Shown here in pieces: positions 1 through 64,000 of a DNA stretch of 64,000 nucleotides. The stretch spans positions 44,654 through 108,653 of the forward strand of contig JAGCYJ010000008.1 of the NCBI GenBank assembly GCA_017960855.1. Reading direction: 5' to 3'. Below the pieces are notes generated by a model, which saw only the letters and a list, made by a program, of their open reading frames with translations, had not been told where the DNA came from and did not search any database. The DNA comes from Alphaproteobacteria bacterium (GTDB lineage: Bacteria; Pseudomonadota; Alphaproteobacteria; Rs-D84). The translations under genes and the position numbers were made by a program. Every line of letters begins with the position of its first letter. Position 1 is the stretch's first letter.

Positions 1-9274: not shown

Positions 9275-9304
9275 AGATATAGTTACACCAAATACGATTT
9301 CAAG
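9275..9304 (-). promoter_or_regulatory. RpoH (sigma-32)-type heat-shock promoter for dnaK.
   Basis: The minus strand reads CTTGAAA, then 15-18 nt, then CTATATCT. This matches the alphaproteobacterial sigma-32 consensus CTTG-N17/18-CYTATNT and sits ~35 nt upstream of the dnaK SD. Confidence 0.45.
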
Positions 9305-9386
9305 GGTATAGGAACAAAAATATATCATTGACAATAAAGTATTTTGTATTATATTTTATAGCAACTTAACAACAAAAGGAATAAAG

Positions 9387-9671
9387 ATGTTAAACTTAAA
9401 AGAACCGACAGTTGTTACGATTTTAGATGTCAAACAACTTGGTTCCATTGACCCAGAATGCCCGTCAACAGTCGTATTATCGGTTGTCGCAGAAAATGGC
9501 ATAAAATGCAAAATATATATGCATAATAATAGTCACCAGACACCATTAGCCAGCGGCGCACACATAGTTGTTCAAGAACAAAAATCACCTAAAAACAACA
9601 TGGCACGTGAATACAAAGTTTGGCGAAGCGTTCATGCATATAAAGCCATGGCAAAACAGAATATACAATAA
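9387..9671 (+). CDS. Hypothetical small protein (94 aa).
   Basis: The ORF is followed directly by a terminator hairpin at 9681-9702. No recognisable motifs. Confidence 0.4.
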   Translation: MLNLKEPTVVTILDVKQLGSIDPECPSTVVLSVVAENGIKCKIYMHNNSHQTPLASGAHIVVQEQKSPKNNMAREYKVWRSVHAYKAMAKQNIQ

Positions 9672-9680
9672 ACATAAAAA

Positions 9681-9702
9681 AACCGTCCAAACGGGCGGTT
9701 TT
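9681..9702. terminator. Bidirectional rho-independent terminator.
   Basis: The hairpin AACCGTCCAAACGGGCGGTT is flanked by A-runs and T-runs. Confidence 0.55.
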
Positions 9703-10056
9703 TTAACGTCCTTTTACATTTATCAACTGTTGAATATCTGTCATATATTGCTTGGCTGCGGCCAATTCCGCTCCTAAAGTATAATTTTTTATCACTTGTC
9801 CCCTAAAGCACAAGAACGATGCATCAGGGCGATGGTCAATATTTACCCGAATACACAAATGGTCGCCATCTCTAACAAACTTATCTTCTATTGTAATTTC
9901 ATGCTGACCACCATCAGAATCAACTACCGTTGCACATTTTGCCGGGGGAAATACACCAATTTTTTCATACAGATCCGCAAGGCCCGTTGGCAATTCAATA
10001 GCCCGTACTACTTTTACCTGTACATAACTTCCCGCTTTCCAAAAAGTTCCTGCCAT
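9703..10056 (-). CDS. Hypothetical protein (117 aa).
   Basis: ORF only. It sits in tandem, 14 nt from 10070..10408, on the same strand. Confidence 0.4.
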   Translation of the reverse strand: MAGTFWKAGSYVQVKVVRAIELPTGLADLYEKIGVFPPAKCATVVDSDGGQHEITIEDKFVRDGDHLCIRVNIDHRPDASFLCFRGQVIKNYTLGAELAAAKQYMTDIQQLINVKGR

Positions 10057-10069
10057 AGCAAAATCCTCT

Positions 10070-10408
10070 TTATTTTTTCTTTTGTTTCCATTCTTGTTGA
10101 ACGGCTTTCAATTGTTTAAATGCGTTTTCTTTTTCCAACATAAGCGTTTTATTGACCAACGCTTTTACTTGTTTAGAATCATCAACGCCATATTCTGTTT
10201 GGATTGTAATCACATCGCCTGGACGTATATAATCTACAATATCGGCTCTGCAGGAAAGGTGTATGCACGATGTAGAACCATATTCGTCCAATGCATATAT
10301 TTCTTTTCCTGATGGTTTTAGATGATATGTACTTTCCCACTTGTCAGCAATTTCATATAACTGAACCATCCGCAATACGATTACATCTTTTGGTGTACCT
10401 GCTTGCAT
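10070..10408 (-). CDS. Hypothetical protein (112 aa).
   Basis: ORF only. The C-terminal tail is Lys-rich. Confidence 0.4.
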   Translation of the reverse strand: MQAGTPKDVIVLRMVQLYEIADKWESTYHLKPSGKEIYALDEYGSTSCIHLSCRADIVDYIRPGDVITIQTEYGVDDSKQVKALVNKTLMLEKENAFKQLKAVQQEWKQKKK

Positions 10409-10509
10409 AACAAACTCCTATTTTGTCTTTTACAATAGCACAGAACGATACATTGTCAAGATATCAAAAAACCGCCCAAACGGGCGGTTTAATCTGAAAC
10501 AACCAATTA

Positions 10510-11160
10510 TTATTTCTTGGCTGGTGCAGCGGCAGCAGCAGGCGCAGCAGCGTTCGCAGCGGCGGCGGCAGCAGCAGCGGCTTTATTATCCGCTTCTTCA
10601 GCCATTTTACCACCGATTGTTGCAAATGCCAATTCTGCCTGGTGCAAGCCCAATTCAATACCGCTTGGCAATACCAAGTCGGAACCGTGAACGGTTTCAC
10701 CAATGCCCAAGTTGGTCAAATCGATAGTGATTTTTTCAGGAATATTCTGAACCAAACCACGCAACGCAACCTTACGCACAGCGAAGTTCAAAACACCACC
10801 AACCTTGATACCGCGAGATGTTTCCATATTGATAACTTCCACTGGAACAACCACGTTAACTGGTTCTTTGACATTAATACGTTTAAAGTCCGCGTGAATG
10901 ATTTTGTCGGACACAGGATGATATTGAACATCCATCAACATAGCGTCTTCGACACCATTGGCGGTTTTAATGTTAAACAATTTGGTCCGCAAAGCAGGGG
11001 TTTTCAACAACATTTCGAAATCACGACCGTTCAATTCGATTGCGACCGGTGCTTTCTTTTCGCCATAAATGACGGCGGGGATATTGCTGTTTTTGCGGAT
11101 GCTACGTGCGGCCCCCTTGCCAGCAACGTTGCGAATTTCTGCGTTTATTTCAATAGCCAT
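10510..11160 (-). CDS. rplY: 50S ribosomal protein L25 / general stress protein Ctc, with an Ala-rich C-terminal tail.
   Basis: It starts MAIEINAEIRNVAGKGAARSIRKNSNIPAVIYG, the L25/Ctc signature. The tail is ...KAAAAAAAAANAAAPAAAAAPAKK. Confidence 0.9.
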   Translation of the reverse strand: MAIEINAEIRNVAGKGAARSIRKNSNIPAVIYGEKKAPVAIELNGRDFEMLLKTPALRTKLFNIKTANGVEDAMLMDVQYHPVSDKIIHADFKRINVKEPVNVVVPVEVINMETSRGIKVGGVLNFAVRKVALRGLVQNIPEKITIDLTNLGIGETVHGSDLVLPSGIELGLHQAELAFATIGGKMAEEADNKAAAAAAAAANAAAPAAAAAPAKK

Positions 11161-11264
11161 TTTATATCCTTTTATATAGCTTGGTTAAATTATGCGCGGC
11201 CTCCAAGGGTGCCGTGCGGGGCATATTATTTATCAAAACATTTGAAAAATCAAGGATTTTATGA

Positions 11265-11822
11265 TTATTTTTTAGACAAAATCAAGAATCTTGCCCGACC
11301 ATAGGTTTTGTCACGCAGGGTTTCCCAAATCTCTGCATTTGGTTCAACCGTGTTTTCGGCTTCCTGTTCCCAGACCAAAATAGTGCCGGTTTTCGCGGCG
11401 CGCGCCAATTTATTTACAAAAGCGCGCCCCAGTTCCGCCGTATCGTATGGGGCATCAACAAAGACCAATGTCGCGGTCTTGGCATACTGTGAAATTGCGC
11501 CAATTGCGTCGCCTGCGACGATTTTTGCGTTGGATTCCGATGATATTGCGGAAATATTCTTGCGTACGGTCGCGATAGAATCGGGGGAAACATCCGTAAA
11601 AATGACATTTGCACCATAGCGGGAAATACACTCAACCCCAAACGCGCCTGAACCGGCAAACGCATCCCAAACCATCATTTTGGTGTTTGTATCAATAATT
11701 CCAGATTCCAGCATATTAAACAGGGCAATTCGTGCGCGATTCTGGGTTGGACGCGCCGACGCAGGCAGAAAAAGTTTCCGTCCACGATATTTTCCCGAAA
11801 TAATTTGCAATTTTGATTCCAT
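11265..11822 (-). CDS. rsmD: 16S rRNA (guanine966-N2)-methyltransferase RsmD.
   Basis: It contains RPTQNRARIALFNML, DAFAGSGAFGVE and VFVDAPY, a typical RsmD SAM-methyltransferase. Confidence 0.8.
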   Translation of the reverse strand: MESKLQIISGKYRGRKLFLPASARPTQNRARIALFNMLESGIIDTNTKMMVWDAFAGSGAFGVECISRYGANVIFTDVSPDSIATVRKNISAISSESNAKIVAGDAIGAISQYAKTATLVFVDAPYDTAELGRAFVNKLARAAKTGTILVWEQEAENTVEPNAEIWETLRDKTYGRARFLILSKK

Positions 11823-11839
11823 GTACTAGAGTGTATAAC

Positions 11840-12298
11840 ATGAGTTTTATGAAGCAAGCATTAATTTCAGCGCACCGCGCATATAAACACGACGATGTTC
11901 CAATCGGCGCAGTTATTGTTCGTGGTGGCAAAATTATTGCGCGCGGCGAAAACATGGTTCAAAAGAAACGCAACCCAACACTGCATGCGGAAATCGTTGC
12001 GATAAATCGCGCGTGCAAAAAATTGGGTGTAAAGTTCTTGGACGATTGTGACATTTATGTCTCATTGGAACCATGCGCCATGTGTGCGACCGCAATATCA
12101 TTGGCACGTATTCAGAATGTGTTCTTTGCTGCGGCGGATGAAAAAGGAGGGGGCATCTTGTCCAATGCGCGTATTTATGATACCGACCGGCACTTGTGGT
12201 TACCGACTGTGCGCCAGTTGCCCGAATATGCCGATGAAAGCGCGAAATTATTGCGTGACTTCTTTGCCAAACGCCGCAACAAAAAGGAAACTAAATGA
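11840..12298 (+). CDS. tadA: tRNA-specific adenosine deaminase TadA.
   Basis: It has HAEIVAI...SLEPCAMC, the CDA zinc motifs. The internal ATG at 11840 avoids an overlap with divergent rsmD. Confidence 0.85.
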   Translation: MSFMKQALISAHRAYKHDDVPIGAVIVRGGKIIARGENMVQKKRNPTLHAEIVAINRACKKLGVKFLDDCDIYVSLEPCAMCATAISLARIQNVFFAAADEKGGGILSNARIYDTDRHLWLPTVRQLPEYADESAKLLRDFFAKRRNKKETK

Positions 12299-12753
12299 CA
12301 GACGAAAAATACATCGTCATAGATACCAATTGTGATGACACTTTACATCACAGAACTTGCGTCCACGTACAAGCCATTGACCATAATTCAACAGACCACA
12401 GAAGCAAACTTTTTTACAGCAAAGAAAACCTGCGACTGGGCGATATCGTGGTAAAACAAGACGACAACAAACCAAATATGTGTAAAAAAATTCAATATGG
12501 CACTTCTGCACACCCAGCAACTGTCTTGGGGACGTATCCACATGACAATGGTAAAACGGTTTTTGCGTTTAGTGCGACACTGGGGGACATCAAAATAGAA
12601 CTGCACCCCAGCAGTCCATATTTATACACAGAATCAGGTCATGAAATACTAGTCGGATACAACACTTCTAACAAGATGTTTTATATCATGGCAAACAAGA
12701 CAGCAAATGAAATGCGCAGACAGGCCATCAGAAAACGCAGGAGATCTATATGA
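12295..12753 (+). CDS. Hypothetical protein (152 aa), translationally coupled to tadA.
   Basis: There are ATGA overlaps at both ends (12295 and 12750). Confidence 0.45.
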   Translation: MTDEKYIVIDTNCDDTLHHRTCVHVQAIDHNSTDHRSKLFYSKENLRLGDIVVKQDDNKPNMCKKIQYGTSAHPATVLGTYPHDNGKTVFAFSATLGDIKIELHPSSPYLYTESGHEILVGYNTSNKMFYIMANKTANEMRRQAIRKRRRSI

Positions 12754-13199
12754 AAAAAGACAAGCTTGGTGTTACAGCAGCACTAGGCGAATCGGCAATG
12801 CTGTTGGTTGCTGCTGGCCTTATGTGGTTTGTAATTACAGGACCCGAACGCGAACGAAAAAAAGCGACATGGGAAGACGCAAAACCGGATACCTTGGTGG
12901 TTCAAGACAAGCAAATTGCTTCTTCTATAGAAGGGGTTGCAACAGATGTATATTATGAATTGTTGGTACAAGACACTGATGGCAAACAGTTTGTATTCCC
13001 ATCACGTGCATTTAATTTACACTATAATGTAGATTATTATAACTCTTCCCGCGCAAAAGAAAAATCTGACATCAAATTTGCCACTCCCGGCGACACACTG
13101 GTGATGCAACGCAGTTTTGCAAGATACAAAGGGACGACATACAACAGGAATATGACCATGCGAAACATTACTATGCAACGTCGTAACAAGCAACACTAA
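12750..13199 (+). CDS. Small N-terminally anchored membrane protein; paralog of 13216..13668.
   Basis: It has an N-terminal TM helix. It shares the motifs KPDTLxVQDKQIxSxI, ATDVxxELLVxxTDG, IKFAxPGDTLV and MQRR with the next gene. Confidence 0.5.
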   Translation: MKKDKLGVTAALGESAMLLVAAGLMWFVITGPERERKKATWEDAKPDTLVVQDKQIASSIEGVATDVYYELLVQDTDGKQFVFPSRAFNLHYNVDYYNSSRAKEKSDIKFATPGDTLVMQRSFARYKGTTYNRNMTMRNITMQRRNKQH

Positions 13200-13215
13200 A
13201 TCACAGGGGAACCTT

Positions 13216-13668
13216 ATGAAACAAGAAACAAAACAAAGTTTAGAAGAAATCGGATGGAATCTGATTGTGTTTTTGGGCATTGTTATCTTTTCCGCAGTAT
13301 TGGTTGGCATTACAGATAAAAACCCATCATATCAAAACTCTGCTGCTTGGGATTACTCAAAACCAGATACACTTTATGTCCAAGACAAGCAAATCACTTC
13401 TGAAATAAAAGAGGTCGGATACGGTGGTGCTACAGATGTACACAATGAATTACTGGTGCACAGTACCGATGGTCGTATGTTCGTCGTTCCATCAACTGAT
13501 TTTCGCACACGTTATGGTATCATCCCAGAACACATGACAAGCAATCCAAACATAAAATTTGCACAACCTGGCGATACATTGGTGGTACGCAGTAATCCAC
13601 GGAAATATGGATGGGACAGGGGTGTTGTTGAAAATATTTCAATGCAAAGACGTGGCACCCAGCGTTAA
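13216..13668 (+). CDS. Small N-terminally anchored membrane protein; paralog of 12750..13199.
   Basis: As above. This is a tandem duplication. Confidence 0.5.
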   Translation: MKQETKQSLEEIGWNLIVFLGIVIFSAVLVGITDKNPSYQNSAAWDYSKPDTLYVQDKQITSEIKEVGYGGATDVHNELLVHSTDGRMFVVPSTDFRTRYGIIPEHMTSNPNIKFAQPGDTLVVRSNPRKYGWDRGVVENISMQRRGTQR

Positions 13669-15149
13669 ATCAACGCGTGTCCGGTCATATCGTCGGGTTG
13701 CGGAATCCCCAGAATCTTTAACATAGTTGGTGCTAAATCGCACAATCCGCCGTCACGCACCGGTGTTGCATGTTTTGACACATAAATCAAATTCACCGGA
13801 TTTGTCGTATGCGAAGTGCAGGGTGTATTGTGTTCTTCGTTCCACATTTGTTCCGCATTTCCATGATCAGCGGTAATCAGTAATTCACCGCCCAATTTCA
13901 ACACCGCTGGAACAAGACGTGCCAACTGTTTATCCAATGTTTCCATCGCTGAAATAGTCGCTTTTTCATTACCGGTATGCCCAACCATATCGCCATTGGC
14001 ATAGTTCAAAATCACAACATCAAACTTATTCAGTTGCGGAATCAGTTTATCGGTAATCTCTATTGCACTCATTTCTGGCTTTAAATCAAAGGTCGCAACA
14101 TCCGGCGACGGAACCAAAATCTTTTTTCCATGCTTGAAATCTATATTGCGTTCGGCATCCATGAAATAAGTGACATGATTATATTTTTCAGTTTCAGCAA
14201 TACGCAACTGGCGCAAGCCATTTTCTTCCAATACGTCGCCCAATGTATTCGGCACCGCAACATCGTCCAACAAAGCGGGGCATTCTTCGTTCAACCCTTC
14301 GCCATATTGCGAAAAGCACAACATTTCGCATTTTGTTTCCAACATGGCACGCACAATTTGACGCGCACGATCGGAACGATAGTTGCCAAATATAAAACCA
14401 TCTTTCTTGGTAATTGCGACATCGCCGTCAATAATTGTTGGCTTGATAAATTCGTCGCTTTCGTCGCGCGCATATGCCGCGTCAACCGCCATATCAACCG
14501 TCGGTGCATGATATTCAGCGGTGGCATTTGCAATCGCATTAAACGCCAATTCGGTACGATCCATATTCTTGTTTCTGTCCATTGTATAGTATCGTCCAGA
14601 AACAGTGCCCCAGAACACATTGCCGCGAACGAATTCGTCTGCTAATTCGCGTTTTATTATATAAACATATTTCTTTGCACTGTGTGGCGGCGTATCACGA
14701 CCGTCCGCAATAAAGTGAATATAGACACGCAGCCCCGCGTCCAAAACATAACGCGCGACACTTATCATTTCCATTAAATCAGAATGCACATCACCGTCGG
14801 ACATCAGACCCGCCAAATGAACAACGCCACCACGTTTGGACACCACCGATATAAAATGATTCAGATTTTTGTTTTTTGATAAATCGGTCATTTCAAAGCG
14901 ACGCAGAAACTGATTCACAACGCGCCCCGAACCAATGGTTATATGTCCAACTTCACTGTTACCCATAATACCAGCGGGCAGACCAACCGCATTACCACTG
15001 GCATTTAATTTGCTGTGCGGGTATTTCTTTAACAAAGAATCAAAGAACGGCATTTTTGCCAATGCAACCGCGTTGTGTGTGCGCTTCTCTGAAATACCGA
15101 CACCGTCCATAATACATAAAACTAGTGGTTTGGTCATAAAATCCCCCAT
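13665..15149 (-). CDS. gpmI: 2,3-bisphosphoglycerate-independent phosphoglycerate mutase.
   Basis: Full-length iPGM with the N-terminal DGVG, NSEVGH and the C-terminal TADHGN. Confidence 0.9.
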   Translation of the reverse strand: MGDFMTKPLVLCIMDGVGISEKRTHNAVALAKMPFFDSLLKKYPHSKLNASGNAVGLPAGIMGNSEVGHITIGSGRVVNQFLRRFEMTDLSKNKNLNHFISVVSKRGGVVHLAGLMSDGDVHSDLMEMISVARYVLDAGLRVYIHFIADGRDTPPHSAKKYVYIIKRELADEFVRGNVFWGTVSGRYYTMDRNKNMDRTELAFNAIANATAEYHAPTVDMAVDAAYARDESDEFIKPTIIDGDVAITKKDGFIFGNYRSDRARQIVRAMLETKCEMLCFSQYGEGLNEECPALLDDVAVPNTLGDVLEENGLRQLRIAETEKYNHVTYFMDAERNIDFKHGKKILVPSPDVATFDLKPEMSAIEITDKLIPQLNKFDVVILNYANGDMVGHTGNEKATISAMETLDKQLARLVPAVLKLGGELLITADHGNAEQMWNEEHNTPCTSHTTNPVNLIYVSKHATPVRDGGLCDLAPTMLKILGIPQPDDMTGHALI

Positions 15150-15232
15150 AAGATTCCTATCGTTTTAAGGGTATCACATCTGTTTTTTGATTGCAAAATA
15201 AAAAGAAAACTTGTATAAAGGAAATAATAACA

Positions 15233-15655
15233 ATGGGGAAAGAAATGGCCGGAAAATCCTGTATATCTTCGATTGATGAACATATTGGGCAACGCGTCCA
15301 ACTGCGTCGTGTAATGATGGGCATGTCGCAGAAAGATTTGGCGGACAAATGCGGTGTTTCGTTTCAACAGGTTCAAAAATATGAAACCGCGGGGAATCGC
15401 ATACCTGCATCGCGTTTGTTTGAATTAAGTACCGCGTTGGACACACCGGTATCGTTTTTCTTTGCGGGCTTGCCGGGCAACTTACCCGAAGAAAACCGCA
15501 GCGGTCGTCGATCACGCGTATCGGACGGTGGCGCAGATGATCCATTATCTAAAAATGAAACATTGCAACTTATAAACCTGTATTGGCGTTTGGCAGACGA
15601 CGAAAAACGCAAAATGATTTTGAAAATGTTAAAGTCATTAAATGGTCTGGAATAG
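15233..15655 (+). CDS. XRE-family helix-turn-helix transcriptional regulator.
   Basis: It contains IGQRVQLRRVMMGMSQKDLADKCGVSFQQVQKYETAGNRI, a Cro/C1-type HTH. The start is uncertain (15233 or 15245). Confidence 0.6.
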   Translation: MGKEMAGKSCISSIDEHIGQRVQLRRVMMGMSQKDLADKCGVSFQQVQKYETAGNRIPASRLFELSTALDTPVSFFFAGLPGNLPEENRSGRRSRVSDGGADDPLSKNETLQLINLYWRLADDEKRKMILKMLKSLNGLE

Positions 15656-15680
15656 GGTAAAAGTTATTTAAAAAGAAAAC

Positions 15681-15705
15681 CGCCAAATCGGCGGTTTTTA
15701 TTTAT
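15681..15705. terminator. Bidirectional rho-independent terminator.
   Basis: AAAACCGCCAAATCGGCGGTTTTTATTT. Confidence 0.55.
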
Positions 15706-16516
15706 TTTCTATGTCGCTATCCAATGAACACTTGTCAACCAGTTCAGTATCATCTTTTATCTTTCCACCGTTGGTGACATACTTCAAACATTTTTCCATG
15801 GCTGATGGTGATACACACAACCAACACGCTTCATGCGCAACCGCAGAAATCTGGATTTTTGTCCTTTCTATTACCAAGATATCAACACACTGCAATGTCT
15901 TTTTATCAAGAATCTGGTTTAACTCGCACTTTTTACATTCACCCTGGACAATTGCTTGACGCTCTGTGGTTTCACAATCAACACATTTGTTGGAATTAGC
16001 ATCAAACACTGTATCCCCTGTACACTCAGGAACACATTTTCCATTACGAGCCACATACCCAGACGCGCATCCCAATGTCGTTTGCGGCTCGGTACAAACT
16101 TTGTCCGTTTGGGCTGTATCTACATCGCCACAAACATTCCATTTTTTTTGCCAAGTGCATTTTCCGCCCGCAACATCTTCTGTAAACGTTTCTGTTCTTG
16201 CAATCCAAGTTGGGCTTTCTATATATTTACCTTGTTTGCTTGTCGTACCATTGCAACACCAATATGTCTTACCGCCATAAGAAAAATGATCGCCATGATA
16301 CTGCCAGTGTGGCATATTTTTAGAACGAACACGATTACCATGACAAGATGGTGCCTGACTACCGCAGAACCAATGTACGTCATTTGCCCCATCATCCTTG
16401 ACATAGCATTCACTGTTATATCCAACCTTGAAACTAACGGCCTGCGACACCATGGGGACGATGGCTAGTATAAATCCAATAAAAGATGCGCGCTTTAAAA
16501 TCGTTTTCATCATTAT
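15698..16516 (-). CDS. Secreted cysteine-rich protein (~270 aa) containing EGF-like CxxGYxxxxGxC modules.
   Basis: It has a signal peptide, MKTILKRASFIGFILAIVPMVSQA. Cys content is high, with motifs such as CASGYVARNGKCVPEC...CVDCE. Confidence 0.55.
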   Translation of the reverse strand: MMMKTILKRASFIGFILAIVPMVSQAVSFKVGYNSECYVKDDGANDVHWFCGSQAPSCHGNRVRSKNMPHWQYHGDHFSYGGKTYWCCNGTTSKQGKYIESPTWIARTETFTEDVAGGKCTWQKKWNVCGDVDTAQTDKVCTEPQTTLGCASGYVARNGKCVPECTGDTVFDANSNKCVDCETTERQAIVQGECKKCELNQILDKKTLQCVDILVIERTKIQISAVAHEACWLCVSPSAMEKCLKYVTNGGKIKDDTELVDKCSLDSDIENK

Positions 16517-16521
16517 TGTCC

Positions 16522-18810
16522 TTAATCCTTGTCCAGATAGCAACGGTCATTTTCCCATGTACCATTTACCATATCGCATTCATATTTATAATATTCAAGG
16601 GTAAATCTGCATGTGTTGGTCAATGCATCATATTTTGCGTAATTATTGTTGCCAGTTTGAACATTGGCGACTTCGCATCTGAACTTCACCGTATTCTTGA
16701 AACAAGCACCATAAGATTTTAATTCCTTGTTATCGGTTCCATATGTAATTGGTTTGGTTGAACCGTATACGGCACGGTAAAATTCTGGCTCGTACGGATC
16801 GTTTGATGTATCAACGGACATCCAATCAAACCATATGCCATTGCGTTCTTCGCACATTTTTGCCATGGCGTCAGATATTTCCATTGAAATGTCGGTAACC
16901 AAATTATTTATTATGCTATCTACTGTTGTGCTTTGATATCTAACAACATCGGTACTGCAATATGTCTGGGCCATAGTAGAAAGGTTATTATAAATTTCAC
17001 TTGGGTCTTTCAAACGACAATTCCAAGGATATCCCATTGTGCCGGCTGTCGGTGTGCACAATTCTTTGGCATAATTCTGTAACGCCGTTTCGCATCCCTC
17101 GGTAATACGGATATTATCAACCGCATCAACAAAATTAGTCAATGCTGTCAAACCACAAGCCGATGTATTTGTCAACTTGCCCGTTTTGGAATCAAATACA
17201 CACGTTTCGCCGTTGCCATACAACGCAGCACAGGCGGAAACCTTATCTATACACATTTGTTTCGCGGCATATGCGGACAAAGCACCAACCATTTGCGCAG
17301 TTGTGTTATCAAAATCTTTCAGTGCAGAAGATTGCGTGTCATAACAATCAGCCATCGTGCTGACACAAGACATTTTAACTTCTTCTATTTTTTCATCTTG
17401 CGCCTGGGCAATTTCAATAAGGGCAGTGCGCTTGAACTCTTCCCATACAATCTTGGAAATATCACGACATGTATCCAATGCAGACGCCGCAAAAATCTTT
17501 TTAGATTCCAAGAACTTATCAAAGTCCGGATTTTGCGCCAACACGTCGCTATTAACACCGTCCAAATTAATCACTTCGGTCAATTTAAACAGACGCGGGG
17601 AATAAATTGCTTCGCCCGTAGTTTGATTGATATACACGCCGGTGTAATCCAAGCAACGTTTATAATTCGCACCGCACGCCGTATCGGCGGTCAACGCACT
17701 GCGCACCTTGCTTATACATTCATTGACATTGGCACTGTTGTGGGAACGATATTCTTCCAAACGCGCTTCGCGCAAATACTTTTCTGCGGTGCGCACAGTT
17801 TGTTTTACACTTTCCACCTTTTTATCAATATTCTTTTGATACGCATTACAATCTTGGGTAATCATGATGCTGTACGAAGAACGCGCCATATTTGCAACTG
17901 CGGAACTTTGACAAACATCGTTAATAAGTTTATTACACTGTTTGTTGGCGGCATTGTATAACGAAACCCCCTCCAAATCAGAGAAGTTTTGACCGCCACC
18001 AAATAGCGCACTGCCGCCATCTGCCCAAATATCATCAACATCATCAGTTAAATCAAAGGACAAGATTCCCAATGAATTTGATATACTGCTTGTCGTGCTG
18101 GCCTTCTTTTTCCCGGACAACAAATCGCCGATTTCATCCAAAATCTTGGCTGCGCCACTGGTATCTTTTTTGATTGCCGCTTCGCCAACCGTCGCGGTGT
18201 ACATTGCATTAACTTCGGCTGCGGTTTTATCAACAGCATTCAGGTTATTATCTTCAAATTTCATCAACAAAGTTTTTGCTTCGTCCAATGCGTTTTCGGT
18301 ATTACGAAAATCGGCGAAACGCGAACTGCAAAAACAACGACGATATGTATCATTTGCATTTGCACAGAATTGATCCATACATGTCGCATAGGAATCACGA
18401 CAGGCGGCATACCCACTGCCAATTTTGGAAACATCATTAAATACCGCAGTTGCGCGCGCAGTTGATGCGGTGCGTGAAACATTTGGTGTGCTTGCCGTGC
18501 GTGCGTTTGTTGTGCTGCGCGCATTTGCCGCGCGTGCCGGTCCGGTTGTTTTGGCACTGCGTGCGACGGTTGATGCACCGCGTGCCGCATTTGATATCAT
18601 TACCCCATGCGTAGATTCACGAACATTTGATGCCCGAACTTCTGGTCGGGTCACAGCCACACGGGAAACCGAATCGTTAGAACGAACATTCTGAGACGTT
18701 GCCGACGAACCACGTGGGTTAGGTGCCTGGACCGCCAACGCGTCAAGCCCGCCACACACAGCCACGGCTGCAATTAAACAACGCAAAAATCTTATATGAC
18801 TAAACACCAA
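16522..18810 (-). CDS. Large secreted protein (762 aa) with an S/T/A/R-rich linker and a Cys-rich C-terminal region.
   Basis: There is a signal peptide, then low-complexity SATSQNVRS...ARSTTNARTAS, then many Cys. It lies directly upstream of 15698..16516 on the same strand. Confidence 0.55.
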   Translation of the reverse strand: MVFSHIRFLRCLIAAVAVCGGLDALAVQAPNPRGSSATSQNVRSNDSVSRVAVTRPEVRASNVRESTHGVMISNAARGASTVARSAKTTGPARAANARSTTNARTASTPNVSRTASTARATAVFNDVSKIGSGYAACRDSYATCMDQFCANANDTYRRCFCSSRFADFRNTENALDEAKTLLMKFEDNNLNAVDKTAAEVNAMYTATVGEAAIKKDTSGAAKILDEIGDLLSGKKKASTTSSISNSLGILSFDLTDDVDDIWADGGSALFGGGQNFSDLEGVSLYNAANKQCNKLINDVCQSSAVANMARSSYSIMITQDCNAYQKNIDKKVESVKQTVRTAEKYLREARLEEYRSHNSANVNECISKVRSALTADTACGANYKRCLDYTGVYINQTTGEAIYSPRLFKLTEVINLDGVNSDVLAQNPDFDKFLESKKIFAASALDTCRDISKIVWEEFKRTALIEIAQAQDEKIEEVKMSCVSTMADCYDTQSSALKDFDNTTAQMVGALSAYAAKQMCIDKVSACAALYGNGETCVFDSKTGKLTNTSACGLTALTNFVDAVDNIRITEGCETALQNYAKELCTPTAGTMGYPWNCRLKDPSEIYNNLSTMAQTYCSTDVVRYQSTTVDSIINNLVTDISMEISDAMAKMCEERNGIWFDWMSVDTSNDPYEPEFYRAVYGSTKPITYGTDNKELKSYGACFKNTVKFRCEVANVQTGNNNYAKYDALTNTCRFTLEYYKYECDMVNGTWENDRCYLDKD

Positions 18811-18876
18811 AATACATCTCTCTGTGGTATGTATTTTATCATTTTTAGGGGGTATGAATCAAGCCCATTTTAACGA

Positions 18877-19392
18877 CTAATCTAAAATTAGCACGAACAG
18901 CAATGTGACGATTAACAATGCGCCCAATGGCCAAACGACTTTTTGAAACGGAAACCAAGCATGTCCGCCGTTGTTTGCCTTGATTTTTTCATACCATTTG
19001 CCCGCCAGCCAAAATACCAACGAACCGACAACAACGCCCAGCAAGAACTCGTCAACGCCCCACATGGTTGTCACATTGAACACGCGTGTCGGATGCCCCG
19101 CCGGCAACACATATATCAACGCCAAGATTCCATAATACACAACATAATTAAGTAAAATCAGCAACCAGTTTGTGATTCCATGTGCGCGCATATAGTTTTC
19201 TGTCCATGCCGCCAGCGACAGCATTAAACCACCCGCCCACAAGCCCGTTATAACATCAGAAACGCCCAAGACACGTGCGCCCTCCAATCCTGCGGCAACA
19301 CCAACGGTACAAACCGGACAGAACGCATGCGCAGTTCCCGCCAAAGCGATTGTGGTGATAAATCCAAACAACCAAGACAACGATTTTTTCAT
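18877..19392 (-). CDS. Integral membrane protein, hypothetical.
   Basis: Four to five predicted TM helices. Confidence 0.5.
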   Translation of the reverse strand: MKKSLSWLFGFITTIALAGTAHAFCPVCTVGVAAGLEGARVLGVSDVITGLWAGGLMLSLAAWTENYMRAHGITNWLLILLNYVVYYGILALIYVLPAGHPTRVFNVTTMWGVDEFLLGVVVGSLVFWLAGKWYEKIKANNGGHAWFPFQKVVWPLGALLIVTLLFVLILD

Positions 19393-19442
19393 AACTATTC
19401 CTTTCCTTAACATTGCATACTACACAATTAAACGACACTGGG

Positions 19443-20288
19443 TCAATATGATTTTACGACACCGCGCATATGCGCACTGCGCGCGCGGGGATTTGATTCT
19501 GTTTCTTCGTCGCTTGGTGTGACAGCACGAATAAGTTCAAATGGGGCGGGGCGATTATTCGGCAATCGCGGATCGCCAAGTGGCGTTGTCCAATCACGAA
19601 ATGTGTTTTTAACAATTCTGTCTTCTAGTGAATGAAAAGTCACACAGATACACTTGCCGCCCGTGTTCAATTTTTCCGGCACCACCGCCAAAGCGCGTTC
19701 CAATTCGCCCATTTCATCATTGACCGCAATTCGTAATGCTTGGAACACCGGCGCAATATCATGCGGATTAAAAATCAAATCGCGCAATTCAAATGTTGTT
19801 TTAGGTAATTTTTCCTTTAATGCACGCGCCAACACGGTCGCTTTTTTAACATCACCATATTCGCGCAGTATGTGTGCCAATTCATCGGCGGACTTTTCAG
19901 CGATTAAATCTGCGGCACTTTTTCCAGATTCCGACATGCGCATATCCAGTGGCGCATCCGCCCGAAATGAAAACCCACGTTCCGCAATATCAATTTGCAT
20001 GGACGAGATACCAAGATCAAAAATAATCGCGTCAAATGATTCATCTAAATCTGATAAATGCGAAAATGTTTCAGGTATAAACCGGAACCTGTTGCCGTAT
20101 TCTGAAATCATTTTTTTGGTGTCCGCAATAACATTTGGATCGCGATCAAAGGCAACAACATCTGCACCGGCATCCAGAAAAGCACGCGAATAACCACCCG
20201 CACCAAATGTGCAATCAACAACGCGACGACCACGAATATCGCCCAAAGCTTTCAAGACCGCATCCAACAGAACAGGTATGTGTTTCAT
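19443..20288 (-). CDS. rsmH: 16S rRNA (cytosine1402-N4)-methyltransferase RsmH (MraW).
   Basis: It starts MKHIPVLLDAVLKAL and contains DCTFGAGGYSRAFL. Confidence 0.9.
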   Translation of the reverse strand: MKHIPVLLDAVLKALGDIRGRRVVDCTFGAGGYSRAFLDAGADVVAFDRDPNVIADTKKMISEYGNRFRFIPETFSHLSDLDESFDAIIFDLGISSMQIDIAERGFSFRADAPLDMRMSESGKSAADLIAEKSADELAHILREYGDVKKATVLARALKEKLPKTTFELRDLIFNPHDIAPVFQALRIAVNDEMGELERALAVVPEKLNTGGKCICVTFHSLEDRIVKNTFRDWTTPLGDPRLPNNRPAPFELIRAVTPSDEETESNPRARSAHMRGVVKSY

Positions 20289-23200
20289 TATTCTATTTCC
20301 ATTTTTATGCCCAGCGCCGCCATATCGGTTGCGGTTGTCGCGCCCAATTCAACGCCACCACCCAATCTAATTTTGGTCACAGCATCACCAGAATGCAAGT
20401 GTAATTCCACCTTGGTCGGTCCCTTTGGCAAACTTGCCAGCGACTTTTTAACATTTGGCAAAACCTTGCTGTTGGTGATATGCAAGGTCACTTTCTTTGC
20501 AATCTTTGCAACCCATTGGGTCAGCGGTATAATAGAATCAACAAAAATAGAAGTACGATCATCGCGCTTTGATGTGCGTCCAGAAATCAGAACCACACTT
20601 TCATTTTCAAGTGTTTTAGCCAATTCTATGGATGAATCACCAAACGCAACCGCATCAATACTACCCATGCTGTCGGACGCATTTATGGTTATCATATCCT
20701 TGCCGGTCTTGGTTCTGCGACGAGAAAACGAACCAACATTTGCGGCAATGTGAACCTGTTTTCTGTCGCCCAACGCGTCAAGCGTATCACTTGTTGCCAA
20801 TCCCGCGCTTTTAATTAAATGCTTATATTGATCCAACGGATGCGCCGAGATATAGAATCCCAACGCCAACAATTCATTTTCTAAACGCTGCGAAAAAGTC
20901 CACGGTGTTGTCTTGGTCAGATTTTTATGCAATCTGTCTTCGGACACATCATCTTCAATAGTATTCGCAAACAGTGATAATGAATTCGCACCGTCTTTGG
21001 ACTTTGACGCATACGACAAAATCGCATCAGCATTCATAAATATCAGCGCACGGTTTGGTTCCAACGAATCTAATGCACCAACGCGTGCAAACGCTTCTAG
21101 TATTCTTTTATTCATAAATGGCGCACAACGTTTTGCAAAATCGGTCAGGTTCTTGAATCTACCATGTTCCACACGTTCGCGCACAATAACATCAGTTGCA
21201 GCGACCCCGACACCCTTTATTGCTGCCAAACCATAGACGATTTTTCCATCATGCACAGTGAACAATGATTCACTGTTGTTGATATCTGGTGGAACAATTT
21301 GGATGCCGAAATTGCTTTTCGCATCATCTATCAACAAGAGCAATTTTTCCGTCGCGTTCAGTTCGCTGGACATTGCTGCAGCCAAAAATTCGGGTGTATA
21401 GTTTGCCTTCAGATATGCACACTGGTTCGCGACAATAGAATAGGCGATAGCGTGTGATTTGTTAAACGCATATTCCGCGAACTTCTTAAACTTTTCCCAC
21501 AACTCTTTTGCTTGCTTGTTATCCAGCGTTCCTTTCTTTTCGCAACCTTCAAGGAACTTTACCTCTAGTTCCGCCAGCAATTCCAATTTCTTTTTACCCA
21601 TGGCCTTGCGCACAGTATCAGATTGACCGCGGGTAAAATCCGCCAACGCACGCGTCAACAACATAACCTGTTCTTGATACACGATAATGCCATAGGTTTC
21701 TTTTAAGATTGGTTCCGCCAACGGATGCACATATTCAATTTCTTCTTCGCCGTGCATACGCGCAATAAATTGTGGAATATACTGAATTGGTCCCGGACGG
21801 TTCAACGCGTTAAGAGCGGATATTTCCAAGAAACTTGTTGGACGCATTTTGCGCAAGGTCTGTTTCACGAACGGGGCATCAAATTGGAATATGCCTTCGG
21901 TGAAGCCATTTTGCCAAAGTTCAATTGTCTTTTTGTCATCAGTCGGTATCGTGTCCAGATTCACATTTATACCACGTGTCTGTTGAATCAACTTTACCGC
22001 GTTCTTTAACACGACCAGTGTTTCCAACCCCAAAAAGTCAAACTTGATTAAACCAGTCGCTTCCAAATAGTGTCCGTCATATTGACTGGACGGCAGTGGG
22101 TTAGACGGGTCGCGATACACCGGCGCAATTTGCGTTGTTGGGCGGTCGCCAATAACAACACCGCATGCGTGTTGCCCCAGGTTTCTGAACGAGCCCTCTA
22201 ATTCTTCGGCGATTTCAACGACTTTCTTCATATCCGCGTCGCCATCCAAAATACCTTGGATTTCAGACGAAGAATCAACCGCACCCTTTAGTGTCTTTGC
22301 GTCATCTGGTATCAACTTGGTAAATCTGTCGGTCTTGGAATACGGCATACCATACACACGACCAACATCACGAATTGCCCCCTTGGCCTTTAACCCGCCA
22401 AATGTGATAATACGGCATACTGATTCCGCACCATATTTATCGCACACGTGTTTAAGGACGGTTTCAATACCCTCTGGTTCAAAGTCAACGTCAAAATCGG
22501 GCATGGAAATACGATCCGGGTTCAAGAAACGTTCAAACAGCAATCCGTACTTCAATGGATTGACATGCGTAATACCCAACGCCCACGCAATAATAGAACC
22601 AGCCCCCGAACCACGACCAGGGCCCGTTAAAATATCATTGTTCCGGCACCAGTTGATGTATTCCGCAACGATAAGAAAATAACCCGGGAATCCCATACCA
22701 ATAACAACACCTAATTCAAATTCGGCTTGGTCATAGTATGGTTTTGTGTCTTTGATTTTGTGTTCTTTCAAGCGACGTTTCAGACCGTCCATGGTATTGT
22801 CGCGCAACATTTGACACTCGGCTTCAAAGTCCTTTCCAAAGCGGGGCAACAATGGTTTTTCATGAACATTGACCATAAATCCACAGCGGTTCGCAATTAC
22901 AACCGTATTTTCAATCGCTTCGGGCAAGTCGGAAAACAATTCCATCATTTCCGCAGTGGTCTTGAAATACTGTTCCGAAGATTTGCGCGGGCGGTTCGGA
23001 TCAATAACCTTGGTCTGACCAAGAATACAGGACAGGGCATCCGTCGCTTCGTAATCTGCCTTGGTTGCAAAACAAACATCGTTTGTCGCAACAATCGGTA
23101 TATTCAACTCGTGCGCTATGCTTAAAAACGCGGGCTCGGTCTTGATTTCGTTTTCAAGACCATGACGCTGAATCTCTATATAAAACCGATCACCGAATAT

Positions 23201-23746
23201 ATCAAGGAAACGACGCGCATATGTTCGTGCCAGTGCGTCTTGCTTGTTCAAAATCGCCATACCCAATGGTCCGTCATGCGCACCCGACAAACAAATTATA
23301 CCATTCGCATGCGATTGCAATTCGTCCAATGTGATATATGGTCCCAAATGGTGATTTTCTTCACGCATATACATTATGCGCGACAATTCGCACAGATTTA
23401 AATAACCGTCATGATTTTGTGCCAACAAAACAATCTTGCTTAAACTGGACACACGCAGAATCTTTGGGTCGGCGGTGTGATGATTCAGCGAAAGTTCCAC
23501 ACCAATAATTGGTTGCAGGTGTTTTGACGGCATCGCATCTGAAAACTCGGCGCAGCCAGACATCAAATTAGTATCGGTAAGCGCGCACGCCGTCATACCA
23601 TCGGCAATACACATCGCGGGTATGGTTTTTGCAACCATTTCCGGTGGTGCCTTTTTACCGGCTTGTATTGCCAGCGTTGACGCGCCGATAGAAAGCCGTG
23701 TGTGCGTATGAAGATGAACAAACTGTCCTGCCATGTGCGATACCAT
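20288..23746 (-). CDS. dnaE: DNA polymerase III alpha subunit.
   Basis: 1152 aa, with the PHP domain HLHTHT and the polymerase core. Confidence 0.95.
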   Translation of the reverse strand: MVSHMAGQFVHLHTHTRLSIGASTLAIQAGKKAPPEMVAKTIPAMCIADGMTACALTDTNLMSGCAEFSDAMPSKHLQPIIGVELSLNHHTADPKILRVSSLSKIVLLAQNHDGYLNLCELSRIMYMREENHHLGPYITLDELQSHANGIICLSGAHDGPLGMAILNKQDALARTYARRFLDIFGDRFYIEIQRHGLENEIKTEPAFLSIAHELNIPIVATNDVCFATKADYEATDALSCILGQTKVIDPNRPRKSSEQYFKTTAEMMELFSDLPEAIENTVVIANRCGFMVNVHEKPLLPRFGKDFEAECQMLRDNTMDGLKRRLKEHKIKDTKPYYDQAEFELGVVIGMGFPGYFLIVAEYINWCRNNDILTGPGRGSGAGSIIAWALGITHVNPLKYGLLFERFLNPDRISMPDFDVDFEPEGIETVLKHVCDKYGAESVCRIITFGGLKAKGAIRDVGRVYGMPYSKTDRFTKLIPDDAKTLKGAVDSSSEIQGILDGDADMKKVVEIAEELEGSFRNLGQHACGVVIGDRPTTQIAPVYRDPSNPLPSSQYDGHYLEATGLIKFDFLGLETLVVLKNAVKLIQQTRGINVNLDTIPTDDKKTIELWQNGFTEGIFQFDAPFVKQTLRKMRPTSFLEISALNALNRPGPIQYIPQFIARMHGEEEIEYVHPLAEPILKETYGIIVYQEQVMLLTRALADFTRGQSDTVRKAMGKKKLELLAELEVKFLEGCEKKGTLDNKQAKELWEKFKKFAEYAFNKSHAIAYSIVANQCAYLKANYTPEFLAAAMSSELNATEKLLLLIDDAKSNFGIQIVPPDINNSESLFTVHDGKIVYGLAAIKGVGVAATDVIVRERVEHGRFKNLTDFAKRCAPFMNKRILEAFARVGALDSLEPNRALIFMNADAILSYASKSKDGANSLSLFANTIEDDVSEDRLHKNLTKTTPWTFSQRLENELLALGFYISAHPLDQYKHLIKSAGLATSDTLDALGDRKQVHIAANVGSFSRRRTKTGKDMITINASDSMGSIDAVAFGDSSIELAKTLENESVVLISGRTSKRDDRTSIFVDSIIPLTQWVAKIAKKVTLHITNSKVLPNVKKSLASLPKGPTKVELHLHSGDAVTKIRLGGGVELGATTATDMAALGIKMEIE

Positions 23747-23811
23747 ATCAAAAAATAATGGGGTGGGGCAACCACATTATTCCTAAAAATTATGTTGACA
23801 GGGGAAATTTT

Positions 23812-24537
23812 TTACCCCCGATATTGATTCCAAAAACGCATGAATATTCGCCAGTCCGTTTCTGGATTATTGGCAATAGACAACGCGTCCCAATCAATAG
23901 CGGAAATGATATTCAATTTATCATCAAATAAGAAATTAGTAAGGTTCATATCAAAATGCCCCAATACCCGACGACACTTTTTACATGGCAATTCTGGATA
24001 ACGGCGATCTTGCATATTGGTCAAGTACCGTTCATTGTTTGGAATCTTTTCAACATCAACCGATTGCAACTGTTTAATAATGTTGGAAATCTGGTCAAAA
24101 ATGTGTTTTTCGTTCTTTAATACGACCGATTTTTTAAACGAACTGATTTCACGACCGACATTTTTGGCGCACGCATACATAGGCAATTTTTTATCCACAA
24201 CAACCTTTGGAATATCAACATGGATATATGGGCGAATATAATCCATTAGAAAGACAAAATCGCGAATCTGTTGATTGGTGACATTGCGAAAGATTTTGAC
24301 ATAGTATTTATCATTAACAACACCAACAACACGATTCAGTGTCCGCTGGCGCACAAAGCGCAGTGTCTTTAACCGTTCGCCATATTCACGACGAATAAAA
24401 CGCGCAATCCATGGACGAAACAAAATCAGATTTATCTTTCCACGAAATCGCGCGCGACGAACCGACCCCGGCACCAAACATGCCAAAGTATTTCCGATAA
24501 AGAACGGTACAGTGTGCATATTATGCCAACTTGCCAT
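23812..24537 (-). CDS. Kdo / lipopolysaccharide-kinase-like protein kinase family protein.
   Basis: 241 aa. It has a catalytic-loop-like HFDMNLTNFLF and a DFG-like IDWD. This length is typical of KdkA. Tentative. Confidence 0.4.
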   Translation of the reverse strand: MASWHNMHTVPFFIGNTLACLVPGSVRRARFRGKINLILFRPWIARFIRREYGERLKTLRFVRQRTLNRVVGVVNDKYYVKIFRNVTNQQIRDFVFLMDYIRPYIHVDIPKVVVDKKLPMYACAKNVGREISSFKKSVVLKNEKHIFDQISNIIKQLQSVDVEKIPNNERYLTNMQDRRYPELPCKKCRRVLGHFDMNLTNFLFDDKLNIISAIDWDALSIANNPETDWRIFMRFWNQYRG

Positions 24538-27127
24538 GACAATGTTTGTATTTCAAACCAGAACCACACGGGCAGGGTGCATTACGACGCGCCTCGGTTG
24601 ATTGGTTCATATCTGCATCGTGTTTTGCTTGTTCTGCCGCGCGTGCGTCAACATTTTCACGCGTCAATTCCATGCGACAGATATACGACACAGACATCAG
24701 TTTGAAATTGTTTATTGTGTTTCTGAATAATCCCAACGCTTCGCGTTTGTATTCATACAGTGGATTCTTTTGTGCATAACCACGCAGACCGATTGCTGTT
24801 TGCAAATAATCCATCTGTTGCAAGTGGCGTTTCCAAACACCGTCCAACGCACCCAACATCATTTGACGCGATGCCATCTGCATAAGTTCGGTACCATACT
24901 TTTCGGCCTGTTGTTCATAACGACGCAACGCCAAATTATTCAAAACCTCAAACGCTTTACGTTCTGTGATTTCTTCATCGGTTTTCCAATTTTCAATATC
25001 GGTTATATCCAACGCAAATGTACGCAACATTGTGTCATGAATGCCACTGATATTCCAATCTGCTGGCATGGCTTTTTCTGGAATATTGTTTTCGCAAATC
25101 ATTTCAACAACATCACCAATCATTTCACGTGCAAGACCGCTTAAATCTTCGGAAGTCATCAAATCATCACGTTGTTTATAAACGACGCCACGTTGTTCAT
25201 TCATAACGTCATCATATTTCAGTAATTCTTTACGCATTTCAAAATAGCGCGCTTCTACACGTTTCTGTGCCTTTTCCAACGCCTTGGTTATCCAAGGGTG
25301 TGTAATTGCTTCGCCAGGTTTCAACCCCAATGTCGTTAACATACCGTTCAAACGCGCTGCACCAAATATACGCATTAAATCGTCATCCAGTGCAAGGAAG
25401 AATTTAGAATCACCTGGGTCACCCTGGCGTCCAGAACGACCACGCAACTGATTATCAATACGACGAGATTCGTGTCTTTCTGTTCCGATTACGTACAAAC
25501 CGCCAGCATCCAACACAAGTTTCTTATTTGCTTCAATTGTGTCATATATCTCTTTCTTTTTACTTTCAAAATCTTTTGCGTCTTTATCCAGTGCCGCAAT
25601 CAATTCTTCGGCATTACCACCCAATTTAAGATCGGTTCCACGTCCTGCCATATTGGTTGCAATTGTGACCGCGCCTGGCGCACCGGCCTGGGCAACAATC
25701 TTCGCTTCGGATTCATGATGCTTGGCGTTCAGAACCGCTGGATTTATCCCCAATTCAGAACGCACCAGTGCCGCCAACTCTTCGGACTTTTCAATAGACA
25801 CCGTACCAACCAACACAGGTTGCTTGCGCGACATACAATCTTTTATCTGTGCCAAAATGGCCGCGTATTTTTCATCTTTGTTGCGGTATATTTCGTCATG
25901 GTGATCAATACGCGCAACTGGACGATTTGTCGGAATTGACACAACACGCAGTTTATAGATTTCTTCAAACTCTGCCGCTTCAGTCATGGCGGTACCGGTC
26001 ATACCAGCCAATGTTTCATACAAACGGAACAAGTTCTGATACGAAATACTGGACACTGTTTGGTTTTCCGGCTGAACAGCCACGTGTTCTTTGGCCTCAA
26101 TTGCTTGGTGCAAACCTTTACCGAAACGACGACCCGTCATAACACGACCAGTAAATTCATCAACAATCAAAACTTCGCCATTACGCACAACATAATTCAC
26201 ATTCTTTTGATACAAATGGTGCGCCAACAAAGATTGCTGGATATGCATAACCAACGCAGCATTTTCAGATGCATACAGATTATCGCCAACCAACAAATCT
26301 GCTTCTTTTAACAAGCGGGTGACATTATCAACACCAGCTTCGGTCAATGTCACATGGCGATCTTTTTCATCTTTCTTGAAATCGTCTGGTCCCAATTTTA
26401 CGACAACATCGTCAACACGCGCATACAGTTGGCTGACATCTTCGGCCGGGCCGGAAATGATAAGCGGGGTGCGTGCCTCATCAATCAAAATACTATCAAC
26501 TTCGTCAACGATACCAAAGAACAGTGGACGCAAAACTTGTTGCTCCTTGGAAAACTTCATATTGTCGCGCAGATAATCAAAACCCAATTCAGAATTAGTC
26601 ACATAAGTGATATCACACGCATACGCGGCACGACGTTCTTCGTCGGTCATATCGTGCTGAATAACCCCAACGGAAAGACCCAAGAAACGATAAATCTGAC
26701 CCATCCAGTTCGCGTCACGCGATGCAAGGTAGTCGTTCACCGTAATCAAATGCGCGCCTTTGCCATATAACGCTTTCAAGAACATAGCCAAAGTTGCGAC
26801 CAGTGTTTTACCTTCACCGGTTTTCATTTCCGCAATTTGACCATCGTTCAAAACCATACCACCAATCAACTGCACATTAAAATGGCGCATACCAACGGTA
26901 CGAATTGCGGCTTCGCGTACCAATGCAAACGCGTCTGGCAAAATAGATTTTTCTTTTTCACCACCGTTCAGACGTTCCCGCAACGCCACAGTTTGCGCGC
27001 GTAATTCGTCATCACTCATTGCGTGATATTTAGGTTCCAAATCATTTATAATTGAAACAGTTTTGTCATAAGATTTAACTAATCTGTCGTTTGCCGACCC
27101 CAGTAACCTTGTTAAAATATTCAACAT
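24521..27127 (-). CDS. secA: Preprotein translocase ATPase SecA.
   Basis: 868 aa with a C-terminal zinc finger, CPCGSGLKYKHCHG. Confidence 0.95.
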   Translation of the reverse strand: MLNILTRLLGSANDRLVKSYDKTVSIINDLEPKYHAMSDDELRAQTVALRERLNGGEKEKSILPDAFALVREAAIRTVGMRHFNVQLIGGMVLNDGQIAEMKTGEGKTLVATLAMFLKALYGKGAHLITVNDYLASRDANWMGQIYRFLGLSVGVIQHDMTDEERRAAYACDITYVTNSELGFDYLRDNMKFSKEQQVLRPLFFGIVDEVDSILIDEARTPLIISGPAEDVSQLYARVDDVVVKLGPDDFKKDEKDRHVTLTEAGVDNVTRLLKEADLLVGDNLYASENAALVMHIQQSLLAHHLYQKNVNYVVRNGEVLIVDEFTGRVMTGRRFGKGLHQAIEAKEHVAVQPENQTVSSISYQNLFRLYETLAGMTGTAMTEAAEFEEIYKLRVVSIPTNRPVARIDHHDEIYRNKDEKYAAILAQIKDCMSRKQPVLVGTVSIEKSEELAALVRSELGINPAVLNAKHHESEAKIVAQAGAPGAVTIATNMAGRGTDLKLGGNAEELIAALDKDAKDFESKKKEIYDTIEANKKLVLDAGGLYVIGTERHESRRIDNQLRGRSGRQGDPGDSKFFLALDDDLMRIFGAARLNGMLTTLGLKPGEAITHPWITKALEKAQKRVEARYFEMRKELLKYDDVMNEQRGVVYKQRDDLMTSEDLSGLAREMIGDVVEMICENNIPEKAMPADWNISGIHDTMLRTFALDITDIENWKTDEEITERKAFEVLNNLALRRYEQQAEKYGTELMQMASRQMMLGALDGVWKRHLQQMDYLQTAIGLRGYAQKNPLYEYKREALGLFRNTINNFKLMSVSYICRMELTRENVDARAAEQAKHDADMNQSTEARRNAPCPCGSGLKYKHCHGKLA

Positions 27128-27327
27128 TTTTTATTTTCCTTGTCTTTTATCAGGAAATGTATAGCAATTTTGCGCCTTTCCGTCAAGTTCCTTTATCATA
27201 TAATGCACATATTCGTCTGGTACAAGTGCCATTTTTTATTAAAATCACAAATTTTGAAATATTTATGTGAAAAATGGCAAAAAATATGGTATATTATGCT
27301 TGAAAATAAAGCAGGGGGGATTTTATC

Positions 27328-27537
27328 ATGCGGGCACCAGTAAGACCATTAAGTACTGCGGACATAACCAGCGAAGTTTTTGTTATTTCACCGGCTCAAA
27401 TTGACTATATTGCACGGGTTTTTGGCGACGGCGTTGCGGACGCTATGAATATGCGCGCCTTTGCCGGCAAAATTCGTGAAATCGCGAACCAATCTTTGCG
27501 TCATGCATTAAACAGCGCACGCCACATGGGCGAGTAA
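27328..27537 (+). CDS. Small hypothetical ORF (69 aa) upstream of rnpB.
   Basis: ORF only. Confidence 0.2.
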   Translation: MRAPVRPLSTADITSEVFVISPAQIDYIARVFGDGVADAMNMRAFAGKIREIANQSLRHALNSARHMGE

Positions 27538-27580
27538 TTAAAAACACTTGAAAACCCGTATTTTTGCACTAATATTTAAC

Positions 27581-27889
27581 TGTCAGATGGACAGGGCATA
27601 GCCGTCGCATTTTGTGGCGGAGGACAGTCCGGACTGCACGGGACGACATACAGGTTAACGACCTGGCGGGGTGACCCGACGATTAGAGGAACAGTAACGT
27701 AAGCGATTAAATTCGTTTGAAACGGCCAATCTCTATGTGCAGCAACTTCAAATAGGCCACCAATTGATTGTCCCGATCAGGTGGCGGGTAGAGGGCTTGA
27801 CGCCCGATGGTAACATTGGGTGCAGATTAATTATGTCCGCTGGTTTAATTTTGAATCAGTACAGAATCCGGCTTATCGTTTATCTGGTA
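27581..27889 (+). ncRNA. rnpB: RNase P RNA (bacterial type A).
   Basis: It has the conserved P4 strands GGAGGACAGTCCGGACT and ACAGAATCCGGCTTATCG. Against E. coli M1 these correspond to GAGGAAAGUCCGGGCU and ACAGAACCCGGCUUA. P1 pairs TGTCAGATGG with TTATCTGGTA. A terminator follows. Confidence 0.75.
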
Positions 27890-27891
27890 AT

Positions 27892-27925
27892 AAAAATCGC
27901 GCCCAACGGCGCGTTTTTATTTTAT
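27892..27925. terminator. Rho-independent terminator, bidirectional (rnpB and the M14 gene).
   Basis: AAATCGCGCCCAACGGCGCGTTTTTATTTT. Confidence 0.55.
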
Positions 27926-29053
27926 ACGACCGGTATTCATACTGGCAACCAATGCATCAAACATAATCTCGGCGTTTTTAAGTGCTGCGGCACGCCATCC
28001 ATTATCAGACGGATACCAACTTTCCGTCAAGTGTTCCCAAGTTGTTGGATTTATCTTTCCATAATGCAACAAATCATACCGCGCATCACCCATATCCATA
28101 CGTTTGTTCACCGGTGACATTATTGGGTATTCACCGGTACCAATTTCCAAATCTGCCGTTCGAATCGGTATGTCGCGCGATTTATAACGCGATTCCAAAC
28201 AATTAACCAAATCACCAATAAGTGTTGGCAACAATATAGCGTTTTCGTCTGGAACAATCGACATCTTGTTCATAGTGATAGATTTAAAAAATTCGGTATT
28301 TTTGTGCCAAGAAGGGTGCGACACCAACAATTGTCCTGTTGCCCGACCAGATTTACGCCAAAAGCGTCCCAGACCTGTATGCAAACCAATTGAAGTCAAT
28401 GATTTTGCGTCGCCCGACATAATCTGGTCATAGATATGCATTGTCATTTGATTTTCAATCATTGGCGCCGCACCACCATAGAACAACCCATACGGATGCT
28501 TATATTGCCCGTTACTTATTGCCGCCCAAACACCATCGTGTAAGTGTGCATCACGAAATGCCTTTATTGCCTTTTTCTTTTTAATTTCGTCTGGTGGCGA
28601 TAACAACAAGTCATGCGCCAAATCATATTTAGAATTTTGCGGCAGCATATTTGGGCGCGAAAAATCTACGCCAAAGTTTCGGTTTAAATCAACCAGTGCG
28701 CCACCATGTTCAAAATCGCGCACTTCGCGCATACGGTGTTGCATTCCCCAACCATTTATGATGTGAATCAGTACGATTGTATAATCATCAAGAATTTTGC
28801 TATCTAATTTCGGCACAAATTTATCAAGAAACATATTCTGTGCAGCACTGCCGAAATACCCTTCGATTCCATGAACGCCGGAATTTATAACAACTTTGTG
28901 CGGACCTTCACCAATCAAGACATATGGTATATCATATTTTGTTTTATCGGAAACGCACCACCGCAACACACCAATTCCCGACATGGCGTTCTTGTAGAAA
29001 CGCTCGGTCGCATCATACCAATTTTCAGAAAAATATTCAGGCACAGGGTTCAC
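27917..29053 (-). CDS. M14-family zinc carboxypeptidase-like protein.
   Basis: It contains SGVHGIEGY (HxxE) and GVDLNRNF (the M14 NRNF motif). Confidence 0.5.
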   Translation of the reverse strand: MNPVPEYFSENWYDATERFYKNAMSGIGVLRWCVSDKTKYDIPYVLIGEGPHKVVINSGVHGIEGYFGSAAQNMFLDKFVPKLDSKILDDYTIVLIHIINGWGMQHRMREVRDFEHGGALVDLNRNFGVDFSRPNMLPQNSKYDLAHDLLLSPPDEIKKKKAIKAFRDAHLHDGVWAAISNGQYKHPYGLFYGGAAPMIENQMTMHIYDQIMSGDAKSLTSIGLHTGLGRFWRKSGRATGQLLVSHPSWHKNTEFFKSITMNKMSIVPDENAILLPTLIGDLVNCLESRYKSRDIPIRTADLEIGTGEYPIMSPVNKRMDMGDARYDLLHYGKINPTTWEHLTESWYPSDNGWRAAALKNAEIMFDALVASMNTGRIK

Positions 29054-29073
29054 CTTTGGTTACCCTACATTCA

Positions 29074-29835
29074 CTACATAACTTTGCCACTTGTGGGATA
29101 AAAGGTCAATTGAATCTTTTCCCACTTTTCAAACTCATTTTCCGGCAACATACGCAACGGCTGACAAGTATTTATCGCCGCACGAATTGTGTCCAACACA
29201 TAGGCAAACGCAGGATCGGTTTCTGCGCGCGCAGCCGATTCAAACCACACATCGCGTACCGTTCCGTTTTTGCGCATTGTCAAATGTGCAACCGCGCGAA
29301 TGTCCGATATATCAGGACGATTCTTGTCAATCACCCAACAACGTGTCATTGCAACGCGCAGGGCATCAACCACCGAAACATTTAATGTGCGATTTAACGA
29401 AACGCTTTCACGGTTCACGCGAATGACCATTTTCTTTTTAGGTGCCGCCGGCATAGGTTCAACCTTGTCTGGTTCCGGTGTTGGTTCTGCTTTTTTATCT
29501 GGTTTTGCTTCGGGTTCCGGATCCACCAATGACGGTGTTTCAATTTCTTTTTCCGGTGCATCCGGTGCCGGTGCGGGTTCCGGTTCAGATGTTTGTTCCG
29601 GTTTTACATCCGGTGTTTTATCTTCAATTGGGTTAGTGTTATAAAGTTTTGTTTCATCACCCGATACCTTTACAGAATTCAAATCTATTTCCATAATCTG
29701 AATACGGTCGGGTGCAACCAACATTGCGCGATTCACCAATACCGCAAACGATGTCACCATTATTGCAATCAAAATCAAATGTCCGATCAGGGACACCATC
29801 AGATTTTCCAGTGAAAATTGCTTGTCTTGGTTCAT
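29074..29835 (-). CDS. tolA: TolA-like protein, short.
   Basis: It has an N-terminal TM helix, a Pro/Glu/Lys-rich spacer and a C-terminal domain. It occupies the tolA position after tolQ-tolR. Confidence 0.55.
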   Translation of the reverse strand: MNQDKQFSLENLMVSLIGHLILIAIMVTSFAVLVNRAMLVAPDRIQIMEIDLNSVKVSGDETKLYNTNPIEDKTPDVKPEQTSEPEPAPAPDAPEKEIETPSLVDPEPEAKPDKKAEPTPEPDKVEPMPAAPKKKMVIRVNRESVSLNRTLNVSVVDALRVAMTRCWVIDKNRPDISDIRAVAHLTMRKNGTVRDVWFESAARAETDPAFAYVLDTIRAAINTCQPLRMLPENEFEKWEKIQLTFYPTSGKVM

Positions 29836-30236
29836 TTCTCTGCTTTCGTTCGCAGACCCACACGCTGAAATCCGGAATCTTTTAATTTGCCCATAACAAC
29901 CATGACCGCACCATAGTCAGCGCGCCTATCGCCGTTTATCATAATAGATAACTGGGGGTTTTCGCCACGCATTGCAATGGCTTTCTTTACAACATCATCA
30001 ACACCCATCTGACTTTCATTAAGATAATAGTGTCCATTTGCATCAACACTGATTTGAATTGCATGATCATTACCGGTAAGGGCAGAATTGCCAGCATTTG
30101 GCAAATCTAAATCTATACCATTTGTCATCATGGGGGTTGTCACCATAAACACCGCCAACAGCACCGTCATAACATCAATCATTGGTGTCAGTTGTATCAG
30201 TGCATCAGAATCGCGTCTGCGTCTTAATCTGGACAT
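29832..30236 (-). CDS. tolR: TolR / ExbD biopolymer transport protein.
   Basis: 134 aa with a single TM helix. Confidence 0.8.
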   Translation of the reverse strand: MSRLRRRRDSDALIQLTPMIDVMTVLLAVFMVTTPMMTNGIDLDLPNAGNSALTGNDHAIQISVDANGHYYLNESQMGVDDVVKKAIAMRGENPQLSIMINGDRRADYGAVMVVMGKLKDSGFQRVGLRTKAEK

Positions 30237-30238
30237 GA

Positions 30239-30679
30239 TTATTTCCCACCTAACTTTTCATATAAATCGTCTGTTTTCTTGGTAAACACTTGGTATGCAA
30301 TCGCAGCAGGTATCGCAGCAATCAACCCCAGTGCCGTTGTACCCAACGCAGTTGCCAACCCAGGTGCAATAACACCAATACTTACCGATTGGTTCAAACC
30401 AATGGATGCAAAAGAATCCATAACGCCCCAAACAGTTCCGAACAATCCGATAAATGGCGACACCCCAGCAACCATTGCCAAAAACCAAAGGTTTTTATCA
30501 AACGGCGCAATCACCGCGTCTGGATTACCATGCGGTTTGTTGCGACGCGCCGCGCGGAACAAGCGGATTTTTTCAACAATAACCGCCCACGATAAAACGC
30601 TGAATATCACCAGAACAATAGATGCAATTGCGGTGACAACATCGCTGGTAAACAATGTCCATAATGAAAAGTTAGTCAT
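30239..30679 (-). CDS. tolQ: TolQ / ExbB-family proton channel. Short (146 aa).
   Basis: MotA/TolQ/ExbB TM pattern in the ybgC-tolQ-tolR context. Confidence 0.7.
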   Translation of the reverse strand: MTNFSLWTLFTSDVVTAIASIVLVIFSVLSWAVIVEKIRLFRAARRNKPHGNPDAVIAPFDKNLWFLAMVAGVSPFIGLFGTVWGVMDSFASIGLNQSVSIGVIAPGLATALGTTALGLIAAIPAAIAYQVFTKKTDDLYEKLGGK

Positions 30680-31076
30680 TTCCTTCTTCCTTTGTTGAAT
30701 CTAAATGTGTCGCAACCACGTCGGGTATGCGTTTCGCGCGCATATCCGCACCGATATAGACCACTGTAATGTCCATTATAGCACAAATCGCGCCATCATG
30801 CACGAATTTTTGTTGCAGATCCATTGATGCACCACCGACATTTATAATTTCTGTTTCAACAACAATGTCATCCGCCAAGTGCATTGGGCGCATATATTTA
30901 ATGGACAATTCACGAACAACGAATCCCAAATCTTCCGACGGCAATTCAATGCCACGCATCATATCCATACGGGCACGTTCTGCAATTTCAATATAACGTC
31001 CATGATAAACAATGCCACCCGCATCTGTATCGGAATAGGCGATTGAAAATGGAAATCTAAACTTTTTCATTGTCAT
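30672..31076 (-). CDS. ybgC: Tol-Pal-associated acyl-CoA thioesterase YbgC (4HBT fold).
   Basis: FPFSIAYSDTDAGGIVYHGRY. Confidence 0.75.
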   Translation of the reverse strand: MTMKKFRFPFSIAYSDTDAGGIVYHGRYIEIAERARMDMMRGIELPSEDLGFVVRELSIKYMRPMHLADDIVVETEIINVGGASMDLQQKFVHDGAICAIMDITVVYIGADMRAKRIPDVVATHLDSTKEEGND

Positions 31077-31695
31077 TATCCTTTATAAATTGTGTATAAT
31101 CTATATCAAGTTCTTGCCTTAATCTTGCGGCAACACGTGTACGTATTTCGTTATATATGTTGCGTAATATTGGTTCGTAATCAAATTGCGATGCAAACGA
31201 ATCCGAGAAAAAAGCCCGCCAATAAAAGTTATCTTTGTATGTTCCGACATACGACAATTCCATCGCGCATAAATGCTGGACACAAGTGTCCAGAATATCC
31301 AGTAATTTTACCAATCTGGATTCTGGCGACTGACGTAATTCATATTCATTAAACTCGTCTGCGATGCGTTCATCTTGCAACAGGGTATTTATGGTTTCTA
31401 TTGCGGACTGTTCATGAATTCGTTTTTGTTCTTTGATTTCATTTGTTTGTTCGTGCAGGGGGACATCGTGAGCAATCGCTTCGGGCAAATCATGCAAAAC
31501 ACACAGTTCCAAAACCCGTTCCAAATTGACCGCTCTGGTTAAATGTAATCGTATAGCAATTGCCATCATTGCCATATTCCACGAATGTGAAGCGACCGAT
31601 TGATTACGTCCATCTGACATACGCGTCAAACGGTCTTCGCATTCCAATTTCTCGGCAATTTTCAGAAAATCTACAAGATTCCGTGCCGTTGTCAT
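31057..31695 (-). CDS. HD-domain phosphohydrolase.
   Basis: H...HD...D motifs: [10 protein letters not shown] and [14 protein letters not shown]. It overlaps ruvB with an ATGA. Confidence 0.55.
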
Positions 31696-32681
31696 TTTGA
31701 CAACCCCAGGTGTTCATAACCCGACTCGGTCACAATACGACCACGTGGCGTACGTTGAACAAACCCCAGTTGCATAAGGTATGGTTCAATAACATCTTCT
31801 ATTGTGTCCGCGGGTTCCGACAATGCCGCCGCTAAATTATCAATTCCAACCGGCCCCCCGGCATAATGTTTTACAATAGTCATCATATATTCACGGTCAA
31901 TTTCGTCCAAACCGGACGCGTCAATATGTAACTGGAAAAGGGCTGTCTTTACGGTATCCGTTGTTATTTTTTGTGCTTTTGTTGCCGCTGCAAAATCACG
32001 TGCACGTTTAAGCAAACGATTCGCAATACGCGGTGTACCACGCGAACTTGATGCCAACATCAATGCCGCTTCGTCATCAATTTCTGTATTCAAAATATTC
32101 GCACTACGTTTAATAATTTTTGCCAAATCGGACGGCGAATAAAACGAAAGTCGCAAATCAATTCCGAACCTGTCGCGCAACGGATTAGACAATAACCCGG
32201 TACGTGTTGTCGCACCCACCAAAGTGAACGGAGGCAAATCAATCCGAACACTTTTTGCCGACGGACCTTCGCCCAACATGATGTCTAATTTAAAATCTTC
32301 CATTGCGGAATAAAGCACTTCTTCAATGGCGGTTGGCAAACGGTGAATTTCATCAATGAACAAAACATCCATTGGTTCCAACGCAGTAAGAATTGCCGCT
32401 AAATCGCCTTGTTTAGTAAGCATTGGCGCGGCGGTCGTGCGGAAATTTGTACCCAGTTCGTTTGCAATAATATGTGCCAAAGTCGTTTTGCCCAACCCCG
32501 GGGGACCATACAGCAAAACATGATCCATGGCTTCGCCACGCGATTTGGCCCCCGAAATAAACACAGACAGATTTTGTTTCAAACTGTCATGCCCAATAAA
32601 GTCCGACAAAGTTTTAGGACGAATCGTCGCCGCCATTTCGTCGGGTATTGTGGGGTCTAAAAATCGTTCATTCGGGTTCAT
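31692..32681 (-). CDS. ruvB: Holliday junction DNA helicase RuvB.
   Basis: GPPGLGKTT Walker A; full length. Confidence 0.95.
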
Positions 32682-32684
32682 TTT

Positions 32685-33347
32685 TTACAACAACTTATCT
32701 TCTGCGTTTTCGCGACCAACATACGCCTTTAAATCATTATACATCTGACGCAGGTCAGCCGGCTGGGAATATTCAGCATCCGCATTTTTAATACGGATTG
32801 TTTCCAAACTTATTTGCGCCTGTTTTTTCAAGATTTGCGTCAAATGGGTTGCAAATGCCTTGGCATCTTCGGATTCATCAGCACCTTGCAACAACAGACC
32901 ACGATTTGGACGCGGCGACAAAAATGCATAATCGGAAATAGATGGGTCAGGCGAGACCAGTGCGAACCCAGAAACCTCTGGCCGACGCATCATCGCCTGC
33001 AATACATACCAAGCACCCAATTCGTGCCCCGCCAACCAAATCTTGTCGCTGTCTTCGTTTTTATTCTGAATCCAGTCAATGACCGTTGCAATATCCAACA
33101 TATTTTCAGTTGTCGTTCCCAACGAACCGTCTGAATCATTAACGCCACGATAATTGAACCGGACAACAGAAAAGCCGATATCCATAAACGCACGAAACAT
33201 TGCATACGACACACGATCGTTCATATGATGCTTTTGCCGTGGGTTTCCCGACAACACAACCGCCAATGGCGCCGCCGGTGTTTCCGACTTATGATATACG
33301 GCGTGTAATTTTCCCGCTTCACCAGTGATTATTATATCTACCATCAA
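32685..33347 (-). CDS. Alpha/beta-hydrolase fold protein with an atypical GHELG nucleophile elbow.
   Basis: WLAGHELGAW stands where GxSxG is expected. Confidence 0.5.
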   Translation of the reverse strand: MMVDIIITGEAGKLHAVYHKSETPAAPLAVVLSGNPRQKHHMNDRVSYAMFRAFMDIGFSVVRFNYRGVNDSDGSLGTTTENMLDIATVIDWIQNKNEDSDKIWLAGHELGAWYVLQAMMRRPEVSGFALVSPDPSISDYAFLSPRPNRGLLLQGADESEDAKAFATHLTQILKKQAQISLETIRIKNADAEYSQPADLRQMYNDLKAYVGRENAEDKLL

Positions 33348-33481
33348 ATATACCTTTGTTGAAACCTGCCTTTGACTAATTTATAGAACAAAGCAAACAC
33401 AATTTTCAATAAAAATATTTTTTGCTTTGACATAAGTGCCACGATTGTTCTAATATTCACAAGAGAGATAAAAGGTTTGCC

Positions 33482-34402
33482 ATGTCTAAACTAGGTTTTT
33501 TGGCTGTTTTCGCGTTATTCGGCGTGTGTAATGCATACGCAGAAGAGGTCACAACATACGACAGTTTTCAAACAATTTATATTGAAACGCCGGTGCAATC
33601 TTACTATGCGTACCCCGACGACCAAAACTTTATTCCAGAAACCGAGTTTATGCAACGCGCGGACAGTTTGAATTATGACCAAAACATAATTGATGCCCGC
33701 CAAGCAGAATCTGCGGCGCACCCGGGCGTTATGTTTGCGGATCGTCCAATGGTGATTTGCCGTAATTTTGGTTGTACCCGATTGAATGACCGCATTACGC
33801 GTACATTCTTGTTTAACAGTTTAGCAAATATGTTCATGATGAACGCACATTCACGTGTCTATATTTGCGAAGCAGATCCGTTCTCGCGCGATTGCTTGCA
33901 ATCTGGCATTTCTTTCCCTGTTCGCAGTGGTATTGCAAATGCGCTGGTTAAAATACCAAAAGCCACAATTTCCCAGGTCAATGTTTCAACTGGTCTGTCC
34001 AAAGCAACCGTCGGTATGACATATGAATTGTTGGTAAATGGTGTATCGCGCGTGTGCGAACCAACTGTTATGGACATCGTGATTCCTATCAATTCCCAGG
34101 CAACATTGTCTAACCGTGAATTCACATGCAATATGACCAGCGACGGTTTAAGCAATGTTTCGTTATTAGTCAATATTGACTATATTGATTTGGACTATGG
34201 CATTTTGGGTGGCTATTATTCTTTGGGCATGCAAGGACCAACCACCGGCGGTGGCACAGGTTATGCATTGTTCAAGACAGAATTCACAACTGGTGGTATG
34301 AAGTTCCGCGCGGCCGTAAATGATGCCGCGATGGCGGGACCAGGCGACGGAATGCGCGTTATCCAGCCGGGCGAATATGCGGTTGGGCCACTGGCGAAAT
34401 AA
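33482..34402 (+). CDS. Secreted hypothetical protein (306 aa).
   Basis: Signal peptide MSKLGFLAVFALFGVCNAYA. Confidence 0.5.
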   Translation: MSKLGFLAVFALFGVCNAYAEEVTTYDSFQTIYIETPVQSYYAYPDDQNFIPETEFMQRADSLNYDQNIIDARQAESAAHPGVMFADRPMVICRNFGCTRLNDRITRTFLFNSLANMFMMNAHSRVYICEADPFSRDCLQSGISFPVRSGIANALVKIPKATISQVNVSTGLSKATVGMTYELLVNGVSRVCEPTVMDIVIPINSQATLSNREFTCNMTSDGLSNVSLLVNIDYIDLDYGILGGYYSLGMQGPTTGGGTGYALFKTEFTTGGMKFRAAVNDAAMAGPGDGMRVIQPGEYAVGPLAK

Positions 34403-34470
34403 TCATGGTCGTGTGCGTGGCGCAAATAAACGCACATGCCGCGCCGTTATAACACACCGGACCATATAAA

Positions 34471-35103
34471 ATGAATAAAACTGTTCTTGTTATTGATGAT
34501 GATGAAACGCTGAACAAAACCTTGGCGCGCGGTTTGCGTACCGAAGGGTTCAATGCTGTTTCCGCTTTCAGTGCCGAAGAGGGTGCCCAGGTTCTGGCTC
34601 GTATTCGTGTTGATGCCATTGTTTTGGATCGCATGATGACGGGTATAGATGGATTGACTTTTTTACAAGATTTACGTGGCAACGGCGACACAACCCCGGT
34701 TATAATACTTACCGCCATGACCGGCGCAGAAAACGCGATTGCGGGCTTATCGGGTGGGGCGAACGATTATCTGGCGAAACCTTTCCAACTGCGTGAATTG
34801 GTGTTGCGCCTAAATAATATTATAAAGGATAATGGTGAACCATTAAAAATGCCAAAGGGTCTGATTTTTGCCGACGATGAATTTTTTATCAGAAAAGGCG
34901 GCAAAAACCAACTGTTCGCGCTGTCTGGCGAAGAAAAGAAATTGTTGATGCACCTGACCGCGCCGGTGGGAAATATTGCGCCTGCATCCCCAATGACTGC
35001 AAAACGCTTGCGCGGCAAATTAAATGGTGTATTATCAAACTTGGATATAATTACTGTTCGTGGTCAGGGATATAAGATAATAGACAACACCTCACACGAC
35101 TAA
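34471..35103 (+). CDS. OmpR-family response regulator.
   Basis: It has an REC domain (LVIDDDE...DAIVLDRMM...K) and a winged-helix C-terminus. Confidence 0.85.
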   Translation: MNKTVLVIDDDETLNKTLARGLRTEGFNAVSAFSAEEGAQVLARIRVDAIVLDRMMTGIDGLTFLQDLRGNGDTTPVIILTAMTGAENAIAGLSGGANDYLAKPFQLRELVLRLNNIIKDNGEPLKMPKGLIFADDEFFIRKGGKNQLFALSGEEKKLLMHLTAPVGNIAPASPMTAKRLRGKLNGVLSNLDIITVRGQGYKIIDNTSHD

Positions 35104-35105
35104 AA

Positions 35106-35261
35106 ATGAAAAAGACAAAACAGATGACACAAAAGGAAAAACAAACAAGCACTTTAAGTCCATACGAAAAAGAATGTGTTGCAGATATGATGAAATTGTA
35201 TGGATTGACCCGCCAACAAGCGATGGACGAATTGGATAAGTTGAGAGTATACGGAATATAA
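35106..35261 (+). CDS. Possible 51-aa small protein between the RR and HK genes.
   Basis: MKKTKQMTQKEKQTSTLSPYEKECVADMMKLYGLTRQQAMDELDKLRVYGI. It fills the RR-HK gap exactly but has a weak SD. Confidence 0.25.
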   Translation: MKKTKQMTQKEKQTSTLSPYEKECVADMMKLYGLTRQQAMDELDKLRVYGI

Positions 35262-35278
35262 CACAAAGGTGAGAACAA

Positions 35279-36559
35279 ATGAGATTGATGCCCAGAAGTT
35301 TTCTTTCAAGAACGATTTTGATGGTTTTGTTGCCGCTGATTGTGGCACTGGTGATTGTTGCTAATGTGTTTTTCGGCAATCACTGGGAACGTGTCCACGC
35401 AACAATGGCACGCACAGTGGCGGGTGAAGTATCCACCATGGTAAAGTTTTTGAACGAAGGCAATATGGATGCACTGAACACCATGGCGGAAAACCTGGGG
35501 TTCGAGGTTTCTATAAATGATTCTGGCCAAAACAATCGTCATGACGACAACCATGCATTAGAAGCGGGTCCATTGTCCAACCAATTGAAAAAACGTTTAA
35601 ATCAACGCGCTGATATCTATATCAACCGAGGCAAGCGCAGTGTAAAGATTGATGTTCCGATGAACGACGGTAAAACCGCCACATTTGCACTGTCTATGTA
35701 TCGCATTTATTCCACCAGCACCGAAGTTTTCTTGATGTGGGTGATTGGTTCTATTTTAATTGTAAGTATTTTGGTGTCGCCATTTATCATTATGCACACA
35801 CGCAGCATTCGCCGTATTGCCAAAGCGGCAAACCGTTTTGGTCGTGGTCTGGATGCACCTGGGTTTGAACCATCGGGTTCCCGCGAAATTCGCGAAGCCG
35901 CCGCTGCTATGATTACCATGAAGGAACGTCTGAATCGGTACAATCGTACACGCACAGATATGCTGAATGCGGTCAGTCACGATTTAAAATCGCCGTTGGC
36001 GCGTATGCGTTTGGCGGTAGAAACAGAAACAGCGTCCAAGGGTGAATTGTTGCGCGATATTGATCGTATGACTGAAATGGTCAATGGCTATTTGGCGTTT
36101 GCGCGTGGCGAAATGCCAGAAATAGAACAGGTCACCGAATTGCCATCTATGTTGTTGCGCACCGCACGTGATGCGGCACCAAAGAAGAAAATTCTTACCG
36201 ATTTTCCAGACACGCCTGCACAATTCTATGCACGCCCAATGGCGTTGGCACGCGCGTTTGCGAATATTATTGAAAATGCGGCGCGTTATGCTAAAAAGAC
36301 CATTAAAATAACAGAACGCGATTCTGCTGAACAAATCGAGATTCTTATCGAAGACGACGGTCCGGGCATTCCAGATAACAAAAAGGCCGATGCGATGCGT
36401 CCATTTGTGCGTCTGGACAACGCACGTGGTTCCAAGACCGGCGGAACAGGGTTGGGGCTGTCAATTGCACAAACAGCGATTGAAAACCACGGCGGTCAAA
36501 TATTCTTGGAAGACAGCGATTTAGGCGGTCTGCGCGTACGTGTTGTTTTGCCGATATAA
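35279..36559 (+). CDS. Sensor histidine kinase.
   Basis: Two TM helices, HisKA AVSHDLKSPLARM and HATPase_c GLGLSIA. Confidence 0.85.
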   Translation: MRLMPRSFLSRTILMVLLPLIVALVIVANVFFGNHWERVHATMARTVAGEVSTMVKFLNEGNMDALNTMAENLGFEVSINDSGQNNRHDDNHALEAGPLSNQLKKRLNQRADIYINRGKRSVKIDVPMNDGKTATFALSMYRIYSTSTEVFLMWVIGSILIVSILVSPFIIMHTRSIRRIAKAANRFGRGLDAPGFEPSGSREIREAAAAMITMKERLNRYNRTRTDMLNAVSHDLKSPLARMRLAVETETASKGELLRDIDRMTEMVNGYLAFARGEMPEIEQVTELPSMLLRTARDAAPKKKILTDFPDTPAQFYARPMALARAFANIIENAARYAKKTIKITERDSAEQIEILIEDDGPGIPDNKKADAMRPFVRLDNARGSKTGGTGLGLSIAQTAIENHGGQIFLEDSDLGGLRVRVVLPI

Positions 36560-36576
36560 TTGTGGGGTATCAAACT

Positions 36577-38286
36577 ATGAATCTTTATAAATATGTATCC
36601 GAAAAGATAAACGAAAAACTGGGTATGACGGTAAATCTGGAATCGCCACGCAATCGCGAATTTGGTGATTTTGCGACAAATGCCGCCATGGTAATGGCGA
36701 AAAACGCAGGCAAGAATCCACGTGAATTGGCGGGCGACATTGCAAACCAACTGCGCGAATTGGATTTTGTCGCAGATGCATCTGTGGCGGGCCCAGGGTT
36801 CATCAACATTAAATTACGCAATAATTTTATCTGGAAAAACGCCACCGCACCGAAACAGATTGCCGCACAAAAACCAATGGTAATTGACCTGGACTATGGC
36901 GCATACAACGTCGCAAAATCGTTGCATATCGGACATTTGCGTACATCCATTGTTGGCGACACTTTTAACCGCACCGCAAAGTTTATTGGGCACAAGACAT
37001 TTTCATGGAACCATATTGGCGATTGGGGCAAACCGATGGGGCTGATTATCGCATGGATTGAACGCCTGCACCCAGAATTGCCTTATTTCAGTGATAACTT
37101 TGACCCAAACATGCCGGTTGATTATGAAATTGACACTGTGGAATTAAACACATATTACCCATCGGCATCAAAATTGGCTAAAGAAGACGCGGACTTCCAA
37201 GCACGCGCCCAAGAAATTAAAGCAAAGTTCCAAGATGGGCATGCGGGCTATTTTGCACTGTATGAAAAGTTTTTAGCGATATCATTGGCCGCCATGAACA
37301 ATACGGTAAAGCGTTTGAATATTTTGCCGTTTGATTACGATCTGGGCGAACGCAACGCGGCACAGTATTTGGATGATGTTGAAAAGATTCTGCGTGCCAA
37401 GAACATGATTTACGAAAGCGACGGCGCACTGGTAATAAATGTACGGCGCGATGACGACACTGCACCAATGCCACCATATATGTGGCGCGATTCACGTGGG
37501 GCAGACACATACGATTCCACCGATTTAGCCGCGGTCTTTTGTCGCAAAAAGAAAGATAACCCAGACAAAATCATTTACTTTACCGATTTGCGTCAGTCGT
37601 TGCATTTTGAACAATTGTTCCGCGCCGCCGATATGTCGGGCATATATCCGTACGAAAAAATGGAACATATTGGGTATGGTACAATAAACGGTAGCGACGG
37701 GAAACCATTTAAAACACGTGATGGTAATGCAGCGGGATTGGACGATATTTTAGACCTTGCCACCGTGGCTGTGCGGGAACGCGTTGCCGAATCCGGCAAG
37801 AGTTTAGATGATGAAACAATCAACTCTATTGCGTTGGCTGCGGTAAAGTTTAACGACCTGTTGCATGATGTGCGTTCAGATTATATTTTTGATCCAAAAT
37901 CTATTACCAGTTTTGAGGGGCGCACCGGTCCATATATTCTTTACACCGCCGTCCGTTTGAACAGCATTTTGAAAAAGGCGGATGCCCAGACAACCGAACC
38001 AGCCACGTATGAATTGACAGCAGATGAACGCAATTTGCTGATTCAAATTATGGATTTTGAACGCACTGTTATTTCGGCGTTTGATAATCGCGCAACCGAT
38101 TTGATTGCGAACTATGCCTATGATTTGTGCCAGTTGATAAATACTTTCTATCATAACTGTCCGATTATGCGTGACGATGTTGATGAAACGGTCAAGGCGG
38201 GGCGCTTGCACATTGTCCGCGTTGCCCGCGACACATTGGCAACAGCAATTGATTTGATGGGCTTAAAAGTACCAAGCGAGATGTAA
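36577..38286 (+). CDS. argS: Arginine--tRNA ligase.
   Basis: HIGH motif SLHIGHLRTSIVGD with an anticodon-binding C-terminus. Confidence 0.9.
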   Translation: MNLYKYVSEKINEKLGMTVNLESPRNREFGDFATNAAMVMAKNAGKNPRELAGDIANQLRELDFVADASVAGPGFINIKLRNNFIWKNATAPKQIAAQKPMVIDLDYGAYNVAKSLHIGHLRTSIVGDTFNRTAKFIGHKTFSWNHIGDWGKPMGLIIAWIERLHPELPYFSDNFDPNMPVDYEIDTVELNTYYPSASKLAKEDADFQARAQEIKAKFQDGHAGYFALYEKFLAISLAAMNNTVKRLNILPFDYDLGERNAAQYLDDVEKILRAKNMIYESDGALVINVRRDDDTAPMPPYMWRDSRGADTYDSTDLAAVFCRKKKDNPDKIIYFTDLRQSLHFEQLFRAADMSGIYPYEKMEHIGYGTINGSDGKPFKTRDGNAAGLDDILDLATVAVRERVAESGKSLDDETINSIALAAVKFNDLLHDVRSDYIFDPKSITSFEGRTGPYILYTAVRLNSILKKADAQTTEPATYELTADERNLLIQIMDFERTVISAFDNRATDLIANYAYDLCQLINTFYHNCPIMRDDVDETVKAGRLHIVRVARDTLATAIDLMGLKVPSEM

Positions 38287-38289
38287 TAT

Positions 38290-38325
38290 AATGAAAGCAC
38301 CGCTATACATGCGGTGTTTTTGTTG
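38290..38325 (+). terminator. Rho-independent terminator after argS.
   Basis: AAAGCACCGCTATACATGCGGTGTTTTTGTTG. Confidence 0.55.
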
Positions 38326-38362
38326 TTTGCTGTACGGTACAATAATACCGTATCGTTTTTTC

Positions 38363-38391
38363 TTGACTTTTGTGCGGGTTGCATACATAAT
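38363..38391 (+). promoter_or_regulatory. Sigma-70-like promoter for rplM-rpsI.
   Basis: TTGACT-N17-CATAAT. Confidence 0.45.
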
Positions 38392-38422
38392 ATGTCCGCA
38401 AAAATTTAAAAAAGGTTAAAAA

Positions 38423-38896
38423 ATGACAACGACAAAATCGTTAAAGAAAAGCGAATTAGATGCCAAATGGTATCTGATTGACGCGACAAATTGCACGTTG
38501 GGTCGTTTGGCGGCATATACCGCAAACATCTTGCGTGGCAAGAATAAACCAACATGGACACCGAATATGGATTGCGGTGATCATGTTATTATCATCAATG
38601 CAGAAAAGGTTGCATTAAGCGGTCACAAAGACGAAAAGACTAAGTTCTTTTGGCATTCTTTGTGGACTGGTTCAACCAAGGAACGCACATTGGGTCAGAT
38701 GCGCGAAGAAAAACCTGAAAAACTGATTACCAACGCGGTAAAACGTATGATGGGTCGTCGCACAACCGTCGCATTGGCGAACAAACGTTTGACAAAGTTG
38801 CATGTATATGCCGGTGCCGAACACAAACACGCCGCGCAAAATCCAATCGTTATCGATTTTGCATCACTGAATCGTAAAAATAAAAGGGGTGAATAA
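38423..38896 (+). CDS. rplM: 50S ribosomal protein L13.
   Basis: Sequence and the rplM-rpsI pairing. Confidence 0.95.
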
Positions 38897-39429
38897 TGGC
38901 AGAAGCAAAGAAAACTGCGGCAACAGCAAAGAAAGCAACCGCAACAAAAGCGGCACCAAAAGCGGCCGCAACCAAGACCGTTAAGAAAGAAGCCCCTGCG
39001 AAAACAGCAGCAGCCAAGGCGACAACAGCATCCGCAAAATTGACGGGCGCAACATATGCAACTGGTAAACGTAAAGATTCCATTGCACGTGTCTATTTGG
39101 TCCCGGGCAAGGGCAACATTGTCGTTAACGACACACCGGTGGCAAAATACTTCCGCCGTCCTGTGTTGCAAATGATTATCGCACAACCATTTAACATCAC
39201 AAAGCGCGAAACCGCATATGATGCAATCTGCATGGTTGTTGGCGGTGGTCTGTCGGGTCAAGCAGGTGCCGTCAAACACGGTATTTCCAAAGCATTGGAA
39301 AAGGCAGAACCAGATTTGCGTAAAGTTCTGAAAGCGGCTGGGTTCCTTACCCGCGATAGCCGTGTTGTTGAACGTAAACACTATGGTGTTCGCAAAGCTC
39401 GTCGTTCAACACAGTTTAGTAAACGTTAA
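38896..39429 (+). CDS. rpsI: 30S ribosomal protein S9, with an Ala/Lys-rich N-terminal extension of ~45 aa.
   Basis: It ends ...[12 protein letters not shown]. The extension is [27 protein letters not shown]... Confidence 0.95.
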
Positions 39430-39442
39430 GTTTACAGCATCA

Positions 39443-39478
39443 AAATCCGCCGAACTGGCGGATTTTGGTCGTTTTTTG
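39443..39478 (+). terminator. Rho-independent terminator after rpsI.
   Basis: AAAATCCGCCGAACTGGCGGATTTTGG then a T-run. Confidence 0.55.
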
Positions 39479-39539
39479 TGCAAACTTATGTTGAAACCGT
39501 ATATAGTTGCGGGGCAATTGTATAAAAAGGGTACCCAAT

Positions 39540-40838
39540 ATGTTTAAAAAAGAAAAGATCAAAGATTTACATTATTCTGTCAATGGCGTATTGACTGCTG
39601 ATGAATTACAGGCGGCCGCTGATGAAATCTTGACTGAATATGGCAAAAAGGCAAAAATGCCGGGATTTCGTCCAGGACACATTCCATTATCTGTATTGCG
39701 GCAAAAGTTTAACGCATCTGCATACGGCGAAGCCATTGATAAATTGATGAACCGCGATTTGAACAACTATGTCGCAGAAAAGAAATTGCGCCTTGCTGGC
39801 GCACCAAAGGCGGACTTGGCTGGATGGGAAATTGGCAAAGATGCAGAATACACAATGGATTTTGATATTTTGCCAACGTTGCCAGAAATTGATTTAGAAA
39901 AAATCACGGTCACCAAGAAAACAGCAAAATTGGACGAATCCGAAGTTGAAAAATCTTTAGAAAACATCCGCAAAAGCCGCAGCACAGCCGAAAAGCAAGA
40001 CGAAAAATACAAGGCACAAAATGGCGACACCGCGGTCATTGATTTCAAAGGTTTCATCGGTGACGACGCATTTGAAGGTGGCGCAGCCGAAAAACATCAT
40101 TTGATTTTGGGTTCTGGTGCATTTATCCCAGGATTTGAAGATCAAGTTGTTGGTCACAAAGCCGGCGACAGGTTTGATGTCAATGTGAAGTTCCCAGCGG
40201 AATATCATGCTGAAAACTTGGCTGGTAAAGATGCCCGCTTTGAAGTTTTGGTTCATGAAGTTCGTAAACACATTTTGCCAGAACTGAATGACGAATTGGC
40301 AAAGTCAGTCGGACATGAATCTGTTGAAAAACTGCGCGAACATATCCGCAAATTGTTGCAAGAACAATATGACGAAGCGGCACAACGCGACATGCGCAAC
40401 GAATTGTTGGACAACTTGGCAGAAAAAGTGAAATTAGATTTGCCAGAAACGTTGGTTGAACAAGAACTGAATATGGCAAAATCCGAACACGAACATCACA
40501 ATGCCGAACATGGCCACGAACACAAGTGGGATGAAAAAGCAGAACGCAAAGATGCCGAACGCCGCGTTAAGTTGGGCTTAATCTTGGCAGAATGGGGCAC
40601 CAATAACAAAGTAGAGGTGACCCGTGACGATTTGCAACAAGCCGTTTGGGCCGAAGCAGCGCGTTATCCAAACCCACAACAAGTGTTTGAATTCTATAAC
40701 AAGAATCAAAACGCTTTGGCAATGTTGCGCGGTATGATTTTTGAACGGAAAGCCCTGGATGCAATGTTGACCCATGTAAAACAAAAAGAAAAGGCCGTAA
40801 AGCCCGAAGAATTGTTTCAACAGGCCGATGTTCACTAA
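39540..40838 (+). CDS. tig: Trigger factor.
   Basis: N-terminal PGFRPGHIP, a central FKBP domain and a C-terminal helical domain. Confidence 0.85.
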   Translation: MFKKEKIKDLHYSVNGVLTADELQAAADEILTEYGKKAKMPGFRPGHIPLSVLRQKFNASAYGEAIDKLMNRDLNNYVAEKKLRLAGAPKADLAGWEIGKDAEYTMDFDILPTLPEIDLEKITVTKKTAKLDESEVEKSLENIRKSRSTAEKQDEKYKAQNGDTAVIDFKGFIGDDAFEGGAAEKHHLILGSGAFIPGFEDQVVGHKAGDRFDVNVKFPAEYHAENLAGKDARFEVLVHEVRKHILPELNDELAKSVGHESVEKLREHIRKLLQEQYDEAAQRDMRNELLDNLAEKVKLDLPETLVEQELNMAKSEHEHHNAEHGHEHKWDEKAERKDAERRVKLGLILAEWGTNNKVEVTRDDLQQAVWAEAARYPNPQQVFEFYNKNQNALAMLRGMIFERKALDAMLTHVKQKEKAVKPEELFQQADVH

Positions 40839-40847
40839 GTAAAATAA

Positions 40848-40872
40848 AAACCCGCAACCGCGGGTTTTTATC
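40848..40872 (+). terminator. Rho-independent terminator after tig.
   Basis: AAACCCGCAACCGCGGGTTTTTAT. Confidence 0.55.
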
Positions 40873-40951
40873 TTGACTTATTTTACCAATTTATCCTAGT
40901 ATCTGTGTCGTAGGCGGGGCAGGGATTATTTGAAAGAAAGGAAGTCACGCC

Positions 40952-41920
40952 ATGAAAGCATACCAAGATATTCTTGAATACATTTTAACAAACGGGAAAA
41001 TGGTGTTTAACGCACGTACGGGAAAGTACACTTGGCGCATACCATGGGGCACAACATTTGAACACGATATGTCCAAGGGGTTCCCATTACTGACCACCAA
41101 AAAAATGGGGTTGCTTAATATCTCTACGGAACTAGAGTTCTTCTTACATGGCATTACCGATCGCAAATGGTTGCAAGACAGAAACTGTCATATCTGGGAC
41201 GAATGGGCAAATCCGGAAAAATGGAAACCAGTATATGAAGCCAATGTCGCAAAAATGGAAGAACAGGGCTGGTTGTTATTCCCCGAAGACAAAGAGAAAA
41301 TGATGGCGGACGCCATCAGTGCGGAACGCGACCTTGGTCCAATTTACGGATACCAATGGCGTCATTTCGGTGCCAAATACAAGTTTAACCCAAGTGAAAT
41401 TGATTTGGATCCAACCGCCAATTTTGACCCGAAGCACCCCGGCGTTGACCAAGTTGCAAATGTTATAAAAGAACTTAAACGCGACCCATCAAACCGTCGC
41501 CTTGTTGTCACCGCAATGAACCCCGCTGAACAGAACAGAATGGCGTTGCCACCATGCCATGTTATGTTTCAACTTTTGGCGAACAAAGGCAAATTGAACC
41601 TGATATGGACGCAACGGTCATGCGACACATTCTTGGGTATTCCGTATAATATTGCATCTTATGGCATGCTGTTGCTGCTGTTTGCCAAAGAAACAGGGCT
41701 GGAACCCGGTATTTTAAAGGGCGAATTGCACGATGTCCACATATATGAAGACCATCTGGAACAGGTCAGAGAGCAACTTAAACGCGAGCCGTACCCATTA
41801 CCAACAGTGGTGATTCCAGACGAAAACTGGAACGGTATGTTAAATTGGCACGCCAAGGGCGGTTTTGTGTTAAAGGACTATGTTTGCCATGGGAAACTAA
41901 AGGGCGCAGTTGCGCGATAA
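40952..41920 (+). CDS. thyA: Thymidylate synthase (ThyA), long form.
   Basis: Catalytic LPPCH, plus IYGYQWRHFG. Confidence 0.9.
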   Translation: MKAYQDILEYILTNGKMVFNARTGKYTWRIPWGTTFEHDMSKGFPLLTTKKMGLLNISTELEFFLHGITDRKWLQDRNCHIWDEWANPEKWKPVYEANVAKMEEQGWLLFPEDKEKMMADAISAERDLGPIYGYQWRHFGAKYKFNPSEIDLDPTANFDPKHPGVDQVANVIKELKRDPSNRRLVVTAMNPAEQNRMALPPCHVMFQLLANKGKLNLIWTQRSCDTFLGIPYNIASYGMLLLLFAKETGLEPGILKGELHDVHIYEDHLEQVREQLKREPYPLPTVVIPDENWNGMLNWHAKGGFVLKDYVCHGKLKGAVAR

Positions 41921-41921
41921 A

Positions 41922-41948
41922 GAAAAAACGCCCGCCGATTTGGCGGGT
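41922..41948 (+). terminator. Rho-independent terminator after thyA.
   Basis: AAAACGCCCGCCGATTTGGCGGGTGCTTTTT. Confidence 0.5.
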
Positions 41949-42013
41949 GCTTTTTACGCATTACGATTGACAAATGTTAGTTTTAGTGCTACCTTTCAAT
42001 AAAAGGTTAGAAA

Positions 42014-42535
42014 ATGACAGAAAAAACATACAAAAAACCAAGTGAAATGACCGCCGAAGAAAAGGCGGGGCGTATATTGCGCTTGAAGCACAAATTTTAT
42101 GATATTAGCACTGTTCCGTCGTTGTTGTTGCAAGATGAACTGGAACATCGTGCTTTGACCACCGATGCTAAATTGATGGCCGGCATAGAAAAACTGCAAA
42201 CGCTAGAACACAAGGTTACCACATTAACCAAACAATACGAAGCCAAAGTATTGGAACAAAAAATTCTGCTGGCACCACAACATCAACAGCAACTTGCCCA
42301 GATGAACGACGCGCACACATTGGAACGCAATAAGCTTTTGTCATCAACAAACCCATTTATACGCGCACGGGCAGAACAATTACGTACCAAACAAGAAAAA
42401 GAACAGGCAAAATTATTGGCCAAGCAAGCCGCAACATTGAACGAAGTTCGTAATAAAGCGGCAAAAAAATTAAATCAAGCCCAAGGCCGACTTTTTTCAT
42501 TGTTTATGACGTATGTTCATCAAATCTATAAATAA
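42014..42535 (+). CDS. Hypothetical coiled-coil protein (173 aa).
   Basis: ORF with a following terminator at 42541-42573. Confidence 0.4.
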   Translation: MTEKTYKKPSEMTAEEKAGRILRLKHKFYDISTVPSLLLQDELEHRALTTDAKLMAGIEKLQTLEHKVTTLTKQYEAKVLEQKILLAPQHQQQLAQMNDAHTLERNKLLSSTNPFIRARAEQLRTKQEKEQAKLLAKQAATLNEVRNKAAKKLNQAQGRLFSLFMTYVHQIYK

Positions 42536-42712
42536 ACCTAAAAAAATCCGGCTTTTGTCGGATTTTTTATTGTTATTTGCTTGATTTTTCATTTGTTTTC
42601 ATTTAATATTGGTCTGCTTTTGCGGGTGGGCGCAATTGCAATCCGATTAACCCCACAAGACCTTTGCCTTTTCTAGAGCATGGCAAATGGCAAACTTTGT
42701 TTGATTTTTCAT

Positions 42713-44401
42713 ATGAAAGATTTATCCAAAGATTTATTTAATCCAATCGCAAACGAGGACTTTGTCCAAATGTTTGACAAAGATTATGGTTCCCAAGAAA
42801 CTCTGCAGGGTTATGCTACCAAGGGTACTGTAAAAGATATTCGTGGCGATTTTGTTATGGTTGATGTTGGCCTTAAATCCGAAGGTCGCATTCCGTTAAA
42901 AGAATTTGGCGCATCAGTTCCATCTGTGGGCGACATTATTGACGTTTTTGTTGAACGTTATGAATCCCGCGAAGGAACCGCTGTTTTGTCTTATACCAAG
43001 GCACGTGCTGAAAAAGCATGGAAAGATTTGGAAAAGACAGTTGCCGAAGGTATTGACCCAGAAGGCACAATTATTGATGTCGTTCGTGGTGGTTACACCG
43101 TCGATATCAATGGCGTATTTGCATTTATGCCTTCGTCCCAGGTTGATCACAAACCGGTTCGTGATGCCAAATCTTTGATTGGTTTAAAGGACAAGTTCCG
43201 TATTTTGAAGATGGACGCTTTGCGCACAAACGCAATTGTTTCCCGTCGTGCAATCCAATCTGATACAATCGCCGAACAACAGAAAGAAGCGATGAAGAAC
43301 ATCTCGTTGGGTGCAGTGATTGAAGGTACAGTCAAGAATATCACCGATTATGGTGTGTTTGTTGATTTGGGCGGAATTGACGGTTTGTTGCACGTGACCG
43401 ATTTGTCTTGGAAACGCGTAAATCATCCACGCGAATTGGTTCATGTCGGCGAAAAGATCAAAGTGAAAGTTATTCAATTTGATCCTGAATCTCACCGTAT
43501 TTCATTGGGTGCAAAACAGTTAGAAGAAGACCCATGGGAAACAGCATCACGCGCATTCAATGTTGGCGATACTGTGACCGGTAAAGTTTCTTCTATTACC
43601 GATTATGGTGCATTCATTGACCTTGGTAACAATATTGAAGGTTTGGTCCATATGTCTGAATTGTCATGGACAAACAAGAACATTCACCCAAGCAAAGTGT
43701 TGCAAGCGGGTCAAGAAGTCAATGTTGTTGTTTTGGGCATTGACCAAGAAAAACGCCGTATTTCATTGGGCTATAAACAGTTGTTGCCAAATCCATGGAA
43801 ACAATTTGCTGAAACCCACAATGTTGGCGACGTTGTGACTGGTCCAATCAAGAACACAACTGAATTCGGTTTGTTTGTTGCATTGACACCTGAACTGGAC
43901 GGTATGGTTCACATTTCCGATTTGTCTTGGAACAAACTGGACGAAGAAGAATTAAAGAAATTCGTCCGTGGCCAAGAAGTGACCGCTAAAATTTTGGATA
44001 TCAATCCAGAAAAAGAACGCGTCACATTAGGTATCAAGCAATTGACCGAAAGTGCTGAAAACAACGCTGTTTCCATCAAGAAGGGCGCAGTTGTTTCCGG
44101 TACTGTTTCTGAAATCACACCTGATGAATTGATTTTGGCGTTGGCCGGTGATGCCAAGGGTATTATCCGCCGCACCGACTTGTCCCGCGAAAAATCGGAA
44201 CAAGACACATCCAAATTCAATGTCGGCGATACAGTTGAAGCATCTGTTGTTTCCGTTGAAAACAACACTGTTAAACTGTCTATCCGTGCATTACAGGTGA
44301 CATTGGAAAAGCAAGCCGTCAAAGAATTCGCTAACGAAGCCGACTCTGGTTCCGTCTTGGGCGACATCTTGGGCGCAGCGATTGAAAACAGCAAAAAATA
44401 A
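42713..44401 (+). CDS. rpsA: 30S ribosomal protein S1.
   Basis: Six S1 domains (GxVxGxVxxIxxFGAFVDLG repeats). The start is uncertain (42680-42713). Confidence 0.9.
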   Translation: MKDLSKDLFNPIANEDFVQMFDKDYGSQETLQGYATKGTVKDIRGDFVMVDVGLKSEGRIPLKEFGASVPSVGDIIDVFVERYESREGTAVLSYTKARAEKAWKDLEKTVAEGIDPEGTIIDVVRGGYTVDINGVFAFMPSSQVDHKPVRDAKSLIGLKDKFRILKMDALRTNAIVSRRAIQSDTIAEQQKEAMKNISLGAVIEGTVKNITDYGVFVDLGGIDGLLHVTDLSWKRVNHPRELVHVGEKIKVKVIQFDPESHRISLGAKQLEEDPWETASRAFNVGDTVTGKVSSITDYGAFIDLGNNIEGLVHMSELSWTNKNIHPSKVLQAGQEVNVVVLGIDQEKRRISLGYKQLLPNPWKQFAETHNVGDVVTGPIKNTTEFGLFVALTPELDGMVHISDLSWNKLDEEELKKFVRGQEVTAKILDINPEKERVTLGIKQLTESAENNAVSIKKGAVVSGTVSEITPDELILALAGDAKGIIRRTDLSREKSEQDTSKFNVGDTVEASVVSVENNTVKLSIRALQVTLEKQAVKEFANEADSGSVLGDILGAAIENSKK

Positions 44402-44424
44402 TTTCTGTTAAAATCGTATAAAAT

Positions 44425-44463
44425 TGACCGAGTATGTTATTGACATGCTCGGTCATTTTTTTC
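44425..44463 (+). terminator. Rho-independent terminator after rpsA.
   Basis: TGACCGAGTATG...CATGCTCGGTCA followed by T7. The ORF-track 'start' of the giant ORF (TTG at 44424) lies inside this hairpin. Confidence 0.6.
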
Positions 44464-44492
44464 TACCCTTTAACATAAGGAAGGAAAAAATC

Positions 44493-47400
44493 ATTCAAAA
44501 ACGCACGATTCTTAAACGAATTATAGCGGCGGTATTGTTTATCGCCGTGGCTTTCGTTGATATGACGGCGACGAATGCCGCAACGGCGCGCCGTGTTGCG
44601 CAACCACAAACAACAACCACAACGAATCGTACCATAACCCCCAGAACCACAACTGCACGAACAACAACGAAGCGAACCACGGCCAAGAATACTTCAACCG
44701 CAAAGACAACCACCACAACTGCACAGCGCGTGGCAAATCGTACAGTCCCTACAACAAAAGCATCAACAGAGCAACCAAAAACCAACGTTGTTTCGCGTAC
44801 CGCCACAAATAAAAATGCGGGGGCGACGCGCCGATATACACAATCGTCAACACAATCACGCACAATAACCCGTGCCACGACTCTGACCGGCACAGTTGGT
44901 GCCAAATCAGGCGCTGTTGGTGGTTTGGTAAAAATGTACGTTCCAGATGACCTGCGCCTTAGTGACGAAAATATAAAGAAATACGTAGAATTATCATCAT
45001 CGGGCGACGGCAATAATTATATCTTGTTCAAGTTATATAATAATCAACTACCTTCACTTGCCACTATGTTCAACAGAATAAAAGTGCAGCACAACGGTAA
45101 TACATACGGTGTTTATGCCGAAAACTCAACCACAAGCAACAATATTGTTAATACAAGTGGCACTCAAACCGCCACATCTGTTCCAAACAGCATGTATTTG
45201 GTTCAATCACAATCAACGACTGGTGATACATGCAGCAAAGATTCAGATTGTGGTGCTGGTACATGCAATTCTGGCACATGCCAATGTTTTCTTAATCACA
45301 CAACCCAATCGGGCAATTTTTGCGCTTGTGAAACCGGCTATGCATTAAGTGGTGGTCAATGTGTAAACGCAGCAGAGAATGATTCAACAAACATAATAAC
45401 ATGTACCGGTGCAAGCGATGAAATCGTCGTATCTGGTAACAATTGTGTTAAATCAAAATTCGAAATTACCACTGTAAATAACGTTGCCTTTTCCGACGAA
45501 GACACCATTGCTTTTAACATAACCGCTATTGGAACATTCTATGTCGATTGGGGCGACGAAACACAACCAGGAACACAAATTATCGTTTCCAATACCCTTG
45601 ACACCACCAAATACCAACATAAATATTCCGGCGAGAAATCTCGCAAAATTCGTATTGGGGGTGGCGCAACCGGCGGTTATTCTGATACAAAGGCGGTAAT
45701 GGAATTTTGTTATTATGGTTTGGCACAAGACTACGTACAAAAACTTAGCGGTTCAATTGGGGCACTGTTCCCGATACGCGCTGGTGCAACAAACCCAATA
45801 CCGAAATTCAATGGAACATTTGCATATTGCAACCAGCTTACGACGGTTCCGGCCACATTGTTTAGTGGCATTAATGTCACGACCCCATCTATGTTCGAAA
45901 ATACCTTTAAACAATGTATAAACTTAAACAACATTCCATCTGGTTTGTTCGGTGATATAAGCGACACCCCCAAGCAGGATTTGTTTAAATCTACATTTGA
46001 TGGTTGCAAAAAACTTACAAGTGTGCCAGCTGGTTTATTCAGTGGTATTCAGGGTGCACCTGCCAAGGAACTGTTTTATGAAACGTTTAAGGGCTGTTCC
46101 AGTTTGACCAGCATACCCGATAATTTATTCAGTGGCATCCAGGGCGCACCTGCCGACCAAATGTTTTATGGTACATTTGATTCTTGTTCCAGTTTGACTG
46201 CCATACCCAATAATTTATTCAGTGGCATCCAGGGGAAACCCGCCGCAGCTATGTTTAACCGTACATTTGCCGCATGCAGCAGTTTGACCAGCATACCAGC
46301 AAATCTGTTTAGTGGCATATCGGGTGCACCAGCAGCATCAATGTTTCACGGAACTTTTTCCAGTTGTTCCAATATCCAGAGTTTGCCGACCGGGCTGTTC
46401 AGTGGCATAGTTGGCCCAACAGCAATACGAATCTATGATTCTACATTTAGTGGATGCAAGGGGCTTACCGGTAACATACCCGATGATTTCTTTGGCAAAT
46501 TATATGGGGTACCGTCTTCGTATATGTTCCAAAATACATTTACAAATTGCAGCAATCTTACCGGTGATGTTCCGTCCAGTATGTATAAGAACCTGCAAGA
46601 ATACCCCGTTAGTCCAGGATACCCAGGTCCCACAAACACATACAGCCAAGCTTTCTATGGTTGCACCAATATGGCGACAAGTTGTGAAAATGGAACATAC
46701 GAAGATCCGGCATCTGCACCGTTCAAATCCGAATGGGATGGGCATGTTGCCTGTACCGATGGCAGCGTCGCGGAAATGCCAGAATGTGCAGAAAACCAGT
46801 TTGTCGCAGATGACACATGTGTTGATTCAAAATTCGCCGTCACAACAACCAACAACACCAGACATTTCGCATTCACAATCGGTGCCAAAGGTTTAATCTT
46901 TGTTGATTGGGGCGATGGCGTGACAGAGGTTCTGGGGCAACCAGACGCCATTGAAAAAACATATTCACATGACTATACGACCGCGGGCGAATACACAATT
47001 CGTTTCAGCGCCGCGCCATCAGATTATCCGAACCCTTATAGCAAAAGCATTATTCGTTTTGGCTATAGCGGTAACGAGGATGATGCACGCGCAGAAACGC
47101 CGGCCAATGTTAAATCAGTCAGCGGTTCATTGGGCGAATTGTTCCCGAATATAGATGGCGCAAGTCACGAACCGGCATTCATAAGGACATTCAGCGACTG
47201 TTCTAATTTGGAATCTATACCCGCAGGTTTGTTTAGCGGCATAACAAAACCGACACCTTATATGTTTAGTGGCACGTTCAAAAATTGCACCAAACTTACC
47301 AGCATACCAAGCACACTGTTTGCTGGCATATCGGGTACGCCGACCAAGTATTTGTTCTCTAATACATTTGCGGGTTGCACCGGCATTACCAGTATTCCAG

Positions 47401-50400
47401 AAACCTTATTTTCAACGATTACTGGCGAGTTATCCGAAGGTCTATTTGCGGGTACATTCGAAGGTTGTTCGGGTCTTACAGGACAAATACCGAATAATCT
47501 GTTCAGTAGCTTGTCTGGTCCGGACAATCGTTCTTTCCAAAATATGTTTAAAGATTGCACAGGGCTTTCGGGGTACGTTCCCACTAGCTTCTATATTAAT
47601 AAAGATTTGTATGCAGGTTCCAGCAGTTCAAGCGTGTTTGAAAACACTGGTTTGGCTACAGAATGTGCATCACCACTGGTTCTGGATCCACGCGCACCAC
47701 AAAATTATAACGGCAACCCGTACTGGGATTATAAAGTAGCATGCAATTATCCGTGTACATCTGACAAAATTGATGCGCATAAAGATGGCTTGGAATGCTA
47801 TGATCCAGAATTTGAAATCGTAACAACGGACGACACCACGGAACTGAAGTTCGTATTGACCGCAACTGGAACATTCTATGTTGATTGTGGCGACGACGGT
47901 ACATTGTCCAGAAGGAACACCGGCAGTGGCGCCAGCGTAACAGGAAACACCATAACCCAACAAACTAGTGTTGTTTCAGTATATACTTGTTCTTATCCGA
48001 CCGCAGGCAGACACACCATACGTATGGCGGGCGAAGCAACCGGATATACAGACAATGATTCGGTCGGGTTGTCATACGAAGAACCGGCGGCGATAACATT
48101 CTATCATGCCGACTATGCACCAACCAGCCAGAATATCACGGAAATTCGTGGTTCATTGGCGACAATATTCCCAGAGGTTGGTTCCCGTTCTGACATCACA
48201 GAATGTCCGCGTTTCCACGGAACATTCCGCAACGCACAAATAAAAACAATACCCGAAGGGTTGTTTGATGGGTTGTCCGGTTGTGGGCAATACACGTTCT
48301 ATTATACCTTTGCGAACAATGAACAACTTGAGAGTATACCAGCTGGATTGTTCAGCAGCATCACCAACGGTGTAAAGAATATGTTTGATTCCACATTCCG
48401 TGGTTGCACCAAACTTACCAGCATACCAAGCAATTTGTTCAGCAACCTTCATAGCGTTGATCAAAGAATATTCGAAAGTACCTTCGCCGGTTGTACAGGG
48501 CTGACAGCTCTGCCGGTTGGGTTATTCCAAAACATTACCACAGCGGCACCATACATGTTCTGGAACACATTTAATGGTTGTTCAAATATGGGCAGCTATA
48601 TACCATCAACCGCATTCAAGGGCTTAACCGACAACAACTGTCCAACTGAAAGCAATATGTGGACTGGGACCTTCAATAATACCAGTATGTCTACGATGTT
48701 CTGTCCACAGGGCACCACAAAATATACTTCTTGTTATTCTGACGGTAAATTTGGTAATTGGATTTCATGTGAAGAGGGTGGTTCCACTGGTGGTGACGAA
48801 GACCCACAGCTTTTTACATGCACTGGGGCGACCGATGAAATTGTGGTTAGTGGCACACAGTGTGTCAAAGCCGCACTTGTCGTAACAACAAAAGAACAGA
48901 ACTCTTTCAAATTTGATATCAGTGCCGGCGGAACATTCTATGTAGATTGGGGCGATGGCAACGTTGAAACGATTGACCGCAGTGGCACCACATCATTAAA
49001 CACAGTTAGCCATAACTACACAACCGCTGCAAAACGCACTGTTCGTTTTGGTGGTGTTGCCAATGCATATTCCACCATCCAAACACATCCTGCAATTCGT
49101 TTTTATTCTGGTGACGGTTGCGACATTTATGGAATTGACCAATCCAGTTCTTTGGGTGCAATGTTCCCGATTATTGCATCGGGTGGCAACGGCAACACGC
49201 CACGATTCTATGAAACATTCCGCAACTGCATTGATAAAAACAATACCAGCGCAGGAACCAATGGAACGGCACTTATTCCGGCTGGTTTGTTCAGTGGAAT
49301 AAATGGTGCACCGGTGTCATATATGTTCTATGACACGTTTGCCGGTTCTAATTTCCGCGATCCGTCATCGGGTCCGACAATACCATCGGGGCTTTTCAGC
49401 GGTATAACTGGTGCGCCGGCGGAACACTTGTTTGACGGAACATTCAGAAACATTGAATATATGTCTGGGAACATACCAGCCGATCTGTTTGCCGGCATCC
49501 AAGGGACACCAGCGCCGTATATGTTTGCACGAACATTCGCCTATGCTGGTGGCGCATGGGAAAATCGTGATTTCCGTATAGATTCGGCTTTGTTCGGATT
49601 TATTACTGGCACACCAGCCAAAGGGATGTTTGAATCAACATTTGAAGGGTCTTGGTTAACCAATTTACCAATCGGACTGTTTGCGAATATAAGTGGTGCA
49701 CCGGCAATCGATATGTTTGATTCCACATTTAAAGAATGCACACATATTTCTGGCGCGACATTATCAAATACCACGTTCGGGAATATATCTGGCACGGTTG
49801 CCACTGGTATGTTCAAGAATACATTTAAGAATATCACAGGCATCACTGGTTCTATTCCAAACAAATTATTTGGAACCTTGACCGGTGCCCCAGCGCAAGA
49901 TATGTTTGCAGGCACATTTGAGGGCTGTACCGGAATCACAGGTGCTATCCCCAGTGGACTGTTTGGCTCTATTAGTGGCAACATACAATGGCCAATGGCA
50001 TTCAACAGCACGTTTTATAACACCAGCATTACCAGCATACCCGAAGATTTATTCAGTGGTATCACTGGTACAGATTTTGAACATTCGTTCACCTATACAT
50101 TTGCCGGCACAAAGATAACCAGCATTCCAGAAAACTTATTCGCCGGCATAACTGGAACCTATGAAAGTATGTTCACTGGGACGTTTATGAACTGTGAAAA
50201 CCTTACCACTGTTCCTGCTGGCTTGTTCAACCGTATCACAGGCACCCCGAAACCTTTGATGTTTGACGAAACGTTCGCAGGTTGCACCAGTTTGCAGCAA
50301 GTACCATACAACCTGTTTGGTGGAATATCTGGCGCACCTGTAAATAAAATATTCCCAGCGACATTCAAGGACTCTGGATTGACATCCATAGACAATCGCT

Positions 50401-51494
50401 TGTTCAGCGGTATAACTGGTACGCCGGCAACCAACATATTCTATGAAACATTTTCAGGATGTACAGGACTTACCGCATTACCAACCGAACTGTTCAAGAA
50501 CATATCTGGCACACCTGCGGATTCAATGTTCCATAGCACATTTGAAGATTGCAGCAACATAACCGGCAGCATCCCCAACGATTTATTTGGACCGGTATCC
50601 GGCAATCCGGCCGCGGGTATGTTCGCGTGGACATTTATAAGATGCTCTTCATTAACAGGCGAGGTGCCAACCAATATGTTTGTGGGGCTGAATCACGATT
50701 ATACAATGCCGGAAAATACTTCGCCATTCACGAATGCGTTCTATAAAACTGGTATGCCGGCACAATGTCCAGAAGGGTATAAGTTGCACCCCTATGCAGC
50801 AAAATATAGAACTTATTGGGATGGTCGCGTTGCATGTGTTGTGGATGAAAACGGCGGCGGTTCTGGTGGCGGCGAAACAACAAATGAGTGTACCACCAAT
50901 TCTGACTGTGGCGCGGGCACATGCGATTCTGGCACATGCCAATGTTTTACCAATGCAATTATTGTTAATGGCCAATGTGTGTGCGAAGACGACCACGAAC
51001 AAACCAGTACTTCGTGTATAGCATGCCCTGACAATGGCAATATGGGAGAAGCCATACCTGGTGGTGCAAGGAATTGCACAATCGCATACCACAGTACTGA
51101 GGGTAGTGCCTGTGAAGAAGTTTATGAAAACTGCATATACTATTGTGAAGAAGGTTATCATCAACAAGGTGATGCATGTGTAGCAACTGAATGCGAAGCT
51201 GATTCTGACTGTGGGGCGGGAATATGCAATTCTAGTATGTGCGAGTGTTTTGAAAACACAAATAAAATTAATGGTCAATGTGTATGCAAAGATGACTATG
51301 AACAAACCGACGTTTCATGTACGGCTTGTTCAGACAGCGAGTGGTATTACGACGACATACCTGGTGGCGTAAAAGAGTGCGAACATGCATACCACAGTTC
51401 TGGAGGCAGTGTTTGTGAAGAACTAGTTACTGGAAACTGTAACATCTATTGTAACGATGGCTATCACGAAGAGAACGGCGAATGCGTACAATAA
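44493..51494 (+). CDS. Giant secreted repeat protein (~2330 aa). It combines a T/R-rich linker, EGF-like Cys modules, four super-repeats and long arrays of ~30-aa BspA-like LRR repeats.
   Basis: The reading frame is continuous. The signal/TM segment is KRIIAAVLFIAVAFV. The EGF-like modules read CGAGTCNSGTCQCF...CxCExGYxxxGGxC, one N-terminal and two C-terminal. Four modules start C..DEIVVSGxxCVK..FxxTT...F...A.GTFYVDWGDG. There are dozens of LFSGIxGxPAxxMFxxTFxxCxxLTSIPxx units. The start is ambiguous: a strong SD, AAGGAAGGA at 44477-85, is followed only by ATC/ATT in frame (44490/44493). Confidence 0.8.
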   Translation: MQKRTILKRIIAAVLFIAVAFVDMTATNAATARRVAQPQTTTTTNRTITPRTTTARTTTKRTTAKNTSTAKTTTTTAQRVANRTVPTTKASTEQPKTNVVSRTATNKNAGATRRYTQSSTQSRTITRATTLTGTVGAKSGAVGGLVKMYVPDDLRLSDENIKKYVELSSSGDGNNYILFKLYNNQLPSLATMFNRIKVQHNGNTYGVYAENSTTSNNIVNTSGTQTATSVPNSMYLVQSQSTTGDTCSKDSDCGAGTCNSGTCQCFLNHTTQSGNFCACETGYALSGGQCVNAAENDSTNIITCTGASDEIVVSGNNCVKSKFEITTVNNVAFSDEDTIAFNITAIGTFYVDWGDETQPGTQIIVSNTLDTTKYQHKYSGEKSRKIRIGGGATGGYSDTKAVMEFCYYGLAQDYVQKLSGSIGALFPIRAGATNPIPKFNGTFAYCNQLTTVPATLFSGINVTTPSMFENTFKQCINLNNIPSGLFGDISDTPKQDLFKSTFDGCKKLTSVPAGLFSGIQGAPAKELFYETFKGCSSLTSIPDNLFSGIQGAPADQMFYGTFDSCSSLTAIPNNLFSGIQGKPAAAMFNRTFAACSSLTSIPANLFSGISGAPAASMFHGTFSSCSNIQSLPTGLFSGIVGPTAIRIYDSTFSGCKGLTGNIPDDFFGKLYGVPSSYMFQNTFTNCSNLTGDVPSSMYKNLQEYPVSPGYPGPTNTYSQAFYGCTNMATSCENGTYEDPASAPFKSEWDGHVACTDGSVAEMPECAENQFVADDTCVDSKFAVTTTNNTRHFAFTIGAKGLIFVDWGDGVTEVLGQPDAIEKTYSHDYTTAGEYTIRFSAAPSDYPNPYSKSIIRFGYSGNEDDARAETPANVKSVSGSLGELFPNIDGASHEPAFIRTFSDCSNLESIPAGLFSGITKPTPYMFSGTFKNCTKLTSIPSTLFAGISGTPTKYLFSNTFAGCTGITSIPETLFSTITGELSEGLFAGTFEGCSGLTGQIPNNLFSSLSGPDNRSFQNMFKDCTGLSGYVPTSFYINKDLYAGSSSSSVFENTGLATECASPLVLDPRAPQNYNGNPYWDYKVACNYPCTSDKIDAHKDGLECYDPEFEIVTTDDTTELKFVLTATGTFYVDCGDDGTLSRRNTGSGASVTGNTITQQTSVVSVYTCSYPTAGRHTIRMAGEATGYTDNDSVGLSYEEPAAITFYHADYAPTSQNITEIRGSLATIFPEVGSRSDITECPRFHGTFRNAQIKTIPEGLFDGLSGCGQYTFYYTFANNEQLESIPAGLFSSITNGVKNMFDSTFRGCTKLTSIPSNLFSNLHSVDQRIFESTFAGCTGLTALPVGLFQNITTAAPYMFWNTFNGCSNMGSYIPSTAFKGLTDNNCPTESNMWTGTFNNTSMSTMFCPQGTTKYTSCYSDGKFGNWISCEEGGSTGGDEDPQLFTCTGATDEIVVSGTQCVKAALVVTTKEQNSFKFDISAGGTFYVDWGDGNVETIDRSGTTSLNTVSHNYTTAAKRTVRFGGVANAYSTIQTHPAIRFYSGDGCDIYGIDQSSSLGAMFPIIASGGNGNTPRFYETFRNCIDKNNTSAGTNGTALIPAGLFSGINGAPVSYMFYDTFAGSNFRDPSSGPTIPSGLFSGITGAPAEHLFDGTFRNIEYMSGNIPADLFAGIQGTPAPYMFARTFAYAGGAWENRDFRIDSALFGFITGTPAKGMFESTFEGSWLTNLPIGLFANISGAPAIDMFDSTFKECTHISGATLSNTTFGNISGTVATGMFKNTFKNITGITGSIPNKLFGTLTGAPAQDMFAGTFEGCTGITGAIPSGLFGSISGNIQWPMAFNSTFYNTSITSIPEDLFSGITGTDFEHSFTYTFAGTKITSIPENLFAGITGTYESMFTGTFMNCENLTTVPAGLFNRITGTPKPLMFDETFAGCTSLQQVPYNLFGGISGAPVNKIFPATFKDSGLTSIDNRLFSGITGTPATNIFYETFSGCTGLTALPTELFKNISGTPADSMFHSTFEDCSNITGSIPNDLFGPVSGNPAAGMFAWTFIRCSSLTGEVPTNMFVGLNHDYTMPENTSPFTNAFYKTGMPAQCPEGYKLHPYAAKYRTYWDGRVACVVDENGGGSGGGETTNECTTNSDCGAGTCDSGTCQCFTNAIIVNGQCVCEDDHEQTSTSCIACPDNGNMGEAIPGGARNCTIAYHSTEGSACEEVYENCIYYCEEGYHQQGDACVATECEADSDCGAGICNSSMCECFENTNKINGQCVCKDDYEQTDVSCTACSDSEWYYDDIPGGVKECEHAYHSSGGSVCEELVTGNCNIYCNDGYHEENGECVQ
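45840..46600 (+). repeat. First array of ~30-aa LRR-like tandem repeats inside the giant gene (degenerate at the DNA level).
   Basis: About 25 copies of LFSGIQGAPAKELFYETFKGCSSLTSIPDN-type units. Confidence 0.7.
49270..50700 (+). repeat. Main array of ~30-aa LRR-like tandem repeats inside the giant gene.
   Basis: About 45 consecutive units, from ...LFSGINGAPVSYMFYDTF to ...GEVPTNMFVGL. Confidence 0.7.
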
Positions 51495-51495
51495 T

Positions 51496-51527
51496 CCCCC
51501 CGACGATGTCGGGGGTCTTTATTATTT
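51496..51527. terminator. Bidirectional rho-independent terminator.
   Basis: CCCCCGACGATGTCGGGGG then a T-run. Confidence 0.6.
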
Positions 51528-51530
51528 GTA

Positions 51531-51938
51531 TTATTTACGCACCTTGTCGCGCAACATACGCAACAAAATACATGCCACAAGTGTACGATATGCTGCGCCT
51601 TTAAAAAATTTGGCTGTTTCTGCTGGCTTATCGTCTGTATATGTTTTAGTCAATTCAATCCATTCTTCTGCTGGATCAACGATATCTAACACCGTCCCCC
51701 ATACTTTCTGTGCAATATTTGGTTTTGGCAGGGGCATATCGTCAGCTACGATATGAATATGACGGCTTTTTGGGCTATACGCAAAGGTCAAATCATAGAC
51801 CACACCTTCCAAGACCTTGTCAAATATTGCATGGCCGTCTTTCTTTAACGGGATAAAGACACCATGTTTGATGGCCGACTTGGCTTCTTTGAATAACTTC
51901 TTGTCTTCTGCTGACATTTTCTTTGTTTCTTTTGTCAT
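51531..51938 (-). CDS. Hypothetical protein (135 aa).
   Basis: ORF only. Confidence 0.45.
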   Translation of the reverse strand: MTKETKKMSAEDKKLFKEAKSAIKHGVFIPLKKDGHAIFDKVLEGVVYDLTFAYSPKSRHIHIVADDMPLPKPNIAQKVWGTVLDIVDPAEEWIELTKTYTDDKPAETAKFFKGAAYRTLVACILLRMLRDKVRK

Positions 51939-52014
51939 TAGAGCATCCTTTTTGTTATCTTATAAGAATATTATAGGACAAAACACAAAAATGTCAAGTA
52001 TTCTACAAATATAA

Positions 52015-52042
52015 TTGCTATTTCGGACCGCTGTGTTATAAT
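52015..52042 (+). promoter_or_regulatory. Sigma-70-like promoter for the adk-like gene.
   Basis: TTGCTA-N16-TATAAT, ~25 nt upstream of the SD GGGGGAAAG. Confidence 0.45.
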
Positions 52043-52067
52043 CACGACAGCAAAATGGGGGAAAGAT

Positions 52068-52619
52068 ATGAAGCATACCATGATTGTTATGATGGGCGGT
52101 CAAGGCGCGGGAAAGGGCAGTTTAGCCGCCATTATGAAGTCCGAACACACATATAAACATATTGAAAGCGGCGCGCTGTTTCGCGCGTTGCCGGCAGACA
52201 GCGAAATTGCAAAGATTATCGCACGTGGGGAATTGGTTCCTGATTCTGAACTTTTCAAACTTATGGAATCGCAAATCACAGATGATTCTGACATTATTTT
52301 GGATGGTTTTCCACGCACATTGGATCAGGCAAAATGGCTGGTTCAAAAATATGCAAACCAGTTTAACATTCACGTGTTATACCTTGATTTAAGCGAAGAA
52401 ATTATGATGTTCCGTATCAACAAAAGAATCAACGAAGGGGGCGGTCGTGCCGATGATGCCGACACCGCCGCGGTTCGTCGTCGCCTTGATACATTTTGGA
52501 AAATTACAGTTCCAGCGATTGAGTGGTTGCGCACCGCGCCGAACATTAAATTCAGCGATATTGACGCATCACAAACGCTGGATGGCAACATGGAACAAAT
52601 ACGCGCCGCATTAAAATAA
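52068..52619 (+). CDS. adk: Adenylate kinase, short (LID-less) type, 183 aa.
   Basis: P-loop GGQGAGKGS, NMP-binding GELVPDSELFKLM and ILDGFPRTLDQA. The protein has no long LID insert. Confidence 0.65.
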   Translation: MKHTMIVMMGGQGAGKGSLAAIMKSEHTYKHIESGALFRALPADSEIAKIIARGELVPDSELFKLMESQITDDSDIILDGFPRTLDQAKWLVQKYANQFNIHVLYLDLSEEIMMFRINKRINEGGGRADDADTAAVRRRLDTFWKITVPAIEWLRTAPNIKFSDIDASQTLDGNMEQIRAALK

Positions 52620-52621
52620 TT

Positions 52622-52650
52622 AGAGTGGGGCACGTGTTCCCACTTTTTAT
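52622..52650 (+). terminator. Rho-independent terminator after the adk-like gene.
   Basis: AGTGGGGCACGTGTTCCCACTTTTTATTT. Confidence 0.5.
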
Positions 52651-52663
52651 TTGAAACACGGTA

Positions 52664-52691
52664 TTGACAAAGTATAAAAAAGTGCTATATT
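52664..52691 (+). promoter_or_regulatory. Sigma-70-like promoter for the second radical-SAM gene, giving a near-leaderless transcript.
   Basis: TTGACA-N16-TATATT. The -10 ends 9 nt before the ATG at 52701 and there is no SD. Confidence 0.45.
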
Positions 52692-52700
52692 CTCTGCGCT

Positions 52701-53567
52701 ATGAATGAACAAGTAAGTATGTGTTTTAAAATAACCAACTGGTGCAACTTGTGTTGCGACCATTGTTGTGAATTGTCCGGTCCAAAGTGTGCACGCGAAG
52801 TTATGCCACTCGTGCGTATGGAGCAGTTGCTAACCGAATTCCAAGACATAAAAATCATCAGAACTTCTGATTTTTATACCATTGGTGGCGGGGAAGCCAT
52901 GGCGCCATATTTCTTCAAGGACAAGCAGTATATCCCCCGCGCACTTGATATGATATACCAGGCAAACGGCATTCCAACGATCAAGACCAATGCGGCATGG
53001 GGACGCTATGAAAGCTTATGCAAACCGATTTTAAAAGATTTGGCAACCGTTGCAACCAAACACCAAATTGTCACAACATTGGATATTTCTATAGATGAAT
53101 TCCACGATAATTTAGGCGCAACCACGAATATTATAGAAACTCTTATGAAAAACAAAGGAATCGCGGAAGCTGTGCGTATATTCTTGGTTGGATTCGATAC
53201 AAACGCATCCAGATGGCAATTGTTCAAATTGCGCAAACAATTAAATGAACGCGGAATCAAAACAATATCACATTTTGGTATCAATGATGACTTCTTTGTA
53301 CAATACAAAGGTATAACGATGCAGATATTCGGTTCATTTAACACACCGATATACAAGATGGGTCGCGCAGCCAAAACCCAGGTATTTACAGCCGAAGAAC
53401 CAACGGGATTACCAAGTATTGAGGGTCTAACATTGACACATTGTATGACGGTGGATAACACAGATTTGGCAACCTTGAATTATAAACACAAAGAAATAAT
53501 CAACGGTCGCCCTTTGAACGATGTATTCCAAAGTTTGCTGACAAAGGTATATAACCCTGGACGGTAA
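52701..53567 (+). CDS. Radical SAM domain protein (288 aa); paralog of 4114..4956.
   Basis: CFKITNWCNLCCDHCCELSGP (CX3CX2C), IGGGEAMAPYFF and IKTNAAWG. The C-terminus has NGRPLND, as in the first copy. Confidence 0.75.
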   Translation: MNEQVSMCFKITNWCNLCCDHCCELSGPKCAREVMPLVRMEQLLTEFQDIKIIRTSDFYTIGGGEAMAPYFFKDKQYIPRALDMIYQANGIPTIKTNAAWGRYESLCKPILKDLATVATKHQIVTTLDISIDEFHDNLGATTNIIETLMKNKGIAEAVRIFLVGFDTNASRWQLFKLRKQLNERGIKTISHFGINDDFFVQYKGITMQIFGSFNTPIYKMGRAAKTQVFTAEEPTGLPSIEGLTLTHCMTVDNTDLATLNYKHKEIINGRPLNDVFQSLLTKVYNPGR

Positions 53568-53572
53568 ACACC

Positions 53573-54775
53573 ATGCCAAAGCCCACAAACAAGAAATCTT
53601 TTTATTCTGATTTAAGTGTGCGCTATCCAGTGAAAGGAAGTATTAGTGAACGTGTTGAATCCCTGTCTGAATTGTTCACAGAATGGTTCCTTTATGATTC
53701 CACAACGGCAAATTCACTTGAATCTTTCATTGAAAGTAATGGGTTGTCTTGCTTGTTTACACCCACAGATTTCACCGATTTAATATGTGGCTATGCATAT
53801 CTGGACGAACCACTGACCACCCTTGTTCCATTAATGTTGCCGTTTGAAATAACCCCGGAAAAAATGTACCGAATGAATGCGGAAGCACAAAAGGCCGGTG
53901 GGCGAATCGTAGAATCGGTCCCCGAAATAATCTATGAAATAATACAAGAAATTTTACAAGAACATAAATCCGCCCGACAAGAACGCAAGAAAGCTAAAGA
54001 CCGCAGATATTACGAAAGAAACCGCGATGAAATATTGGCACAACAACGCGAATATTACGAAGAACATCGTGAACAAAAATTGATACGACAACACGAACGC
54101 TACGAACAACACCGCGATGAAATATTAGCACAACAACGCGAATACTACGAAGAACATCGTGAACAAAAATTGGTACAACAACGCGAATATCGCGAGCAAC
54201 ACCGCGATGAAATATTAGCACAACGTCGCGAATATTACGAGCAACATCGCGAAGAAATATTGGCACAACAACGCGCACATCGCGAAGCACATCGCGAAGA
54301 AATGTTGGCAAGATACCATAGATATTATCAAGAAAACCGAGAAAAAAAATTGGCACAACACCATAAATATTACAAAGACCATCGCAAAGAAACATCGGCA
54401 CGACACCATGAATATTACGAAGAACATCGCAAAGAAATATTGGTACGACAACGCGAAAACGACAAAAAAAATAAGGATCGCGACGAATCAGCAAAATCAG
54501 TATGTCCGACATACTTGTATTTATTACAAATGCGCCACTATCACCGCGCCGATTACTTAAAATTATTTCGCCGGCGTAACCCTGTCGGATTTGCCATCAA
54601 AAAATGTCCGGCATTACAAGAAATGGATTACACAAAGTGTGCGTTCTGTGATGGAACCGAAAATCCACATACAGTATGCGAAATGCAGAAAATGGCAACC
54701 ATGCCCAGTGGTATCATTGAAACAATGCCTGATTTCGTTGCAATTATAAAAGCAAAACAACAAACAACCCGTTAA
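53573..54775 (+). CDS. Repeat protein (400 aa). It has tandem 30-aa charged repeats, each two 15-aa sub-units rich in R/E/H/Y/Q, and a C-terminal Cys/His cluster.
   Basis: The repeats read RDEILAQQREYYEEHREQKLIRQHERYEQH, about 5 copies. The C-terminus contains CPTYLY...KKCPALQEMDYTKCAFCDGTENPHTVCEMQKM. The gene lies 5 nt downstream of the radical-SAM gene. Confidence 0.6.
   Translation: MPKPTNKKSFYSDLSVRYPVKGSISERVESLSELFTEWFLYDSTTANSLESFIESNGLSCLFTPTDFTDLICGYAYLDEPLTTLVPLMLPFEITPEKMYRMNAEAQKAGGRIVESVPEIIYEIIQEILQEHKSARQERKKAKDRRYYERNRDEILAQQREYYEEHREQKLIRQHERYEQHRDEILAQQREYYEEHREQKLVQQREYREQHRDEILAQRREYYEQHREEILAQQRAHREAHREEMLARYHRYYQENREKKLAQHHKYYKDHRKETSARHHEYYEEHRKEILVRQRENDKKNKDRDESAKSVCPTYLYLLQMRHYHRADYLKLFRRRNPVGFAIKKCPALQEMDYTKCAFCDGTENPHTVCEMQKMATMPSGIIETMPDFVAIIKAKQQTTR
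54000..54470 (+). repeat. Tandem DNA repeat of ~90 bp (with a 45-bp sub-period) inside 53573..54775.
   Basis: Recurring cgcgatgaaatattggcacaacaacgcgaatattacgaagaacatcg units with point differences. Confidence 0.65.
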
Positions 54776-55662
54776 CGCTTCCTGCGCAGGACAAAGCCCA
54801 GTGCGGCATACCCAATCAGCAATGCAACAATAAGTGCGAATATTACCACCGCGGTCCAATCGTTTTCCGCCCATGGCAATTTCATATTCATACCGTAATA
54901 ACCAACCACAATCGTTGGCGCAATCAAAATAATATTCCACATGGTCAAACGATTAATGTAAGTGTTGGAATCCATATTAATCACGCTTTCAAATGTTTCC
55001 TTTATCGCCTTTAACATTTTACTGTACGATGTCACGACCTCGGTCGCCTGTGCTAATTCGATACGTGCATCCTCGGCCAACTCTTCGGCTTCGTCGGTTT
55101 TAACGAATCCGCGCAACTTGTCCAGTTTATCCATAACCGAAATATTGCCTTTGATTCCAGCAAGATACAGCGTATAACTGTTTTCCACATCCAACAGCGA
55201 CAGCAACTCGCGTTTTCTTATGCGCTGGGACAGGGCGTTTTTCGCACGCAATACGCGCTTGTTTAATTCCTTTAAACTGCGCAAATACGATTCGGCAATA
55301 TAATAAATAATGTTCAAAATAAACTCTTCACGTGTGGCTTTTTCATCTTTCTTTATCTTGTCCAGCAAATCGCAACGCTTACGGCACACCGTAATAACAT
55401 TGTCGCGCGAATAAATAATGGACAGCGGTTCAGTATGCCATGTTGTTTCAATTTCACGATTTACGATGGGAAAACGCACGATTATAACTTTGTAATCATC
55501 TTCTATTTCGAATCGAGGTTGCTCGTCCGGATCCAAAATATCGGTAATAGTATCTTCGTCAATCTTGTATTCTTTCTGCAGTTTTTCAAAATCTTCGTGA
55601 TCTGGGTTTCCAACGTTCACCCAAGAGAATGTTTTTAATTTTTCTGTATCAAACATAGCCAT
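54772..55662 (-). CDS. corA: CorA-family divalent cation (Mg2+/Co2+/Ni2+) transporter.
   Basis: C-terminal GYYGMNMKLP plus two TM helices. Confidence 0.8.
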   Translation of the reverse strand: MAMFDTEKLKTFSWVNVGNPDHEDFEKLQKEYKIDEDTITDILDPDEQPRFEIEDDYKVIIVRFPIVNREIETTWHTEPLSIIYSRDNVITVCRKRCDLLDKIKKDEKATREEFILNIIYYIAESYLRSLKELNKRVLRAKNALSQRIRKRELLSLLDVENSYTLYLAGIKGNISVMDKLDKLRGFVKTDEAEELAEDARIELAQATEVVTSYSKMLKAIKETFESVINMDSNTYINRLTMWNIILIAPTIVVGYYGMNMKLPWAENDWTAVVIFALIVALLIGYAALGFVLRRKR

Positions 55663-55847
55663 TCCCCCATATTTAAAGAAAAAAAATTACTTTTAAACGC
55701 CCACGATTTTAACTAACATAAATTGAAAAATCAAACAAATTCGGGCATAGAGCAGGGAGAAAAAAATATTTATTAAAAGTTTTAATTATTTACTTGCATA
55801 ATTATTTTAAATCTGAAATAATATGATTACAGACAAAGGAGTAATAC

Positions 55848-56171
55848 ATGAAAAAAACTTTAATCGCCGTTGCCTGTGCGGCATTTATCTCAACCGGTGC
55901 TATGGCAAAACCAGCATCTCATCAACCACCAAAATCACACAATAATAATCATAGTGTTCAAATGGTGAATAAAGCGCCGAAATCGGCACCACATATCAGT
56001 AATCATGGTGCACCGGCACATCATTCGTCACATCATGGGGGCGGGGTGCATGTAGCGCATGTTTATACCGCACCACCACCGCCGGCACATCATCACCACC
56101 ACCATCACAGTTCCCATCTGGATTTTGGTGATGCGCTGATCGCTTTTGCCATATTGGCAACTGCGTTCTAA
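55848..56171 (+). CDS. Secreted histidine-rich protein (107 aa).
   Basis: Signal peptide MKKTLIAVACAAFISTGAMA, then HHSSHHGGGVH and AHHHHHHHSSH. Confidence 0.6.
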   Translation: MKKTLIAVACAAFISTGAMAKPASHQPPKSHNNNHSVQMVNKAPKSAPHISNHGAPAHHSSHHGGGVHVAHVYTAPPPPAHHHHHHHSSHLDFGDALIAFAILATAF

Positions 56172-56205
56172 AGAAAGCTATGAACTAGAACTCCCTGAAA
56201 AAACA

Positions 56206-56225
56206 AACCGCCCATTTGGGCGGTT
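56206..56225. terminator. Bidirectional rho-independent terminator.
   Basis: AACCGCCCATTTGGGCGGTT, a variant of the recurring hairpin. Confidence 0.55.
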
Positions 56226-56232
56226 TAATTTT

Positions 56233-56305
56233 TGTGATCGGGGTGACAGGAATGTAATTCCCACCACTATCGTGGCGGGCCCCTTTCGCCTGCGGCTCGA
56301 ACCTG
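56233..56305 (-). other. Truncated and interrupted copy of the tRNA-Pro 3' end (pseudo-tRNA fragment, att-like scar).
   Basis: On the minus strand it reads GGTTCGA, then a ~44-nt insert, then TTCCTGTCACCCCGATCACA. This matches the tRNA-Pro T-arm, acceptor and CCA, with the insert in the T-loop, the same architecture as beside tRNA-Gly. Confidence 0.5.
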
Positions 56306-56387
56306 ACATTGCAAATGCAATGTGATGTCCAATCCGTTATACCCACTGACAAAACATAAATCAATCTGCGGATTGATTTATATTTTG

Positions 56388-56464
56388 TGGTCGGGGTGAC
56401 AGGAATCGAACCTGCGACCCCTTGCACCCCATGCAAGTACTCTACCAGGCTGAGCTACACCCCG
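56388..56464 (-). tRNA. tRNA-Pro (anticodon GGG), CCA encoded.
   Basis: Reverse complement: CGGGGTGTAGCTCAGCCTGGTAGAGTACTTGCATGGGGTGCAAGGGGTCGCAGGTTCGATTCCTGTCACCCCGACCA. The anticodon stem is CTTGC/GCAAG with loop ATGGGGT. Confidence 0.85.
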
Positions 56465-56606
56465 ACATGCGAAATATACTAAACCACAGAACCCCGAATT
56501 ACAAATATTTTTTAAGGCATTTATGCATATTGTATGGGGTGGGGCGGTAATGTAAAATATGCTTGTCCGGACAAAAACCAAAACAAAATCAAGAAAGGAG
56601 AGATAT

Positions 56607-56720
56607 ATGTCAAAAACAGAACGCGGAAAGAATTGTAAGTGCAAAGGATGTACCAGTTTAGTCGCAAGCCAAGATCATGAAAGAAAGCACCCAAACAAAC
56701 CAGAAAAATGCGACAGATAA
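56607..56720 (+). CDS. Possible 37-aa basic Cys-containing small protein.
   Basis: MSKTERGKNCKCKGCTSLVASQDHERKHPNKPEKCDR. A strong SD, GAAAGGAGAG, lies 6-7 nt upstream, and a terminator follows at 56730-56757. Confidence 0.35.
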   Translation: MSKTERGKNCKCKGCTSLVASQDHERKHPNKPEKCDR

Positions 56721-56729
56721 AACACTAAA

Positions 56730-56757
56730 CACCGGCGCCAAGCCGGTGTTTTTATTA
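56730..56757 (+). terminator. Rho-independent terminator.
   Basis: CACCGGCGCCAAGCCGGTGTTTTTATT. Confidence 0.55.
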
Positions 56758-56847
56758 TGTTTTTTTACACTATAATTTTGTGCTTGCACGAATCGGAAAA
56801 AAATGACTAGTATTCGCATAGATGAAAAAACCAAGGAAGGAAATACT

Positions 56848-57231
56848 ATGATTGTTGGTATTGGAATCGATCTGGTGGAATGTGGCCGTTTTCTTGATTG
56901 GTCTGCATTTAAAAAACAACGCATATTTACAAAAAAAGAACTTGAATACGCCGATAATGACAACGCAAATGCGGAAAAGCATTTGGCAAATTTCTGGGCG
57001 GCACGTGAAGCATGTTTAAAGGCACTGGGAACCGGATTCGGCGACGACATCGCTTTTTCCGATGTTTCAGTTGTACATAACGATGCTGGTTGTCCTGAAT
57101 TGCTGATTGCTGGTGGTGCCAAGGCGGCATTGAAAGAACTGGCGGGGTCAACCGCCCGTGTTCATTTATCTATCACCGATCAAGACGATTATTCCGCCGC
57201 AATTGTTGTGATTGAACACGAAGATAAGTAA
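56848..57231 (+). CDS. acpS: Holo-[acyl-carrier-protein] synthase.
   Basis: MIVGIGIDLVE...AAREACLKALG. The SD is AAGGAAGGAAA. The ORF-track N-terminal extension is discarded. Confidence 0.8.
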   Translation: MIVGIGIDLVECGRFLDWSAFKKQRIFTKKELEYADNDNANAEKHLANFWAAREACLKALGTGFGDDIAFSDVSVVHNDAGCPELLIAGGAKAALKELAGSTARVHLSITDQDDYSAAIVVIEHEDK

Positions 57232-57250
57232 TTCCTAAAACAATATAAAA

Positions 57251-57285
57251 AAACCGCCATATCGGCGGTTTTTTATTTATCGGAT
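57251..57285. terminator. Bidirectional rho-independent terminator.
   Basis: AAAAAACCGCCATATCGGCGGTTTTTTATTT. Confidence 0.55.
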
Positions 57286-57288
57286 ATT

Positions 57289-59529
57289 TTAGTACAACGG
57301 TGGGAAACATTCACCATCCACACAGCACATAAATCCTTCTTCTGTGACAGCAAGTTCTTCGCCCGGGCAACAGCCATTTTCGTCCGCCGGAACACCGTTT
57401 GCACAAGTCACTTCGTCTGACTGTTCTGCATCATTATAAACAACTTCGTGCAATTCAGATGCGACTATTTCAGGAGCCCAACCTTCGTCCACTGGCATTG
57501 GTTGAACATCTGTGTCCATAGAGTAGAGTGAATTGAAAGAAGATTCATCCACAACCGTTTCAACACGCTGCAACGGTTCCACCATCACGGGTTCTGGTTC
57601 ATATTCAGGTTCTTCGGCCACAAACATTTTTTCTTGCTGTGAAACGTTATAGCCCGGTTTGCGCGCTAAAATTTCTTCTTCGCTTGGAATTGGCTTCTTT
57701 TCCGGCTCATATGTTGCAACCGATCTGAACGGAACAAGTGGCTCTTCTGCAACAACTTCTACGGGTTCAGCAGGAACATCCACCGGGGTTGTTTCCACAA
57801 TTGGTTCTGGTTCCGGTTCTGCAACCACCACGGGTTCTGGTTCAACGACAACCTCTGGTTCCACCACTACAGTTTCTGTTTCCGTGTTGGTAACTTCTGT
57901 TTCTTCAACTGTCGTTGTTGCTACAAACGGACTTGGGATATTCGTTTCTTCGGTTACGGTTGTTGTTTCCTCTGACTTGCTGGTCAATGCGCCCAAATCA
58001 GGCACCACCGCGCCATTCTTCCGCTGATACAGCCACAATGTAAATATAGACAGTGCAATCAACAAAATAAGCATCAGATAGTACAAGAATGTCGGTTTTT
58101 TGGTGTAATGTACTTCTGTTTCAATAACAGTATTTTCACTTATTGGCGAAACAGGACGCACAGGTGCAACCGGTTCGGCTGGGGCGATTGGTTCAATTTC
58201 CACAATCGTCGTCGGCTTCGTTTCCTGTGCCGGTTCTGTCACAGTCGTTTCCACCTCAAACGACGCAGGTTCAACGGTCGTCGTAACATCAACTTGTTCT
58301 GTTGTTGTCGTCGTTGTCTGTTCGGTCGTTGTAGTGTTTTGTTCCACTGGCGTCAAACTATCCAACATAGGTGTCGCGTTATTGTTTTCTTCTGTTGTTT
58401 CATACTCAGTGGTGGTTGTAGTCGTTTCCGTTGTCTCACCAGAATCCGCCGGCGGTGTAAATGACAGCGGAACAGTAGCGACTTCTGGAACCCCGTGTTC
58501 AACAACGTGTTCGTCTTCTTCATCCGCGTGGAAATCAATCGGTTTAAACGCGATATTGTCGTCCAAAACTTCTGGATCTGTATCAAACAATGGTTTTACT
58601 TCTTCTTCGTCCGCCACTTCATCTGCCTTTGCTTCATAAGTTTCTGAATCAGAAAAATCTTCTGAATACAAATCGTCTTCGCCGGTTCCTTCTTCGTCCT
58701 CTTCGTAATCGTCAGTTTCAGATTCGGGTTCTTCTTCTACTTCTTCCTCTTCTTCAACTTTCTCTTGGACAACGGGCGTTCTTCTTTTTGCCACCGAAAC
58801 CGTTTTTGCGCGACGCACAGGTTTAACATCCGCATGCCGCGCCAAAATAGCACGTGCAATTTCCGCATCATCTTCGGCCGTCGCCAATCTGCGCTGGGCA
58901 TTAGTCAAACGCTTTTTAGCACGCGCCAATTTTTCATTTGTTGCGTCAATTTGCGCTTCGGTCTTTAAGATTTTAGCCGCCGAAGTTTTTGTCGGTTCGC
59001 GTCCGATATTACGTTTTTGTTCGGACAACTTTGCCTTTAATTCTTTTAACCGCGCACGCAATTCAGAAATTGTGTCTTCGGTGCGTTCAATTGTTTCGCG
59101 TGCCTTGTTCGCAGTATCTTCGGCCGCCGCCAAACGTTCCTTGGCAGAACGACGAACCGCCATAATACGAAAACGCTTCAGATTGTCCAACGCATCGTCC
59201 AAATCTTCGTCAGATTCGTACGCTTGGAATAATTCCGCATAAACATCCAAACCACCGTATTCAATGTCCAGCTTTTGATATTTGTTATCTTTTTTCGGAC
59301 GCACAGTTTCCAAATCAATGCCATAGTCGTTGACCAAAACATCATCCCACTTGCGTTCATCAAAAGAATCAATCACCAACAAAACATTTGGTTTGTCGGC
59401 ATTGATAGTTTCGTCCAACACGAAAATCAATTCGTGTGCAGAATCATAATACGCACGGATGCGATTGCCGTTAATCTTGTAATCAACCGCTTTGATTTTT
59501 CTAGAAGTTTTTTCTCTCTCGCGTGGCAT
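57289..59529 (-). CDS. Large acidic low-complexity membrane protein (~745 aa). It has an N-terminal coiled-coil/basic region, T/E/P/V-rich tracts, one TM helix and a C-terminal Cys-rich tail.
   Basis: Acidic runs such as EEEEEVEEEPESETDDYEEDEEG. The TM helix is FLYYLMLILLIALSIFTLWLY. The C-terminus is CANGVPADENGCCPGEE...FMCCVDGECF. Confidence 0.5.
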   Translation of the reverse strand: MPREREKTSRKIKAVDYKINGNRIRAYYDSAHELIFVLDETINADKPNVLLVIDSFDERKWDDVLVNDYGIDLETVRPKKDNKYQKLDIEYGGLDVYAELFQAYESDEDLDDALDNLKRFRIMAVRRSAKERLAAAEDTANKARETIERTEDTISELRARLKELKAKLSEQKRNIGREPTKTSAAKILKTEAQIDATNEKLARAKKRLTNAQRRLATAEDDAEIARAILARHADVKPVRRAKTVSVAKRRTPVVQEKVEEEEEVEEEPESETDDYEEDEEGTGEDDLYSEDFSDSETYEAKADEVADEEEVKPLFDTDPEVLDDNIAFKPIDFHADEEDEHVVEHGVPEVATVPLSFTPPADSGETTETTTTTTEYETTEENNNATPMLDSLTPVEQNTTTTEQTTTTTTEQVDVTTTVEPASFEVETTVTEPAQETKPTTIVEIEPIAPAEPVAPVRPVSPISENTVIETEVHYTKKPTFLYYLMLILLIALSIFTLWLYQRKNGAVVPDLGALTSKSEETTTVTEETNIPSPFVATTTVEETEVTNTETETVVVEPEVVVEPEPVVVAEPEPEPIVETTPVDVPAEPVEVVAEEPLVPFRSVATYEPEKKPIPSEEEILARKPGYNVSQQEKMFVAEEPEYEPEPVMVEPLQRVETVVDESSFNSLYSMDTDVQPMPVDEGWAPEIVASELHEVVYNDAEQSDEVTCANGVPADENGCCPGEELAVTEEGFMCCVDGECFPPLY

Positions 59530-59549
59530 TTTCTTTCCTGTGGTTTCAA

Positions 59550-64000: not shown

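Follow-up and report, generated by a model that had tools for sequence, protein, structure and literature searches.

A giant modular LRR protein with a strain-variable body at the rpsA-adk locus of an uncultured alphaproteobacterium

The rpsA-adk locus of an uncultured alphaproteobacterium encodes a giant protein whose body is hypervariable between strains, and the family to which this protein belongs is large, unnamed and not rare. The gene was analysed within a window of 64,000 nucleotides, which is the whole stretch of DNA under study. We consider it probable that the product is a Sec-exported, multi-module, strain-variable binding protein or adhesin of a reduced-genome rumen alphaproteobacterium; an adhesin or host-interaction role had been put forward in a preliminary description of the same DNA, and a binding function is still the most plausible reading. 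Judging from sequence, the host would be an uncultured rumen bacterium whose genome is reduced to some 0.9 Mb; relatives of its SecA (87% identity) lie on contigs of 0.82-0.89 Mb. Rumen samples containing this species include SAMN15830180, SAMN15830188 and SAMN15830195. Genomes of the Ca. Enterousia lineage (order Rs-D84) are under 1 Mb, and a probable partner dependence has been deduced from them on genomic grounds (PMC12306168).

Anatomy of the giant protein

The open reading frame was confirmed over its full length (Table 1). GenBank lists its product, from the MAG Alphaproteobacteria bacterium J6Y49_01610, as 'hypothetical protein' MBP5364028.1, beginning at the ATG. Because both candidate start codons are overlapped by the terminator-like hairpin that follows rpsA, the true start of the protein is uncertain; an SD-like AAGGAAGGA is located 3' of the hairpin at 44476-44485, and a non-canonical ATC or ATT behind it is a further candidate start. 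With both starts inside the hairpin and no promoter-like site found upstream of the gene, its expression may be low or conditional, and the hairpin would then have a part in controlling it.

Table 1. Features of the giant-protein gene and its surroundings (positions within the window).
Feature	Position	Strand	Remarks
Whole giant-protein ORF	44424..51494	+	TTG 44424 (2356 codons) or GenBank ATG 44445 (2349 aa)
Terminator-like hairpin	44425..44462	+	14 pairs and T7 run, directly 3' of rpsA stop
N-terminal export signal	44445..44579	+	basic n-region, hydrophobic IIAAVLFIAVAFV, likely signal-peptidase site TNA↓A; read from sequence
Thr/Arg-rich low-complexity linker	44583..44918	+	15-nt tandem repeat inside; 22-aa indel between alleles
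Conserved N-terminal domain, unknown fold	44919..45227	+	97% identical in syntenic orthologue
First Cys-rich (EGF-like) module	45231..45362	+	8 Cys, CGAGTCNSGTCQCF...CACETGYALSGGQC
Hypervariable segment relative to L059	45287..51954	.	body of the giant protein and small convergent ORF
Super-repeat 1	45393..46778	+	β-sandwich head (45393-45779), 9 LRR units, Cys-containing cap
Super-repeat 2	46779..47747	+	head, 5 LRR units, cap; modelled by AlphaFold2, pLDDT 90.8, pTM 0.90
Super-repeat 3	47748..48809	+	head, 5 LRR units, cap; weak LRR_5 match, E 0.0017
Super-repeat 4	48810..50843	+	head, 16 LRR units, several with insertions, cap
Two tandem 101-aa Cys-rich units	50883..51491	+	14 Cys each; 54% identical to each other

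The signal segment and the Thr/Arg-rich linker noted in the preliminary description are both present. The N-terminus is signal-like, with its hydrophobic segment at residues 33-45, and homologues possess a classical signal peptide immediately ahead of their first head; the giant protein is thus likely exported via a Sec-type signal. A lipoprotein reading was rejected, since the giant protein has no Cys following the signal peptide and the post-signal Cys of homologues recurs at each internal head, hence belonging to the domain. The conserved N-terminal domain gave no Pfam match.

Cys-rich modules flank the body, including the two at the C-terminus that had been reported before, and the pattern CxCxxGYx6C is found in them. 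The first half of each C-terminal unit shares homology with the Cys module at the N-terminus, while the second half weakly resembles the Cys-rich region of EphA2 (E 0.04); only about five related sequences were found for these units, in a poor and shallow alignment. An EB module match to the Cys modules stayed under the cutoff (E 0.0075), no EGF family of Pfam matched, and every EGF-type match fell under its curated threshold. The earlier description of EGF-like modules stands as regards the Cys modules themselves and their weak likeness to EGF, EB and ephrin-receptor sequences; their assignment to EGF proper is tentative. The CxxGY...GxC motif, which had also been pointed out in the secreted ORF from 15698, occurs once in ORF 15698..16543; as a pattern it is short and generic.

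Four super-repeats make up the body. This number had been recognised previously, whereas the supposed size of ~450 aa each does not hold: they measure about 462, 323, 354 and 678 aa and contain 9, 5, 5 and 16 repeat units, respectively. Each opens, as described, with a conserved head carrying a GTFYVDWGDG-type motif, and a head HMM built from these same four heads scores 170-179 bits on each. The arrays of a ~30-residue repeat were likewise recovered, as ~35 units with the consensus LFsGIsGtPaxxMFxxTFxgCsxLTsIPxx; a length of 30 aa is the commonest among 31 clean units (13 of them), followed by 29 aa (9) and 31 aa (6). AlphaFold, suggested earlier as a check, gave a highly confident model (pLDDT 91) for one super-repeat, in which a β-sandwich head is packed on an LRR solenoid. 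This predicted structure is a right-handed solenoid of tandem repeats on a conserved hydrophobic scaffold, as is characteristic of the LRR superfamily, and among solved structures it comes nearest to TpLRR and BspA-type LRRs. The head is without a close solved relative and may be a domain not described before. A PKD domain, a β-sandwich with a WxxGDG...HxY...GxY motif, was considered for it as a tentative assignment.

Family membership and comparison with known systems

Pfam yielded neither an LRR_5 nor a DUF285 match on the whole giant protein. Its best LRR_5 segment reached 18.7 bits (E 0.0017), under the gathering threshold of 27.7 bits, and 5 of 18 modules matched LRR_5 at E values of at least 0.0018. 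The TIGR02167 'PARCEL repeat' model exceeded its cutoff of 30 with 62.8 bits over the whole protein, which is a summed score: no single stretch was significant, and profile positions 1-12 alone aligned. Paralogue P0004, however, passes LRR_5 with 68.4 bits, homologue P0003, built of 33-residue units 'IDTSSATNTSSMFxxTFxGCxSLTSIP', passes DUF285 at E 7e-18, and homologues belonging to the family pass DUF285, LRR_5 and Ephrin_rec_like. The Pfam search that the preliminary description called for thus leaves the giant protein itself under threshold, and it is through its paralogues that the repeat is tied to LRR_5 and DUF285/PARCEL.

Searching with a module profile gave a minimum of 1,846 cluster representatives at E<=1e-30; the best 150 matches include proteins as long as 7,626 aa. 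LRR units across the family are mostly 28-34 residues long, all 25 homologues inspected carry 1-11 heads each, and genomes contain several paralogues. Most homologues share a ~75-aa C-terminal domain that the giant protein lacks. When the GTDB genome collection was scanned with a five-sequence head alignment, 50 of 51 loci fell in MAGs of uncultured Alphaproteobacteria or proteobacteria, including Ca. Enterousia, and the source, where named, was gut, rumen or faeces. The proposed survey of homologue lineages hence leads almost exclusively to uncultured gut and rumen Alphaproteobacteria, and the architecture, far from being 'highly unusual for a bacterium' as had been thought, is typical of this clade.

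The closest LRR type is that of BspA/TpLRR (Pfam LRR_5; T. pallidum TpLRR, 6mlx; Bacteroides ovatus BACOVA_04585, 4fs7), in agreement with the initial view of a BspA-like repeat with a longer period. The period is 29-31 residues here and about 23 in LRR_5; in addition, the arrays of the giant protein are headed by a β-sandwich and closed by a Cys cap, and the module is iterated four times, up to ~25 times in relatives. The PARCEL/DUF285/TIGR02167 proteins (Mycoplasma LppQ-type, Listeria lipoproteins) resemble the giant protein in having sequence-variable arrays in membrane-targeted ORFs. The PARCEL repeat is a 25-26-residue tandem repeat with dyad-symmetric coding DNA (PMC2996958), whereas the units here have 29-31 residues, no single one of them matches the model, and in a crude test 2.3 kb of the DNA that codes for the repeats contained no more than 3 inverted repeats, all of them short. 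Moreover, an LRR solenoid is predicted here, while amphipathic helices were proposed for PARCEL in 2010, and because the gene lies among housekeeping genes it is, unlike PARCEL, without mobile-element association.

Internalin adhesins (Listeria InlA/InlB), in which the β-sandwich is Ig-like and whose mode of action the giant protein may resemble, share with it a rigid unit of LRR solenoid packed on a β-sandwich (model pTM 0.90) and Sec export, together with the binding function presumed for the giant protein. They differ in that the β-sandwich is N-terminal to the LRRs here and C-terminal in internalins, in the repeat class (30 versus 22 residues) and in the lack of an LPXTG or GW anchor in the giant protein, whose host is presumably diderm; no sequence relationship between the two was detected. 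The giant, fast-evolving surface proteins of microbes with reduced genomes and partner dependence (Patescibacteria/CPR, mollicutes) provide an analogy only: here too the gene is large for a ~0.9 Mb genome, has several paralogues, varies at strain level and presumably serves contact between cells. In contrast to the giant adhesins of Gram-negative bacteria (autotransporters, RTX/T1SS), the protein shows no C-terminal β-barrel and no RTX/T1SS domains in Pfam and NCBIfam.

Divergence between two alleles

We compared two alleles of the rpsA-adk giant locus. In the syntenic locus L059 the flanking proteins are almost unchanged (S1 99.8%, Adk 98.4% and CorA 99% identical), whereas the orthologue of the giant protein has about 44-46% protein identity and is 257 aa shorter. 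The N-terminal 260 aa are near-identical in both alleles apart from a 22-aa indel; identity then collapses at the first Cys module, inside which DNA collinearity ends at about 45286, and it is absent up to 51955. Best matches between the heads of the two alleles are off-diagonal, which argues for module shuffling between them. The variable segment also includes a small ORF (51531..51938, -) convergent with the giant gene and without a family match, in whose place L059 has an unrelated 137-aa ORF. Exact look-ups with Adk and S1 returned the same allele alone, a homologue search with the conserved N-terminal 266 aa retrieved nothing, the giant protein itself included, and a metagenome scan with the conserved N-domain gave two Cys-module matches only and no third allele. 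The preliminary description had overlooked this strain-level hypervariability, which is the most informative property of the protein.

Two other readings of the locus were considered and set aside. A polymorphic toxin/immunity pair, with variable C-terminal body and co-varying small ORF, was rejected because the giant protein contains no toxin or enzymatic domain and the downstream ORF is convergent and matches no family. A diversity-generating retroelement is unlikely, as the divergence is global and modules are rearranged rather than changes being focused on few codons.

Proposed function and alternatives

In overall build, a signal peptide, a basic Thr-rich stalk and a small N-domain form a conserved N-terminal part that carries a variable body of four rigid modules; in each of these a β-sandwich head caps a TpLRR/BspA-like solenoid of 5-16 turns ending in a Cys-containing cap, with Cys-rich EGF/ephrin-receptor-like spacers on both sides of the body. 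In our working model, variable residues on the solenoid faces, set on a fixed F/L/I/C scaffold, would bind ligands on other cells or particles, and the four modules would provide multivalency. The body would be swapped or reshuffled among strains by recombination, with the 5' junction in conserved Cys-module sequence, so that close strains would show different binding specificities.

The extreme divergence of the alleles between conserved flanks would also suit a surface coat or decoy, in which variability stems from evasion (phage receptors, host IgA, protist grazing) and the LRR modules form a variable shield. The several paralogues in each genome and the relationship of the repeat to PARCEL/DUF285 point the same way, PARCEL repeats being present, in a mycoplasma analogy, in expressed variant surface lipoproteins (PMC2996958). 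We nevertheless regard this explanation as unlikely, since LRR solenoids are typically ligand-binding scaffolds and no phase-variation device (homopolymer tracts, invertible promoters) was seen at the locus. A coat or decoy role and a binding role are compatible with each other.

Equally unlikely in our estimation is a protein that is assembled from eukaryote-like modules, as originally suggested, and acts as effector or adhesin on eukaryotic host cells, whether of an animal epithelium or of a rumen ciliate. In oral as well as gut microbes, LRR proteins of the BspA type bind to host cells; samples with a stated source that yielded family members are of animal gut, rumen or faeces; the Cys modules bear a weak resemblance to EB and to the Cys-rich region of EphA2; and homologues pass Ephrin_rec_like. 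However, the EGF-type matches are all under threshold, nothing ties these bacteria to eukaryotic cells, and the published hypothesis is one of dependence on other cells in general. The parallel drawn with amoeba and arthropod symbionts is likewise not supported: the LRRs are of the bacterial/protist BspA/PARCEL type, and the organism is a rumen bacterium.

In Pfam and NCBIfam searches, the giant protein showed no autotransporter barrel, RTX domain, T1SS signal or sorting domain, and no secretion genes adjoin its gene. With no outer-membrane translocation or anchoring device recognised, the protein could be periplasmic, for instance an envelope scaffold that is Sec-exported but retained, and attachment to the inner membrane or to peptidoglycan could be provided by its N-domain and basic Thr-rich stalk, both of them conserved. 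We consider this improbable: a body only ~44% identical between flanks of 98-99% is hard to square with an internal structural role, and a prepilin peptidase gene in the window (60205..60717) is compatible with a T2SS/T4P-type export route.

Mis-assembly is a common hazard for genes rich in repeats, and this gene is where contigs of related strains break. Even so, an ORF that is mis-assembled from chimeric repeats or decaying as a pseudogene is scarcely credible, given that four independent ENA contigs from metagenome assemblies each carry a product of the same 2349 aa, differing by 2 substitutions, that Logan contains the 2356-aa TTG-start form with the same 2 substitutions, that the frame stays open over 7 kb, that the AF2 models of its modules are confident and that the DNA repeats inside it, only 60-88% identical, are not collapsed copies. 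The ORF first described is thus real and intact and not an artefact of assembly.

Returning to the strain-variable binding protein, we tentatively extend this reading to the whole family. '[β-sandwich head + 30-residue LRR] x n' proteins may be the cell-contact apparatus of a reduced-genome, partner-dependent clade of gut Alphaproteobacteria (Rs-D84/Enterousia-like), working as a cassette system in which LRR modules are swapped and reshuffled through recombination at conserved Cys-module junctions while export and stalk stay fixed. If true, specificity for a partner or host would be individual to each strain, and the system would be the bacterial counterpart to combinatorial LRR receptors. Family models are merited both for the LRR subtype, distinct in its 29-31 residues, and for the β-sandwich head, and strains in rumen metagenomes could be told apart by the rpsA-adk locus. 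Alphaproteobacteria of gut and rumen whose genomes are below 1 Mb are thought to depend on other cells, and one family copy takes up ~0.8% of such a genome, which has several. Since the family is near-confined to this clade, multi-copy and drastically variable between near-identical genomes, it is an obvious candidate for the specificity determinant of a partner-dependent lifestyle.

Integrity and modular fold of the giant protein

The giant ORF is an uninterrupted frame of 2356 codons from TTG; its GenBank entry (MBP5364028.1, locus J6Y49_01610, MAG Alphaproteobacteria bacterium) lists a 2349-aa 'hypothetical protein' starting at ATG 44445. Because the DNA copies of its repeats are only 60-88% identical to one another, and because its product was called, with 2 substitutions, on four independent ENA contigs and recurs in Logan as a 2356-aa form with the identical 2 substitutions, we ruled out both a collapse of repeats in assembly and a broken gene; a split into several genes, which would have spoken against the preliminary description, was not seen.

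All parts listed in that description were found. As read from the sequence, the N-terminus comprises a basic n-region, a hydrophobic core of 13 residues and then TNA|A, an export signal followed by a Thr/Arg-rich linker, a ~100-aa domain, an 8-Cys module and four super-repeats, each consisting of a β-sandwich head, LRR units and a Cys-containing cap. The super-repeats, previously put at ~450 aa each, are four in number but unequal in size (~462, 323, 354 and 678 aa). The C-terminal part contains a tandem pair of 101-aa units (14 Cys in each, mutual identity 54%); the first half of either unit is a homologue of the N-terminal Cys module. The repeat has the consensus LFsGIsGtPaxxMFxxTFxgCsxLTsIPxx; with 31 clean units (30 aa in 13, 29 aa in 9, 31 aa in 6) and four further degenerate first units, the total is ~35, in arrays of 9, 5, 5 and 16.

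The whole protein gave no Pfam match above threshold, and its segments gave only weak ones, to LRR_5 (E 0.0017), the EB module (E 0.0075) and TSP_Ig-like (E 0.017). NCBIfam TIGR02167, currently named 'PARCEL repeat-containing surface protein', scored 62.8 bits (cutoff 30), summed from many weak partial matches with no single stretch significant. It is through its homologues that the repeat is tied to known families: P0003, with 33-residue units (IDTSSATNTSSMFxxTFxGCxSLTSIP), passed DUF285 at E 7e-18, and P0004 passed LRR_5 at 68 bits. Ephrin_rec_like passed in the Cys-rich regions of both, and other homologues carry Flg_new. The Cys modules proposed as EGF-like are present. The Cys units at the C-terminus weakly matched the EphA2 Cys-rich region (E 0.04), and 'EGF-like' remains a pattern-level description.

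AlphaFold2, given an 18-sequence alignment, modelled super-repeat 2 confidently (pLDDT 90.8, pTM 0.90) as an N-terminal hairpin and β-sandwich head packed on a solenoid. On sequence, the module profile matched 4fs7, the Bacteroides ovatus BACOVA_04585 structure of the BspA-type LRR class (E 5e-7). The head modelled alone reached equal confidence (pLDDT 91.7), and Foldseek found no close solved relative for it (best E 0.09). Its motif WGDG...HxY...GxYxI resembles PKD, and its profile matched 4xed, a PKD domain, at E 0.0013; because the structural match to 4xed was poor (TM 0.32-0.39), we name it only a PKD-motif-bearing β-sandwich of unassigned family. The protein contains four rigid head-LRR-cap modules in which a hydrophobic and Cys scaffold is kept and the intervening positions vary.

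The suggested BspA-like repeat of longer period held as to kinship and length, but missed the LRR_5 threshold. The repeat is related to both BspA/TpLRR (LRR_5) and PARCEL/DUF285 and works alike, but it differs from each in period and is without PARCEL's DNA dyad symmetry. In function, the head-LRR fusion recalls the LRR plus Ig-like unit of internalins, although homology was not detected. We classify the repeat as an LRR subtype of 29-31 residues that is accompanied by a characteristic, unassigned head domain and iterated in giant proteins.

Hypervariability between near-identical genomes

The new finding is that the body of the giant is hypervariable between near-identical genomes. Its closest relative (P0002/P0028, 2,092 aa) lies at the corresponding locus of a related genome, L059, in the order orf169, rpsA, giant, small convergent ORF, adk, radical-SAM, corA. 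Protein and DNA identities between the two loci are 99.8% and 97.1% for S1 (rpsA), 98.4% and 95.5% for Adk, and 99.0% and 95.6% for CorA; the giants share ~44-46% protein identity, and their bodies are not alignable as DNA. The DNA stays collinear across the flank and some 860 nt into the giant gene, up to 45286, and becomes so again at 51955, immediately 5' of adk. In the proteins, a 22-aa indel aside, signal peptide, linker and N-domain match almost completely, and identity drops exactly at the first Cys module, whose coding sequence recurs at 50899 (88% identity), so that the two copies bracket the four super-repeats. The body has been replaced and shuffled: the long LRR array is the fourth in the window's giant and the third in L059, the heads find their best matches between alleles off the diagonal (<=57%), the C-terminal Cys units are absent from the L059 giant, and an unrelated ORF takes the place of the small convergent ORF, neither version having a family match.

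Assemblers break contigs where co-existing strains diverge. Related-strain contigs tend to stop at the giant gene (L067 183 codons into it, L068 in rpsA), which fits divergent alleles that co-exist and break the assembly graph.

Three ORFs of the window (table) are divergence hot spots relative to L059, the neighbouring housekeeping genes being 92-99.8% identical.

Features of the window
Feature	Position	Strand	Remarks
Giant ORF	44424..51494	+	
Terminator-like hairpin	44425-44462		14 pairs + T7 run; directly 3' of rpsA stop
SD-like AAGGAAGGA	44476-44485 (region 44476-44496)		Only ATC/ATT in frame, 5-8 nt downstream
orf173	42014..42535	+	Hot spot; no family match; 52% protein identity vs L059
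Convergent ORF	51531..51938	-	Hot spot; 135 aa; unrelated 137-aa ORF in L059
orf400	53573..54775	+	Hot spot; no family match; L059 counterpart 654 aa with internal duplication, 57-63% identical
Cys-rich, exported	15698..16543	-	281 aa; no Pfam match
Cys-rich, exported	16522..18810	-	762 aa; no Pfam match
ORF	790..3207	-	805 aa; no Pfam family
ORF	57289..59592	-	767 aa; no Pfam match
GcrA, cell-cycle regulator	within 59550..60717 (shared with prepilin peptidase)		
Prepilin peptidase (Peptidase_A24)	60205..60717		Directly beside GcrA
ORF	60740..61852	+	370 aa; signal peptide, Cys-rich; no Pfam family
Intergenic region	~33347-33482		Origin candidate

Expression, export and other loci

Expression of the giant gene appears uncertain because the hairpin covers both candidate starts, no promoter-like site was found for the gene, and the strong SD-like site is followed by no canonical start. 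Translation may begin at a non-canonical codon, and transcription may rely on read-through from rpsA.

The route across an outer membrane is the main gap in the proposed mechanism: the giant showed no domain of the autotransporter, RTX or sorting type. A ~75-aa C-terminal domain (...C...lHi......TtPalNi..g...Y...........l.v..g..Y...D.s), without a Pfam match, is common to 16-18 of 25 homologues (seen in P0004, P0009-P0017, P0019, P0021, P0022, P0024 and P0025) and may serve anchoring or secretion; it is absent from the giant and its syntenic orthologue. No secretion-system genes neighbour family members in the window or at three other loci (L073, L005, L006). The prepilin peptidase is a hint that this reduced genome has a type II secretion or type IV pilus system; it is compatible with T2SS/T4P-type export of the giant, while proving nothing.

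The exported Cys-rich pair, encoded side by side, may be part of the same surface repertoire. The larger protein combines a signal peptide with a basic Ser/Thr/Arg/Ala-rich linker like the giant's stalk and with 30 Cys; the smaller carries the CASGYVARNGKC motif, as previously noticed. The 767-aa ORF is a single 746-aa gene in L061 and is split into 261 + 482 aa in L062, from another sample, pointing to a frameshift or stop that is strain-specific. The cumulative GC skew is lowest near 32-34 kb, where gene orientation switches from mostly minus (1-33.3 kb) to mostly plus (33.5-54.8 kb), so that the intergenic region listed, or its vicinity, fits a replication origin.

A clade-restricted, expanded family

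Among 1.84 billion cluster representatives, the module profile matched 24,191 proteins at E<=0.001; of these, 7,119 remain at E<=1e-10 and 1,846 at E<=1e-30; the best 150 matches include proteins of up to 7,626 aa, some with 25 or 26 matched stretches. The head HMM found 1-11 heads in 25/25 homologues (1,300-3,900 aa). When GTDB species representatives were scanned for GTFYVDWG, 51 loci emerged; apart from one weak match, they lie in uncultured MAGs labelled Alphaproteobacteria, Rickettsiales or proteobacterium, many of them Candidatus Enterousia, and several genomes have multiple copies. Record titles that give a source point to gut, rumen or faecal material of buffalo, yak, sheep, goat, deer, horse and Hadza humans. 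These counts do not support the supposed rarity of the architecture among bacteria, and its eukaryote-like framing was not supported either. A second member (P0004/P0032 cluster, 2,565 aa, neighbouring GenBank accession), downstream of rpsD, was found with the window's giant in one sample, SAMN15830195. Family members repeatedly adjoin translation-related housekeeping genes (3' of rpsA in the window, of rpsD in L073), and a smpB-tatD-holB-dacA cluster lies near them in both L073 and L005.

The window's gene context is chromosomal housekeeping (ArgRS, L13, S9, trigger factor, ThyA, S1, Adk, CorA, SecA, DnaE, DnaK), and GcrA is consistent with the Alphaproteobacteria label. Contigs that carry SecA relatives (87% identity) measure 0.82-0.89 Mb, in line with a genome size of ~0.9 Mb. 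Enterousia (order Rs-D84) are described as having genomes <1 Mb, no respiration, incomplete glycolysis and a probably partner-dependent lifestyle, with interaction candidates given only as unspecified 'hypothetical membrane-bound proteins' (PMC12306168).

We propose that the giant would be displayed outside the cell, where its LRR faces would bind ligands on partner cells, host surfaces or particles; diversifying pressure would act on it, with the conserved Cys-module sequence as putative recombination junction. The earlier adhesin reading is reasonable, and fold and likely role are unsurprising. Clade restriction, the genomic investment in a ~0.9 Mb genome and sharp strain-level hypervariability mean that the locus offers a concrete entry point to cell contact by such bacteria.
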